From positions 62,001 to 126,000 of the forward strand of contig NIVC01002472.1 in NCBI GenBank assembly GCA_002269645.1: 64,000 nucleotides of DNA. Reading direction: 5' to 3'. The stretch comes from Macrostomum lignano (taxonomy: Eukaryota). How positions within the stretch are numbered: position 1 is the stretch's first letter; each line of letters opens with the position of its first letter. Both the position numbers and the translations under genes were made by a program. The notes below the pieces were generated by a model that saw only the letters and a list, made by a program, of their open reading frames with translations, searched no databases and had not been told where the DNA came from. Below are positions 1 through 64,000 of the stretch, one piece after another.

Positions 1-126
1 TGTGCCAGCATTAGCTGAGGTAATTGAGGGTGCGTGTGCAGCGACCCCCCCCCCCAGGTACTCGGACTGAACAGCCGTACGCAGCCTTCAGATGCTGCGA
101 CTGAGCTGTCGGCTGCACATCTGCCC
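1..126 (+). mobile_element. 3' part of tRNA-derived SINE family A (head lies outside the window)
   Basis: GGACTGAACAGCCGTACGCAGCCTTCAGATGC...CTGAGCTGTCGG matches the copies at 48170-48420 (+), 59273-59520 (-) and 63084-63280 (-). Confidence 0.75.
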
Positions 127-184
127 ATAGTGACAGGTGTAATCAGTTATTATTTATGTTAAACTAACAAAACACTTCACTGAC

Positions 185-1381
185 CTTCTTCACGTCAGCG
201 TACACTGGCAAGCTCGTGTGCGCTTCTATTGCAACTGAAATAAAGAACAGAAAAAACACTTCTTAATTAGGTTATAAAATTTTAATTTTACTAAATGATT
301 CAGCGACGCTCACCAGATGCCTCCACTGCTTCTTCAATTTCTTCATCGTCCTCGTCATCCTCTTCCTCATCTTCGGCTGGATTTTGGTTACTGTCTTCCT
401 CCATCATTGACTGGATTCTGGCATATCTAGTAGGTAATATTGTTATGGAATATGGTATGATAAAATCATTTATTAGTTTTAAAGATGAGCAGAAACATAC
501 CCCGGTTCATCCATCAACTCGTCAATCGGTTCGGGCACTTCCTCCTTTTTTGCAACGGGAGGATTCTAGAATTTTTCAAAGTTATTTCCAATTGATTCAA
601 TTCATGGCATAGATGAGGTCAAGTTGCTTTTCTAACAAGAAGATGGGTTTATACTTGAAAGGTTTTTTCATATATTAATTAGGTAACCAACTGTTGTTAC
701 CCAAATGAGTTAAATACCATATAAACCATTTTTTGGTATGCCTTAAAATGCTTTGACTTATGTATGATATTGGAATAATAACTGTAAACATTTTATTTAC
801 TATATAACACTTACTATTGAACTTTTTCAAATTTAACATTCAATATTTTTTAAAATCATATAAGCATTGTGTTGCATGTATTACAATTTCTTAAGGATTT
901 ATATAGTAATTAGTTTGCCATTTAGAGATTATTTCGCATATCTGTTTTTATTTTCACAGTAAAAGATACTAAATGCTAAATCAAGTTATCATATTTGAAT
1001 GCACTGAATTATAGTTGTAGCTCTTGATAATGACATGGTGTATTTAAGGTCAAAGAAAAAGAGTTTAGCATATTTAAATTAAATTATTTATTTTTAAGAA
1101 CCTATTTAGTACACTTATAAATTAAACATAGGCGACTTCTCAAACTATTTTTAATAAATTGATGCATCCTGGGTAACTGCTGTTTGATTTTGGATAACTG
1201 CTGCTTGACTCCAACTAAATAAAGCCCACAAGCTTGATTTTTCACCTAAACCCTATTACTGTGCAATAATTTCTAAGCGAATGGGAATAATCTTTAAAAG
1301 AAACCAATTAAGACTTACTGCTGGTTCGGAAGGCTTCTTATGCCTTTTCATGCAATTGAATGGTGAAAGTTTCTGCGCCAT
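185..1381 (-). CDS. 5' exons of a spliced gene for an acidic protein of unknown function; continues beyond the window start
   Basis: Four phase-compatible GT-AG exons (1381-1319, 565-501, 426-314, 234-185) join without stops: MAQKLSPFNCMKRHKKPSEPANPPVAKKEEVPEPIDELMDEPGYARIQSMMEEDSNQNPAEDEEEDDEDDEEIEEAVEASVAIEAHTSLPVYADVKK. Donors are GTAAGT, GTATGT, GTGAGC and GTCAGT. Confidence 0.75.
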
Positions 1382-2977
1382 TTTACTGCAGTTAACACAA
1401 AATAAGCTTAGTCACTAGAGCACTTAATGGACAGCATAAACACAGTGATATGCGCGAAAATATTTAAAATCTGGAATGAAGAAACATCTTGTCCTAGTTA
1501 ACAATACAGAAATAAAAAAGAATTCGCAGTTTATTCCTGGTAACTACTCTAAACCGAATAGAAAATTTGTAAACAAGTTACTTTAACTGGTTCTAAACTT
1601 TAGAATAAAAAAATTATTTTAAATTTTATAGCACTACTAAAACAAGAAAGAATCACTCGGAAAATACTAAACAACAAATCGTAATCTGAGGTTTTGTTAA
1701 ACCTCCTTAACAAGATATGCTTCAAAGCCGCCTAAAATTTTAAATATATTACAGTTAAATTTATGATATACACAAAAAAATATGGGAAAAAAAACTTACC
1801 GCTACAACGGATACGAATGATATACAATCTATTTATAACCATGTCCAACAGGAAATGTATAGCTACAGTTTAATCTATGAACACGCCATGTATGTTATTT
1901 ATATACCGGTACAAAATGCATTGAATTCAATTTTAGAAGGCATCCCATATCCTTTAGCATTTTATGTTGCAAAATTGTCTAATATGCTACTTAGTTAAAC
2001 CACGTGAATCATTAAATATACGTAATTTGATAGTATTACAATTATTTAAACGTATTGCAATTGATGCATGTAACCGCCTTGATTGACCGTCTGCTCAGCG
2101 GGGAGGAGAGCGACTGTGACCAAGGTGCCAATGACCGTAGGTTGCCTATGAATTACGGGCAATAACCTGACGGACCTCCAGCACCAGACTGTCTCGCCCA
2201 CATGATTGGTAGCTTTGGTAGCGCTTTCGTGACCAGAGGGCCAAAGGACCCTGCACACGGACCCCACCTATAGCCAAGGTGCAATATAATTGGTAACCTT
2301 GGTCATAGTATGGATCATACCTGGATCTTACGACCAGACCTTTCGAGGCTAGAGCCCCGCCTGGATTGGTTACTGGGGGATTTAGGCTAACAGGGGAGAC
2401 GCATGCAGCCGAGTACAGGGACTTTGCTTGGGGCATATTCGGGAACTCTGGGCTCAATCTGGAGGATTTCTCAGCAGTAGTGGATCCTTTGTGGTTGTGA
2501 ACGAGTCGGACTTGCGGCTTCAATTTATAAGAGTAGTGTGAGGCGAACATGTACTGTCTATAGTTTAGATTGCTCAGGGCGAAGGGACGTGTAAGCATGG
2601 GTTTGCAACCTTCCTGCTACCATTCTGTGCCATGACCCGCTAATCCCTCCACTGCACGCACACACAGGCGGGCTTTGCACGGGGAGAGGCCATTAGCTTA
2701 CGGGTCCAAAATTCCTTATGCTTTGCCACCCAGAGAGAAAGGCTTAGCAAGCCATGGATGAAAATGGTGAAAGTGCGAAAAATGAGGAATTTAGTAATGG
2801 TTAATAATTAGGCCCTTAGGCAAAATAATCAGGCAATTAGGCGGCTTCACTATTGAATAAATACAGCAAAGATACGGTAACACAATTGGCTCAGCTCTCT
2901 AATCAAGCAATGGGAAATAAGCAAACCCCGGATACGCAAAGGCAATTAGAGTACAAATCATTCCATGAACCGCAGCT

Positions 2978-2982
<5 letters not shown>

Positions 2983-3037
<55 letters not shown>
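2983..3037. repeat. (AG)n microsatellite
   Basis: Perfect GA dinucleotide run. Confidence 0.95.
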
Positions 3038-3040
<3 letters not shown>

Positions 3041-4753
3041 TGTAGTGACCGGGGGCGGCTGTAGACTGCAGTCAGGCAGGCAGTGAAGCGGCGATGCGCT
3101 GAAGCGACGAGCGCTGATGCAGCTCAGGCGATGCTGAGGATGCTGGGCGGTATCAGACCGCGGGCTGGCAGGTGAGCTCGCTTGGGGAGCTTAAGGAAAT
3201 TGGCGGTATCAGACCGCGGTCCTACATGTATAGACGAATGGGGGTTCAGACCGGCGTCTGACGGCAAGTCCAAAGATAGGACGAGAAGGACCTAAGTCGC
3301 AAGAGATAAGAGTTATAAGGGTTCTCACGCCGAAAATCGCTTGACATTAAATAGTCCTCACGGCCGCCGCGATGACTCCCTCTCTTTGATTGGCTGCCGG
3401 GAAAATGACGTCAGAATGAGTCATGATGAGAAATATGAGAACGGCATAGCAACATCAGAAATGGGAAAATTGCGCAATCCAGAGAAGGGGTGGGGGGAAA
3501 ATGAGCACAGCGGGGGATCGAAGAAGTGTTGCGCAAGCAAACATTGAGAAACAATGGGATCCAGACCGAGAACAAAGGAAATTGAAATCGGGGATAATTG
3601 GGGAGAAACAAGAACAATAGAAAAGTAAACATTGAAGAATAGGTGCTAATTAGGTGCGAAAACGAGAACAAAAGAATTAAAAACGAGAATAATAGGAGCG
3701 GAGGAGGGGTGGGTGTCACATGAGAAATTTGAGAAGAGAACAATAGCATGAGAAGAGAGGGGTGATGAGTCATCGGGGTGAGGAAGGGGTCAGAAGCCTT
3801 GCGTCATCTTTGGGATTCTAAAAGGAGATGGGGCGATGGTGAGCACAGCTGCAATACTGTATGTAAGCACGGGTTGAGAAGTGGGCTGCGCAAGAAAAAC
3901 GGGCTAGAACATGATGAGAAACATGAGAAACATGAGAAGTACATGATACATGGTGTGGGGCGCGTGAAAAATGGGGAAGGCAGACGAGGTGCACGAAAAA
4001 AGGGGCTCCGGAAAGGCACGCGTGGCTGAGTGGGAGACGGAACCGAGACAGCAGGGGGACGCGACAGAGCGGGAGTCAGTTGGCCTGGTCAGGGACCCGG
4101 CCCAGTCTCTACAGCTCTGCCTGGTGGGTCAAAGGATATCTGTGAGATTCCCCCACCAGATCCCGCGACCAGAGCGTGGTTACATCACCATGGATAAAAT
4201 TTACATGTACATGTGCATGTGTTTTTCACTAATTTTTACTAAAACTTTAGCCGATAATAATTTATTCACATGTGGTTAAGTAATTTGAACACTTTTTTTG
4301 CAAAGGACATTTTTTCAATATTATCAAAACATGCATGTTTATTAGTACAATGGGTCAGTTGCAGAGTGTCCATGCATACACATAAACAATGCATGTGCAG
4401 GTACATATAGATTTACCGTGCGTACATACATATATGTAGCTTACAAGGTATATTTTATCTAAAGGCTCAAGACACTTTAAAAACGTTAGCTTAGTACATC
4501 TTGTATCATATGTTGTAAATGGTAGCTATATACTGTGACGATCATTTTAATTTTAACGAATTAACAAAGAGACGGTTCGCGTTGTTGAACCAGCGTAAAT
4601 ACACGTATATTTACGTACTGCATAGGCTGAAGTAAATCAATTCATGCAATTATGCTGCTAATACTTGAGAATACAAATATATTAAACCACCATACAAGCA
4701 TCCAAGGCTAAAGACACCAAAGTAAAGATATGTGCTTTTCTATGTGTACATAA

Positions 4754-4819
4754 GGGTTAGCAAAATGAGCGGCAACGCCTCCTCGCTGTTTCCGGACTGC
4801 AGTTAAGTCAAGTAAGTCA
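4754..4819 (+). mobile_element. 66-bp 3'-end-only insertion of the LOA/R1-type LINE family
   Basis: GGGTTAGCAAAATGAGCGGCAACGCCTCCTCGCTGTTTCC matches the LINE 3' end at about 26886-26925. It has a TAAG(T)-type tail and a 12-bp TSD ATGTGTACATAA (4742-4753 / 4820-4831). Confidence 0.85.
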
Positions 4820-5250
4820 ATGTGTACATAAAGTACTGTAAATCTTCAGCAATGTTCTAACAGGTAAAAATTAAAACCTTAGTTAAGAGGACAAGTAAGA
4901 GCGTTATGTTGTGCTAGAAAATTCGAGCTTACTACAGACAGCGAATTCTATCACTGTCTCTATAACGAGCAGTTTGCCTCGGCACTCCTGCTCAAAGCTC
5001 AAAACATAACGCGGCCCGTCAGCCAACAATCAGCGGCTTATGGCGAGTGGTCACTGCTGCGCAGACAAATAAACTGGCTTAAAAAATTAGAGAAATGTTT
5101 CAAATGGATTTCACCCACCTCAATTATAGATTGAATAACTCCCACAAAAAAAAACTGACGAAAACCAAAAACCCAGTATAACGTACATGTACTTTAGTAA
5201 AACTAAAGCTGTTTGTTAAAGTCTAATCAGTAAGGTTCAGAAGTTGAAAT

Positions 5251-6846
5251 TTAAACTGATTGATTGCTGCGCGCAGTCATCATTCCGCCTTGCCTGTCTT
5301 TAGGCTTAATTTTCAGCTTTAAGCCTCGCACAACTGGGTTTGGATGGAACTGAAACTGCCCGGTCAGAAAATCGCTGAACTGGGAATCCGTTTTGCAGAA
5401 TTCAGCGGTCCTCTTGACGCAAGCCGGTTCGCCTTCAATGGCTAGCACAAAGCGCTCGATGGGCCTCTTAAAGTAGAACTTAAATCGAAGACTTGGCACA
5501 CCGGGATCCGATGGAATCATTCCTTGGATGTCAACCATTCGGTCCTGGAGTCGAGACTCCACTTCTGAGACCACATCATCGTTGTCAAGGTCGCAATCAG
5601 TGGCGATCAGGTGGACTTTGGTGACGCATCCAGCTGGCTTCCAGCTCATGGCCGTCTCGTTTGAATGGGCACCAGTGTCCGTCAGCTGTGAAATGTCGGG
5701 CAGGGAAATTGGCGGCGGAGATCCTGTGGCAAATGGCCGGATATCATTATCGAAGCGGCCACTCAAATCTGCAGAAATTCGCTTCTTCGGGTTCCAATCC
5801 AGCAGCTGGTCGATCAGCTGCCAAAGTTTCGGGGCCGTTTTCCTGTCCCTCAATGCCGGGAAGACGCACATGTCGGTGTTGAGCAGCACTCGCGGTTGCC
5901 CTGGGTTAGTCGAGTGGTCAATGCACATCGCGCGCCTATCAACCTCAGTGAATCTGGGCAAGGTGCTCAGAAATTTGTCGGCAAATACTTTCGATGCGTC
6001 GAGCCGGTGTTCGTGCATTCGTCCGGTGTAGTAGCATACAAACGGCTCTTCTCGAAACAGTAGTTCGCACATAAACAGCCCAAATGAAAACCAGTCTGCA
6101 GCAAATCCGTAGTCTGTCTTACCGTCGGAATCGATGGTCAGGTACAGTTCTGGAGCGCGCCACCAGGTTGTTCCCATCTTTGCCGTCATCCTGGGGTTGA
6201 TGTCTCTGCAGTCCTCAAAGTCGCACAGTTTGCAGAGGGTCTTTTCATTGAAAAGTAGCACGTTGTAACTTTTCAAGTCTCGATGAATCATGCCTTGCTT
6301 GTGAAGGAACTTTACAGCACCTTGAATTTGCACAATAAAACTGAAACAATGGTCTTGGGTGTAAAAAGAATTGACTTCCGGATCGGATCCCAACGGCTGA
6401 TCATTTAAATGAGTTCGGCAGTCGGTCCTACGATGCAGAAGATGTCCGAGACTGCACTCTCCTTGCTCAAGTATGACAAATGGGCCGCAGATGCTCGAAT
6501 TCTGCAAGTACTCTCCTACACCGAGAGCCATCACGAACCAGTTTTTATCGGGTTCAAGCTGAGCGAGCTTGCGCAGTCTCTTGAGCTCGTTATCGCGTCT
6601 TCTTTTCGCATCCGCCCGACGCTCTTCTTCCGGCCCATTCACGAACAGTTTGATGACCACCGTCTCACCCTTCCTAAACTTGTTAGATAAGTCGACGTTG
6701 TTTTGCGGCAGATTTCTCTGAAATCCCTCTGGAGACCAGTCTTTCAAGAGTTCAACGACGTACAGCCTAGTGTTGCATTGATTGCTGGATCTGATTATTT
6801 CTCGCTTGTGCTTTATGTCTTGAGTAGTAAGTTCGTTAAATACCAT
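5251..6846 (-). CDS. Divergent protein kinase (TKL/MAP3K-like), single coding exon, 531 aa
   Basis: Motifs VVIKL, HRDLKSYN, DFE (DFG position), GTTWWRAPE and DWFSFG. The ATG at 6846 follows a splice acceptor (TTTCTATTTTAG), so the track's upstream Met is probably intronic. A candidate 5'UTR exon with AG/GTAAGT ends lies at 7435-7384. Confidence 0.9.
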   Translation of the reverse strand: MVFNELTTQDIKHKREIIRSSNQCNTRLYVVELLKDWSPEGFQRNLPQNNVDLSNKFRKGETVVIKLFVNGPEEERRADAKRRRDNELKRLRKLAQLEPDKNWFVMALGVGEYLQNSSICGPFVILEQGECSLGHLLHRRTDCRTHLNDQPLGSDPEVNSFYTQDHCFSFIVQIQGAVKFLHKQGMIHRDLKSYNVLLFNEKTLCKLCDFEDCRDINPRMTAKMGTTWWRAPELYLTIDSDGKTDYGFAADWFSFGLFMCELLFREEPFVCYYTGRMHEHRLDASKVFADKFLSTLPRFTEVDRRAMCIDHSTNPGQPRVLLNTDMCVFPALRDRKTAPKLWQLIDQLLDWNPKKRISADLSGRFDNDIRPFATGSPPPISLPDISQLTDTGAHSNETAMSWKPAGCVTKVHLIATDCDLDNDDVVSEVESRLQDRMVDIQGMIPSDPGVPSLRFKFYFKRPIERFVLAIEGEPACVKRTAEFCKTDSQFSDFLTGQFQFHPNPVVRGLKLKIKPKDRQGGMMTARSNQSV

Positions 6847-8309
6847 GCTGCAGCCTCTTCTAAAATAGAAAGTTATCAGAAATTGAGATACTTTGCAATT
6901 TGAATCAATGCATGTACATGTACGTAACTTACTCGTATGATATACACTATACATGTATAAAGGTTACTCATCAATACCTACTAATCTTTTTGACTTTACT
7001 GATGAACCTCGGTATACATATGTAATATAAGCACGTATTTTCCAGTAATATACCACGGTAGACTATGTCTTACCAAATAAATATCCTGTCAGCTTGGCTC
7101 TCAAGGAAAAACAAGCAAAGAAGAGCAGTGGCAACGTTTTGCGACGAGTGTGTTTGGACAAAAAGTGGAACTTCGCATGTTTAAAAAAGCTTGGGGCAGA
7201 AATGTTTTTCTGCCCGTGGTGAAGGCATTGTGCGCTTGTGCGCTTGTGGACAGCACTAAAAATTTCTGACTATTCTACGAGCGTAGATTGAATGTTCAAT
7301 TTCAAAAAAAGTTCTTTGCGCTCATGGTAAATTTGTGTGAAGTGTGTACATTGGAATGGGATATTACGAGTACATGGACTTACCATGGAATTTCCATGGA
7401 ATTTACAGCCCAGAACTAGAGAGAAGGACGTCCGTCTGCGAACAAGTATAACACGCAGTGTTTTGGCATTATTTGGCTAAGGAGCATTATTATAACTAAT
7501 ATGAAAAGTACGACTTAAAACAATCAGGAGGAGGAAAAAAACAATAGAATTATTGATTACAATAACCAATGTTAATTTTACACGCCGTTTAAATACGTAC
7601 TATATCTTTCTCGTATAATCATGCGTATGGGGATTAGAAATTAGAAAAAGTCTGAGCAAATAAAAAGGTTCGCTAAAGGGCAAAGTAAGAAGCAAAAATC
7701 AGGGGGCGAAATTTCAATTTTGAGATAAGATACTTAAGTAAAAGAAATTAAAAGAACGGCAAGAAAGCGAAATAAATCATAGATTTGATAAGAACTTAAC
7801 TGTCACTTTCCCCCAAGATTTCAGACCAAACGAGATGACTTCAAAGCCGGCCGAGGTAACAGGCAGAGTCAGTCGGCGCGGTGCCAGGAGAATCGATACA
7901 GCAAGATACCCCGACTGGCGGGCGAGATAGAGCGATGGTCAACAGGCCAAGGGCAGCGGTGACGTACGTGGATCGGCCCAGGGAGCGAAAGCACGACTCA
8001 CCGAGGGACGCACGGGTGGTCTGAGGTGCAAATCGACTCGAATAATGAACCCTGAACTGACCTTTAACCATCGCCTGATGCGACCAACTACCAGATATTA
8101 AATTATCTCTCTCGCCCCGTAGCAACGTGCTAATCTAATATTGCTGCGTCTGTTTTGGCACCCCGCCGTTGCTAATCAGCGGCGAGGGATGACGTGTATC
8201 TAAAAATCTATAAAATAGACACGTCCTCGGCCCCGAAATGGGGCTCAAAAAGAAAGACCTTAAGTGATGGTTAGAACTCCTGTGCAGTTCATTCAGATCC
8301 AGCGACTTA

Positions 8310-9697
8310 TACTCAGCAACAGTCAAAAGTTCCACACTCCAAGCGAGATGGAATTTTTCTCACTTATTGTCACTTGGGGGGCTTGGGTCTGTGTAATGGT
8401 ACAAAACTGCGTAACTTTAAGAGGACAAATGTTCAGTCTAATCCACACACACACGATTTCAAAAATGGTCCAGCAAATGATTAATGCTGAACGATGGCGT
8501 GCTGTTGGAATGCTAGAAGTCGGTCTGTCCATCAGCGAAGTTGCTTGCAGATTTGGAAGATCGCGAGCGGCAATCCGAAAACTGCTGACAAAGTCCCGTG
8601 AGACTGGCAGCGTGGAGCACGCTGCGAAAGGCAGTCAGCGCCTTGATCTCCGTGGCTCAACAGCCAGAGCAAATCGCCGTCTGCCGCGAATAGTAAGGCG
8701 AACTCCCACCCTGCCAGTCACCCTGCTCCGTCTGATGGGGGGTGAGAGAAGCAGAGCAGGAAACATCCTGAGCGCCCAGACAGTTCGACGTCGAATTCGG
8801 GAGGCCGGCCTCCGCTCTCGCAAGATGCGCAAGCGGCCTCGACTCAGTCCTGCCCACATCGCCAGCCGAGAGCAGTGGGCGATGCAGCGCGTCCACTGGA
8901 GGCATGCAGCAGCAGTGGCGATGCGTTGTTTTCACTGACGAGAGCCGGTTCTGACTTTTCCAAGCATATGGTCTCACCCGCGTTTGGCGAGAACCGCGGC
9001 AGGAGATGCTGCAGCAGCATGTACAGTGCGCTGAGAGCCAGGCTGCCTCAGCTCAGTGCACGTTTGGGCCGGCATCTCGCTACATTCAAGGACGGATATC
9101 GTCTTCCTGGATGCCAACGTGAACGCTAATAGCTACGCAGATCATCTGCAGACTCGGTTCCTACCGTTTGCCGATGCTGCTTTCGGAGGAGTTGGCAACT
9201 GCATTCTCCAGGATGATAACGCGCCCCACACCGAGCCGATGCTGTTGGTCAAGTGAAAGAGCTGCTACAGATCCGCACTCTGCGCTGGCCTTCCCGGTCC
9301 CCAGACATGAATCCAATCGAGCATGTCTGGGACTTTCTAAAGCGCAGCATTCGAAAAGAGAATGCACAACAGAATGTTGCGGAGCTACGTCACGCCATTG
9401 CAAACGCTTGGCAGCAGCTTCCCCAGGACTTTCTGCGCCGCCTCATCTTGGGGATGCCACGCAGAGTCGCCGCTCTTCTGCGTGCGAGGGGATTCCACAC
9501 GCGGTATTAAGCATTGCGATTCTAACTGCATATGACATAAAAAATAAACTTGTGATTTTGTGCGACTGGCGTTTAATATTGATTCAATCACTCTTCCCTC
9601 CTCGCGGCGTAGTTGCGTAACTCGCGGGTTGAATTGTGAGCGAGGAGTTATCTCTGACTAGGCGCGATAGGGGTGGAACTTTGACTGTTGCTGAGTA
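8310..9697 (+). mobile_element. Tc1-like DNA transposon with frameshifted transposase
   Basis: TIRs TACTCAGCAACAGTCAAA(A)GTTCCAC and TA TSD on both sides. The transposase from ATG 8477 to 9510 is in three frames (AERWRAVGM; TDES..F; QDDNAP; WPSRSPDMNPIEHVW). Confidence 0.95.
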
Positions 9698-11163
9698 TAT
9701 GTTTGTCCTTTGAGCTAAAGGCACAATTTGTAGCCAACCGGTTGACGATCTCGGTTGTGAGATCTTTTAGGCTTAAGAATTAGTTAGAACGGAAGCACAT
9801 AAGAGACCAACTTAGGTAAAAGTCAGTAAGGCCTAAAAGAAGACTTACAATGCGGTAAAACAAAAATTGAATACTCAATTGTACTCATTAATATACATAT
9901 CCTGGGGCAAAATCGCATACAAATAATTGTTTGGAAGGAGTGGAATAGTTGACTTTTGTACGTATAAGGCTAGTAGCCAGTGTGATGTACATCGCTGTAG
10001 CACGCGAGTTAAAGACCCCATTTTTTAGCTCTTCCCCCAACCTCAATCGATCTATTATGCAATATTCACTTTACTTATAATTGAGTCTGACACCCATCAC
10101 CCTATGTCATGACTAACAACTATCTGACTGAAAAATATTAAGCTCAAGCTACCACGTTGGGGAGGCAACAGAGTTGGGAAATTTTTTAATTGACGGTTAA
10201 AAAAGCATCAGCCCTAGCTACCTGGCCTAAGATGGCCCCTTTGAGCCTTACAGATTCAGACAGATTCAAGCCTACTGACAGCGAGTTTTACTAGTGGCCT
10301 ATTCGAAAGCCTCACAATTCAAAACAGTAAATGTTCCTTACATCTACGTACATGCATTTATTGGTTCAGACAAACAAAAACAATTTACTTGCAGCGCGTT
10401 TAGGGAAAACTTTTGTGGATTTGACATACACATGTAGTTGTAGCTACCGTGAAACTACTGAGAGAGTAGTTTTTCTCGTGATAGCTAGCCGAAAAAATAA
10501 ACAAAAATTGTATCATTTTTATAATTTCTTTACTCTGGCGTTTACTATATAACTTAAATCTAAATCTTCGAATCTATAATTATTACCTTTATTTTGAGCG
10601 TAAACGTTTCACTACGGGTGTCGTCATCCAACGTCGGTGAGAGGAGAGCCACGTATCCAACGCTTATTGACGTTTTACTTTAGCCACAATGACGTTTGGC
10701 CAACGTATAATGTCGCCATCAACAATGGAACGTGAAAGACCCATTTACTCGCGAAGTCTATCGGAATGTTGCGCGGGCAGCAAAACTACGAAAATATCGA
10801 CTTAGATCGTGGTCAAGAAAATTGAATGCAGCTTATAAACGTACTCATCATCCAGTGGGTAAGGCTGGAACAATCTAGATCGTCAATATCGCTGATGATA
10901 CCAAGTCAATCATCCAAGGGTGCAAAAGCTTCCCAAGGCCATTACAAGCGATGGAGCTGGAGAGAGCAGATGTCCTTGCAAAAGATATGATCTATTAAAA
11001 AATATTATTTTAGGTATTGTAAAACCGTTTTAAAATACGAGAGTCGGGTCAACCGACTGCTGCTTCTGGGTTTCAATAGAACAATAGCTACTTGACTGAC
11101 GAACACGCGTATTATTTACTCGAAAGTATAAAAACTTTGACTGACCAAGACTGACGTCGGCCA

Positions 11164-11214
11164 CAAGGACAACTTAAGTAGTCCTTCTATATAACGTAAC
11201 TTCAGTTGTCCTTG
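11164..11214. mobile_element. 51-bp micro-MITE (hAT-type TSD)
   Basis: 11-bp perfect TIR CAAGGACAACT and 8-bp TSD GTCGGCCA (11156-63 / 11215-22). Confidence 0.8.
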
Positions 11215-12015
11215 GTCGGCCAATGAAACTCAGCAGGGCATTTGAGTAGCGAAACTTAATGAATTTTATCCTGAGCCCAATTGCATGTACGCTCGTACCA
11301 ACTGACACGTTGCAACAGCTGGGGAATCAACGAGCATATCTGCTGCAATTTTCGTCGCAATCCAGCTCTCTTTGACGCCAGTTACTTAAAATAAATCAAG
11401 ATTTCGCGGGAAAATTTAATCAAAGAGCGAAACTGCAATGCCCACAGGAATTGGCTGCAAAATGGTTTGCATGTAGCTACCTCGAAATCTTGAGGCGAAA
11501 TCTTTGCGATTGCCGTTTTCACCCTCGGACTGAATATTTTCTTGTGTCTGTCTTTCGGCTCTGTTTCATTTTTTCAAGGTATTCCTAGCGGTCAGAAGTG
11601 TAATTTGAGTATCTCTTTAGTGTTCCTCTACACAGAGTTATGCATTCTGTGAGCTAGAATTGATAAGATGATTGTTGAGGAGGGTAAACTTATTGCTAAA
11701 AGCAGCTGGCTTTATGAAGCATTGAAGCATTTTAACCAAACATAGTATGCACGTATTTGGGATGATCTTCTTAGATTTTCCTGTTCGTCACAACGAACAT
11801 ATTATCAAGGGAAAATATCATCAAAGGGAGATGGCCTGCTGTACTAGCTCTACGTGCACACCGTGTATCAATTGAAAAATGCCTGTCTTCTTTGGGGCAA
11901 GCAGACTTATCATTTCTGACTCCAATATAGACCCCTCATCGCAGCAGAAATTTTGAATTTCAAGGCGAAAGTACAAAGTAGTTCAAGGTACAATGTATGG
12001 TAAAGTTCGAAGGGG

Positions 12016-12380
12016 GCGGGGCCGTAGCTTAGTAGTCTAGCGGAGCGCTCTGTTGTGCCAACGGTTCAGGCTCGATTCAAAGTGCATGCAGTAACCTTCA
12101 TTCGATTGAATCTCGGCTTTGGTCTGCTTGTGCAATTAACGCCTTTGAGGGCCAACCCCAAAGGCACAGTGAAGTGTACATGTCTAACGATAAATAAAGT
12201 TAGGGCCGCTGTACACTTCTGTGTGAGTGTGTGCCTGTGTGTGTGACTGTGTACGAATCCGCGCGCTTGTGTGCCTGCTCAGGGGAGTCGGCAGAATGGG
12301 CAGCAATGCCTCTCGTCGATTGTGTGACAATGTCGCTCAAAGTGCGCCAGGGTGCACACGGAATCCTGCCTGTGACTTCA
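12016..12380 (+). mobile_element. tRNA-derived SINE family B
   Basis: A-box-like TAGCTTAGTAG and B-box-like GGCTCGATTC. The body is homologous to the inverted copy at 19250-19610. Confidence 0.75.
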
Positions 12381-13159
12381 ACTCAAATTATCCAGCATGA
12401 AAAACGTTTCTATAAGCCATAGAAATGAACGATTAATGATAGTTATTTATAGTTTAAGTAAGAGATACTTATTTGCAGGGACCGTTCCTGCCGTTCCAAC
12501 ATGTGGATATAATGCTAAACTTTGCGCCATCTTAAAAACAACATTTAATTTCAACAACCTGGCAAAAATTTTCATTTTAAGTGCAACTGATCGAAGATAT
12601 GAGTATTTTAAGTTTAGCTGCAATCACAGAATTTACTGATAGTTCTGTGGCTGCAATGTAAACAAGCGGGCCTTCCTTTTACAAGGTTTTGGTGCTATTC
12701 AAGGTCACACGTAATTTCAGAACGTTTGTTCTTCTATAACACTACCATTGCTGATGTGAAAACTGCGATTTTTATTGCCTAATTCATTCTGTAATTTGCA
12801 AACTTTGCATCTCTACTTGCTAAAGCTGACCTTTGTTAGGCGGAGCTCCTCCCAGGATTTAGTAGCTAAAGTCTATCTAAGACAAGCGCAGTCCAAAAAC
12901 TCTAAAGACAGGGAATGATTTGTCAATTGGTTATCAAAAGAACGCACGGAATTTTTCGGAATTTCCGTCTCTAGTCGACTGCTCGGCGCAGAGGACGTCA
13001 CTGCCTGTTGCTGAGGCATTTCCCATGGGCCCTGAACATGGGAGCCAGTAAAAAGACGAGCAGCAGATGTTCTCTACAAAAAGCAGTAGAAAAACACGAA
13101 GAAGGCTCTACAATTTCTTGCCAGACCAGCCAGAAATCGGCAACCTATACAGCGCAAAA

Positions 13160-14453
13160 ATGGATATAGCAGGACTGGCACCTAAGTTTAACTATACATT
13201 GCAAAGTCTATTGCACGTAATACCAGGTAAGCAACATACCAAACATGCTTTCAGAAATTTCATTTTACAATAACCACCACAACTAAATACCCACTGCAGA
13301 GGTGACCTATCCCGGACTGATTCTTCTGACGTTCGGCGCTACCGTTGGAACGATGGGAAACCTCATGGTCATCGGTGCCATCTTTCTGCAAAAGGTAAAA
13401 TTTTCTTTCAGTATTATTTACAAATCCGTAAATAACACGAACTACGTCTTGAATGTCCAGACGCTGCGCCACGTGGGCAACTTGTTCGTCGTGAACTTGG
13501 CCATTGCCGATCTGTGCATTACGATATTCGTTGACCCGTTCGCTATCACTGGTAAAGTCACTGCACTGACTGCCTTCACAGACGTTGACTTCAACTACAC
13601 AGACTATCCAAATCAAAAACGCAATTCCAGGCGTAATGCACGGCGAGATCTACTTCGAGCAGCGAGTTGCTCTGTGCGAGTTCGTGGCGTCGACCTGCCT
13701 AACCTCCTGCTACTGCTCGCTGCTCAGCATTACCGCTGTAGCCGTCAACCGATGCGTCTTCATCTGCAACAACGCCAGCTACAACAGATTCTTCAACCGG
13801 CGCAGCTGCGTAGCGCTCTGCGTCGGCCTGTGGATTGTGAGCTGGCTGCTGCAGTTTCCCAACTTTGTGGGCTGGGGCGACTTCGCTACGACAGGAAGAA
13901 CTTTGCCTGCGTGTGGAACCGCATGGCTGACAGGTCCTACACGATCTTCTTCTCGTGCTGCGCTGTAGTTGCGCCCAGCATTGTGATCCTCATCTGCTAC
14001 TTTCGCATCTTCGTGCACGTCAGGCAGGCGATGGCTCGGGTGCGCCATCTGCAGCTGGGAAATGCCAGAGATGCGCAGGGCGGAGCTTCGAACAGCGTCC
14101 GACCCGGCGGCAGCGTGGCCTCGATCCGCCTAGCCCGCACTCTGTTCATCGTGTTCGCCGTGCTCGCCTTCTGCTGGGCTCCGTACGCGACCATCGTAGC
14201 TCTGGACTGGGACGACAGCTTCCCGATCCACGTGCACGCCTATGCGATCTTATTTGCCCACACCAACTCGAGCGTCAACTTCATCGTCTACGGGCTCAGC
14301 AACAAGGAGTTCCGCACCGGATATCGCACAGTCTGCGAGCGGCTGCTGCGCCTCATCTGTGGCAGGCGGTTCAGCCCTCAGACCAGCGCTGGAGCGGTGA
14401 ATCTGACAAGCAGGATGGAGATGGAGGTGGCAACAGCTAATAAGAAAAAATAA
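13160..14453 (+). pseudogene. Melatonin-receptor-like class A GPCR, paralogue 1 (1-nt frameshift or assembly error)
   Basis: Exons 13160-13226, 13300-13394, 13461-13551 and 13631-14453. Motifs GNLFVVNLAIADL, NRC at the NRY position, CWAP and NSSVNFIVYG. GACTTCGCTACGAC at about 13886 lacks one C compared with paralogues 2 and 3; the spliced length is 1076 nt (1077 if restored). Confidence 0.85.
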
Positions 14454-15705
14454 CCAAATCAGCGGAACTGAAGCCGCCTGAAACCTGTCGCGTGATTGGA
14501 GCATGATGCTTGGGAACTGTGAGAGATGATATTCAACTCAAAAATTGAATTCCTAAACTACAAATAAGAAACTTTACGTGCGTTTGTTTTTTTTTCAGTT
14601 GGGTGTCGTTTTGCACCATTGTTCTTGTATTTTTTTCAATTTCAATTTGAAAACTATAGTTCAGTGCACACCAGATTAGCCTAAGCTTGTAAGTTGTATA
14701 CATCATACTGATCCTTACTTATTAATCTGCGTCTAGATTGTTCTGTGTTTGAGTTTTTATTTTTGTTAATTTTATGTAAATTCAAATTTTTAATTCAGAA
14801 GAACATTTTATGCTTTGTTCTTAATTGTCCGTCCCTTGACACGTTTTTACCAATCTGTTGTCTTAAACAGGCTTAACCAGACACTCAATTATTAGTGCCC
14901 TGTGATACACTTTAGCTACTACTCCCTATATTTTTCTGTTTTGTTGTGCTAAAAAAATTGGTTCAGTATATTTTAATGATGAGCAGCTTTCTGTTCGAAG
15001 CACAGATTGGTTTCATAATCCTAGAGCTAACTTTTGCGGGTAAAAAATCGAATTTTCTCTTGAAATTGACTCTATATATCTAAAGTACTCGTATATGAAA
15101 ACTTGGTGTTGTGTATTATTGTAATTACCCCTATTTACTCTACCCGATACTTTTTTGCGCATGGGAGTGTGTTTCAATTACTTTTTGTTCTCTCCCAAGT
15201 CCCACCTGACTCTCATCTGAGCTGGGTAACTGGCTAGGACATTGTTCGTCAACCTCAAGTTTCCATTCCCAACCCTTCAGAAAGCTACCAAGATACTAAG
15301 ATGAGATAGTTAAACCAAGCTTTTTTGTTTATCGTATGTCCATGCTACAAGAAGCTTTATACACTTTAGGTAAACACGAGTAAAAACTATAATTCAAAAG
15401 TATTTTGATGTTCGCAGTGACGTCGATGAAAATTGAATTCATGTGCTAATATTTTCTATTTAGTCCGACCGGGTTTAGCTTGGTTGGTGTTGAAACCGTG
15501 GGGCATGGAGCCGGTGCGTTGATACGAGTGATGGTGGGCAATGCCAAGGTCACGTGATCCCCCCCGAAAGTTTGGTGGGCTACTGTCTCGCCAAGAGGCG
15601 TTACCGCGAGAAACTCATGCACCTTAGCATGGTGTCTCCGCAAGCCTTGCGTGCCCGCGCTAACGCAAGCAGCTGCGGATTCGCTGCTGCAGAACATGGA
15701 GCATT

Positions 15706-15776
15706 CAAGGACGACTAAAGTAACGTATTTATATATATATATATATATATAAAGTAACGTACTTAAGTAGTCCTTG
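15706..15776. mobile_element. 71-bp micro-MITE, same family as 11164-11214
   Basis: Ends CAAGGACGACT / AGTAGTCCTTG, 8-bp TSD GGAGCATT (15698-705 / 15777-84), internal (TA)n. Confidence 0.8.
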
Positions 15777-18700
15777 GGAGCATTAGGAACAAGCTGCTCA
15801 AGAAGACGATGCAGATCACAATATCAGCGCGGAGGCGGCTCAGGAGCAGATACAAAGACCTTCTGAAAAAAGATCTGCATTCAATGATAAGATTATTTCA
15901 ATGCTTGCTATATTAAACGCTAATGGAAATTCTGCCTCCAAAAAAATTACACGAACCGTGCGTGTCGCGTGATATACGATAAACGCGGCAGGCACGGACG
16001 AGAACAACGCAAAGGCGGAGACGCGGTGATCAGACTGCTGAAGCTACGCAGGAAAGCCGCTCAACTTAAGAGGGAGGTTGGTGATCTGCAATGCGAGTGT
16101 CCAACCACGAGACCTGTTAAACGCGGCTACAGTGCCAAGCCTGCTGGCCCCAGTTGCTTTCATCCTGATGTGTGCGATTATGTCGGATTAAACCTGGGGG
16201 AAGATAATGGTATGAAGCTGCTTGATAGATTGGTGTCCCTGAGTGCGGCTCAACAATGAACAACAGATCAAGTGCTCTGGCCGGCGCAATGATCTTTTGA
16301 TTTGTGATTTCCTTGACGGCTTTGAGCAGGGGAAAGTGCTGGCTAATATTGGTTCTGGTGAGGCGAATCAGCAGAGCATATGATAGACAATTACAGACAG
16401 ATGACGCGAATGACTAACAAATATGAAGCTGCAGATACGACTGATCTGATGAATTACCTACGCTACTCGATACAGGTAGGCGAGCTGTTTGACGCGGGCT
16501 TCGGTCTTGTGCAGGTGAATCGCTTTGAAGAGGGCTGACACTGGTATGCGCTGGGGCAACGAGTCTTTTTAACCCGTTACTTTGCACTTTAATCAACCAT
16601 GCATTCGTTATCCGTAGATTTAATTTAAAATCAAATCTTTGTCCTCGACGCAAATAAACGTCTGGAACGTCGGCCAGAGGTCTTCGATGTCGGATTGTTG
16701 TACAGGTAGATTAGCTTGGTTGGTTTATTTAGCGCAGGGCGGGCGACTTCTGTCTTGCCAAGTGGCGTCGTACTTTGTACACGCTTTGTGTACTTGCTCC
16801 ACCGCGCACCCACCTCCTCGCTCCGGTCTTAAAGCATTCTCGCGTTGACTTGGCTCGCCTGTCTGTTGGTGTGGTGGCCTTTATCCTTGTTCATTACTGC
16901 TACTCTTTTCCTCTTGATTTTTTCAATCGCAATTTTTTACTCGTTAGCGTCGTAATATATTTGTTTTAACTGCGCCAAGCTTATGGGACTTTTTGTTCAC
17001 TTACGCGCCTCGCTCAACCATGCCGGCCTTCGCGTCGTCTGCCTTCCTTCGTGCTCTGACTATGTCTAGTGAAATTAACTTTAATTATTAAAGTCACGCA
17101 ATTAATTTTTCTTTACCTCTTGAGACTTTTTTGCTAGTCGTTGGATAAATTATTTGGAACAGAAAAAAATAGCAGCATTAAAATTTCAGTTTTCATTAAA
17201 ATTTAAGCCCGCTGTATCCACTTGCAGTCAGATTAAAACGAATCAACTAAAATACAGAAGAATTAAATTTAAGCACTCTATTTGGACTGGAACCAGAGCC
17301 TAATTTTCCTCGTGTCCAAGGTCCCCCGGGCTGTGACGAATCGATCGAATCTCAGATAAGTCTTTGTGATACATTTTAGTACCGTTTATTGTAAGGCACC
17401 TTTAAAAGAAGCTTGCTGCTTTGAATTTCGGAATGAAAATGAGACTAACGAGCATCCCCGACCTTTCTGGTTTTTCAAAGAAAAGACAAAAAGACCTATA
17501 GGTAAAGAATTTCTGGAAAGATCGACTGCAAGCTGCGTGGTGAGTCTGCGGCGTCGAAAATTAAAATTGCACCTGCGACCACAGGACAACGGACGGCGCT
17601 TCACAGCGACCGCGCTCTCTCAAGAAGCCACTCGGATGGGAAACGCACATGATGCGCCAATTAACAGCCTGGCACTATGTGACGACGCTGCTGTAGTCTA
17701 GTCTACACGAATGCAAGAATAAATTGAGCAAAACTGAAAGCCCGAAAATATTGTAATAAGCGGTCACGACATACAATACTTTTAACTTGTACATCTACGC
17801 ACAGTACATGTGCACACACAGTGCATGTACACACAGTAGATGTCAATGTAATTGTGTGATTTTCAATTAATCGCATTCATTGCTTAAAGTGTAATATTTA
17901 TTATACGATATGACAAATAGTTAGGCCCTAAACAAACCTATTTTTTGGAGCGTTCGGAGATTTTAAAGCTATTGGCCCTATTTGTCTATCGCCGGTCGGC
18001 GAGTCCTACCAGCCTTTCTCCAATAGCCGCAGGTACAGTACAAGAAAAAGAAAAACACGATCCGAATAGATGTAGAGAGTGATAATCCTAGTAAGAATAG
18101 CTAAATCGGTTGACTTTGACGATTAAATTTGATTAATTCAGATGAATTACAACTCTTAATACGCAATTTGCAACGCAATTGTTCGAGCACTGATAAACGC
18201 GCAATAGTAACGATAATAACGATTAATAGCAATAAATTAGTTAGATAACGCACTGGCGAGCGGATCTCAGCTGAAGAAGAAGAAAACGAACACGGGACCA
18301 TGAAATCGTGAAAATTTACAACATAACTCGAACATGTACTTGTACTTTCTGGGAGTTCAATCATCTCATAGTGCATTCAGCGTTGTATAGAAACTCGCCA
18401 GTGCAAGAGAGCCCCCTGCAAAATTCCTCCCTGTCCCTGCATGGTCAATGCGATCCATTCCCAGCGGAGGTAAGTCTAGTGAGGTAAGTTCAGTGCCCCC
18501 TTCTAGTCGGAAACCAGTTTTTGAAGAAGCTGGTTTGGTGAGCCAGTTCACACGGATTGGTGGCTATGGGTCAGACTAATCTCCGGATTAGCTGATCCCC
18601 TACTGTACCTATAAAACTTTTCCTTCTTGTCTCTAACTGTCTTCTTATAGCCAAAAAACCTAGCTGCTAGTTGTCATACCTTCGACGGCGGCTGACCATC

Positions 18701-19249
18701 GGACAGATGCTTCGGCGGACTTCGGAGAAGGTCAGATCGCGCTCAGTGATAATTTTCTGCACTCTGAGCCCCCTGAAAGGCCAAACCCATCAATTCCCCT
18801 ACATAGTGCGCCTATGACATGCAAATACCAAGTCGCCTGAGTGAATCTGAACGCGCTAAATATGCGCGTAGTTTTAGGTTGAGAGTTGCTTATTGGGGTT
18901 TGTTGTAGTGTTAGTGAACCCAAACGATAATTAACTGTATTCGCGATTGCAACATGACTACTGCTACGTTAGATTATAGAGCGTTCAAGATCTTACCGAT
19001 TTTTTATAGCCGGTGAAAGTGGCGTGAATTTTTTCTGAAATCCGAATCAGGAAGCAGAACTTGGCTACTGGTAGTAGTAAATACAGTAGAATGCTCAGTG
19101 CAAACCTGATCAGCTTGAAAGACAGGTGGTTATCGCATGCATGGGGATGGATCTAAGACTATTCCCGAGATCCTGAATTGCTTTTGATTGTAAGGTTTAG
19201 CGTTCGTTTCAGTGTCTTTTTGTTGACTGTTCAGTACAATAGCAATTCT

Positions 19250-19610
19250 GGTAGGCTGTGTGCACCCTGGCGAACTTTAAACGGGATTGTATCACAACCG
19301 GCTGGAGGCATTCTGTCCATTCCACCGACTCCACTGAGCAGGCACACAAGTGCAACGATGTGTACGCAGTCATGCGCAGAGGCACACACACATAGGAGTG
19401 TACAGCAGCCCTAACTTTATTGTTAGGCATGTATCAGATACACTTCACTGTGCCTGAGAGGTTGGTCTTCAAGGGCGTTGATTGCACGAGCAGAGCCAAG
19501 CCGAGATTTCAATTTACATGTAGACCCAAATGAATGCGACTGCACTTGGAGTCGAGCCTGGGCCGCTGGCACAATAGAGCGCCGCACTATACCACTGGGC
19601 TACGGTCGAG
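19250..19610 (-). mobile_element. tRNA-derived SINE family B
   Basis: Reverse complement of 12016-12380. The head reads TAGCCCAGTGG...GGCTCGACTCC. Confidence 0.75.
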
Positions 19611-19824
19611 CTATACTTGAGGTTGTGTTTCAGTAATAAATCTTGCCTGTGAAAACAATGCAACATTTTAAAGTCCTCTCTGAATCAGAACAACATCGGA
19701 CATTAGTTCAACAGATGTGCAAGTCCGTCAAGTGAAGTACGCAGGAATTATAGTTGTTGGCGGGGCTGCCACCTAAAGAGCGCCAATATTTGGTGTCCTG
19801 GTTAGCGCTCCTATCCTTTAGGTG

Positions 19825-20180
19825 GGTGCCCGTCTCTTTGGTAGACGCCCCTGTCTCTTTGGTAGACACCACTGTCTCCTTGATAGACGCCCCTGTCTTC
19901 TTGGTAGACGCCCTGTCTCCTTGGTAGACGCCCCGTCTCCTTGAAGACGCCCGTCTCCTTGAAGACGCCCGTCTCCTTGGTAGACGCCCCTGTCTCCTTG
20001 GTGGGCGCCCCTGTCTCCTTGGTACACGCCTCTGTCTCCTTCGTAGACGCCTCTGTCTCCTTGGTAGACGCCTCCGTTTCCTTGGTAGACGCCCCTGTCT
20101 CCTTGGCAGACTCCCTGTCTCCTTGGTAGACGTCCTGACTCCTTTGTGGGCGCCCCTGTCTCCTTGGTGGGCGCCCCGTC
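19825..20180 (-). repeat. GC-rich minisatellite of about 18-21-bp units (CCAAGGAGACAGGGGCGTCTA on the minus strand)
   Basis: Direct tandem units are visible, and they produce the repetitive ORFs in the track. Confidence 0.9.
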
Positions 20181-20799
20181 ACTTAGGCCGTCCGTCAAGC
20201 GAATTTATCAAATTTTCTCGATGTTTCTGCAAACCTAAATTAGAATTTCCGAGCCATATTAAAAATTTCAGCACATTTTTATTCTTGCATACATTTTTAT
20301 TAAAAACTTGCAGCAGCTGCACATTTGTACATTTGCATGTAAAATATTCCGGCCGAAAAGCCAAGGCAAAATCAATGAAAACATCTGAAAGAACCAGTCG
20401 ACCAGAAGTTGAGTGCTATCTTGTTTTAACGCAATTGCACCTGCGACCAGGGGTTCGTGGACCAGTGACAAATCCAGTGCTCTCGAGAAGGCTCTTGAAT
20501 ATAGAATACATGCATTGGGCAATCTCATTAGACCGAGAAGCACCTGAAGGCTCAATATACACTCCAATCTGATGATTGGACAAAAGCTTTTGAGGAGGAT
20601 TTATGGAAAATAACTTCAAGTACATTATTTTTAGTACACAGCACAAGCTAGTGCTTGATTATTTCTACGAGTATTTTAGGGCACACTCGTGCTTTCTAAG
20701 AATCCTAAAATAATATGAATTGCGTTGGCAGATGATTAAATATTATACATTAGCCATCGGAAGCACTGGACTGCTGCTGGCGAATCCTCAAATACATGC

Positions 20800-21000
20800 A
20801 AGGGTTAAGCAATGGTTCGATTCCATGTGCGGCCACAGTAATTCGAGGGTCCGGGGGTTGTAGCGCGACTCAAAGGCATCAGGGCCAACCCTCCCAAGGC
20901 TCAGAGAGTGCACATGCCACACGATTAGAAAGTCATGGGCCGATGTACACTCTGTGTGACTATGCACAGTGCGCACCTGGCGCCCCAGACGGGATACCAT
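20800..21000 (+). mobile_element. Diverged copy of SINE family B
   Basis: Collinear motifs AGGGCCAACCC, AAGGC.CAG, GGGCCG.TGTACAC and TGTGTGA are shared with 12140-12230. Confidence 0.55.
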
Positions 21001-21484
21001 TAAAAAGCCTATTTTTCCAACCTTGACAATGAAAAGTGACCAGTTTAATTCTGGAAGCTTAGTCGCATTTTTTCAGCGACAAATCTGTTGTCAGAGTACA
21101 ATCTGTAAGATCTACACGAAGTCACTGGATTTATTTGACTTAATTTCAACATAGAAGTAGTTGCTGGTACCAACCCTGCATGGAGCTCGTTTTGTCAATT
21201 CAATTTTTATGGGAATTGGACCAATTTATTTTTTCTAAGAAATATGTCGAGAAAATGCGGAAAACTTGTCTCGTGCACGAATTATGTTTTGCCGTCAGTA
21301 ATTTTGTCTTTTATCTATGTCTACACTCTTATCTTTCTTGCTTGTCGTAAAACTGCGTTAATAGAAGAAGTTATCCATCAGTAGTTCTTACAAGAAACTA
21401 AATCTGAAGATATAAATTCAACACATAAATATCTATTGCAAATTAGCTACGTTCACTTTGGACAGTAGACCTGTAATAAATTAG

Positions 21485-24400
21485 TTCGGCATTCGACAGC
21501 GCACTGCAGCCAGATCATTCAAGTCCTGAAGACGAATGTCAAGGACCAGGCCCTCCACATCCAGCCCGCCGACAGCCAGTCTGGGCAGCAGCTCCTTGAG
21601 ACGCTGAAAGCCTTCGACTGGGGTGCAGAGCTGGGAAACCTGTTGATATACAGGGAGGACGAGCGAACCCGGACACACCGGCACCGTGCCTGGATTCCCG
21701 CTCGCAGCGCCATCACCAACGCCGACGAGCTGCGCCGCCTGCTGCTGGCAACCAATCCGGACCTGCCGGCAAATTGCGTCGTGGTTCATGAAACTACCTC
21801 CAAGCCGGGCGGAGACGGTTTCCAGCAATCCTCCGACTGTCAGATAGCTGGATGCTCCGCTCTCCGGACATTTCCCTTATTTCTGCCGGGCTGATGCGGA
21901 TCAAAATCTTTAGTTTTGAATCTGACACCACCCGTCCACCGCCCGCTGAGAAGCGTATGCGGGCAAGCGGGAGCTCTGCCGGGCCAAAGCGCTCTGGAAA
22001 AGGAGCCTGTGCGCCACGACCCCTCCAAGGCCGAGGACCCCGTTAAGAGAAAAGCCGCGAAAGCTGCAACAACAGACGGACTTGTAAAGGACCGGAAACC
22101 CGCCCGGAACACTATCCGCTCTGGTCTGACTCAGCGCCGAAACAGCTGCTGGACACCGCCAAGGCTCAAAACCGCAGCAACCCCCAGCAGTATCACCACT
22201 GCGCCCCCCCCCGGAAAAACGGGCCGAGAGTGCGAATGCCACCCCTGTGGCAGCCCCGCCCTCGACCATGGAAACTATCCAGGAGGAGCCCATGGAACTG
22301 GAGCCTAGAGCTATCGGCGAGGTGGAAGAGGCAGCTCTCCTGCACAACTCGCCCTGAGCAAGCAGGAAGCTGCACGGACCACCCGTGGAATTCCGGGAGT
22401 GGACATCCCGCAGCTGAACCTGCACCACTGCATCGCGGCCTCGACCAACCTGATGCAGTTGGCCAACTTCGCAAAACCGGGCATCATCCTACTTCAGGAG
22501 CCCTGGGTGAATAAAGGTAAGATTCCAAATATTCCTGCTGGTTTTGACTGTTTTCAGGACCCCCAAAATCCCAGAGCAGCCATTATAGTATCTACCCACC
22601 TCAAAGCTTGGCACAGACCGGACCTCTCTGTCAGAGACCTCTGTGTCATTCAATCCAGTCACATCATCGCCTACCACACGATCATTATCGCCTCGATTTA
22701 CATTCCTGGCGACGGTCCCGCGGTTCCGCCTAACCTCACCTCCCTCGTGGATTATTGCTCTGACCGCAGGTTCGAGCTGCTGGTGGCGGGCGACATTAAC
22801 GCGCACCACACCTGGGGCAGTAACGCCTCAAACAGCAGAGGCGAGGAACTCCTTGCTTACATCTGCACCACAACAACAACAAGGTACTGCTCCAGCCGGC
22901 CACGCAGTAGCCAGAAAGGGGGGAGCAGTCAGAAAGCGCGTCTCTGGGCCATTGCCCTCAGGAAGTCGCATCCCCCTGCTTGGTCCGGGGCGCCAGCGTC
23001 ACTCAGAAGTCGGTCAGGGTATCGCACCGTTCGCCCTTGGCCTCGCCTCCGCGGTCCCTGCAGCTTGAGCAGCAGCACGTCGTGTAGCGGCTCAGGACAG
23101 CGGGCCTCCGACCGGATGACGTGGCCAGCCAGTCGAAGTCGCCGCCCGCGCAGCAGGTCAGAAGGCCGCGTCAGGCGCGCCCTAGTGTAGAGCGCAGAGT
23201 TGGTCTCGCTGCCTGGGCCGCTGCGCACTCCGAAAGCCGCACGCAGCATTGCCGCATGCGCAGCGTCCAGCTGCCTCTCCAAGGCGTCCGTCAGGGTCCA
23301 AGTCTCGGCGTTGTACAACAGGACAGTCTCGACGACTGCCTGAAACAGCCGAGCCTTGAGCCCGTCGTCCAGGGCCTCAGATTGGAGCACGGAGCGCACA
23401 GATCAAAATGCGGCCCAGGCCAGTCCTCGTCGTCTCTTCAGGTCGTCGGCAACGCCCGGCACGGAACCGCCGAGGTACACAAAGCGCTCGCAGCGGGTAA
23501 GCATAAATGCATTCCCGGCAGCGTCTCGGTAATTGATCTCGGCCGGCAAGTCGGAGGGCACCGTGAACACTACCGTCTTCCGCGCGTTCAGCTTAAGGCC
23601 GACCCGCGACGCTGCCGCCGTCAGGCCATCAAGCAGCCGCTGGGCTCCTTCAGCCGTCGATGAAAGTAGCGCGAGGTCGTCCGCGTAGCCGAGAACGGAG
23701 AGCCGCTTCTCCGGGTGCCGCCGACTCGTGCGTCTTCTCAAAAGGAAGCATTGCACCACCAATACTGAGTTTTGCAATATAGGTGGAACTCCCACCTTCG
23801 ACAACGGACGATGGACGGAGGCCCTCGACGTGACCCTCGTCTCCCACGACCTGGCTCCTCTGGTCAAGGACTGGGAGGTGTGGGACGAAGAGGAGTCTCT
23901 GTCTGACCATCGCTTTGTTCGCTTTCGAATGCAATCCTCTTGCCCCAAACCTAACATCCTGTGGAAAAGGAACGTTCGGAAGACTGACTGGACGGCTTTC
24001 GCGCAAACCCTTAAATGCCAGATTGATCAGCTGACCACCGCCGCTCCAACCACCTGTCAGGAAGTGGATGATCTTGCTGACTTGCTCAGCAAAACCGTTC
24101 TGACAGCTCATGAGGCTTACTGTCCTCTTAAAGCCTACAAAGGAAAAAAATCCGCCCCTTGGTGGCACCCAGCACTTGGATCTCTCCGGCGCAAGGCAAA
24201 TTGCCTCCAACAGAAAGCTCTGACGCCAATACTGCGCGGAGTTAGAAGGCACCCGCCGTACTTCACGCGTGGTTAAGGCTCTCACCCTTGACAAAAGTTC
24301 AAAGCTCTCAGTCATTTTAAAAGACCGAATGGCCGGCTCGCTGAGAACCCCAAGGAATCGCTGGACATCATGCTCACCAGCTCTTTCCCATGTGCCGCAC

Positions 24401-26961
24401 CGCAGCTAGGCCCACCGGACCACTCTCCGGGTGGACAGATCCTGGTTTCAATCATCATTTCTAGAGAGAGGACGGCTCGCGCCGCTAAATCCTTCTCTCC
24501 TTTTAAGTCACCGGGACCTGACAACATTTATCCTGCCTTCCTCCATGAGGTAGTGAAAAATGACGGGTTTCTTGGTCTCCTCTGCAACCCCTTTTTAGGG
24601 CAGCATTACCCTCGGGTACGTGCCAAAAGCCTGGCAAGAGGCCACGGTGGTCTTCATACCCAAACCAGGGAAGGGAGACTATCATTCTACCAAAGCTTAC
24701 CGCCCCATCAATCTGACGTCTTTCTTCCTCAAACTGATGGAACAGCTGTTGCTCTGGCGCCTCCTCCTCGTGGAGCTGAGGAACTCCCGCTCTCCCCCAT
24801 TCAGCACGCCTTTCGTCCTGGACGCTCCATCGAAAGTGCGCTGCACGCCAGTATCGACAAGCTGGAGCGCGCCGTGCTTGGCAGTGGATACAAGCTGTCG
24901 CTTTTCCTCGACATTGATGGTGCTTTCAATAATGTGCTCTTTGAAGCCTTTAGGCGGGCCCTGGAATCCCGGGGCACGCACGAGCACCTTACCCGCTGGA
25001 ACATGTACATGGTCTCCCATCGTACTGCCACCTCGCACCTCCTGGGACACTCCTGCTCAGAGGTCCAGAAAGGCGGACCGCAAGGTGGAGTCCTCAGCCC
25101 GATTCTCTGGAATTTAGTCATGGACGCGCTGCTTTGTAGCCCGCATCCGGATCCAGTTCAGAAGGTCGGCTATGCGAACGATGTTACCGCCACTGTGGCT
25201 GGACTATCACTCGTGGTCCTCAGGGACCTCCTTAAAGCCTTCATCCACTGTGCCGAACGCTGGGCACACGGCTGTGGCCTCAGATTCTGCTCACTTTCTG
25301 CTTGAGGCTGCTCACCTCACTTGAGGCAGTTCACGAGCCGCCGAAACTGGAGGATCTAACCGCTCTCCCTCTATGGCAAACCCGTTGCCATGGAGAAACA
25401 AACCAGATGTCTGGGCGTCACCCTCGACCACAGGTTGAGTCGGACCCCGCACGTCCAAACCAAAGCCCGCAAAGCTCTCGCGACTCTCGCACAGATCCGC
25501 AGAGCTTTCGGCGCTACCTGGGGCCTCATCCCCGTCGCCTCTGGTGGATCTAGACTGACATTGTTAGACCGGCCATCTCCTTCGCCGGCTTCATTTAGAA
25601 CAGTGCCCTAGAGGTGAAAGGGGTTCTTGAGGCTCTAAATAGGGTGCAAGGCCGCGCTTGTCGAGCTATCATGAGCGCGGCTCCCTCAACGCCCTTCGCT
25701 GGCATGAACTCCTTCCTGGACATTCCCCCCTTGACCTCTTCAAGGGGAGGCAATGAAGACCACCCGCGTCAGGGTGTCCTAATCCAGAAGCAGTTCGCCT
25801 TCAGAAAGCGGAACCTCCGGCCGCACGACGACCTCAGCGACCTTAGCCTGCGAGACCTGGAAGCAGCGGGAGACCTGCTGACCCTCTTGAACGGGATCCC
25901 GTCCACGCCCTGCCCTCCGCTCAAATTCAAAACCAGCATTCCACCACGCCATGAAGCAAGGGACAACTGGAAATCCCGTGAAATCCACTGCTTCACTGAC
26001 GGGTCCCAAATCAACTCCGCCTCTGGTTACGGCTACTGCATCGTATCTGGAGGGAGAGCTGTGGCGACCTTCTCCCTGCACACCGGCACCTTCCCCATGG
26101 AGCTCGCCAGTTCTCGGCTCGCAAGTTCTCGCCATCAGCTCCTGCGCCATGGAGCTGTATAATCAGCGGGTCTGGGAGAAGGAGATTACCCTCCACTCGG
26201 ACAGTCAAGCGGCGATTCACGCCCTTGAGCGCACCACCACCTGCTCGCGTACAGTCCTTGACTGCATCGGGCAGCTCAACCGCTTAGGCGCCTTCAGCAA
26301 GGTGTCCCTAAGGTAGAGATCCCTCGGTGGTCACTAAGGTGGGCACTCGGGCCACCCTGGCCAAGGCTGGCTCGACCGGTTCTTTTACTGGTACACTGCC
26401 CGTGGCCCCGACCCCCACCGCCGTTGTCACCACTCGGGTCAACCAGTGGGTTGGCTTCAAAGCACAGGGAGAGGTGGGAAAATCCCCTGACTTCCGGCAA
26501 TCCCGCGCGGCTGTCCCTTGTCTTCCTCCGCCCTGCGCAGCAGGGACATCAAGGCGGTGACAATGGCCCTCTCGGGTCATGGCTGTTTTGCCAGGCATCG
26601 CCACCTTCAGGGAAGAATCCGCAGCGAGAAATTCCCTTTCTGCCTCTCCGGTGTCGAGAATGCGGAGCATCATCTGTGAATGCCCTGTCTTTACTCAGGT
26701 CAGGCTCACCTACCTCGGCCCAAACCGAGGTCCGAGAATCTCTGCCAGCTCGTCCGCTACCTAAGGGCTACCGGGCGATCGACCATCCACCTCCTGGACT
26801 CTCCGGAGGGGGAGCGCGCTGCGGACACCGGCACCACCGGAACTCCCAGCGCGACACCGCAGCACTAGCTGCCCGTGGTCGCCAGGGGTTAGCAAAATGG
26901 GCGGCAACGCCTCCTCGCTGTTTCCTGACGCACGTAGCCCCCTGCAGCTAAGTAAAGTAAG
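21485..26961 (+). mobile_element. Degenerate non-LTR retrotransposon (LOA/R1-like: ORF1 remnant, APE endonuclease, RT, RNase H, C-terminal Cys/His region)
   Basis: APE motifs LLQEPW and AGDINAHH..WGS; RT motifs KSPGPDNI, YRPINLTS, DIDGAFNN, PQGGVLSPILWNLVM and YANDV; RNase H motifs FTDGS and SDSQAAI. Many frameshifts and stops; TAAG-type tail at about 26950-26961. Confidence 0.9.
22872..23751 (-). mobile_element. 5'-truncated RTE-like LINE nested in the endonuclease of the LOA-like element
   Basis: RT C-terminus GYADDLALL...GLKLNARKT...FVYLGG, (GTT)n tail, and 8-bp TSD TGCACCAC (22864-71 / 23752-59). The host frame LLAYICTT|NTEFCNIG rejoins across the insertion. Confidence 0.9.
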
Positions 26962-27282
26962 GCAGTCAGAGCCACTAGACTGACGCCTGTCTCATCCACA
27001 GCATTAATTATGGAATAATGAGGGCAAGAACAGCCAGGTAAAAATGGCAATTGCTCTTTTTGCCATGCATCGACGCACTGATTAAAAGCCAACTTTCAGT
27101 AGGCTGCCAATCAAAGGTGGCTGGCGCAACACCCAGTTAATTACTGCAAAGATGATCCAGATGAGTATAAATACAAGCCATCAGTTTCTTTGTCTCAAGT
27201 TCAGCAAAGCAGATAACCTGTTCAGCGAAAGCAAGTCAACTTCCTTACCCAGAGCTTTTTATTAAAGAATAAATGATCAAAA

Positions 27283-28800
27283 ATGGACATTGCAGGAATG
27301 GCGCCAAGCTTCAACTACACAATGCAGAGTCTGTTGCATATTTTGCCAGGTAAATTTTTAGACAATAAACTCTTTACAGGTCACCTATACAACTATCACC
27401 TTATACGCTCGTAGTTCAACTGTACCCCTTTCTCAACAAAAACTGCAGAGCTGACTTATCCCGGACTCGCACTGCTGTCTATTGGATCCACAATTGGAAC
27501 TCTGGGCAACATATTGGTCATCAGCGCCATCTTTCTGCTAAAGGTATTACAAACTTCTATGTGTAATGCACGCTCGTGATTCAATGGCAGTTTTATTATT
27601 GCTCAGAAAGATAAAACAGCCTGCTAAAAAACTTAGAAATATTTCAATACAAGTAAATCTTGACGCAGCAGCAATATGAACAAGCGTGGAACTGTTTAAT
27701 TTAATCTGACAAATCAAATAATTAGCGCTGCACTTGCAGACACTGCGGCATGTGGGCAACCTGTTCGTTGTGAATCTGGCTATCGCTGATCTGTGCATCA
27801 CCACTATTGTCGACCCCATGGCAATTACTGGTGAGAGTGGAGTTACTATCGTTAACAAAGCAACTTTTATGTTACATGTACGTCAGAATACATGCTCCCT
27901 ACTTGTATTAAAGGGTTGCTGCACGGCGAGATCTACTTCGAGCAGCGACCCGCCCTGTGCGAGTTCGTGGCGTCGACCTGCCTCACCTCCTGCTACTGCT
28001 CGCTGCTCAGCATCGCCGCTGTGGCCGTCAACCGCTGCGTCTTCATCTGCAACAACGCCAGCTACAACAGATTCTTCAACCGGCGCAGCTGCGTAGCGCT
28101 CTGCGTCGGCCTGTGGATTGTGAGCTGGCTGCTGCAGTTTCCCAACTTTGTGGGCTGGGGCGACTTCGCCTACGACAGGAAGAACTTTGCCTGCGTGTGG
28201 AACCGCATGGCTGACAGGTCCTACACGATCTTCTTCTCCTGCTGCGCTGTAGTTGCGCCCAGCATTGTGATCCTCATCTGCTACTTTCGCATCTTCGTGC
28301 ACGTCAGGCAGGTAATGGCGCAGGTACGGCGACTTCAGATCGGAGACTCGGCGCAAGGGGCTGGCCGAGGAAGCGGTGGCAGCAACAGCCTTGACTCGAT
28401 CCGCCTTGCTAGAACTCTTTTTCTCGTGTTCGCCGTGTTCGCTCTCTGCTGGGCTCCGTACGCGACCATCGTGGCTCTGGACTGGAACGACAGCTTTCCG
28501 ATCCACGTGCACGCCTACGCTGTGCTTTTCGCGCACACCAACTCGAGCGTCAACTTTATCGTCTACGGGCTCACTAATAAGGAGTTTCGCACCGGATATC
28601 GATTCGTTTTAGTCAAAGTGCTGCGCCTGCTTTTCGGCGGTCGGTGCAATCCGCAGGCCAGCGTTGGAGCCGCTAACAGCATTCTTGTAATGGAGATGGA
28701 ACCCACTGCAGCCACTAAGCTAAAAAAAACCGCATTCGACACTGTGACGGCGTCCACATCTAACAGAGAATCGGAGCGTCCGCGTGTCAAGGGGAATTAA
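27283..28800 (+). CDS. Melatonin-receptor-like class A GPCR, paralogue 2 (379 aa, intact)
   Basis: Exons 27283-27349, 27449-27543, 27740-27830 and 27914-28800. The first three exon sizes (67/95/91 nt) and phases match paralogues 1 and 3; 7-TM motifs as above. Confidence 0.92.
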
Positions 28801-30151
28801 CGATGGTTATGTTCAGTGTAGCGTGACTTTGAGCAACAGAATATTGATTTTCTATAACTACGAGTGATATTTGAGGCTTAAAAATTTTTTTTTTGCACGT
28901 GTGAACGATGAGTCACGTGAAACATGTCCCAGAAAGAAAATACATATTTATTTAGAATGTTAGTTCAAAAAAAGACAGAACAGCAAGAGATGTAAGCGTA
29001 CACTTTGCACGTTGTAGAGTCACTTAGTAAACCAACCTATCTGAAGGTTGCGGATGTACATGCACATGCAAGCAGCTGTTTATCATTATCTTTAAGGTTT
29101 TACACCCAAATCGAAGGAAAATTTTTGGATTTTAACATCGCTTAATGTTATAAAAATATCCCTTTTGGCTTTGTGCTTTACAGGGTGTTTTAAAAGGCTT
29201 TAATTCACGAAGCAATTCACAAGTTAATTCTCATTCTGCACAATGCGCAACAAATAATAAACAGTAGGCACCGAGTATATACTTTTATATTTACTAACCC
29301 TAACAGATATTCGTATTCAATGGTCTATTTTTTTCTCTGGCAAACCCAATTTTCGTAGATTAAAATTTTTTTCGTAGACTAAAATTTTATATAGAACGGC
29401 ATATTTGACCGCGTGATACCAGCAAAATCTGTTTTGCACCATTTAATCTTTCATTCGAACCTCACCGAAACAGTTTAGTTGTACTAGTAGCTTAGTCCAA
29501 AAGTAGATAGCCATGCTATGACATATTGTATTGATATTCTAGAAGATAAGTAGCTAATTTATAATATTTTTTGTTATAAGTACGTTTCCGTACGCCCGTA
29601 TAAAGCGATGCTTACTACCTTTACCTTATCCAACGAGTATTTTGAAGCGAATCAAGACGGCATTGAACCAAATGAAATCGTTCTATCTAGAACGAATCCT
29701 AAGAAACTATCAAAGTGCGAGCTGCGATATCAAATATGCTGAGTGGCCATAGAGACAAAACAGCGAAAGGAATTCTTAGCCATGAAAGAAGAAATGTAAT
29801 TGGAATTCGATCAATTTGTATAGCCATAACCCCAATGTATGCCAATTGACAGCTTTTTCGTTTTTTTATAAAAGCAAAATTAAGAACGTGAGCGCTATCA
29901 TTTTTTAATATGCGAAATGTTTCGCCTCGCGTCAGGCATCGTCAGGCTCTTAAAATTTTAGTTACGATGTATTTGTTTATTTATACTCAGCAACATTAAA
30001 AAGTCGCCACCCTTGGGCCGAGCAATTTCTCACTTGCAAGTTGCGCAACTCACTCTCTCACTGCGGGGCATACATTACGTCATCACCACACTGGCAAAAG
30101 AGTGTAGCACAAAAATAATGGAGACACAATTTATTAAGTTTTAGTTAAGTT

Positions 30152-33100
30152 ACTAGCAATCTTTGCCCCCGATGGGGGACATCTGGATAGAATCCTTGTT
30201 CTTTACAAATAACAAATAGGGCTCTTTTATGTTCGACATGGTGGCTCTTTTATGTTCGACATGGTGGCTCTTTTATGTTCGACATGGTGGCTCTTTTATG
30301 TTCGACATGGTGGCTCTTTTATGTTCGACATGGTGGCTCTTTTATGTTCGACATGGTGGCTCTTTTATGTTTGGCATGGTGGCTCTTTTATGTTTGGCAT
30401 GGTGGCTCTCTAATGTTCGACATGGTTGCTCTTTAATTTTTGACATGATGCCTCCTTTATGTTTGACATTGTGGCTCTTGAATGTTTTACATGGTAGCTC
30501 TTTTATGTTTGACTTGGTGGCTCTTTAATGTTCGATATGGTGGCTCTTTAATGTTCGACATGGTGGTTCTTTAATGTTCGACATGGTGGCTCTTTTATGT
30601 TTGGCATGGTGGCTCTTTTATGTTCGACGTGGTAGGTCTTTAATGTTTGGCATGGTGGCTCTTGAATGTTTGGCATGGTGGCTCTTTAATTTTCGACATG
30701 GTGGCTCTTTAACGTTTGACATGGTGGCTCTTGAATGTTTGACATGGTGGCTCTTTAATGTTTGACGTGGAGTCACCTATATGTTTTACATGGTGGCTCT
30801 TTAATGTTTGACATGGTGGCTTTTTAACGTTTGACATGGTGGCTCTTGAATGTTTGACATGGTGGCTCTTTAATGTTTGACATGGAGTCACCTATATGTT
30901 TTACATGGTGGCTCTTCTATGTTTGACATGGTAGCTCTTTAATGTTCGACATGGAGGCTCTTTAACGTTTGACATGGTGGCTCTATTATATCTGACATGG
31001 TGGCTCTTTTATGTTTGACATGGTAGCTCTTTAATGTTCGACATGGAGGCTCTTTAACGTTTGACATGGTGGCTCTATTATATCTGACATGGTGGCTCTT
31101 TTATGTTTAGCATGGTGGCTCTTTTATGTTCGACATGGTGGCTCTTTTATGTTTGGCATGGTGGCTCTCTAATGTTCGACATGGTGGCTCTTTAATTTTT
31201 GACATGATGCCTCCTTTATGTTTGACATTGTGGCTCTTGAATGTTTTACATGGTAGCTCTTTTATGTTTGACTTGGTGGCTCTTTAATGTTCGATATGGT
31301 GGCTCTTTAATGTTCGACATGGTGGTTCTTTAATGTTCGACATGGTGGCTCTTTTATGTTTGGCATGGTGGCTCTTTTATGTTCGACGTGGTAGGTCTTT
31401 ATGTTTGGCATGGTGGCTCTTGAATGTTTGGCATGGTGGCTCTTTAATGTTTGACGTGGAGTCACCTATATTTTTACATGGTGGCTCTTTAATGTTTGAC
31501 ATGGTGGCTTTTTAACGTTTGACATGGTGGCTCTTGAATGTTTGACATGGTGGCTCTTTAATGTTTGACATGGAGTCACCTATATGTTTTACATGGTGGC
31601 TCTTCTATGTTTGACATGGTGGCTCTTTAATGTTCGACATGGTGGCTCTTTAATGTTCGACATGGTGGCTCTTTTATGTTTGACATGATGGCTCTTTTAT
31701 GTTTGACATGGTGGCTCTTTAATGTTCGACATGGTGGCTCTTTTATGTTTGGCATGGTGGCTCTTTTATGTTTGACATGGTAGCTTTTTTATGTTTGATA
31801 TGGTGGCTCTTATATGTTCGACATGGTGGCTCTTTTATGATCGACATGCTGGCTCTTTTATGTTTGGCATGATGGCCCTTTTTTATGTTTGACATGGTAG
31901 CTCTTTAATGTTTGACATGGAGGCTCTTTAACGTTTGACATGGTGGCTCTTTTATGTTTGGCATGGTAGCTCTTTAATGTTCGACATGGTGGCTCTTTTA
32001 TGTTTGGCATGGTGGCTCTCTAATGTTCGACATGGTGGCTCTTTAATTTTTGACATGATGCCTCTTTTATGTTTGACATTGTGGCTCTTGAATGTTTTAC
32101 ATGGTAGCTCTTTTATGTTTGACTTGGTGGCTCTTTAATGTTCGATATGGTGGCTCTTTAATGTTCGACATGGTGGTTCTTTAATGTTCGACATGGTGGC
32201 TCTTTTATGTTTGGCATGGTGGCTCTTTTATGTTCGACGTGGTAGGTCTTTATGTTTGGCATGGTGGCTCTTGAATGTTTGGCATGGTGGCTCTTTAATG
32301 TTTGACGTGGAGTCACCTATATGTTTTACATCGTGGCTCTTTAATGTTTGACATGGTGGCTTTTTAACGTTTGACATGGTGGCTCTTGAATGTTTGACAT
32401 GGTGGCTCTTTAATGTTTGACATGGAGTCACCTATATGTTTTACATGGTGGCTCTTCTATGTTTGACATGGTGGCTCTTTAATGTTCGACATGGTGGCTC
32501 TTTAATGTTCGACATGGTGGCTCTTTTATGTTTGACATGATGGCTCTTTTATGTTTGACATGGTGGCTCTTTAATGTTCGACATGGTGGCTCTTTTATGT
32601 TTGGCATGGTGGCTCTTTTATGTTTGACATGGTAGCTTTTTTATGTTTGATATGGTGGCTCTTATATGTTCGACATGGTGGCTCTTTTATGATCGACATG
32701 GTGGCTCTTTTATGTTTGGCATGATGGCCCTTTTTTATGTTTGACATGGTAGGTCTTTAATGTTTGACATGGTAGCTCTTTAATGTTTGACATGGAGGCT
32801 CTTTAACGTTTGACATGGTGGCTCTTTTATGTTTGGCATGGTAGCTCTTTAATGTTCGACATGGTGGCTCTTTTATGTTTGGCATGGTGGCTCTTTAATG
32901 TTCGACATGGTGGCTCTTTAATGTTTGACATGGTAGCACTTTAATGTTCGACATGGAGGCTCTTTAACGTTTGACATGGTGGCTCTATTATATCTGACAT
33001 GGTGGCTCTTTTATGTTTGACATTGCGCTCCTTTTATATTTAGCATTATGTGCTTTTAAGGTGTTTTAATAAAAAAATCATTTTGCGCTACTAAGATTCG

Positions 33101-33617
33101 AACCCAGGTCACTACAATAGCAGTCCAGTCTGTTCGCATCTAGGCTATCTCGTTTCAATCGGAGAACATGAACTCTCGCCCTTATAATTCAATACTTTCA
33201 GCAAGTCAGTTAGAGTAAAAAGTTATGACACAATCAATTTCTCAGTCAGCCAGTATCAGTCTCAATTTAAGTTAGCAATATGGTTACGCAATTTCAATCA
33301 TGTCGTGTGTGCATTTCTTCGGCACTGTTTTCAACTTGTTGTGATGCAATCTTTATCAGAATTGAAATTCAGTCAGTTAGTTTTTTCTCTAGCATTCTTA
33401 CAATGCATTTCAAGTCAAAAATTTGGCTTGACCTTTGCAAAAAAGCATGTTTTTCGAATATTTAATCCCATTTACATTCAGCGATTTCTTAGCCAAGATG
33501 CATGTACCGTCCCAGGAAAATTTCTGATCGAATGGTGCAAGTTTGAAGAAAATCGGCTTAGCCGTTTTTTCTGAAATCTATCTCACAGAGACACACATTT
33601 CATTTTTAGTATATAGG
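30152..33617 (+). mobile_element. Non-autonomous Helentron/HINE (DINE-1-like) element, copy 1, carrying a 23-bp satellite
   Basis: 5' end ACTAGC..GCCCCC..GGGGGACATCTGGATAGAATC, central tandem array, and a 3' module of about 390 bp ending TGCAAGTTTGAAGAAAATCGG...CATTTTTAGTATATAGG. Both ends are repeated in copy 2. The class call comes from end architecture, not from a search. Confidence 0.7.
30221..33040. repeat. 23-bp satellite array (ATGTTTGACATGGTGGCTCTTTA/T), about 120 units
   Basis: Direct tandem repetition. Confidence 0.97.
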
Positions 33618-36457
33618 ACTAGCAAACTTCGCCCCCCGTTGGGGGACATCTGGATAGAATCTCTGTTCTCTACAAGTAACAAAAAGACAGCCAAATAAAG
33701 CCTTCACAAAGACGACAGACAAACTGCTCTAATAAAGTGTAATGCAAAAAGAAATCATCCCAAGACAGCAAGCATCCTCCAGATTGCAAGCATCCCCCAG
33801 ATAGCAAGCATCCCGAAAAAGTAAGCATCCACCATAAAATAAGTAGCTAGTGCTACAATTTCCTTAGCTCTATAGTGGCTCCTTTAAAATTGGCATGACG
33901 CTTAATTTTACGTTTGAAATTGTGTAAATTTTATGTTTGACTTGGTGGCTCTTTAATGTTTGACATGGTGGCTCTTTTATGTTCTACATGGTAGCTCTCT
34001 TATGTTTGATTCGGGGTTTTCTTAATGTCTGACATGGTGTCTCTTTATTGTTTGACATAGTGGCTCTTTTATGTTTGACATGGTGGCTCTTTTATGTTTG
34101 ACATGGTGGCTCTTTAATGTTCGACATGGTGGCTCTTTAATGTTTGACATTATGGCTCTTTAATGTTTGACATGGTGTCTCTTTAATGTTTGACATGTTG
34201 TCTCTTTAATGTTTGACATGGAGTCATGTATATGTTTGCCATGGTGGCTCTTTAATGTTAGACATAATGTCTCTTCAATGTTTGACATGGAGTCATGTAT
34301 ATGTTTGACATGGTGGCTCTTTAATGTTTGACATGGTGGCTCTTTAATGTTTGACATGGTGGCTCTTTAATGTTTGACATAGTGGCTCTTTAATTTTCGA
34401 AATGGTGGTTGTTTTATGTTCTACATGGTGGCTCTTTAATGTTCGACATGGTGGCTCTTTAATGTTCTTAACGGTGTCTGTTTAATGTTTGACATGGTGG
34501 CTCTCTAATGTTCGACATGGTGGCTCTTTAATGTTTGACATGGTGGCTCTTTAATTTTCGAAATGTTGGCTGTTTTATGTTTGACATGGTGGCTCTTTAA
34601 TGTTAGACATGGTGGCTCTTTAATGTTTGACATGGTGGCTCTTTAATGTTCGACATGGTGGCTCTTTAATGTTAGACATGGTGTCTCTTTAATGTTTGAC
34701 ATGGAGTCATGTATATGTTTGACATGGTGGCTCTTGTATTTTTAACATGTTAGCTCTTTAATGTTCGACATGGTGGCTCTTTAATGTCCAACATGGAGTC
34801 ACGAATATGTTTGACATGGAGTAATGTATATGTCTGATATGGTAGCTCTTTAATGTTTTACATGGAGTCACGCATATGTTTCACATGGTGGCTATTTTAT
34901 GTTTGACATGGTGGTTCTTAAATGTTCGACATGGTGGCTCTTTAATGTTTTACATGGTGGCACTTTCATGTTTGACCTGGTGGCTCTTTAATGTTTGACA
35001 TGGTGGCTCTTTAATATTTGACATGGTGGCACTTTCCTGTTTGACCTGGTGGCTCTTTAATGTTTGACATGGTGGCTCTTTAATGTTTTACATGGTGGCA
35101 CTTTCATGTTTGTAATGGTGACTATTTTATGTTCTACATGGTGGCTCTTTTATGTTCGACATGGTGGCTCTTTAATGTTTGATAAGGTGGCTATTTAATG
35201 TTCGACATGGTGGCTCTTTAATTTTTGACAAGGTGGCTCTTGAATGTTTGAAATAGTGGCTCTTTAATTTTCGAAATGGTGGCTGTTTTATGTTTGACAT
35301 GGTGGCTCTTTAATGTTCGACATGGTGGCTCTTTAATGTTTTTAATGGTGTCTGTTTTATGTTTGACATGGTGGCTCTTTAATGTTTGACATGGTGGCTC
35401 TTTAATGTTTGACATAGTGGCTCTTTAATTTTCGAAATGGTAGCTGTTTTATGTTCTACATGGTGGCTCTTTAATGTTCGACATGGTGGCTCTTTAATGT
35501 TCTTAATGGTGTCTGTTTTATGTTTGACATGGTGGCTCTCTAATGTTCGACATGGTGGCTCTTTAATGTTTGACATGGTGGCCCTTTAATGTTTGACATG
35601 GTGGCTCTTTTATGTTAGACATGGTGGCTCTTTAATGTTCGACATGGTGGCTCTTCAATGTTTGACATGGAGTCATGTATATGTTTGACCTGGTGACTCT
35701 TCAATATTTGACATGGTGGCTCTTTAATGTTTGACATGGGGTCTCTTCAATGTTTGACATGGTGGCTCTTTTATCTTTGACATGGTGGCTCTTTAATGTT
35801 CGACATGGTGGCTCTTTAATTTTTGACATGGTGGCTCTTTAATTTTCGAAATGGTGGCTCTGTTTTATGTCTGACATGGTTGCTCTTTAATGTTCGACAT
35901 AGTGGCTGTTTTATGTTTGACATGGTGGCTCTTTAATGTTCGAAATAGTGGCTGTTTTATGTTTGACACGGTGGCTCTTTAATGTTCGACATGGTGGCTC
36001 TTTAATGTTTTACATGGTGGCACTTTCATGTTCGACATGGTGGCTCTAATGGACATATAGTGGACATAATCAATTTCTCAGTCAGCCAGTATCAGTCTTA
36101 ATTGAAGTTAGCAATATGGTTACACAATTTTAATCAAGTCGGGTGTGCATTTCTTCGACACTGTTTTCAAATTGTTGTGATGCAATCTTTATCACAATCG
36201 GAATTCAGCCAGTCAGTTTTTTCTCTAGCATTCTTACAATGCATTCCAGGTCGAAAGAGCTGCTTGACCTTTGCAAAAAAGCATGTTTTTCGAATATTTA
36301 ATCCCTTTAAAATTGAGCAATTTCTTAGCCAGGATGCATGTACCGTCCCAGGAAAATTTCTGATCGAATGGTGCAAGTTTGAAGAAAATCGGTTGAGCCA
36401 TTTTTTCTGAAATCTATCGCATAGCTAGTTACAGACGTTTCATTTTTAGTATATAGG
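33618..36457 (+). mobile_element. Helentron/HINE-like element, copy 2, joined head-to-tail to copy 1
   Basis: Junction ...TAGTATATAGG|ACTAGC with no spacer, and the same 5' and 3' modules (3' module 36067-36457 vs 33231-33617). Confidence 0.7.
33930..36048. repeat. Second array of the 23-bp satellite
   Basis: Same consensus as the first array, with a different set of variant units. Confidence 0.97.
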
Positions 36458-36464
36458 ACGAATA

Positions 36465-36717
36465 TACTCAGCAACAGCTAAACCCCCCCCCCCAACTCAC
36501 GCTGTCACACGGCCCAAAAGTTTTGTATGCCATCGGTGACTCAGAAATGTGTGAAGGCTGCCGCCACCAGACGCGAGCGCAAAGTGCGGCATGGGGGATT
36601 TGGGGAGGGGGTGGCGCAACTCAACCCACTGGTGGGAATTAAAGACATTGCTTAACTTTTGTGCCCGTGTGACAGTGTGAGTTTTTTTGGGGGGGGGGGT
36701 TTAGCTGTTGCTGAGTA
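36465..36717. mobile_element. 253-bp Tc1-type MITE
   Basis: Long TIRs TACTCAGCAACAGCTAAACCCCCCCC..CTCAC.CTGTCACACGG, TA TSD (36463-64 / 36718-19), and terminal 13 bp identical to the Tc1 at 8310. Confidence 0.9.
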
Positions 36718-36776
36718 TACGCTCGTATAAGCCCTGGCAGCAAAGTTCGATTTAAATGTTCAATTCAGAAAAGGTC

Positions 36777-37802
36777 TTAGTAACGAGTGTGCCCTCCGCG
36801 AGCACGCAGCAAGGTAGAAATTCTTCGCGGCATCCCCAGAATAAGGCGCCGCAAACATTCTTGAGGAAGACTCTGCCAGGCATCTGTAATGGCTTGGCGC
36901 AGTTGCATGACATTTTGTGGCGGATTCTCCCGCTGAATTTTGCGCTTCAGAAAGTCCCACACATGTTCGATCGGGTTCATATCCGGGGACCGGGAAGGCC
37001 AGCGAAGCGTGCGTAGCTGCAGCTGCTCCTTCAGTTGTGTCACAGCGGCAGCTCGATGTGGCGGCGCATTGTCATCCTGAAGGGTGCAGTTTGCAACGCC
37101 TCCAAAGGCTGCGTTGGCAAAGGGCAAAAAATGAGTCTGCAGAAGATGAGCGTAGGAATCGGCGTTTACATTTGTGTCCAGAAAGACAATTTCCGTCCTC
37201 GAGTGTAATGAGATTCCAGCCCAGATATGGATAGACGCTGACTGACTGTCTGCACATTGCACATGCTTCTGCACCATCTCCTGTCGTGGTTCTCGCCACA
37301 CACGAGTGCGACCATCAACTCGGAAAAGGCGAAACCGGCTCTCATCGGTGTATACGACACGCCGCCACTGCTGCTGCCTCCAGTGAATGCGCTGCATAGC
37401 CCACTGCTCACGACAGGCAAAATGAGCAGGACTTAGCCGCGGTCGCCTGCGCATCTTTCGGGAGTGCAGCCCAGCTTCTCGGAGACGCCGTCGGATGGTC
37501 TGAGCACTCAGGATTTTTCCTCGCCTGCTTCTCTCGCCCCACATCAGACGGCCGGAGCAGAGTGGCTGGGAGAGTTGAGAGTCCTCTGACAGTTCGCAGC
37601 AGTCGTCGATCCGCCCAGCAGTTGTGCTGCGAGAACGGCCACGCTGGCCTCGACTTGCGTGAGCCACACTGCCTGTCTCTCTCGACTTAATCAGCAACTT
37701 CTGGATGGTCTTTTGGTTTGGGCCGAACTGGCGAGCCACTGCTCTAATAGACATCCTGGCTTCGATCATGCCTACAGCCCGCCATCGCTCAGCATCTGTC
37801 AT
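36777..37802 (-). CDS. Tc1 DD34E transposase, intact ORF (341 aa)
   Basis: YTDESRF, QDDNAPPH, then 34 residues to the E of NPIEHVW; N-terminal HTH-type region. Confidence 0.93.
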   Translation of the reverse strand: MTDAERWRAVGMIEARMSIRAVARQFGPNQKTIQKLLIKSRETGSVAHASRGQRGRSRSTTAGRIDDCCELSEDSQLSQPLCSGRLMWGERSRRGKILSAQTIRRRLREAGLHSRKMRRRPRLSPAHFACREQWAMQRIHWRQQQWRRVVYTDESRFRLFRVDGRTRVWREPRQEMVQKHVQCADSQSASIHIWAGISLHSRTEIVFLDTNVNADSYAHLLQTHFLPFANAAFGGVANCTLQDDNAPPHRAAAVTQLKEQLQLRTLRWPSRSPDMNPIEHVWDFLKRKIQRENPPQNVMQLRQAITDAWQSLPQECLRRLILGMPRRISTLLRARGGHTRY

Positions 37803-38206
37803 CTGCCGGACCACTTTGACGTACAGCAGGAAACGAAGTGCGCACATGAAAACTGAGTTGGAGATTTAACTCGCCCGTTACTCCAACCTCTATTTATTAC
37901 ACAGCTCAAATCCATTGTATGTCTATCTATTGTATTACATGTATATGCCCCCGCGGTGTAGAGAATGAGTTGCGCAACTTGCAAGTGAGATCCGAGAGAA
38001 ATCGCTCGGCGCAAAGGGTGGCAACTTTTCAATATTGCTATGTATGCTTATATTTAGCAATTTAGACAAAAACCGGTTGATAAAAGTCAGAAAATGTATA
38101 CAAATTAACAGTTGATTGCACAGTCCGGCGGAGCGCTCACAGAGTTGCAATGAGTGGGAGAGATGGAGAGAGAGAGAGAGAGAGAGAGATGAGAACAAGT
38201 GTACAC

Positions 38207-38790
38207 CTAGAATACTCTAAGGAGGGAACTGGCGCCAAGATTGGCAAGCTGCTTATTTAGAATTGGTTTACGCGATTTTATGTACAGGGCCTCACACACT
38301 TTCAGTCTGTACTCATTTGAGCACGTATGGATGGTGGAAAATTTTTTATCAATTTGGCTGTCACAGCATTCTTTGCATATCATCAGGTGGTCGTGCACAG
38401 CCGACATCTTTTGCCTATGTTCTCTACTTCTCACATACAGGTGTCGGGTAGTTTCACCTATGTAGGTGATACTCATGGTCGCCAAAGCATTGAAATTGGT
38501 AAATGACACCTGCCCGTAAGGAGCTGGGAACGCGGCATTTCAAATTCTTAACAAATTGACCGATTTTCTCGCAACAGAAAGTGACCACGATTTTCACATT
38601 TAAATACTTTATTAACGCTCTGATAAGGTTCTTTTTAAAATGAACAGAAGCAGATCCATAGAAAGGAATGGAGGTATGGGTGCAATCTGTCATCAGCTCT
38701 TTCTGTTCTTCCTTATTCTGCTTACTGTTCGGATTCCCGACTTTACCATTAATAAAATGCCAGCATCGAGAAGGTGATGAACGAACTAGA
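38207..38790 (-). mobile_element. Penelope-like retroelement remnant (RT thumb plus GIY-YIG endonuclease)
   Basis: Frameshifted GVIYQFQC..., YIGETTRHL..R..EH and EALYIK..KP.LNKQ. Confidence 0.85.
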
Positions 38791-39395
38791 ATATTCCAAA
38801 TCGCAAAAATGGACTAGAAGTAAAAAAAATTCTCAGAAGTGTTGCGGGAAACACTGGAGCGACCGCCTTCGACGAATTCGACCCAGAACAGTGCTGAGGC
38901 AATTCTGCCCATTCGACTTGCGCACACACAAGCGCGACAATACTGCACGCAAGAACACACTCATACAAAAGCTTAGACAGGGTGTACATCGCGCCTGGCA
39001 TGTACAAATTCTGTGCGAATATGACCAGGTGGGTCGTGGCGTGAGAGTCAGACAGTGGTCACCATTGAGCTGCTCTGTCACCCTCCCCCTTAAAAGAAGT
39101 TACTTGATCCATGTACGAAACTAGAGAGGAAAGTGAGAGGTGAGAGAAATTTTGGGATAAAAATATAATGAAATTTTACTTTTAAAAGGAAAAGCTTCCT
39201 CGCTCATGATTGGCCCGGGAAACGTTGCCAGTTCAAATTCTTTCAGATCCTAAAGCTGGCCCATTTTTGAAAATAATATAAATTGGGACTGAAATAAAAA
39301 ACTGTGATTTAAATTTTCGATGTCTATAGACTCATGACAGGCATTTTAAAAAATTTGAGCTATTTTTCAGCAACAAGCAGCATTTCACCGTAAAA

Positions 39396-40792
39396 ATGGA
39401 TATCGTTGGGATATCGCCACAGTTTAACTACACGCTGCAGAGTCTTCTGTACGTCGTGCCAGGTAAGATATATTTTACAAAAAACAAGCCAGACTAAAAA
39501 CCGTGCAATTGCTTGTGTCTAGAAAGAAGCTTGCATTCGAACCCAATACCACAGAGATTACATTTCCTGGTTTGTTCCTTCTGACATTCGGTTCAACGGT
39601 GGGGACCATCGGCAATATCCTGGTTATCTGCGCCGTGTTCCTCCAAAAGGTGAGCAAGCAAATGGGCAGCACACGTACTCAAGTCAAGAGTGTAAAAATG
39701 AAAAATTATTTGTATGCATTTTCAGACTCTGCGCCACGTGGGCAACTTGTTCGTCGTGAACTTGGCCATCGCCGATCTGTGCATTACGATATTCGTTGAC
39801 CCGTTCGCCATCACTGGTAAGTCACTGCACTGCCTTCACAGACGTTGACTTCAACTACACAGACTATCCAAATCAAAAACGCAATTCCAGGCGTAATGCA
39901 CGGCGAGATCTACTTCGAGCAGCGAGTTGCTCTGTGCGAGTTCGTGGCGTCGACCTGCCTCACCTCCTGCTACTGCTCGCTGCTCAGCATCGCCGCTGTA
40001 GCCGTCAACCGCTGCGTCTTCATCTGCAACAACGCCAGCTACAACAGATTCTTCAACCGGCGCAGCTGCGTAGCGCTCTGCGTCTGTCTGTGGATTGTGA
40101 GCTGGCTGCTGCAGTTTCCCAACTTTGTGGGCTGGGGCGACTTCGCCTACGACAGGAAGAACTTTGCCTGCGTGTGGAACCGCATGGCTGACAGGTCCTA
40201 CACGATCTTCTTCTCCTGCTGCGCTGTAGTTGCGCCCAGCATTGTGATCCTCATCTGCTACTTTCGCATCTTCGTGCACGTCAGGCAGGCGATGGCTCGG
40301 GTGCGCCATCTGCAGCTGGGAAATGCCAGAGATGCGCAGGGCGGAGCTTCGAACAGCGGAAACGACCGACCTGGTGGCAGCCTAGACTCGATCCGCTTAG
40401 CCCGCACTCTGTTCATCGTGTTCGCCGTGTTCGCTCTCTGTTGGGCTCCGTACGCGGCTTTCGTGGCTCTGGACTGGGACGACAGCTTCCCGATCCACGT
40501 GCACGCTTATGCGATCTTATTTGCCCACTCCAACTCGAGCGTCAACTTCATCGTCTACGGTCTCAGCAACAAGGAGTTCCGCTCCGGCTACCGCATTGCC
40601 TGCGGCAGGCTGCTGCGCCTCATCTGTGGCAGCCGGTGCAAACTGCAGGGCAGCATCGGAGCCAGCACCTTCGTCAGCCAGAAGGGCACAAACCGCAGCG
40701 TCGTTATGAACAATCTCCCTAGTAAGACGACTGCTACGAACAACCGAGGGGGCATGGAGGATGGCAACGAAGCGCGCAGCAAAGACATGTAG
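39396..40792 (+). CDS. Melatonin-receptor-like class A GPCR, paralogue 3 (384 aa, intact)
   Basis: Exons 39396-39462, 39555-39649, 39726-39816 and 39891-40792; same motifs and exon sizes as the other paralogues. Confidence 0.92.
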
Positions 40793-42582
40793 ATTTTGGC
40801 TTTTTTCTCTGACAGTTTTAAATCTAATCATCTTTAAAGAATCGTGACGGATGCCACTAACTGGCAGAATGTGATATAGATTGCAATGGATGTCAAGACG
40901 ATTTTTTCCTTGATTAAATCTGATTTACCAGACAGAAATCTTTATTAATCGGTTTACATTTAAGAGAAATTAAATGTCTAATCAAAAATGACACTTTGTT
41001 ATCGAGGATCGAATGATGCACAGACACGAAAACGTATCTTCATTTGTCAAATTTAAACTGTCATATTCCACACGGCACTTATGTTTTCAGCAGTCTTTTT
41101 ACCGACATTCCCATACAACCGGAATTAATAGTTATTTTTTCCTCCTCATTTGCTTTTTAAATTATGGTGGAAATAATTGTTGTAACGGCACAAAACTTTT
41201 CGTACTTAATTTTTTCTAAGCAAAAATTTACACAGCACGTACTTGTGTTTTGTTTGTTGTTTCGTAAACTCTCATAAGATTTTTCAATTTTTTAAATGAA
41301 AGCATACAAGTCAAATTATAGTAGAGAAATGAAGTCTGATAAATCTGCTAAGGAAGTTTGCATGGCTGATCGACTGCAGCTGCAGAATCGTGTTTAAAGC
41401 TGAGCTATCATTGCCGGTCAAGAGCTTCATAATTCATGCTATTTTTTTCCCTTGAAAATTACTCTTGATATGCAGTCTTAACGAAATCACCTTCGAAGAA
41501 CCAGCACTTTTTCTAATTAGTGTTGTGCGTGGCAGCAGATTTTCTATTAGTAAGTACTTTTTTTGGCTATTGTAACATTTTAGTAACCCGATGCTTAATG
41601 CCAGGTATAGCTACAGTTGAATTTTATCAATTTGTTATCGATCACTGTATTTGTATTTATAGCTTTCCTTTTTAGCACGCAAGTTGCTAAGTCTACGTGT
41701 TAGAACCGGTCCTCCATTCCACGACCGAATCAAATACTCTTAATCAAGCTAACGCGATAAATTTTCCTTTCCTTTCCTTTTCCGCGATAAATTTTTTTTT
41801 CAATAAATATTCAATTTACTAAATTTAAACTAAGCACACAATAATAATTCATTATTGCGAAGCTAAAGTAGCTACTTTATTATTACACCTGAGATATACA
41901 CACTGCTTTAAGGAGTTTCAGGAATTTCACACGGCAATGATAGTTCATGAACTCTAAATACATAAAAGAAAATACTTAGCCACTACAAATAAATCTATTG
42001 GAGAAATACACGTAGATTTAACTCGTTCGTTTTGGAAATATCAATACAAATCATAAATAAACACTTCACATATTGAATCTTTAGCAAGGATTTCAAAGCT
42101 TCAACGAAATAAAGATATTAGCTAACTAAATATCTTTATAGGGAGGGGCCTTAAATACTATTGAATTAAGTCTAATACGTTACGTTTAACTACTCCTGAA
42201 TAGAAAATAGACATTATATTGCTTTAAAGAAAGGTTAAAACACGAGGCTGCTCTTTTCGAGGCTAAAAATGTTATGGCAAAACGAAAATTTTAAACAACT
42301 TCAATTGCAAAGCTTTATTTTAACTATAACAAAAATATAATTCACACAATAGTTCTAACATAAAAACTTTTGAAATTTATAAATCAGTTAGGCCCGACAG
42401 CATGCGGACTTCAATGCAAGTCATCGACAGTTGAGACAAGAACGCCAATATTGATATGCAAAGCACACATTAGGATGTTGAAACTCTAGTTCGATAACAA
42501 GGCTTGCCTGGACACTTTAAAATACTATAAAACCAATACGACTAATCTTTTTGTGGTCTAAAACTCAACCCACTCTACATTG

Positions 42583-42912
42583 TAAGCTCACTCCATTCAC
42601 AAGCTCACTCCGTTCACAAGCTCACTCCGTTCACAAGCTCACTCCGTTCACAAGCTCACTCCGTTCACAAGCTCACTCCGTTCACAAGCTCACTCCGTTC
42701 ACAAGCTCACTCCATTTACAAGCTCACTCCATTCACAAGCTCACTTCATTTACAAGCTCACTGCATTCACAAGCTCACTCCATTTACAAGCTCACTCCAT
42801 TCACAAGCTCACTTCATTTACAAGCTCACTGCATTCACAAGCTCACTCCATTTACAAGCTCACTCCGTTCATAAGCTCACTCCGTTCACAAGCTCACTCC
42901 ATTCACAAGCTC
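42583..42912. repeat. 17-bp minisatellite (ACAAGCTCACTCCGTTC), about 19 units
   Basis: Direct tandem units beginning about 45 nt downstream of the TACO1 stop codon. Confidence 0.95.
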
Positions 42913-42954
42913 CTTCGATTCACCAGGTCATTCCAACTATTCACGCAGCGGATC

Positions 42955-45500
42955 TCAGGTGGCGCCAACCGGGGCCACATTGTCAAACAATTCAACAAAG
43001 CCACCAACAGAGTCGCGCAGTCGGTCAGCCAATTCGTTCAAAAGCTTCATTGTTTGCTCGTCAATTTCCACCCGTTCGAACGGCTCGTAACGCACTGACG
43101 CGTCCAAGACGGACAAGCCGGCAGAGCGAAGCCCGTCAGCGACCGAGTTGATGGCGACCGGGGCGCAGTCGAACACGAAGGCGCCGCTGCCACCTTCAAC
43201 GCTGTCGCCAGCAGATTCAAAGCGCACATCGGTGCAGTCGAATTCCAGCGCGAGTTCAGTGGCCCGGTCCAGATTGGGCAGCCGCTCCGGATCGTGGGCC
43301 ACCTCTACGCAGCCTTTCTTTTCATAGAAGTTCTTACTGATGGACGAATCAATGCCGGCTACCTCCAGGCCGATTCGTTTCACCTGGCTGGCCACCTGGG
43401 GTGAAATTAACAAATAGTTCGAAGCATTTTTAATTACATTTTCCAGCACCAAGGCTGCAAAAGTCAATAAAGTTCCAGAGGGTGGGAGATCTGATCGGTG
43501 TTTTGCAATCGTACCCTTTTCTCTCGTACATTACCCCAACCCTTCTAGCCAACCCCAACCCTCCAGTTTTCTCTAACCCGCGTATGCTGATCACGCCACC
43601 TCACACCAGTCCCTAGCGTTCCGTACATTGGCATTTCAATTAATTATTCGTGTTGCCCAACTGATAAATATAAATATAATGAAGCTGTTGTCCAGTTGGC
43701 ATACGCTCTCTCTCTTTTTCCTACCGTTTCAACTTGACTTCCCGGCACCATCTGATCAGTTTCAGACAATGGAGAACTAAAGCAGAAGACCCCTTAAACT
43801 CGCAGTTCGTGTGATCGTTATGGGAAGTTGTTTTGGCTGCACAATTGCACTAGAAATGCGGAGTTCTAAGTACTAAATTGACAATATTCCGCTTTTGAAC
43901 TTCTAAAAGGCACAATACAGTTGTAAAATCACAATATCATTTTTAATATAATAACTCCATGAGGTGCCAGTTTGAGAAAAATTTAAGCAGAAAATTGAGT
44001 CAAGTTACCACTGTATCAGGCCTGTACTCATGAAAAGAGGATGTGAACTTGAGAGTCGAAACGGAGCCCGAAACAAGCATTTCGTATCGCTCGATTGATA
44101 TTCATAAAGCTTTTATTTGTTTTGAAAATTAGCATTCTATGTTAATTTTAATATCCAAAGCTATAGAGCCATAAAAAAGCTATAAGATCATTTAACACGT
44201 GCCTTCGACCCTCCATTCTAGATCAGAAAAAAATAATTTTCTTAGGCAGTTCAGCCTTTAAAACGTCAAGGATCTTCTTTTAGATTGACGATTGTTTGAG
44301 ATTCTGATAGAAATCTCAAGACAGCAATGGGAGGCTTTAAGGAGCGATTTAGATTTCAAATACAATCTCAGCCAAGGTTGCGAATCCCAAGGCACATTGG
44401 CACTCTAATATCTAAGGACTGCCTTTGATCTGCGGCATGCCGATATCCCTTGAGAGCACAGGAATATCGTAAAGAAATATCTACATGGAAACTCTTATTA
44501 CAAGCTAGCACCGAGAAGTATTTGCCTTTAATCTGTCTTTAATTAGAGTAAAGAATCAAAGAGTGAGACTGATAATCTCCTTTTTCGAATGCTGGCAAAA
44601 GTTAAAAGCCAGAAATATCAATTAGAGAGAGAGAGACAGAGAGAACGGCCTGATCTTTAATTATGACGTCCATAGCTGATCAAACAGACGGGCTAACCTC
44701 ATGCTTGCACTTAGTTCGGTGCGGACTATTAGACACCACCAAGAGGCAGATGCCACCGCGGCCCCGAACCTCAACAGCATAGGACTCAGCCGCTTCAACC
44801 GACTTTGCCGCCAGCATTCGCTCCAAAGTTTTCAGCGGCACATTATCCGATTTGGCTTTGTCAAACACTGCTTTCAGGTGAACATTAGTCTGAACATTTG
44901 TACTGCCATTTCCGTTAATAACCGCTTGGCGCAGCATTCTTGTGTACAGAGACATCAAAGTCCGTTTCTGGGCCATTCCGGCCTCTTTGTCGCCGCGGAC
45001 ATTCTGCCAGCGGGAGTGGCCCGCTAGCCGGCGGCTCAGCAGCAACGGCGCAGAGGCTGCCGACGCGGTCCAAGTCTTGCCAACAGAGGGCACCACAAAG
45101 GCGCCAAGAGGACTAAACAATGCCCGGAAGATTAGACGAGACTGCAAATCAATTGAAACATTCGTTATTAGGATTTAAGTGACGAATGTTAAGCGGTAGT
45201 GACAAGATAAGTTTCCCTTTCAGTTAACATGTTAGCACGTATTAGGACCTACTTTTGCAAAGGTCTTCCATCAATAATACTAACGAAAAAGCACGAACCT
45301 ACAGTTAAATTATGACCCTTTCTATTCAACTTAAGCAAACTATTGAAAAACAAAAAGCACGTATCAATAAAAAGTATCCGAATTTTCATTAGTAGCATTT
45401 TGACGCTTACAAGGAGGACAAGCGATATTTCTTACAAAGAACCCAGTTTTCTTTAATAAAATCAATTATAAATTCAAGTAATACTTACTTCCCAGGACAT
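42955..45500 (-). CDS. TACO1: Translational activator of cytochrome c oxidase 1 / YebC-PmpR family protein (about 298 aa)
   Basis: Exons 45500-45489 (MSWE, donor GTAAGT; inferred), 45141-44698 and 43395-42955. It has an Arg/Ser/Ala-rich transit-peptide-like N-terminus, then AGHSRWQNV, E.RGRGG and YEKKG.V.V. Confidence 0.88.
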
Positions 45501-46083
45501 AATGATCAAGGATCTGCTCATAAGTTAAATTCTACTCTAAATAAGGTTTTAAAGATGCTAGTCTCGGCAGAAATACACTCTTTTCGAAGAATAGATAATA
45601 TAAAGAATGAAAAAAATAGTCACAAACAGAGAAAGAAAACAGAACAAGAAAATTAGCAAGAAGCTTTGATCAATGCAGCCTCCTTATTTGAAAATTAAGG
45701 TGCAATTTTTATCTGAAGCTCCAGTCTGGGAGCTGAACACACTGTGTGAGCGTGTGTATGGTTGTGTGCCTGCGCGCCTGCGGAATAGGCAGAATAGCCT
45801 CAGCTCTGGTTGTAGTCGCTCGTAAAACGATATATTTTAATTAACGTAGTTTACAAACACTTGAACTAGACACAGATATGGCATTTACTGTATTCAAGAA
45901 AGTTAATTATCATATCCGTAGTCTGGTGATAAATGTTTAACTTTTATTTTGAACATTGACTTGCGCAGGTGCTCAGCGTGCTCAAAATTAAAATGAGTAC
46001 TTAAATCGTGGCTTATTAGAGAATATTTAACGGACAGAAAAACAGCATGGTAAATCAAATTTGTCAAGCAGCAGAGGGAGCAG

Positions 46084-46866
46084 TTACGACTTCACAACCG
46101 TGCGAAGATTTCCGCTATTGTCTTTGCTGCTTCTATCGACCTCTGAAGACGCTCCAGAAGACGAACAACTCGAACAGCTGCTCGAGCCAGAAGAGGAAGA
46201 AGTCTCAGTTGAAGCTGACGACGAATAAGGAGACGAAGAAGTGCAGGAATAAGACTTCGATGAGCTCGAGAGCGAGCCTGATGATTCCGATGCAGAGCCG
46301 GGCTCTGCAGAGAAGGGTTTAACAGCAACAACAGCGCCGTTATTAACAGTCTCTTGCTGATGCTGGTACACTGGTTCAAGACGAGGCGGTTGAAATCTGC
46401 AATTCGGCCGCTTATGCTGTTGCTGAAGCCCGGGTGCACAGTCGGACAACTGCGGCTCGCCAGCTTCGTCAGTGAGGATGGCATCTCGATCATTCTGACG
46501 GACACTTCCGCAGCTGCCAGCCGTGCTAGCGCCGATTAATGAACGCCTTCGACAGGTGCACCGGCAGCGGCAGAGCAGGCTTAGCCAGAGACAGACAGCT
46601 AGACAAGCAACTAAAGCGCCAGTTGCCATGGTTACTAAGCCAGCAATAGAACTAGCCGACAGCGAGAACCTGCCGCCAACAATTAGAAGAATGGCGGCAA
46701 TTAGAGCTAAGGAGACGGCTATGCCAGTCAGGCTCAGAAACAGCCGAGCCGGAGTGGAGCAGAAGGAGGGGCAGCGGCAGCAGCGCGGCTGCCGGCCAAG
46801 CCAGCTGGAGAGCGGGTCAGCGTTGCTCGCAACTGTTGGATGTTGAGTAAGTGCAGTTGAAAGCAA
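46084..46866 (-). CDS. Orphan ORF with two hydrophobic segments, Cys-Arg clusters and a Ser-rich tail; the true start is probably in an upstream exon
   Basis: 260-codon GC-rich frame with TM-like LFLSLTGIAVSLALIAAILLIVG and IAGLVTMATGALVACLAVCLWLSLL. There is no in-frame ATG before these segments. Confidence 0.55.
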   Translation of the reverse strand: MLSTALTQHPTVASNADPLSSWLGRQPRCCRCPSFCSTPARLFLSLTGIAVSLALIAAILLIVGGRFSLSASSIAGLVTMATGALVACLAVCLWLSLLCRCRCTCRRRSLIGASTAGSCGSVRQNDRDAILTDEAGEPQLSDCAPGLQQQHKRPNCRFQPPRLEPVYQHQQETVNNGAVVAVKPFSAEPGSASESSGSLSSSSKSYSCTSSSPYSSSASTETSSSSGSSSCSSCSSSGASSEVDRSSKDNSGNLRTVVKS

Positions 46867-48169
46867 TACTACCGAAGTCTATTAAGCAAATATCACAATA
46901 AAAACGAGGCTACTATGATAAAGAGCTTGCATTTCAAAGTCGTTTTTTGTGGGAGGCTTCATAAGAAATTTTACAACGCTACTACTGCATGGTCTTCTCG
47001 TTATATTAAGTAGTCTAGGATGTGAAAGGCGTGTCAACTAAAGCTCATAAGGTGGAGTCCCTAATTATCCCTTGGCTTGTTCTCCCCGTTCTCAAGTCCA
47101 ATTTTAGTCGCTTTTTTGCCAAACCCAGCTTCCTGGTGTCACTATGAGCAGAATGGCGTATCTTTTGTGTACATAGGTTTCTCGGGCTCCATTTTATGAG
47201 CATAAAGTTCATCTAGCTTGTTAGAAAGACTGTATAAATTCATCTGGTAGGTAAACGTTTTGACTCAATGGGGTTGTAGATCTTAATCTTTACTAAGATG
47301 CTTTTAGCAGAAACCTAACTAGACCAGGCAACTCACCCTCTCTGCAGTCAGGCACTTCGTGATAAATGCGCGGGCCAAAGTATTGAGGCGGCTTTGGCTT
47401 CTCAGTTGTTGATGAAGGCTTAGTCTGAGCCATTTTGTTTAACAATTTGGCAATCCTGTCAACTAAAATCTGAGTTTTGCCGAATTTTCTCTGCCTGCTC
47501 TGATCAAAGGTGGCTCAGAGGTCAGGATGCTACTAAGAATGCTCGCTCAAAAATATAGTGTCCGGTGGAAGAGATAGAGACCAACCAGACACTAATAAAA
47601 TACTAGAGTAGGTATGAGGATTAGGAATGAATTTTTAATGACATGTTTCCATGACATCAAAGACCTAACTGAACAAGAACAACATTAATTATTCAGCAAC
47701 TGACAACAGGGTTGGCAATCACTGCCAAGGAATAATTAGCATCAAGCAGAAGGAACAGACGTGGAGAATTTTTTATGGAATAGAATAATGCTATAAAACA
47801 TTACCTAAGCGAGTGCCATACAATTTTTTGCATCAGCTTCTACTGCTATAAGTAGCAATATCAGCCAGTGAACTAATAAAAACTGGTGAAAAACCAAAAG
47901 AATAACACCAGATGTAAGAAAAACTGCAAGATGTCAATATTAATTGACTAGGGATTTCAATGCCAGATTCCAAGATTTATTGGGATTCAAAATTCTGGGA
48001 TAACAAGCTTTTGGGATCTGGAATCCAAGGATTATGCTTCTCTAGAGTTGCTCTACAACCAAAATTTTCCTATATCCATCTGTACTCAAATTTAAATTTT
48101 CCCATAACTTTTAATGGTGTTAAATCCAGTGGCAATAGTTCTTCCAGCATTTAACATAATACAGTTAGG

Positions 48170-48420
48170 AAATAAAGAATGACATCTAACTCATAACTTA
48201 AAGGTTGGGGTTTCAATTCCCAAGCCCACTGCAATAATTTGTGTCTTTGAGCAAGACACTCAACTCTGCATTGCTTCAGTTCACACAGCTGTAAAATGGG
48301 TGCTAGTAAAATGGGTGCTAGTAAAATGGGTGCTAGTAAAATGGGTGCTAGTATCTAGTCCTTGGACTGAACAGTATTACGCAGCCTTCAGATGCATTGT
48401 GAAATAGCTGTAGCTGAGCT
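48170..48420 (+). mobile_element. SINE family A copy with an internal 15-bp unit repeated four times
   Basis: B-box-like GGTTTCAATTCCC, central TTGAGCAAGACACT..CTCTGCATTGCTTCAGTTCA..CAGCTGTAAAATGGG, and (GTAAAATGGGTGCTA)x4 at 48291-48350. Confidence 0.8.
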
Positions 48421-48643
48421 GCCAGTTAATAATAATTATTTTTATTATAAAATTATAACAACAGTTTAACCTGACTCATTAACAATATCTTTGCATTTGT
48501 AGTGACTGGCTGCTAGGCTAGCTGGTTATTCAGCAGCATTCACTAGCTTTCCCTAAGAGTGCTGTGATCCGCTGCATAGTAGCTCAGTCCACCTGATCTA
48601 GTGAGAGAGATACCCTGTGCTGGGCCTAAGTGTTTACTGCCTG

Positions 48644-49005
48644 ATGACTCATCGCCAGAGCAGGCGCGGGCAGCCACACTTAATGTCTTCCCACTCGCGC
48701 TGAGGAGGCGTAGCAGAATGACTCATCACCTGCGCGGAGTGTAATGGCTGCCTAGAGGGAGTAAACAAGATGACTCATCTGCCCATGTTCTATTTTTAGC
48801 ATAGAAAAGCACGTGACTGTGCACGCACACTGTGCGTGGCCACTGACCTTGAGTCACGCCACTGCTGCGTGACAGGGTTGCCTTATTTGGATGTTGGCCT
48901 TGAATCACGCGTCGCTTGCATGATTTTTGTGACCAAATAAGGAAGTTTCACGCGCTCACCGTATGAAACTCACGTGACTTTTGGGGGTCCACTCGGCTAT
49001 AAATA
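48644..49005 (+). promoter_or_regulatory. Cluster of AP-1 and E-box motifs ending in a TATA box
   Basis: ATGACTCATC three times (TGACTCA cores at 48645, 48719, 48771), TGAGTCA at 48850, CACGTGAC at 48810 and 48971, and TATAAATA at 48998. Confidence 0.55.
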
Positions 49006-50339
49006 CGAAGCATCTGGGAGCCATTTTTCTCCAGACTGCGTTGTCTCGCGGAGCATTGTGGCTGACTTGTGAAGCCTTCTCCGAGCTCTCCTCTCTCACT
49101 TCAGGTTTTTCAGGTTTTCAGGTTCGAGCAGCATTCTACTAAGACGATCAACTGTTGAGACATTTTTTCAGATTTGCCTTTGCTCCGAGCGACTTCATTA
49201 TTTTTTTTCAGGTGACGGATAGACAACTCTGCCAATGCATCGAGTCCGCACACCAAGGTGGCAGCAACCCTACCAAGTCAAGGCTAACATTTTAGGTTTA
49301 TTTTCAGGCAAATTGATAGGTAGTACAATGGTACTATCTAGCTACTTCAGGAGCAATGGGTTCTATTTCTAGGAACATCTTCAAGAACCCAAGAAAAAGT
49401 AAAACACATTTATTGCATAAAAATGGCTATAACTACATTTATCTTTACTTTAGCCCCTACTATCCAATCAAACAATGTATATGTGGTAGCTATCAAAATC
49501 TCTATTGATTAAGTCCTTGTTGCCAGCCTAGGGACTTGAAAGTTCCTCTTATAAAAGCTTTAAAAACTAGCAAAATTCATTAATTTCTAAGTTGCTCTAA
49601 CCCATGAAATCAAGGGCTCCAAAAGTCTTTTTAAAATATTAAAAATATTAAATATTAAATAATAATTATTTAATAATAAATAATAATATTATAATATTAT
49701 AATAATATTATAATAATAAACATGTTCACATAATCATATCTATATTGGTATGTTTGATATAAAACATTTGTATCTATAACCTTCAATAATTAAATTACCA
49801 TATATATAGCCATGGCAAGCCACTATGCTTTTTTTAGATTAAATAGTTAGAGAAATAACCAATAAACAATCTTTAACCTTATAGTTTTTAAAGAATCAGG
49901 GACATTCGAGTGCAATTCATGGCTGGTTGGCCAACCTGCTGCCCCAACAACAATCCTGCCTGTTACCAAGCTACATCTATACTAACACCATCATAGGCTC
50001 ACGTGAAGGCCAAATTTTGCTAGATGCATGGTACATCCGATAGACTATTTGAGTCATACCTACAAGAGTACCTCTGGCAGCACCTCTTCCCGAACAAGAC
50101 TTTTGGGAACTTCCTCTACTGGGTATCACATTATTAATATTATCCATTATAATCCATTTCAATTGCAGACTAACAAAATTAGGCCTAGACAGTTGCTTCT
50201 ATGTTTATCTTACTCCGTGTTATCCCTTATTATCTATTCTGTCCCTTACTAAGCTTAAAGTTACTTAAAAGATATTATTTTAAAAAAAAAATAATTTAAC
50301 ATGCAAAACTACAAGATAGCCAGCAAATCAATATTATAG

Positions 50340-50800
50340 GCCTATAGGTGTAGGAATGAGGGGACAGTGGGGCTATGCCCCCCTCTTTACTTTTTAAAGT
50401 GGGGGCCCATAATGGTATTTGGCCATTCCACATTTTAAATGTAGAATGTAGACTTTTTGCTGATCTTTTCTTTTACTATTTTGCTGCTTTGCATGAATGT
50501 ATTTTGCTACATAGCAACAAAACATAGCATCTGTGGTGCTAAAATGAATGCCTGTGGCACTAAAATGAGTGCCTGCAGTGCTAAAATGAGTGCCTGTGGC
50601 TGTAGTGCTAAAATGAGTGCTGACAATACCAATTCTAAAAATAATTGGCACATGATAATTTGCTTTTTCCATATAAAAATAGAAAAATCTAAATCTAACT
50701 AAATCTAGCACCGTGTGCGCCCCCCCTCAAATCCGCCACTGAACCTGGGTTAGGGCCTATCTGGCCCCCCACTTTTTGAAATGTTTCTAGGCCTATGCCT
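50340..50800. mobile_element. Probable nested MITEs with an internal minisatellite of about 21 bp (GTGCTAAAATGAGTGCCTGT)
   Basis: Imperfect inverted ends ATAGG(T/C).TAG.AA, G/C-tract subtermini, and 4-5 tandem units at about 50530-50622. Confidence 0.45.
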
Positions 50801-52035
50801 ATGAACCAATATGAAAATCAGGCTAACAATATGGATGGTCAATAAAAATACAATACAAATCCCATTGTATAATACTCGTACAGCCTATAGGTCCAGGTTT
50901 ACACGCCTAAGTGATTCAACAAGAAAAAGTACCATGGCATGGTATTAGTAAAATAAACATTTAGTCGATTAGAAAAGTTTATGGTGAGCACAACAACAAA
51001 AAATAATTCATCTAAAAAAGATTATTAAAGTTGTAAACCGTGTTTTTTGCATTTGCGATGTGTTAAAATATCTTGATTATTGACAGTTGGTATCATTTGT
51101 GTCAGCCTCGAGTGTCGAGTCAAATGCTCACGGCCTCACGTCAGAGTTCATCGTAAAGTGTTTCTTACAAATTACATATTTTAAAATTGTCAGTTAAAAC
51201 AATATTTAAATGCCGGTAAGTTTTGCTACGAAATCTTACAAAATCTACTTGGCTGATTACGTTCAGTTATGAGTGCATTTGTCAGTTGAACAATTTTTTT
51301 ACAGAGGGTTTGTGGCGGTTAGGATAATAACTTTATTCCTAAAAACATTATTGGTTTGTACTAATAATTCCATAGTAAATTTAGTCATACAAAATATTTG
51401 ATACTGTACCAAAATGCAAGGGCCGCAGTATATAACTGTTATATACAGCAGTGGTCCTTGCCAAATTAAAAAGACCACGTACATGTACATGTACATGTAT
51501 GTACATTGAAGTATACATGTCCTTGCATGTAGTGTTGCATTGTTACTAATTGGTAACGGTACGTGTACTTTTTGTATGCAAAGCTGCTAGTTCGTGGTAG
51601 TTACAGCATGTAATTCATATAAAGGTAACTCTAGCTCTTTGTCATGATATCTAGAATGATGAAGAAAACGAAATTTATGGGATAAAAGTTTAAGGATAAA
51701 CGTAATGGAGGCTATACAGTACATGTAGTTCTCAAGACTGAACAGCGCGCTTTACATTAGAGTACATAAGCATGCAAGTATAGTTACCACACATCAATTA
51801 AGCGAAAAACCATGCAAGAGCTTGTGACTTCACTATTAAGAAAATTTTGTCATTTTTTGCCACATGTTATTTCTACACAAGTCATAAAGTAAATAAATTT
51901 TATTGATTTTATATAATTAAATTTTTCCTTTCAACCCTTGGTGGAGTACGTGCAGCGCAGTGAAAAAATGAAGACCTTAAGCTGGCCCAATTTATCCAGC
52001 TGTATATACTAAATTCAAATGTTGCAAATATCATT

Positions 52036-52648
52036 TTAGCAGAAGTTTCTGAAATAACCAATTTTCCTGTCGAACTTCCATTTGCAGCGTCTGAAATTGC
52101 GATATACATGTACATGTAGTAGGTGTTAGTTCTGTCACTTCTCAATAACTCATATTAAACTGCAGTTTATCAGTGCTTTGAACTTACTCTTCAACATCGC
52201 CGCTTTCGTCATCTGCAGAAGTCTCAGACTCGTCGACTGTCGCGGGCTCTTCTAAAGCACCTGGAAAGTAATATGCATGAGGCAAAGTGCATGTATACAG
52301 AGGTACATAAATATATTGAAGCATCTTTTGAATTTTGCTATTGACTTTGACACCTGTGCACGGCCCCAATATTTGTCACTTTGTCTTCGTTCTTTCGGTG
52401 AGTTCTTAAATTCTGAACAACACCGTCACAAAAGCATGGATGCATTAATTAATACAGTACGTAGCAGTACCCTCGGTTGTTTCATCTGAATGCATAATAC
52501 ATGCATATCACAAGAAAAAAGCTGCTTTAAAGCAAAAGAACTTGCCATAATTTCCGTAGTTAGAATCGCCGTTGAATTCCGCAAGACTTGTGCGAGCTAG
52601 CATGACCACCAGAGACACGAATAGAAGGGTCACAGTGAAGCGGGTCAT
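52036..52648 (-). CDS. Secreted prepropeptide A (76 aa): signal peptide + acidic propiece + cationic C-x14-C peptide CKWKFDRKIGYFRNFC
   Basis: Exons 52648-52546, 52260-52188 and 52090-52036 (231 nt, in frame). GCCACCATG start, GCAAGT donor for intron 1, GTAAGT for intron 2, TTCCAG and TTTCAG acceptors, AATAAA at 51904-51899. Product: MTRFTVTLLFVSLVVMLARTSLA-EFNGDSNYGNYGALEEPATVDESETSADDESGDVEER-CKWKFDRKIGYFRNFC. Confidence 0.85.
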
Positions 52649-53334
52649 GGTGGCAGCGCAGTGGTTTCAGATGATTTAGCCAAAACTGTTGTAGCACTGG
52701 AAGCGCGTGACTCATCGGCAAAAATATTGCTAAACCTTCCACCCAAATACGCAGACTGACTTAAAAGGCCAGCCTTTTATTGTTGGTAATGCAGTAATTG
52801 TGTTAAAGAATTTTCAGCTCGAAACTAGCTCACGTGTCTTGGACTAACAACCGATGCTCACGTGTGCAGTACTGCTCATCAGACTCATATTCATAAAATA
52901 GAAACCTTTGATTGCCCTGGCTACTATGCAGTCATTATGTGCGGCCAAAACCAGAAAACGCAATACGCTAACCACTTCTCTAACCATTGCAATAGCTACT
53001 GATTGCTTTTGCAATTGCAGTTAACTTCAGTGCTCCAGCTCAATTAATGCAGAGTTCTCTGGTAGCCAAGGGGTATTAAAGAAAGAGCAATTCGTGAGGA
53101 AACTCAAGCACAGAGCTATACATTCTCATTCAGTGATTTCTACCACCTCTAATCCTCTGTTTTTAACTCAGTGTTCTAACAGTTTTGTGAGTGACTTTCG
53201 CAAAAAGTCTAAAGTCTATAAGACTTTTTCAAGTACATCATTTTGTATTTTCTTGGTTACTTAATAAATTTAAAGTTCGTCTTTAATCATATGCTGTAAT
53301 CAGATTTATATGAATTTTGGTCCATCGCATGTGG

Positions 53335-53712
53335 CCCCAAACTCGAGTATCAGTGACTCAAAACACGTACGAGCGTACGAGTCTCAGTTGCTTAAAACTC
53401 GAGTCTTCAGTGACTCAAATCACGTAGGAGTCCTCTCTCAGTTGCCCCAAAAATCGAGTCTTCAGTGACTCAACACACGTAGGAGTCTCAGTTGCCCCAA
53501 AACTCGAGTCTCAGTGACTCAACACACGTAGGAGTCTCAGTTGCGCCAAAACTCGAGTCTTCAGTGACTCAACACACGTAGGAGTCTCAGTTGCGCCAAA
53601 ACTCGAGTCTCAGTGACTCAAAACACGTAGGAGTCTCAGTTGCCCCAAAACTCGAGTCTCTCAGTGACTCAAACACGCGGTACGAGTCTCAGTGCCCCAA
53701 AGCTCGAGTATC
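53335..53712. repeat. Minisatellite of about 50-bp units, each containing TGACTCA
   Basis: Unit CCCCAAAACTCGAGTCT(T)CAGTGACTCAACACACGTAGGAGTCTCAGTTG; seven TGACTCA copies counted. Confidence 0.92.
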
Positions 53713-53893
53713 AGTGGCCCAAAACGAGTCTCATAAAGTTCGAATAACAGCATTCTGTAAGTCGTTCGCTTGTCTTATTTCAGCCGAAACTAATTGTGCA
53801 AACTCTCTGTGAAGCTTTAAGCAACTTAATTCGTCTCTTACCTGCATACGATGCTCTGCATTATAATCCGTCTGAAATAATGAACGCACCTTA

Positions 53894-56596
53894 CCCGGGT
53901 AGCATTTTGACGTCAATTTGCGGTTGCGTTGACGTCGCAAAAATTACCATCGCAAATCTATTCACCCCAGCCCGTCTTCTTTGATATTTTAGTTTATTTT
54001 TGCATAATTAGATGCCAGAGTCAATATGCATTTATAGTCATCATTTTGCTAGCTCAATTATACCTGTAAAATAGCAAAGAAGTAACGTAAAATATTCGTT
54101 GAAAGTAGGTTGAAAAATCAACGTAAAAACTTTAGTCATTATGGAACCCAAAATTTGACGTTTATATACTGCAGTACTATATAATTACGTAGATTGAATG
54201 ATTTTTATAACACTGAGAAAAGTAAGGGAAAAAGTAAGGCTCGTTTTTTTACAGTTTTATTTTGTTAATACGTGTTATTAAAATCGTATATTTGAATATT
54301 TTGCTGCATGATAAATCGCTTTATATCATAAGTGGCGTTGCGTTTTTATTTAGTTAGTGTTACCAGCTATATGAAACTTCACCTTCACAATGATATCAAC
54401 GTCATCTTTCTCCTGGTTGAATATTATTCGAAATATTTTCAGCTGCCATAAAACATACCAATAGATGTTTTTGGTATAGAATGACTTAAAGCAATACCAA
54501 ATCATGGCTGATTTAGCTACTACAAACTTTGCTAAATTGGCTGGCTAATAAAATAGTTGCTCCTTTTAATTCTACTACTTTCTCTCTCCCCATTTTCCTA
54601 TCAGTACTGCTGTTTGTATTGGAAATATACAATAATAATAGCCTGGCCTACCACAAGTATTGCATTGGTTACAACTATTAGAGTTAAACATAATTCCTAT
54701 CAAAATAATAATTGTCTGGAAATCAAATTCCTACATACATACAGTTTGCAAAGAACTGCTTGATTTTCAAATCAGTCTTACTCTCAGCCTAATCATATAT
54801 AATCATTGGACCTTAGATATCATATCCAAGATCCAATTTCAAATTTTTATTTGGAAGGTGCAGTTGTTCTAGCATTTCTATCATATAAAAAGCTTGGCAT
54901 ACTTGATTTGAAATTAATATTTTTTGTTTCTTAGTTTTACTAATCAGCCATTTAATTACATCATATCTATTATACATGCTAAGTTCATGTTAGCATTTAA
55001 AATATACTTTAGTTTCCTAGTTATCTCATTAAAATCTTTAGTAGGCCCTAATTTCTCATTTTAGCACTCTTAGAGCTACAATTTCCTTAACAAACTTATG
55101 CTTAGCTATATTCTATAGTAAAACATACATTTATTAATGTTTTGCCTCATCAAGTAGCCTATAGCTTGTTAATCATATTTAAACATATTTTAGACATTAT
55201 TGTAGCATTGCTGGGCACTATTGTTTAATTTGTGGTTGAGCAGATTTTTTAGCTGAATAGAAAGTCTGAAAAAAGTAAAAATATTTATAAGATTATGTAT
55301 AGAAATCCTAAGACTAAGAGTAAGGCTAAAGACTTCTGTATAATATAGTTTTGTATATTGTAATTTATGGATATATAAAATATAACTGTACAAATGCATA
55401 AGTCAAAATCTTTTTATAACCAAATATACTTTTTTCTGCCTATTTCAGATGGCCACCTAGGTGAAGAGGACAGGAGAGATTGCTACTATATGCCATCAAT
55501 GATACTAATTCCAACTCCTAGATGAGGAGGAGAAAATTCATTCCTATGATGACATCATCCCTGCTTATTGGAACAGGTTGTCATGAAGGGATGTCAGCTA
55601 GTCAATTTGAGGAAGGAGTTGTGGAAGAGGATAACAATTCACCATTTGATTCAGTCTCCTCCAATTCAGAGACTGGGGACTATCAAGAATTTGATGTAGA
55701 TCTTCTGAGTGAAAGACTAGGCAAAATGCAGCAATATGCAACTATACTCTCTATTTATTTATTCTACAGTTCTGTTGCTTGCTGCTTTCATCCTTATATT
55801 TGTTGATCAATGACACTGTTTTCAACATTCTATTTTGTTTTGTCAGTACTGTCGTTTTTGGCGCTATTGTAAATTTTTCAACTTTTAAAATTTAATTTAT
55901 TACCATCCTTTTCATAAATTTTCATTTGCAAGCATCAACTTAATTTGTGTTAAAATAACAATTTATGAAAAAAAGTAACAACTTCTGAATCCAATGTCTA
56001 CAATATGTATGTATACAAGAGAAGATGAATATAAGGCTTTGTCCGCATGTATTCTTGTTTAATATTTTCTGGTAAAAATGTAACTATTAGCCAGGGGCGT
56101 AGCCAAGGGGGGTCATTGGGGTCATGAACCCCCCCCCCCAGCTGTCTGATCCAGGCCAAATACAGGCAGCAGCCCCCCTCCCCTGTCGCAGAGGCCTAGC
56201 ACCCCGCCCCCGGTTGCCGTGTGACTGTGACCCCCGGAAGGAAATTCCTAGCTACGCCACTGCTATTAGCTTCTAGAAATAAGATGGATACATGTACTGC
56301 CTACACACATTTAAAGAAAGTTGACTTCAGAATGCAAAGATAACCATCAATTATAAAGCCAGTAACATTTGTTTTCTTAAAAGACATTATACCAGTCATT
56401 TCGTGCATTTAAAAGCCATTAAATCTATTAAATAAAGACGGTAAAATTTCGGTACATTTTGACGTCAAAACAACGTCATAGATCTAGGTCAAAATTACGT
56501 AAAAAACATCGACAGAATTGACGTCCTTTCGACGTTACACTTTGACCTATTTTCAACGTCATTTTGACGTCGCGCAACGTCACTTTGCTACCCGGG
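53894..56596. mobile_element. 2.7-kb non-autonomous TIR element with TTA TSD (PIF/Harbinger-like)
   Basis: 11-bp perfect TIR CCCGGGTAGCA, TTA on both flanks (53891-93 / 56597-99), and GACGT-rich subterminal repeats at both ends. No transposase is visible. Confidence 0.65.
56092..56262. mobile_element. 171-bp hAT-type MITE nested in the 53894-56596 element
   Basis: TIR CAG(G/T)GGCGTAGC and 8-bp TSD CTATTAGC (56084-91 / 56263-70). Confidence 0.88.
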
Positions 56597-56896
56597 TTAG
56601 CTGCCCCGGGTTGGACAACAGTGCCAACCCAAAGCACAAAAGTGAGACTGCAGCAGTAATTTAGACTGGATGATAAAATGAAAGAAGCTTTCAACAATAG
56701 ACAGAAAGTAAACCCAATTCCAGGCATAAACAAACGCTGCGGCTTCGATTCTCTGCCGCAAATTTAAAGCAAAATAAAAAGGGACGCACCACAGTGGCTT
56801 GCTACGCTACGATAAGAGCTTTCAATGCTCATAAGCACGCGCTCAAACCTGCAGTAGCATCAGGCGGGCAAAAGCTTTTTAAGTATTATCTACGAC

Positions 56897-56898
<2 letters not shown>

Positions 56899-56945
<47 letters not shown>
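56899..56945. repeat. (GATA)n microsatellite
   Basis: Perfect tetranucleotide run. Confidence 0.95.
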
Positions 56946-57285
56946 TGATAACAAACAAAAGCCTGACACTCCATTTGTATGGAAAGAAATATAAGCTGTG
57001 ATAGGTAACTTGAAGTAGCTACTTGTATATTTAGATTGTTTCGCGGTAACTTTTTGCCAAAAAACAAGAGAAGTTATACAGGTATTGTTTTTATTTTGTG
57101 GATATACAAGCTATCTGTGTAATGGAAAATTTAGCATCCGATCTTCGGGGGGAAAGAACTCTGTTAGAGAGACTTAACAAGATTTTTAAAGACGTTACTG
57201 CTTCTGGCTAACACTGAAGAAACTATTTGTTGTTAAACTAAATTTCGAAGTATTTGTCGCCTCCGTGAGAAGTGGCTTGAGCAGC

Positions 57286-57723
57286 TCAAGGACACGCCAG
57301 GGTGTGCCGCTTGTGCTTCCTTCGGTACACCCACCTGCATCGCCTGAAATTATAAGGGGGGATTTCAGTTGGTGCCAAATTAATTTCTACGTAGTTTTTC
57401 TGCGCAGAGTTAAGAGTTGGGTTAACTTGGGGAATATTTGAGATAGAAGACAGTGAAGCAGCTAGCTAAAAGCCACACTGGACTCACTTCTGAAGGTCCT
57501 CATCGTCATCGGCCTCATCAGATTCCAGAGCCGGTTCCTCGGCTGAAATGTTGTACGAAAAAATGTTGGCTATGCCGATAGCTAAAAACCTAATTTAAAA
57601 AACTCGATCTCCACTTATGCGGGTCTCACCGTAGTCATCGGCATAATCGGAATCTTCATAGGCCGAGCAGACAAACACAGCAGTCAGAGACAGAAGCAGC
57701 AGAGCCGCAGTCAGGCGGTGCAT
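57286..57723 (-). CDS. Secreted prepropeptide B (68 aa): signal peptide + acidic propiece + KR + cationic C-x14-C peptide CRWVYRRKHKRHTLACP
   Basis: Exons 57723-57630, 57542-57488 and 57343-57286 (207 nt, in frame). GTGAGA and GTGAGT donors, two TTTCAG acceptors, AATAAA at 57095-57090. Product: MHRLTAALLLLSLTAVFVCSA-YEDSDYADDYAEEPALESDEADDDEDLQKR-CRWVYRRKHKRHTLACP. Confidence 0.9.
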
Positions 57724-57764
57724 GTTGTTGCTTTGGCGTTGTTGGTGACTTGCAAGATTCTCAA

Positions 57765-57827
57765 TGACTCAGGTGCGGTTCGGGCTTGACAAGAAAAGAA
57801 AGGTCTTTGAAATTCGTTGCTTTTATA
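57765..57827 (-). promoter_or_regulatory. TATA box and AP-1 motif upstream of prepropeptide B
   Basis: TATAAAAG at 57827-57820 and TGAGTCA at 57771-57765 on the coding strand. Confidence 0.65.
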
Positions 57828-58358
57828 GACACACCCTATCACCTGAGAATGCGTGCGTTTGCGGTGTGGGTTCTGAGCACGTTTTCCAGAGCTCAGCTCG
57901 GGGCCAACGAAATTTATTGGACAGTTTCGTAGCACGTGAGGTTTTTGCCAAAACGTGCCCTACGGCCCTACCGCTAAGTGCTGCCATAAATTCTGTGCTT
58001 GAATGCAAAGTTTTGTTGAAGAAGCAAATGCGCAAATGCAGTAGTGCCTGAGATAGATGGAATACAAGCTTATCGTGTGTCAGAAAAAAACGTAATGCAA
58101 AAAACATAGAGACACACTTTATAGTGAATTTGAGATTTGCATCTGTTTGTCTGCCTGAACCCAACAGAGCCAAGTTTGCTGCAGAATCAAAGAGTTGCCG
58201 TAGAGCCAATGCGTGGACAATCATAAGGACGCTACACTTACAGATTTTACTGAAGCGAGATGGAAAGTTGTCAGTTTTTATCACTGACTAATCACTGAAA
58301 ATGAACGCGCATCTGACCGTCTGAGTTTCCGAATCGAGAACATACCCTGAGTATACGA

Positions 58359-58667
58359 ACAACGTACAACAACAACAAAGTACTTCACCTGCCAGCCACG
58401 CAGTGGCCAGAAAAGGGGAAGAAATCAGAGATCAGAAATCAGTCACACCCCTAGCTTGGTCCGGGGTGCCAGCATCGGTCAAAAGCCTGTCAGGATATCT
58501 GGCCGTTCGCCCTTGGCCTCGCCTGCGCGGTCCCTGCAGCTTGAGCAGCAGCACCTCATGCAGCGGCTCAGGGCAGCGAGCCTCCGACCGGATGACGTGG
58601 CCAACCAGTCGAAGTCGCCGCCCGCGCAGCTGGTCAGAAGGCTGCATCAGGCGTGCCCTCGTGTAGA
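58359..58667 (-). mobile_element. 5'-truncated RTE-like LINE 3' end, same family as 22872-23751
   Basis: Near-collinear with 22872-23185, with a (GTT)n tail and 7-bp TSD TATACGA (58352-58 / 58668-74). Confidence 0.88.
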
Positions 58668-59272
58668 TATACGACCAAGGACTGCTAGACTAGAACTATA
58701 ACATTCCAGTTGCCCTTGGGCGAGCATTGCCATGACGCAACGTCCTTCAAAAAATACTCGAAAAGCTTACTAACCACCGCTATAAACCTGATTAAACATT
58801 CAAGGCTGGGTGCAATTAGCTGTAAAAGTCGTGCCGCAAGATCAGTTTTGCTCTGAGCAAACTAAAAACCAATTTGAAGTTTTTTCTGGCTTCTTCAGGC
58901 CATATCACTGAGAAAATGAAATTTAATACTCTTAAGCAAAGCCAAGCTAACCTTGCACTAATTTCATTTTGGCTTGTCAAATTTTCAGTTTTGCCGTTTG
59001 TTAGAGGCAAATTCTTAGTTCTCAGATTACCTGTGCAAAGTTTAAAAAATTGACTGACTGGGCAATGCAAACACGGCTAATTAGTCACTCCCCCTCACCC
59101 AGCATGACAAGCGTTAAAATCATGAAAACCAAAGCATGCAATAATATTGTGTGACTGAAGCATCATTTTTTCCTAGACTATATTTATATTTTATTGTGTA
59201 GCTCTAACTAGAATTTGTGTATTGCAATAATACGCGTAATAATAATAACTGATTAAAACTGCCCCGATTGGG

Positions 59273-59520
59273 CCAGATGTGCTACCGACAGCTCAGCCGC
59301 CGCTATTGCGCGGCGCATCTGAAGGTTGCGTACGGCTGTTCAGTTCAAGGACTGGGGAGTCACCACACCCACCCTCAATTACCCCGCTGGGTGAACGAAG
59401 CAATGCAGGGTTAAGTGTCTTGCTCAAGGATGGATACAAATTGTTCCAGCCGAATCGGAACTCGAACCCCCGACCTTCAAGTGGGGAGTCAGACGCTCAA
59501 ACCACAAGGCTACCACTAGC
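59273..59520 (-). mobile_element. SINE family A, near full-length copy
   Basis: A-box TAGCCTTGTGG, B-box GGTTCGAGTTCC, then the conserved central and 3' blocks. Confidence 0.85.
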
Positions 59521-60727
59521 CATCTATTGCAATAGATCCGCTTAGAATTTGTTCGGAGGTTTGTTCTGGGTATCAGGCGTGTTTACGGCATGTTGTTATT
59601 GCACATTTAACTATAAACAATATATTTGCGAGCCACATGCAACAGCATTAGAGAAGCTTTAGCCAGGGCGATGCCAGCGTACATTTAGTTGGTAGTGCTG
59701 TAATTAAAAAGCATAACAGCCAACCAAAATCTTCTTGAAAGAACGACTATGACACGTGGGAAAATCAGGAAAATTTTCATTATTTACGAGCATGCATAAT
59801 GAAATAGAATTTAAAGACTGCCTATCAAGTAAGGTTACCCGTAAGTTTCCCGCTGTGAGACCAGTTGCTACCTGCTTAGAATTACTTCTCTCCTGTCTCC
59901 AGCTCTTACTCGCAGTATTCTGCGAAAAGCAGTGGGCAGCTTGAGACAGCTTTGAGCTTTGAACTCGAGAGAGAGCATGCTTGGACAGTTTTCTTATTCG
60001 CTTTTGCTCCTTTCTATTCGCTTTGCTTCCTACTTAAAATGACCGAATTCGAGCCTCTTTTTCGAGCCGCCTACCTCGAGAAGTCATTACGAATCATTGC
60101 GAATATCTTGAGAATTACGAGCATTAAGACAGCCTCACTAAGAGTCTTATTGAAGTGCATCTGAGCTGTGCCCTTGGGCTAAGAAGCGTCTCTGTCTGCA
60201 CCCCCTCACCCTAAACTGTTGGACTATGTCCATTTTGTATTCACGAATGTCAGTGAGACACTGAGCCAGACAGTTTAATTGCAATACAGCAGTTTTTGGT
60301 GCCCAGGGCATTTTCAGCATAAACTGCCTATTGTTATACTTTAACCGACTTAGCTGAGTGCTTATAGAGCTCCGAAATCATTTATGTAGCAGATTACGCT
60401 GCGCTGATATCTAATTGGTCTTAGGATAGCGAGTAACGACCAGCTTCATTCGCACTGTTTCGCAGTGCTGAATTTCAAAATCGTCGAAAATTGCTCCAGC
60501 TCTCAATTGATGCGAAGTTCTCTGTCAAGGGTATGGGATAGGACCATATAGGGAGAGGGGCCGGGGAAGCCCCCACGAAAACCCCACGAAAATCGTGCAT
60601 CTCCAAAAATTGACAAAAAGAGGCAACCAAGCTGGACAAATGACGTTTTCGAATGGCGAATCAATTTTTGACCGCGGTATCCAAAGAGCATAAAAAGCAG
60701 GGGTAGGAGCACCCTCCTTGGAAATAA

Positions 60728-61262
60728 GGGTGCCTATCAGAAGACAGAGGCGCCCACCAAGAGACAAAGAGACAGGGGCGCCCACCAAGAGACAAAGAGA
60801 CAGGGGCGCCCACCAAGAGACAAAGAGACAGGGGCACCCACCAAGAGACAAGTGTGCCCACCAAGAGACAAGTGTGCCCACCAAGAGACAAGTGTGCCCA
60901 CCGAGAGACAAGTGTGCCCACCAAGAGACAGGGTCGCTCACCAAGAGACAGGGTCGCTCACCAAGAGACAGGGGCAACCACCAAAAGAGACAGGGTCGCT
61001 CACCAAGAGACAGGGTCGCTCACCAAGAGACAGGGGCAACCACCAAAAGAGACAGGGTCGCTCACCAAGAGACAGGGGCAACCACCAAAAGAGACAGGGT
61101 CGCTCACCAAGAGACAGGGGCAACCACCAAAAGAGACAGGGTCGCTCACCAAGAGACAGGGGCGCCCACCAAAAGAGACAGGGTCGCTCACCAAGAGACA
61201 GGGGCGCCCACCAAAAGAGACAGGGTCGCTCACCAAGAGACAGGTTCGTCCACCAAGGCACC
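60728..61262 (+). repeat. Compound minisatellite of CACCAAGAGACA-core units (19-24 bp), becoming a 42-bp dimer in its 3' half
   Basis: Units CACCAAGAGACAAAGAGACAGGGGCGCC, CACCAAGAGACAAGTGTGCC, and alternating CCACCAAAAGAGACAGGGTCGCT / CACCAAGAGACAGGGGCAA. Confidence 0.92.
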
Positions 61263-62415
61263 AAACCTTGGCGTCCGGTTGCGGCCTCCAATAAAAGTTC
61301 TTGCCGCTCCTGCAGTTCAAGTTATAAGCAAACACACGGACTAGGCGGTGTCCGAAAGAATTATGTGTTTCAACAGGTCGGTACACGTACATGTACCAGG
61401 CTTCGATTTGAAAATATCAAATATTTTAAGAGCAAAAATTTTTCGTTCGCAAAATTCGAACCTATACCTTCAGATAGAGTTAAATTAATTCGTTTTTTTC
61501 TGTTAAATAGGCTGATATTTTTTTCTGGGTTCCAATGTTTTTTCGAGCGCAGTGCAACAAAAGTTTTTTTTGCTACTCCAAGTAGCACAACAAACTGGTT
61601 GAATTTTATTTCGCATTAAACCGAACATTAACCCTGGCTTTATTACGAGCTATCTTTCGTAATTTTTTTTGTTTTGCTGGGATCTAATAATTTGGGAAAT
61701 TTTTTAATACAGAATACAGACTTCATCTCTTAAGCTGCTTCTGGATATCGCCAATAATCTTTTCTGCAATTAAAGAGTCGTAAAACCAGCAGAATTACAA
61801 CTCTGTTTAAAACTGACTGCATTGGTTATCTTGTAGCCGTACTTGCAGACACTGTCTAGTCTTTTCCTATCATTCAGATATCCCCAAACAGCAGGTTTGC
61901 AATGAAATTTTTCTCGGCAGTGTAAATATTTGCGCATTGGGATATTTTACGAGCCGAGCAAAATCAAATGTTTCTATAGCTAACCCAGCTCAGGCTGATC
62001 TGATGGTGTTTAAACTAATCACGTTAATGCGCAGACGCTGATCCTGAAGCTGGTGCGCAGAAAATAATGATAAAAGTGCGTTAAACCGAAGAATACTGAA
62101 ATGCGTAAAGTTATTTTAACCTTGGCCTTCTAATCTCTGAATCTCGTCAATCCCCTGAGGAGATTTCACGACTTCAATCGGCATGACGAGTCGAAAATGG
62201 AACCGGAAGAGCTTCAAATTGGCGGTGAGTTGCCGCAATCTGGTTGACGGCAGTCAAAATGATTAAAAAATGACTTTCCACCTGGAAACGAACCGCTAAT
62301 AATTAGACTCTCCCTCCAGCCTCTAACCAGGAGCTTCCTCTCCTCTCGCCTCTCTCGCTCTTTCTTCCATTGGCTGTGATGCGGAGCGGGGGCTGGGATC
62401 TGGGGGCCGGGCAGC

Positions 62416-62452
62416 TTATAAACTGGGGTGCCAGCTTCTCCAACTGACTCAT
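62416..62452 (+). promoter_or_regulatory. Core promoter of the terminal GPCR
   Basis: TATAAA at about 62417, ATTGG (reverse CCAAT) at about 62368, GC-rich boxes, and TGACTCA at about 62445; the ATG is at 62511. Confidence 0.5.
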
Positions 62453-62510
62453 CTAAAATTTCTTAAACAGTGCGGCTGTCACACAACTCAGTAGTTGGCT
62501 CAGTTGCACG

Positions 62511-63875
62511 ATGTCATCTTCTGCTGTCACCTGCCACGAGGTGAACTCCACCGAGTATTGGGACCTCCTGCAGCTGCCCGCTGTCCGCGCCGGGCTCGCA
62601 GCTGTCTGGATCAGCGTCGGGCTGCTGATGTTCTTCGGCAACTTGCTGGTTGTCTGCACCATCTGTCTGCACAGAGCAATGCGAACCGTCACCAACTGCT
62701 ACGTGTTGAACCTGGCAGCGGCTGACCTCATGGCCGCCGCCTTGGTGGTGCCGCTGAAGGGCCTTCAGCTACTGGGACCCTGTTGGCTTGCGGCCAAGCT
62801 TTTCAATCGGCTGGGCTGCGCGTTCGTCACCTTCTGCATGATGGTGCTGGTTTTTGCCAGCCTGTTCACGCTGGTTGTCATCTGCATTGAGAGGTGAGTT
62901 GTTAGACAACTGAGAGCGGGTTCTATACTGATTGCATTGCCTACTATCTTGGACTTGCTTCCTTAGCTTAGAATGCTGGTTAACTGAAGGGGGCTTGGGG
63001 GCATGCATATCCGACTCTTGGACGATTTGACCTACATGTACTAGCTAGATGCAAAAATTAAGACAAATGTTAGAGCGTACGCATTGAAGGCTGCGTACGG
63101 CTGTTCAGTCCAAGGCTGGGGGTCGCCACACACACCAGCAATTACCCCAGCTAATGCTGGCACCCATTTTACAGCTGGTGAACTGAAGCAATGCAGAGTT
63201 AAGTGTCTTGCTCAAGGACACAATTTATTCCGAATGGGTCGAGAAAATTGTTCCGACGCTCTAACCAGTGGCTACAACACCGTGAGAGCATTTGGCGAAA
63301 GGCATATTAACCCGAAATCTGTTTTGCTAACTTGAAGTTTTGTCGTCAGACCGTTAAGATTCGTTTAATGGTTTGGAGCTCATTTGCTCAAAAGCAACTC
63401 TCTTACTCCTAAACCAGGTTCCTAGCCATCGTGCACCCGCTGCGCAGTCTGCTATTCCAATCAAGCCGTCGCACCTGCCTATTCATTCTGCTCACCTGGT
63501 GCGTCCCAGCCGCCTTCTGCCTGGTGCAGGCGATGCACCCGGCCGCCCAGGCCTTCCACAGCGTTAGCGGCTACGGCGACATGCGCAGCCAGCACTGCAT
63601 GGACAGCTTCAGCCGAGCGGCCGGTACGCTTACGTCATGTCCGCCTTCTGCCTGCTGTTCCTGCTGCCACTCTGCGTGGTGGTGTTCACCTCGGCCTCCA
63701 TTGTGCGGGTTTTGCAGCGGCCGGTGCCGGGGCAGAATGAGAGCAGCGTGCGGGCTGTCAGCTCCAGGAGGCATGGCCGCGGCAGGGGCAGCTCGGTCAG
63801 GGAGAAGACCTCCAGGGAGGAGAGCAAGAGGAAGGTGAATGAAAAGGGAGGTCCTGATCCCTTGGCCAAAAAAGT
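62511..63875 (+). CDS. Class A GPCR of neuropeptide-receptor type, TM1-TM5/ICL3; incomplete at the window end and with an apparent 1-nt frameshift
   Basis: Exon 62511-62893 and an exon from 63418. Motifs GNLLVV..MRTVTNCYVLNLAAADL and ER|FLAIVHPL. The frame changes near 63610-63625, between CMDSFS and RYAYVMSAFCLLFLLPL. The 3' exon boundary is uncertain. Confidence 0.85.
63084..63280 (-). mobile_element. SINE family A copy in intron 1 of the terminal GPCR
   Basis: Matches the reverse complement of 1-100 and the central block of 48230-48310. Confidence 0.8.
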
Positions 63876-64000
63876 TGGGGTTCACTGTAACAAGAAATTC
63901 TTGTGGTTTTCATAAAGTTTAAATTTTGTTCGCCTGGATACTCGTACATACCAGCAGGTGAGTATTTTCGTTCTCAGGGATCGGAGGAACCAACCAGTCT

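Follow-up and report, generated by a model that had tools for sequence, protein, structure and literature searches.

A two-gene tandem family of predicted cationic hairpin peptides found only in Macrostomum lignano

The window (the whole 64-kb stretch of Macrostomum lignano DNA analyzed here) contains an intact three-exon gene, gene A, on the minus strand (52648-52036). The gene model upholds the first-pass annotation, which had proposed a three-exon prepropeptide gene with an anionic propiece and a cationic, aromatic-rich C-terminal ring. The coding part of exon 1 (52546-52648) begins with an ATG at 52648 that opens a hydrophobic N terminus, encodes a predicted signal peptide (MTRFTVTLLFVSLVVMLARTSLA) and the beginning of the propiece, and ends in phase 1. 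Intron 1 (52261-52545) is of the GC-AG type, with the donor ATG/GCAAGT and the acceptor TTTCCAG/G, the slash marking the junction. Exon 2 (52188-52260) encodes the acidic propiece (ALEEPATVDESETSADDESGDVE...) and ends in phase 2, and intron 2 (52091-52187) is of the GT-AG type, with the donor AGA/GTAAGT and the acceptor AATTTCAG/A. The coding part of exon 3 (52036-52090) comprises the last base of the Glu59 codon, the Arg60 codon (52089-52087), the codons of a 16-residue ring, CKWKFDRKIGYFRNFC (52086-52039), and a TAA stop codon (52038-52036), all of these features being on the minus strand. The spliced coding sequence is 231 nt long and encodes a 76-aa precursor, MTRFTVTLLFVSLVVMLARTSLAEFNGDSNYGNYGALEEPATVDESETSADDESGDVEERCKWKFDRKIGYFRNFC.

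Intron 1 can be removed in frame (phase 1) only via the GC donor. Usable GT donors were sought nearby, and the frame of each one runs into a stop codon, so the GC donor must be used. Positions +3 to +6 of this donor are AAGT, the perfect donor consensus, and functional GC-AG introns typically compensate with a perfect AAGT at these positions. If the GC donor is left unused and intron 1 is retained, exon 1 continues into a 46-aa ORF (52508-52648, minus strand) ending in ...NYGKFFCFKAAFFL. A TATA-like heptamer, ATAAAAG, was matched on the minus strand at 52774-52780, which is 126 to 132 nt upstream of the gene A start codon, and an identical heptamer lies 97 to 103 nt upstream of the start codon of the neighboring gene B described below; the heptamer upstream of gene A is a candidate promoter element. 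In the 335 nt that follow the gene A stop codon, the sole canonical poly(A) signal matched is an AATAAA at 51899-51904 on the minus strand. No RNA family or tRNA was found overlapping the gene A locus.

The gene A precursor consists, in order, of the signal peptide, a 36-aa propiece, its VEER end, the ring, and the stop. Based on hydropathy and a check of positions -3 and -1, the signal peptide is predicted to be cleaved after Ala23, where SLA/EF fits the -3/-1 rule, and its hydrophobic core reaches a maximum Kyte-Doolittle score (9-residue window) of 3.1. The composition given in the first-pass annotation was reproduced by recounting, with 13 acidic and no basic residues over the 36 aa before the Arg, and a net charge of +4 and five aromatic residues in the putative mature peptide; VEER indeed lies at the end of the propiece, directly before the first Cys. 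The propiece has a net charge of about -13 and a Glu content of 22%. Tyrosines occur among the acidic residues in the propieces of both genes, in GDSNYGNY of gene A (52546-52590) and EDSDYADDY of gene B (57630-57660). Such a context is usual for tyrosine sulfation, and the acidic piece itself might perhaps be a modified product.

A paralogue of gene A, gene B (BOX15_Mlig016089g2; GenBank accession number PAA57557.1), lies in tandem five kb upstream in the same orientation (57286-57723, minus strand), with exons at 57723-57630, 57542-57488, and 57343-57286. It was spotted by a tblastn search of the gene A product against the window, which returned weak but colinear matches on the same strand (57723-57316). 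The product of gene B, MHRLTAALLLLSLTAVFVCSAYEDSDYADDYAEEPALESDEADDDEDLQKRCRWVYRRKHKRHTLACP, is identical to PAA57557.1, which is annotated as a "hypothetical protein." PAA57557.1 is encoded on contig NIVC01002472.1, the sequence of which overlaps window positions 47286 to 64000 and which assigns the window to the M. lignano Mlig_3_7 assembly. In both genes the introns are in phases 1 and 2 at homologous positions, and the AATTTCAG acceptor before the last exon is common to the two, whereas the intron 1 donor, equal in position and phase, is GT in gene B and GC in gene A. The gene B propiece has 15 acidic and no basic residues. In both precursors an Arg immediately precedes the first Cys and is followed by a C-x14-C ring in which the motif C-[KR]-W-x-[FY]-x-R-K is kept, the conserved part of the ring being its N-terminal half. 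A six-frame motif scan for an RC[KR]W start with a net charge of at least +5, including the Arg, returned genes A and B only. The putative mature peptide of gene B has a charge of +6, two His residues, and a C-terminal Pro.

The overall identity between the two precursors is 38%. Composition alone is enough to align signal peptides with one another, and likewise acidic spacers and basic peptides, and residues were therefore shuffled only inside the signal, pro, and mature segments when the similarity of A and B was assessed. The score of the full alignment was reached in 0 of 5,000 such shuffles (z of about 4.7), and the individual segments gave P values of 0.011 (signal), 0.011 (propiece), and 0.029 (ring). 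The gene structure and the paralogy of A and B are very probably real. No similarity between the two genes was found in introns or in upstream or downstream DNA, with promoter and untranslated regions not exceeding shuffled sequences, and the duplication is considered old because the noncoding DNA has no residual similarity. For an unconstrained sequence of the composition of gene A, the probability of remaining free of stop codons over 76 codons is about 0.013. In gene A the frame is still open throughout its 76 codons, the signal peptide and acidic spacer are preserved, and so are the two splice junctions and the distance between the cysteines. The persistence of the ORF, the splice sites, and the charge plan after an old duplication argues for selection on gene A during most of its history.

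When a profile built from A and B was run against a database of 5.8 billion proteins, it matched a single cluster, BOX15_Mlig016089g1/g2 of M. lignano, with g1 being PAA59732.1 and g2 being PAA57557.1, and the sequence words of gene A exon 1 occurred in no protein of that database. An exhaustive HMMER search of 1.84 billion representative proteins yielded no true relative beyond gene B. The two additional matches are long repeat proteins that align on "YNGDSNY"-like or acidic stretches and were rejected as homologues. Gene A had no family match in Pfam, where gene B produced noise matches only, and a sequence search of the PDB with A and B returned nothing. The peptide strings of A and B and the name "Mlig016089" are absent from the searchable full-text literature, and the name is also absent from the readable supplements of M. 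lignano and helminth papers. A and B are, as judged from these searches, a two-gene tandem orphan family found only in Macrostomum lignano.

No gene other than B is annotated within 10 kb, gene A lacking an annotation both here and on the homeologous contig. The GenBank annotation of M. lignano was built from RNA-seq transcripts, and noncoding and repeat-overlapping transcripts were dropped from it (PMC5730564). Gene B therefore has transcript support, and since whole classes of transcripts were dropped, the missing annotation of gene A is weak evidence against its expression. The small size of gene A and its GC-AG intron are likely causes of the omission.

The genome of M. lignano line DV1 contains large duplicated blocks with identities of at least 95% (PMC5730564). 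Contig NIVC01002236.1 carries a copy of window positions 45923 to 64000 with about 96 to 99% identity, and the homeologue of gene A is located there at 9844-10459, matching window positions 52648 to 52036. In that copy, the reading frame is shifted by 2 bp inserted into the signal peptide region and stops after 17 codons, the GC donor is destroyed by an insertion of 5 bp, and exon 2 has lost 3 bp in frame; exon 3, which encodes the putative mature peptide, is identical to that of the window copy. These indels are probably real because they are not homopolymer errors. In contrast to gene A, gene B is intact in both copies, which differ by three substitutions, one of them nonsynonymous (A6V), and no indel. 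The lesions imply that at least one copy of gene A is dispensable, and the recent genome duplication is being followed by the loss of one copy of the gene, with the window copy intact. The exons of gene A differ from those of the homeologue by 1 substitution in 228 positions, compared with 18 in 862 outside the exons (P = 0.15), counts that are too low for a test of selection.

The DNA between the two genes contains a 2.7-kb AT-rich insertion (53894-56596) that the homeologous contig lacks. With its terminal inverted repeats (CCCGGGTAGCA...) and flanking TTA target site duplications (53891-53893 and 56597-56599), it looks like a nonautonomous PIF/Harbinger-type DNA transposon inserted after the genome duplication. 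A 49/99-bp tandem repeat of about seven copies (53374-53725) is located about 0.7 kb upstream of gene A, and its copy number differs in the homeologous contig. Elsewhere in the window, a 23-bp unit (GGCTCTTTAATGTTTGACATGGT) is repeated about 252 times in a 5.8-kb satellite (30220-36047), where the AT skew and the GC skew are both strong. Mobile elements are represented by a Tc1/mariner-type DDE transposase with a helix-turn-helix (HTH) domain (36777-37847, minus strand), a second transposase HTH fragment (8264-8938, plus strand), and a LINE-type endonuclease and reverse transcriptase (22399-25305, plus strand) in a GC-rich block at 22 to 28 kb. A 567-aa ORF (5251-6954, minus strand) has a protein kinase domain (Pfam Pkinase; E = 3.6e-28). 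Three ORFs on the plus strand encode G protein-coupled receptors (GPCRs) of the rhodopsin family (13302-14453, 27892-28800, and 39845-40792), the last two of them closely paralogous. Among solved structures, melatonin receptors are nearest to the three, followed by aminergic and adenosine receptors, and a link of these genes to A and B was rejected, the receptors being melatonin receptor-like and distant.

The VEER at the end of the gene A propiece had been read as a toxin-type Processing Quadruplet Motif (PQM), which is defined by Arg at position -1 and Glu at positions -2 to -4 and is rarely found in unambiguous form outside spiders (PMC6832493). The formal fit of VEER to this definition holds, but such a fit has a 53% expectation by chance given a propiece with 22% Glu, and gene B has LQKR at the homologous site, a plain dibasic sequence with no Glu at positions -2 to -4. 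Given the LQKR of gene B, processing in the A/B family as a whole does not rely on a PQM. In the simplest history, an ancestral Lys-Arg convertase site would have become Glu-Arg in gene A. Cleavage of the gene A precursor would be expected after Arg60, on the basis of the homology of the position and not of the motif. The Glu-Glu-Arg of gene A has no upstream basic residue and makes a poor convertase site. With KR in one paralogue and ER in the other, the pair amounts to an experiment of nature, on a small scale, in how precursors are processed.

Dibasic sites also occur inside the rings, RK in A and RRK and KR in B, and the Arg-Lys at ring positions 7 and 8 is the sole invariant basic pair of the two paralogues. 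It is conceivable, though very improbable, that this Arg-Lys is a conserved internal convertase site at which the folded ring is opened and trimmed to give a two-chain, disulfide-linked mini-peptide. The chains would then be CKWKFD and IGYFRNFC in A and CRWVY and HTLACP in B, an assignment that we regard as just as doubtful. Such maturation can be likened to that of insulin and of spider heterodimers and, if true, would be a route not described in flatworms.

AlphaFold2 models of the two precursors were built from alignments of only two or three sequences and have mean pLDDT values of 62 to 64 (62 for gene A). The gene A model has a helix at residues 2 to 26, corresponding to the signal peptide, a disordered propiece, and a C-terminal β-hairpin with strands at residues 62 to 66 (KWKFD) and 71 to 75 (YFRNF) and a loop at residues 67 to 70 (RKIG), with a pLDDT of about 76. 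The central RKIG turn suggested in the first-pass annotation therefore coincides with the predicted loop, within the limits of such shallow alignments. In gene B, the strands are placed at residues 53 to 57 and 62 to 66, with the loop RKHK and a pLDDT of about 82. A and B are thus predicted to share one hairpin register with the invariant Arg-Lys at its exposed tip. The description of the mature peptide as amphipathic did not hold up, since the hydrophobic moments and the difference between the hairpin faces are within the range of shuffled sequences. The hairpin face difference gave P values of 0.27 (A) and 0.29 (B), the helical (100°) and strand (170° and 180°) moments gave P values of at least 0.39, and all measures ranged from 0.27 to 0.71; the helical, strand, and hairpin face measures of gene A were matched or exceeded by 27 to 49% of shuffles.

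As a structural class and not as homologues, the predicted A and B peptides resemble cationic hairpin peptides such as arenicin, thanatin, bactenecin, the lactoferricin loop, and the lipopolysaccharide (LPS)-binding loop of ALF. Like A and B, these are short (12 to 25 aa), strongly basic, and rich in Trp or other aromatic residues and in Arg and Lys. They form disulfide-closed β-hairpins with a basic turn, a fold that for A and B is predicted by AlphaFold2 and presupposes a putative disulfide. The C-x14-C spacing of A and B differs from that of arenicin (C-x16-C), thanatin (C-x6-C), and bactenecin (C-x7-C), and the segregation of amphipathic faces that characterizes hairpin antimicrobial peptides (AMPs) is not above chance in A and B. 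An arenicin-type, BRICHOS-derived AMP does not fit, since neither a BRICHOS nor any other Pfam domain was found in the A and B precursors. In precursor layout, gene A is similar to frog skin AMPs and the spider cupiennins and latarcins, which likewise have a signal peptide, an acidic propiece devoid of basic residues, an Arg at position -1, and a cationic C terminus. The acidic propiece of AMP and cytolytic peptide precursors is thought to neutralize the mature peptide (PMC6832493). Those precursors belong to other phyla and have no homology to A and B, and the predicted cleavage site is not the same in the two paralogues, being ER in A and KR in B.

The precursors of somatostatin, urotensin II, and allatostatin-C are also short and, like that of gene A, carry a C-terminal disulfide ring after a basic site. 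The net charge of A and B is far above that of these hormones, and the W-K pair is present in A only. Urotensin II and somatostatin are defined by the cores CFWKYC and FWKT in small rings (PMC3493602). The gene A ring, CKWKFDRKIGYFRNFC, has no F-W-K-T/Y, and gene B has R-W-V-Y at this place. The ring comprises 6 residues in urotensin II and 12 in somatostatin-14, and the likeness to these two hormones that had been noted for the Cys ring and WK pair of gene A was not borne out, given a ring of 16 residues, the lack of the core, and the replacement of W-K by W-V in gene B. A natriuretic peptide was likewise rejected. Natriuretic peptides have the 17-residue ring CFGxxxDRIxxxSGLGC, compared with 16 residues in A and B, and the only resemblance to this motif, a D-R-(K)-I-G fragment in A, is missing from B.

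We tentatively favor the reading that A and B are secreted cationic hairpin peptides, with host defense as the most likely role. The 76-aa product of gene A would enter the secretory pathway via its 23-residue signal peptide, and the 36-residue propiece would neutralize the basic C-terminal domain and keep it in solution while the precursor is transported. An endoprotease would cut after Arg60, where gene B has Lys-Arg, and the freed 16-mer would form a Cys1-Cys16 disulfide and thereby a two-stranded β-hairpin with the four-residue tip Arg-Lys-Ile-Gly. With a charge of +4 (A) or +6 (B) and its Trp and Phe/Tyr residues, the peptide would act as an extracellular defense effector on anionic microbial surfaces. 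Host defense is favored because a signal peptide, an anionic spacer, a basic site, and a basic, aromatic-rich hairpin are the standard build of an AMP precursor, and because the family is restricted to one lineage and combines a tandem duplication with a fast-diverging mature part. Lineage restriction, tandem duplication, and fast-diverging mature regions are typical of defense peptides.

Several observations count against a defense role and bear on the alternatives. Gene A is absent from a transcript-based annotation, has a rare GC donor, and is disrupted in its homeologous copy; amphipathicity, the hallmark of membrane-active peptides, does not exceed that of shuffles; the convertase site of gene A is poor and the internal dibasic sites are open to cutting; and the alignments behind the AlphaFold2 models are shallow. 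The precursor layout also fits C-terminal cyclic neuropeptides, and A and B might instead be precursors of a cyclic neuropeptide, hormone, or pheromone in which a convertase-released ring acts on a receptor, although we consider this unlikely. The motif C-[KR]-W-x-[FY]-x-R-K would then be the receptor-binding core, an equally unlikely assignment. The layout does agree with that of the precursors of somatostatin, urotensin II, melanin-concentrating hormone (MCH), and allatostatin-C, the N-terminal half of the ring is conserved, and gene B has a classical KR site. However, homology to a neuropeptide family was detected neither in Pfam nor in the HMMER search of 1.84 billion representatives, and the ring size and core of somatostatin and urotensin II are not found, nor is an amidation signal. 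The charge is very high (+6, with two His residues, in B), and neuroendocrine convertases would cut the internal dibasic sites. Neuropeptides are usually conserved, whereas no orthologue was found in the other flatworm proteomes of the databases, and the GPCRs of the window, which lie more than 11 kb away, are melatonin receptor-like and not peptide receptor-like.

The state of gene A itself allows a further explanation, which we likewise regard as rather improbable, namely that it is a decaying duplicate whose ORF is intact but which is no longer productively expressed after the change of its donor from GT to GC and of its processing site from KR to ER. Both the GC donor and the lost Lys are changes in a disabling direction, the reading frame and the donor are broken in the homeologous copy whereas gene B is free of such damage, the divergence of the gene A exons from the homeologue is not significantly below that of the flanks, and the gene is unannotated on either contig despite an annotation based on transcripts (PMC5730564). 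The last point is weakened by the exclusion of noncoding and repeat-overlapping transcripts from that annotation. Moreover, the window copy has no stop or frameshift and has good splice sites, and the GC donor is compensated by its perfect AAGT at positions +3 to +6. Although the split of A and B is old enough for all noncoding similarity to have been erased, gene A has kept its ORF, Cys frame, and charge pattern. It is still less probable that A and B are another kind of gland secretion, such as a toxin for prey capture or deterrence, a seminal fluid peptide, or an adhesive gland peptide, released from an acidic propeptide in the manner of spider venom peptides. The acidic propeptide and the formal PQM of gene A agree with the published definition (PMC6832493), and the product would be a small disulfide peptide of an orphan, quickly diverging family. 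The chance expectation of the PQM and its lack in the paralogue speak against this explanation, and a 16-residue peptide with a single putative disulfide would be an unusual neurotoxin. Orphan secreted proteins specific to glands are numerous in M. lignano, which agrees with a gland product, but we know of no venom apparatus in Macrostomum.

Gene A is a newly recognized, unannotated gene, and its family has no described homologue, while the architecture of the precursor is familiar and orphan small secreted peptides are common in animals. Free-living flatworms inhabit microbe-dense sediment, yet they are reported to be without the classical lophotrochozoan AMP families (PMC10414684), which would leave this role vacant and speaks for the defense reading. 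The A and B peptides are short enough for direct synthesis and assay. If they are defense peptides, they would represent a lineage-specific, cysteine-stabilized hairpin family in a model animal that is amenable to transgenesis and RNA interference.

Follow-up and report, generated by a model that had tools for sequence, protein, structure and literature searches.

A three-exon gene of Macrostomum lignano for a small secreted precursor with a putative C-terminal disulfide loop

Introduction

On the minus strand of a 64,000-nucleotide stretch of the Macrostomum lignano genome (hereafter, the window), positions 57286-57723 can be read as a short precursor that ends in a strongly basic, His-containing segment bounded by two cysteines. 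The locus raises the question of whether this is a genuine, expressed gene and, if so, what kind of molecule its C-terminal loop might be. On the grounds that the internal RRK and KR could be cut by convertases unless shielded by the disulfide, the initial annotation of the locus argued against a classical neuropeptide and proposed an effector that binds membranes or nucleic acids. M. lignano is, to our knowledge, the only flatworm in which both transgenesis and RNAi are routine, and an orphan secreted peptide gene in this species is directly testable. A signalling peptide would add a lineage-specific cyclic family to the phylum Platyhelminthes, in which most known neuropeptides are linear and amidated. 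A defence peptide would be the first antimicrobial peptide of endogenous origin for M. lignano, as far as the literature searched shows, and would also provide a compact, pH-sensitive, disulfide-stabilised scaffold.

Results

Structure and product of gene B

The gene at 57286-57723, here called gene B (Mlig016089.g2), was reconstructed on the reverse complement of positions 57900-57150, with the exons joined at GT-AG sites; no other such sites preserve the reading frame. Exon 1 (57630..57723, minus strand, as are all features of this gene) begins with the ATG read at 57723, encodes the signal peptide and the start of the propiece, and ends in phase 1. It is followed by an intron of 87 nt (57543..57629; GT...AG, gtgaga...tttcag, phase 1) and by exon 2 (57488..57542), which carries the acidic propiece AEEPALESDEADDDEDLQ together with the first two bases of the Lys50 codon and ends in phase 2. 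The second intron (57344..57487; GT...AG, gtgagt...tttcag, phase 2) spans 144 nt. Exon 3 (57286..57343) completes Lys50 and encodes Arg51, the 17-mer CRWVYRRKHKRHTLACP (57339-57289), and the TGA stop codon (57288-57286). A TATA box, TATAAAAG, is located at 57820..57827, approx. 97 nt 5' of the ATG, and is the same in the second genomic copy described below (locus L001). The first AATAAA 3' of the stop codon occupies 57090..57095, 191 nt past the stop, which gives a 3'UTR of approx. 190 nt, and its flanks align to L001. The gene is complete, as had been claimed: the TATA box, GT-AG splice sites, and AATAAA are all in the sequence, the last of these lying outside the interval 57286-57723 originally quoted. 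When gene B was compared with the window by blastn, only the self-match was returned, i.e., it is single-copy there.

The spliced product, MHRLTAALLLLSLTAVFVCSAYEDSDYADDYAEEPALESDEADDDEDLQKRCRWVYRRKHKRHTLACP, consists of 68 amino acids. A hydrophobic-window scan placed a signal sequence at its N-terminus, with a hydrophobic core and small residues at -3 and -1 (MHRLTAALLLLSLTAVFVCSA/Y, where the slash marks the cut); cleavage is predicted after CSA, which makes residues 1-21 (57723-57661) the signal peptide. The 28-residue propiece (residues 22-49) contains 15 Asp or Glu residues when counted from the CSA/Y cut to the KR site, and the C-terminal 17-mer contains six Arg or Lys and two His but no acidic residues; both sets of counts agree with those given earlier. 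The cysteines of the 17-mer are at positions 1 and 16. No Gly-basic amidation site is present in the precursor of gene B.

GenBank record and evidence of transcription

An exact look-up revealed that the product of gene B is identical to PAA57557.1 (UniRef A0A267E9J9; BOX15_Mlig016089g2, Macrostomum lignano), the gene for which lies on contig NIVC01002472.1 of assembly GCA_002269645.1 and spans exactly the 438 nt of gene B. Gene B is already in GenBank, as an uncharacterised "hypothetical protein". The GenBank annotation of M. lignano was built from genome-guided and de novo RNA-seq assemblies only, with ORFs called by TransDecoder (PMC5730564). As both the protein and the span are identical in an annotation derived from RNA-seq, the exon model of gene B has transcript support. 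The lack of expression that the initial annotation had named as a refuting outcome can thus be set aside, because the transcript-derived GenBank model shows that gene B is transcribed. These results confirm that 57286-57723 (minus strand) is a genuine transcribed three-exon gene for a secreted 68-residue precursor. No tissue pattern, peptide detection, or receptor for Mlig016089 was found in the literature searched, including the supplements of PMC5816591, PMC5946080, PMC7336406, PMC5977470, and PMC12896417, of which at least one table was incomplete, so that this absence is uninformative. Peptide strings of gene B are likewise absent from the full-text literature searched.

A second genomic copy of gene B

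Large duplicated blocks occur in the M. lignano genome (PMC5730564), and gene B lies in one such block. A second copy, g1 (PAA59732.1), is found at locus L001 on contig NIVC01002236.1, which is collinear with the window over 45.9-64 kb at about 95-97% identity. A comparison of g1 with g2 shows 3 differences in the 207 exon positions of gene B, namely, an A6V substitution in the signal peptide and two synonymous changes, while 13 of the 233 aligned positions in introns 1 and 2 differ (Fisher p=0.02 for exons versus introns). In particular, exon 3 carries one synonymous change only. The binomial probability of three or fewer exon differences ranges from 0.003 to 0.04 according to the background rate used. 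L001 also has well-conserved promoter and UTR sequences, the ORF is intact in both genomic copies, and the sole non-synonymous change affects the signal peptide. The comparison of g1 with g2 provides modest evidence of constraint on gene B. The collinearity with L001 breaks at a (GATA)n microsatellite (window 56897-56950, approx. 340 nt 3' of the gene B stop codon), where approx. 590 nt of L001 (7526-8113) have no alignment to the window.

The tandem paralog, gene A

A tandem paralog, gene A (52036..52648, minus strand; exons 52648-52546, 52260-52188, and 52090-52036), is located approx. 5 kb from gene B on the same strand and has identical intron phases. Its product is MTRFTVTLLFVSLVVMLARTSLAEFNGDSNYGNYGALEEPATVDESETSADDESGDVEERCKWKFDRKIGYFRNFC. 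Intron 1 has a GC donor in a strong context (G/GCAAGT, the slash marking the exon end) and is thus a GC-AG intron; an AATAAA was read at 51904-51899 (minus strand). The ORF of gene A in the window is intact, and its absence from the GenBank annotation is a concrete correction to be made; in neither copy does GenBank list another gene within 10 kb of gene B. In L001 (approx. 9844-10462), exon 1 of gene A is lengthened by a 2-bp insertion, the GC donor is destroyed by a 5-bp change, and exon 2 has an in-frame deletion of 3 bp; this copy may be a decaying pseudogene or may reflect an assembly error. Searches for further paralogs by regular expression and tblastn over the window, an additional 3.7 kb (L002), and all of L001 returned A and B only. 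A third loop candidate, 'RCVHYFRRIIMQSIVCR*' (53891-53838), was dismissed because its ring size is wrong and a tandem repeat adjoins it.

The two precursors share 38% identity (BLASTP E=1e-10). Invariant in both loops are the Arg before the first Cys and the two Cys with 14 residues between them (C-x14-C, a 16-membered ring), and within the ring, Trp at position 3, an aromatic residue at position 5, and R-K at positions 7-8. The two loops share the motif R-C-[KR]-W-[KV]-[YF]-x-R-K, and the propieces have EEPA, ES, and DDE in common. The aligned signal cut site of gene A is TSLA/E. Since ring size and a specific motif are kept in copies that diverged long ago, selection appears to have acted on the loop as a structural unit.

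The KR site in front of the loop is not kept in the same way. The 17-mer was initially placed behind a canonical KR site; KR does directly precede it in gene B (LQKR/C), but the only paralog has VEER/C, with no basic residue at P2, P4, P6, or P8. Because KR is replaced by EER in gene A, release of exactly the 17-mer is putative.

TGAGTCA elements near the two genes

An AP-1/TRE-like heptamer, TGAGTCA (57765..57771, minus strand), lies 3' of the TATA box and 5' of the ATG in gene B and is a candidate regulatory element. Gene A has the same heptamer in the same orientation between its TATA-like box and its ATG (52708-52714, minus strand), and both are conserved in L001. Apart from TGAGTCA, no block of convincing conservation emerged when the A and B promoters were aligned. 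AP-1 sites are a frequent feature of genes induced by stress or in immune responses. In the window as a whole, TGAGTCA occurs 23 times, versus 8.4 expected. Seven copies in gene orientation (53354-53671, minus strand) are associated with a 49/99-bp tandem repeat at 53374-53725, 0.7-1 kb 5' of gene A, and a further cluster is found at 48472-48856.

Physical chemistry of the loop and the propiece

It had been proposed that the charge of the 17-mer would rise at low pH, and the computed values bear this out (+6.1 at pH 7 and +7.8 at pH 5). The propiece of gene B has a charge of -15. Peptide A is less charged than peptide B (+4, with an Asp, versus +6) and far more aromatic. Both precursors carry more than twice as much acidic as basic charge; the propiece is thus not explained by simple neutralisation.

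The 17-mer of gene B is very hydrophilic: only 5 of its 17 residues are hydrophobic, and its mean Eisenberg hydrophobicity, -0.56, is below that of arenicin, thanatin, and bactenecin. Moreover, its hydrophobic moment is not above that of shuffled sequences at either 100 or 170 degrees (0.25 at 170 degrees, p=0.56). The segment YRRKHKRH of gene B fits the XBBBXXBX heparin-binding pattern, which makes binding of the 17-mer to polyanions plausible. Three Tyr in the propiece of gene B (YEDSDYADDY) are in classic sulfation contexts, and, judged by the consensus, they may be sulfated. A single-sequence AF2 model (pLDDT 61) gave a low-confidence helix across the KR site; it is uninformative and was not used. 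The oxidised 17-mer has a monoisotopic mass of 2207.16 Da.

Relatives and known peptide families

When a profile of A and B was searched against 5.8 billion word-indexed proteins, only their own M. lignano cluster (Mlig016089g1/g2) was recovered. HMMER/phmmer searches of 1.84 billion representatives returned this cluster and four long proteins that matched via acidic low-complexity stretches. Pfam at E<=10 gave noise only (PBP1_TM, VPDSG-CTERM), and the single PDB match (E=0.3) is not meaningful. So far as the databases searched show, gene B thus appears to be restricted to the Macrostomum lineage; other Macrostomum species are probably missing from these databases, and 'restricted to M. lignano' means that no relatives are detectable outside Macrostomum. 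Gene B is a lineage-restricted example of a very common kind of gene, namely, that for a small secreted propeptide with a disulfide loop.

Several known families were compared with gene B and rejected. The precursors of somatostatin, urotensin II, melanin-concentrating hormone (MCH), and allatostatin-C are similarly short, with a signal peptide, a spacer, a basic site, and an unamidated C-terminal disulfide ring encoded by the last exon. This layout is well established for these families and does not imply homology: the likeness is architectural only, as gene B has no FWK, RVY-in-C-x8-C, or CxFNPxSC core. In particular, somatostatin, urotensin II, and allatostatin-C are excluded by the C-x14-C ring, which differs from their rings of 6-12, and by the lack of any Pfam match at E<=10. 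The cores F-W-K-(T/Y) and C-(Y/F)-F-N-P-x-S-C are absent, the corresponding residues being R-W-V-Y in B and K-W-K-F in A. MCH, defined by C-x8-C and L-G-R-V-Y, has only VYR in common with gene B; the ring size is wrong, and there is no Pfam match. The natriuretic peptides also have a large C-terminal disulfide ring, but it is 17-membered rather than 16-membered, CFG and SGLGC are absent from the M. lignano peptides, and again no Pfam match was obtained. FDRKIG in gene A comes near the natriuretic MDRIG; however, the DRI element is wholly absent from B, and the likeness of gene A is judged to be coincidental.

Among antimicrobial peptides, thanatin, bactenecin, and arenicin resemble the 17-mer in length (12-21 residues), charge (+4 to +6), and a ring closed by one disulfide, and gene B begins its loop with CRWVY, which recalls RWCVY of arenicin in the absence of any sequence homology. 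The 17-mer is nevertheless more hydrophilic than these peptides and has no amphipathic segregation. Arenicin-type precursors carry a BRICHOS domain, while the 68-aa precursor of gene B has neither BRICHOS nor any other Pfam domain. An arenicin-class β-hairpin is not supported by the hydrophobic moment and mean hydrophobicity given above, neither of which fits an amphipathic hairpin. The precursors of Hydra arminins and of α-defensins follow a comparable logic, with a signal peptide, a strongly acidic propiece, a cationic C-terminus, restriction to a taxon, and tandem duplicates. Unlike in these precursors, the charges of gene B are unbalanced (-15 versus +6), its C-terminus is a Cys-bounded loop rather than a linear peptide or a defensin fold, and no sequence similarity exists. 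The known flatworm neuropeptide families (npp, spp, NPF, and FLP) were likewise set aside, since the searches of the 5.8 and 1.84 billion sequences gave no related protein and gene B has no C-terminal Gly amidation signal, which is usual in these families.

Discussion

A proposed cyclic peptide with a specific target

The best single account of gene B, held tentatively and at somewhat less than an even chance, is that a convertase processes its precursor to yield a cyclic peptide directed at a specific target, and that this peptide is either hormone- or neuropeptide-like or another type of ligand. The precursor would enter the ER, lose its signal peptide after Ala21, and form a Cys52-Cys67 disulfide that closes the ring. 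A convertase of the PC1/3 or PC2 type would then cut after KR51, which, lacking an Arg at P4, is not a furin site. Such a cut would free a cyclic, polycationic 17-mer and a highly acidic propeptide, and the former would act by binding a partner outside the cell (a receptor or a defined polyanionic ligand) rather than by lysing membranes.

The paralogs keep the Trp, the aromatic residue, the RK, and the Cys spacing though their charge differs (+6 versus +4), which argues for specific recognition rather than bulk electrostatics. The hydrophilicity of the 17-mer and its lack of amphipathicity favour the same reading, as does a layout like that of the somatostatin, MCH, urotensin II, and allatostatin-C precursors. 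Several features weaken it. Because EER stands in place of KR in the paralog, it is uncertain which enzyme processes the precursor and exactly what it releases, and the internal RRK and KR could themselves be cut. An amidation signal is lacking, which is unusual among flatworm neuropeptides, and as no homolog was detected outside the species, this reading gains no support from a conserved signalling family. Moreover, an anionic propiece followed by a cationic C-terminus is also classic for precursors of antimicrobial peptides. Finally, the GPCRs encoded in the window are melatonin-receptor-like and not peptide receptors: a ligand-receptor cluster was considered and rejected, as all three best match melatonin receptors (MT2 E=6e-33) and then aminergic receptors.

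Alternative readings

The proposal of the initial annotation, in which the peptide is a host-defence effector, ranks next and is only somewhat less likely than a peptide with a specific target. In such a scheme, the acidic propiece would keep the polycationic loop harmless until gland, epidermal, or gut cells secrete it; once free, the peptide would bind LPS, teichoic acids, or DNA, and the pair of His would add charge in acidic compartments. The rise in charge at pH 5, the propiece of -15, the match of YRRKHKRH to the heparin- and polyanion-binding pattern, and the short cationic ring closed by one disulfide, as in thanatin, bactenecin, and arenicin, are consistent with this proposal. So are the restriction of this orphan to one taxon together with its tandem duplication, a pattern typical of immune effectors, and the presence of TGAGTCA in both promoters and in the seven-copy array 5' of gene A. 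However, the 17-mer is non-amphipathic, poor in hydrophobic residues, and less hydrophobic than the three peptides named, the propiece carries far more charge than is needed to neutralise +6, and what is kept between the paralogs is specific residues rather than charge or hydrophobicity. In addition, no Macrostomum antimicrobial peptide or induction data were found in the literature searched. The paralog comparison and the non-amphipathicity slightly weaken the idea of an effector that may bind membranes or nucleic acids, and the step from the internal RRK and KR to such an effector finds no support in the present analysis. It is considerably less probable that the loop is not the final product and that convertases cut at the invariant mid-loop R-K (and at RR and KR in gene B) to excise a basic linker, in analogy to C-peptide excision in proinsulin. 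This would leave either a disulfide-linked two-chain peptide (CRWVY plus HTLACP from B; CKWKFD plus IGYFRNFC from A) or inactive fragments. R58-K59 is among the few invariant features of the paralogs, and the ring of B contains three potential basic cleavage sites; yet RK is a poor target for convertases, sites within a tight disulfide ring are often protected, and the invariance of RK might just as well reflect a part in binding. We know of no flatworm precedent for such an excision.

Two further readings place the function elsewhere or deny it. That gene B is a young orphan transcript whose peptide has no function under selection, and whose ORF persists only because the copies diverged recently, is improbable, to about the same degree as linker excision. 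No homolog was found anywhere, gene A is unannotated and seemingly broken in L001, and the constraint rests on just 3 exon versus 13 intron differences; however, paralogs with 38% identity that keep a signal peptide, intron phases, Cys spacing, and a motif would need long-term purifying selection, and gene B lacks none of the promoter, splice, or poly(A) signals and keeps its ORF in both copies. Less probable again is a function that resides in the polyanion, i.e., in the 28-residue propeptide, possibly Tyr-sulfated, or in the whole zwitterionic proprotein, which might act, for example, as a heparin-like competitor or as a coacervate component of a gland secretion, with the loop as an intramolecular partner or packaging signal. 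The large excess of acidic charge over the basic loop, the retention of EEPA, ES, and DDE in the paralog alongside the loop, and the three Tyr flanked by Asp or Glu are consistent with it. Against it, acidic spacers are commonplace in propeptides, gene A has no strong sulfation context, and the case is entirely circumstantial, including the predicted expression in the tail or releasing glands. In the adhesion model of M. lignano, a negatively charged releasing substance is postulated to detach the animal from its own cationic glue (PMC9229212), which would provide a role for such a polyanion. It is highly unlikely, though conceivable, that the hyper-acidic and probably Tyr-sulfated propeptide (-15 or lower) is this releasing substance, with the loop as its packaging or neutralising partner or, more generally, that A and B are the first members of a family of cyclic peptides, specific to Macrostomum and with 16-membered rings, that has a new target.

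Other features of the window

Three copies of a melatonin-receptor-like rhodopsin-family GPCR gene are present on the plus strand (13302-14453, approx. 27451-28800, and approx. 39557-40792), with small introns after TM1 and TM2. The copy at 13.3 kb has a frame change between TM4 and TM5 (approx. 13870-13887), which suggests a pseudogene or an assembly indel. Other coding features, all on the minus strand, include exons of the TACO1/YebC family (42955-45147), a 567-aa ORF with a protein kinase domain (5251-6954), and an ORF of 260 aa that encodes transmembrane segments and a Ser-rich tail and matches no Pfam family (46084-46866). Rfam gave zero matches across the window.

Mobile and repeated elements are also present. 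Between GPCR copies, a GC-rich region (21900-26950; 0.56-0.61) with RVT_1 ORFs broken up over several frames represents a degraded non-LTR retrotransposon (LINE). An intact Tc1/mariner transposase ORF of 356 aa with HTH_Tnp_Tc3_2 and DDE_3 domains occupies 36777-37847 (minus strand) and has no called gene on record; a truncated second copy related to Tc1/mariner lies at 8264-8938 (plus strand). A satellite of 5.8 kb (30220-36047) consists of approx. 252 copies of the 23-nt unit GGCTCTTTAATGTTTGACATGGT, with 74% matches, and has a very strong strand asymmetry (AT skew of approx. -0.4, GC skew of up to +0.27). Related satellites with units of 20, 21, or 42 nt (…GGGGCGCCCACC…) are found in opposite orientations at 19832-20177 and 60742-61257, and they yield long spurious ORFs with repeated 'RDRVAHQETG' translations.
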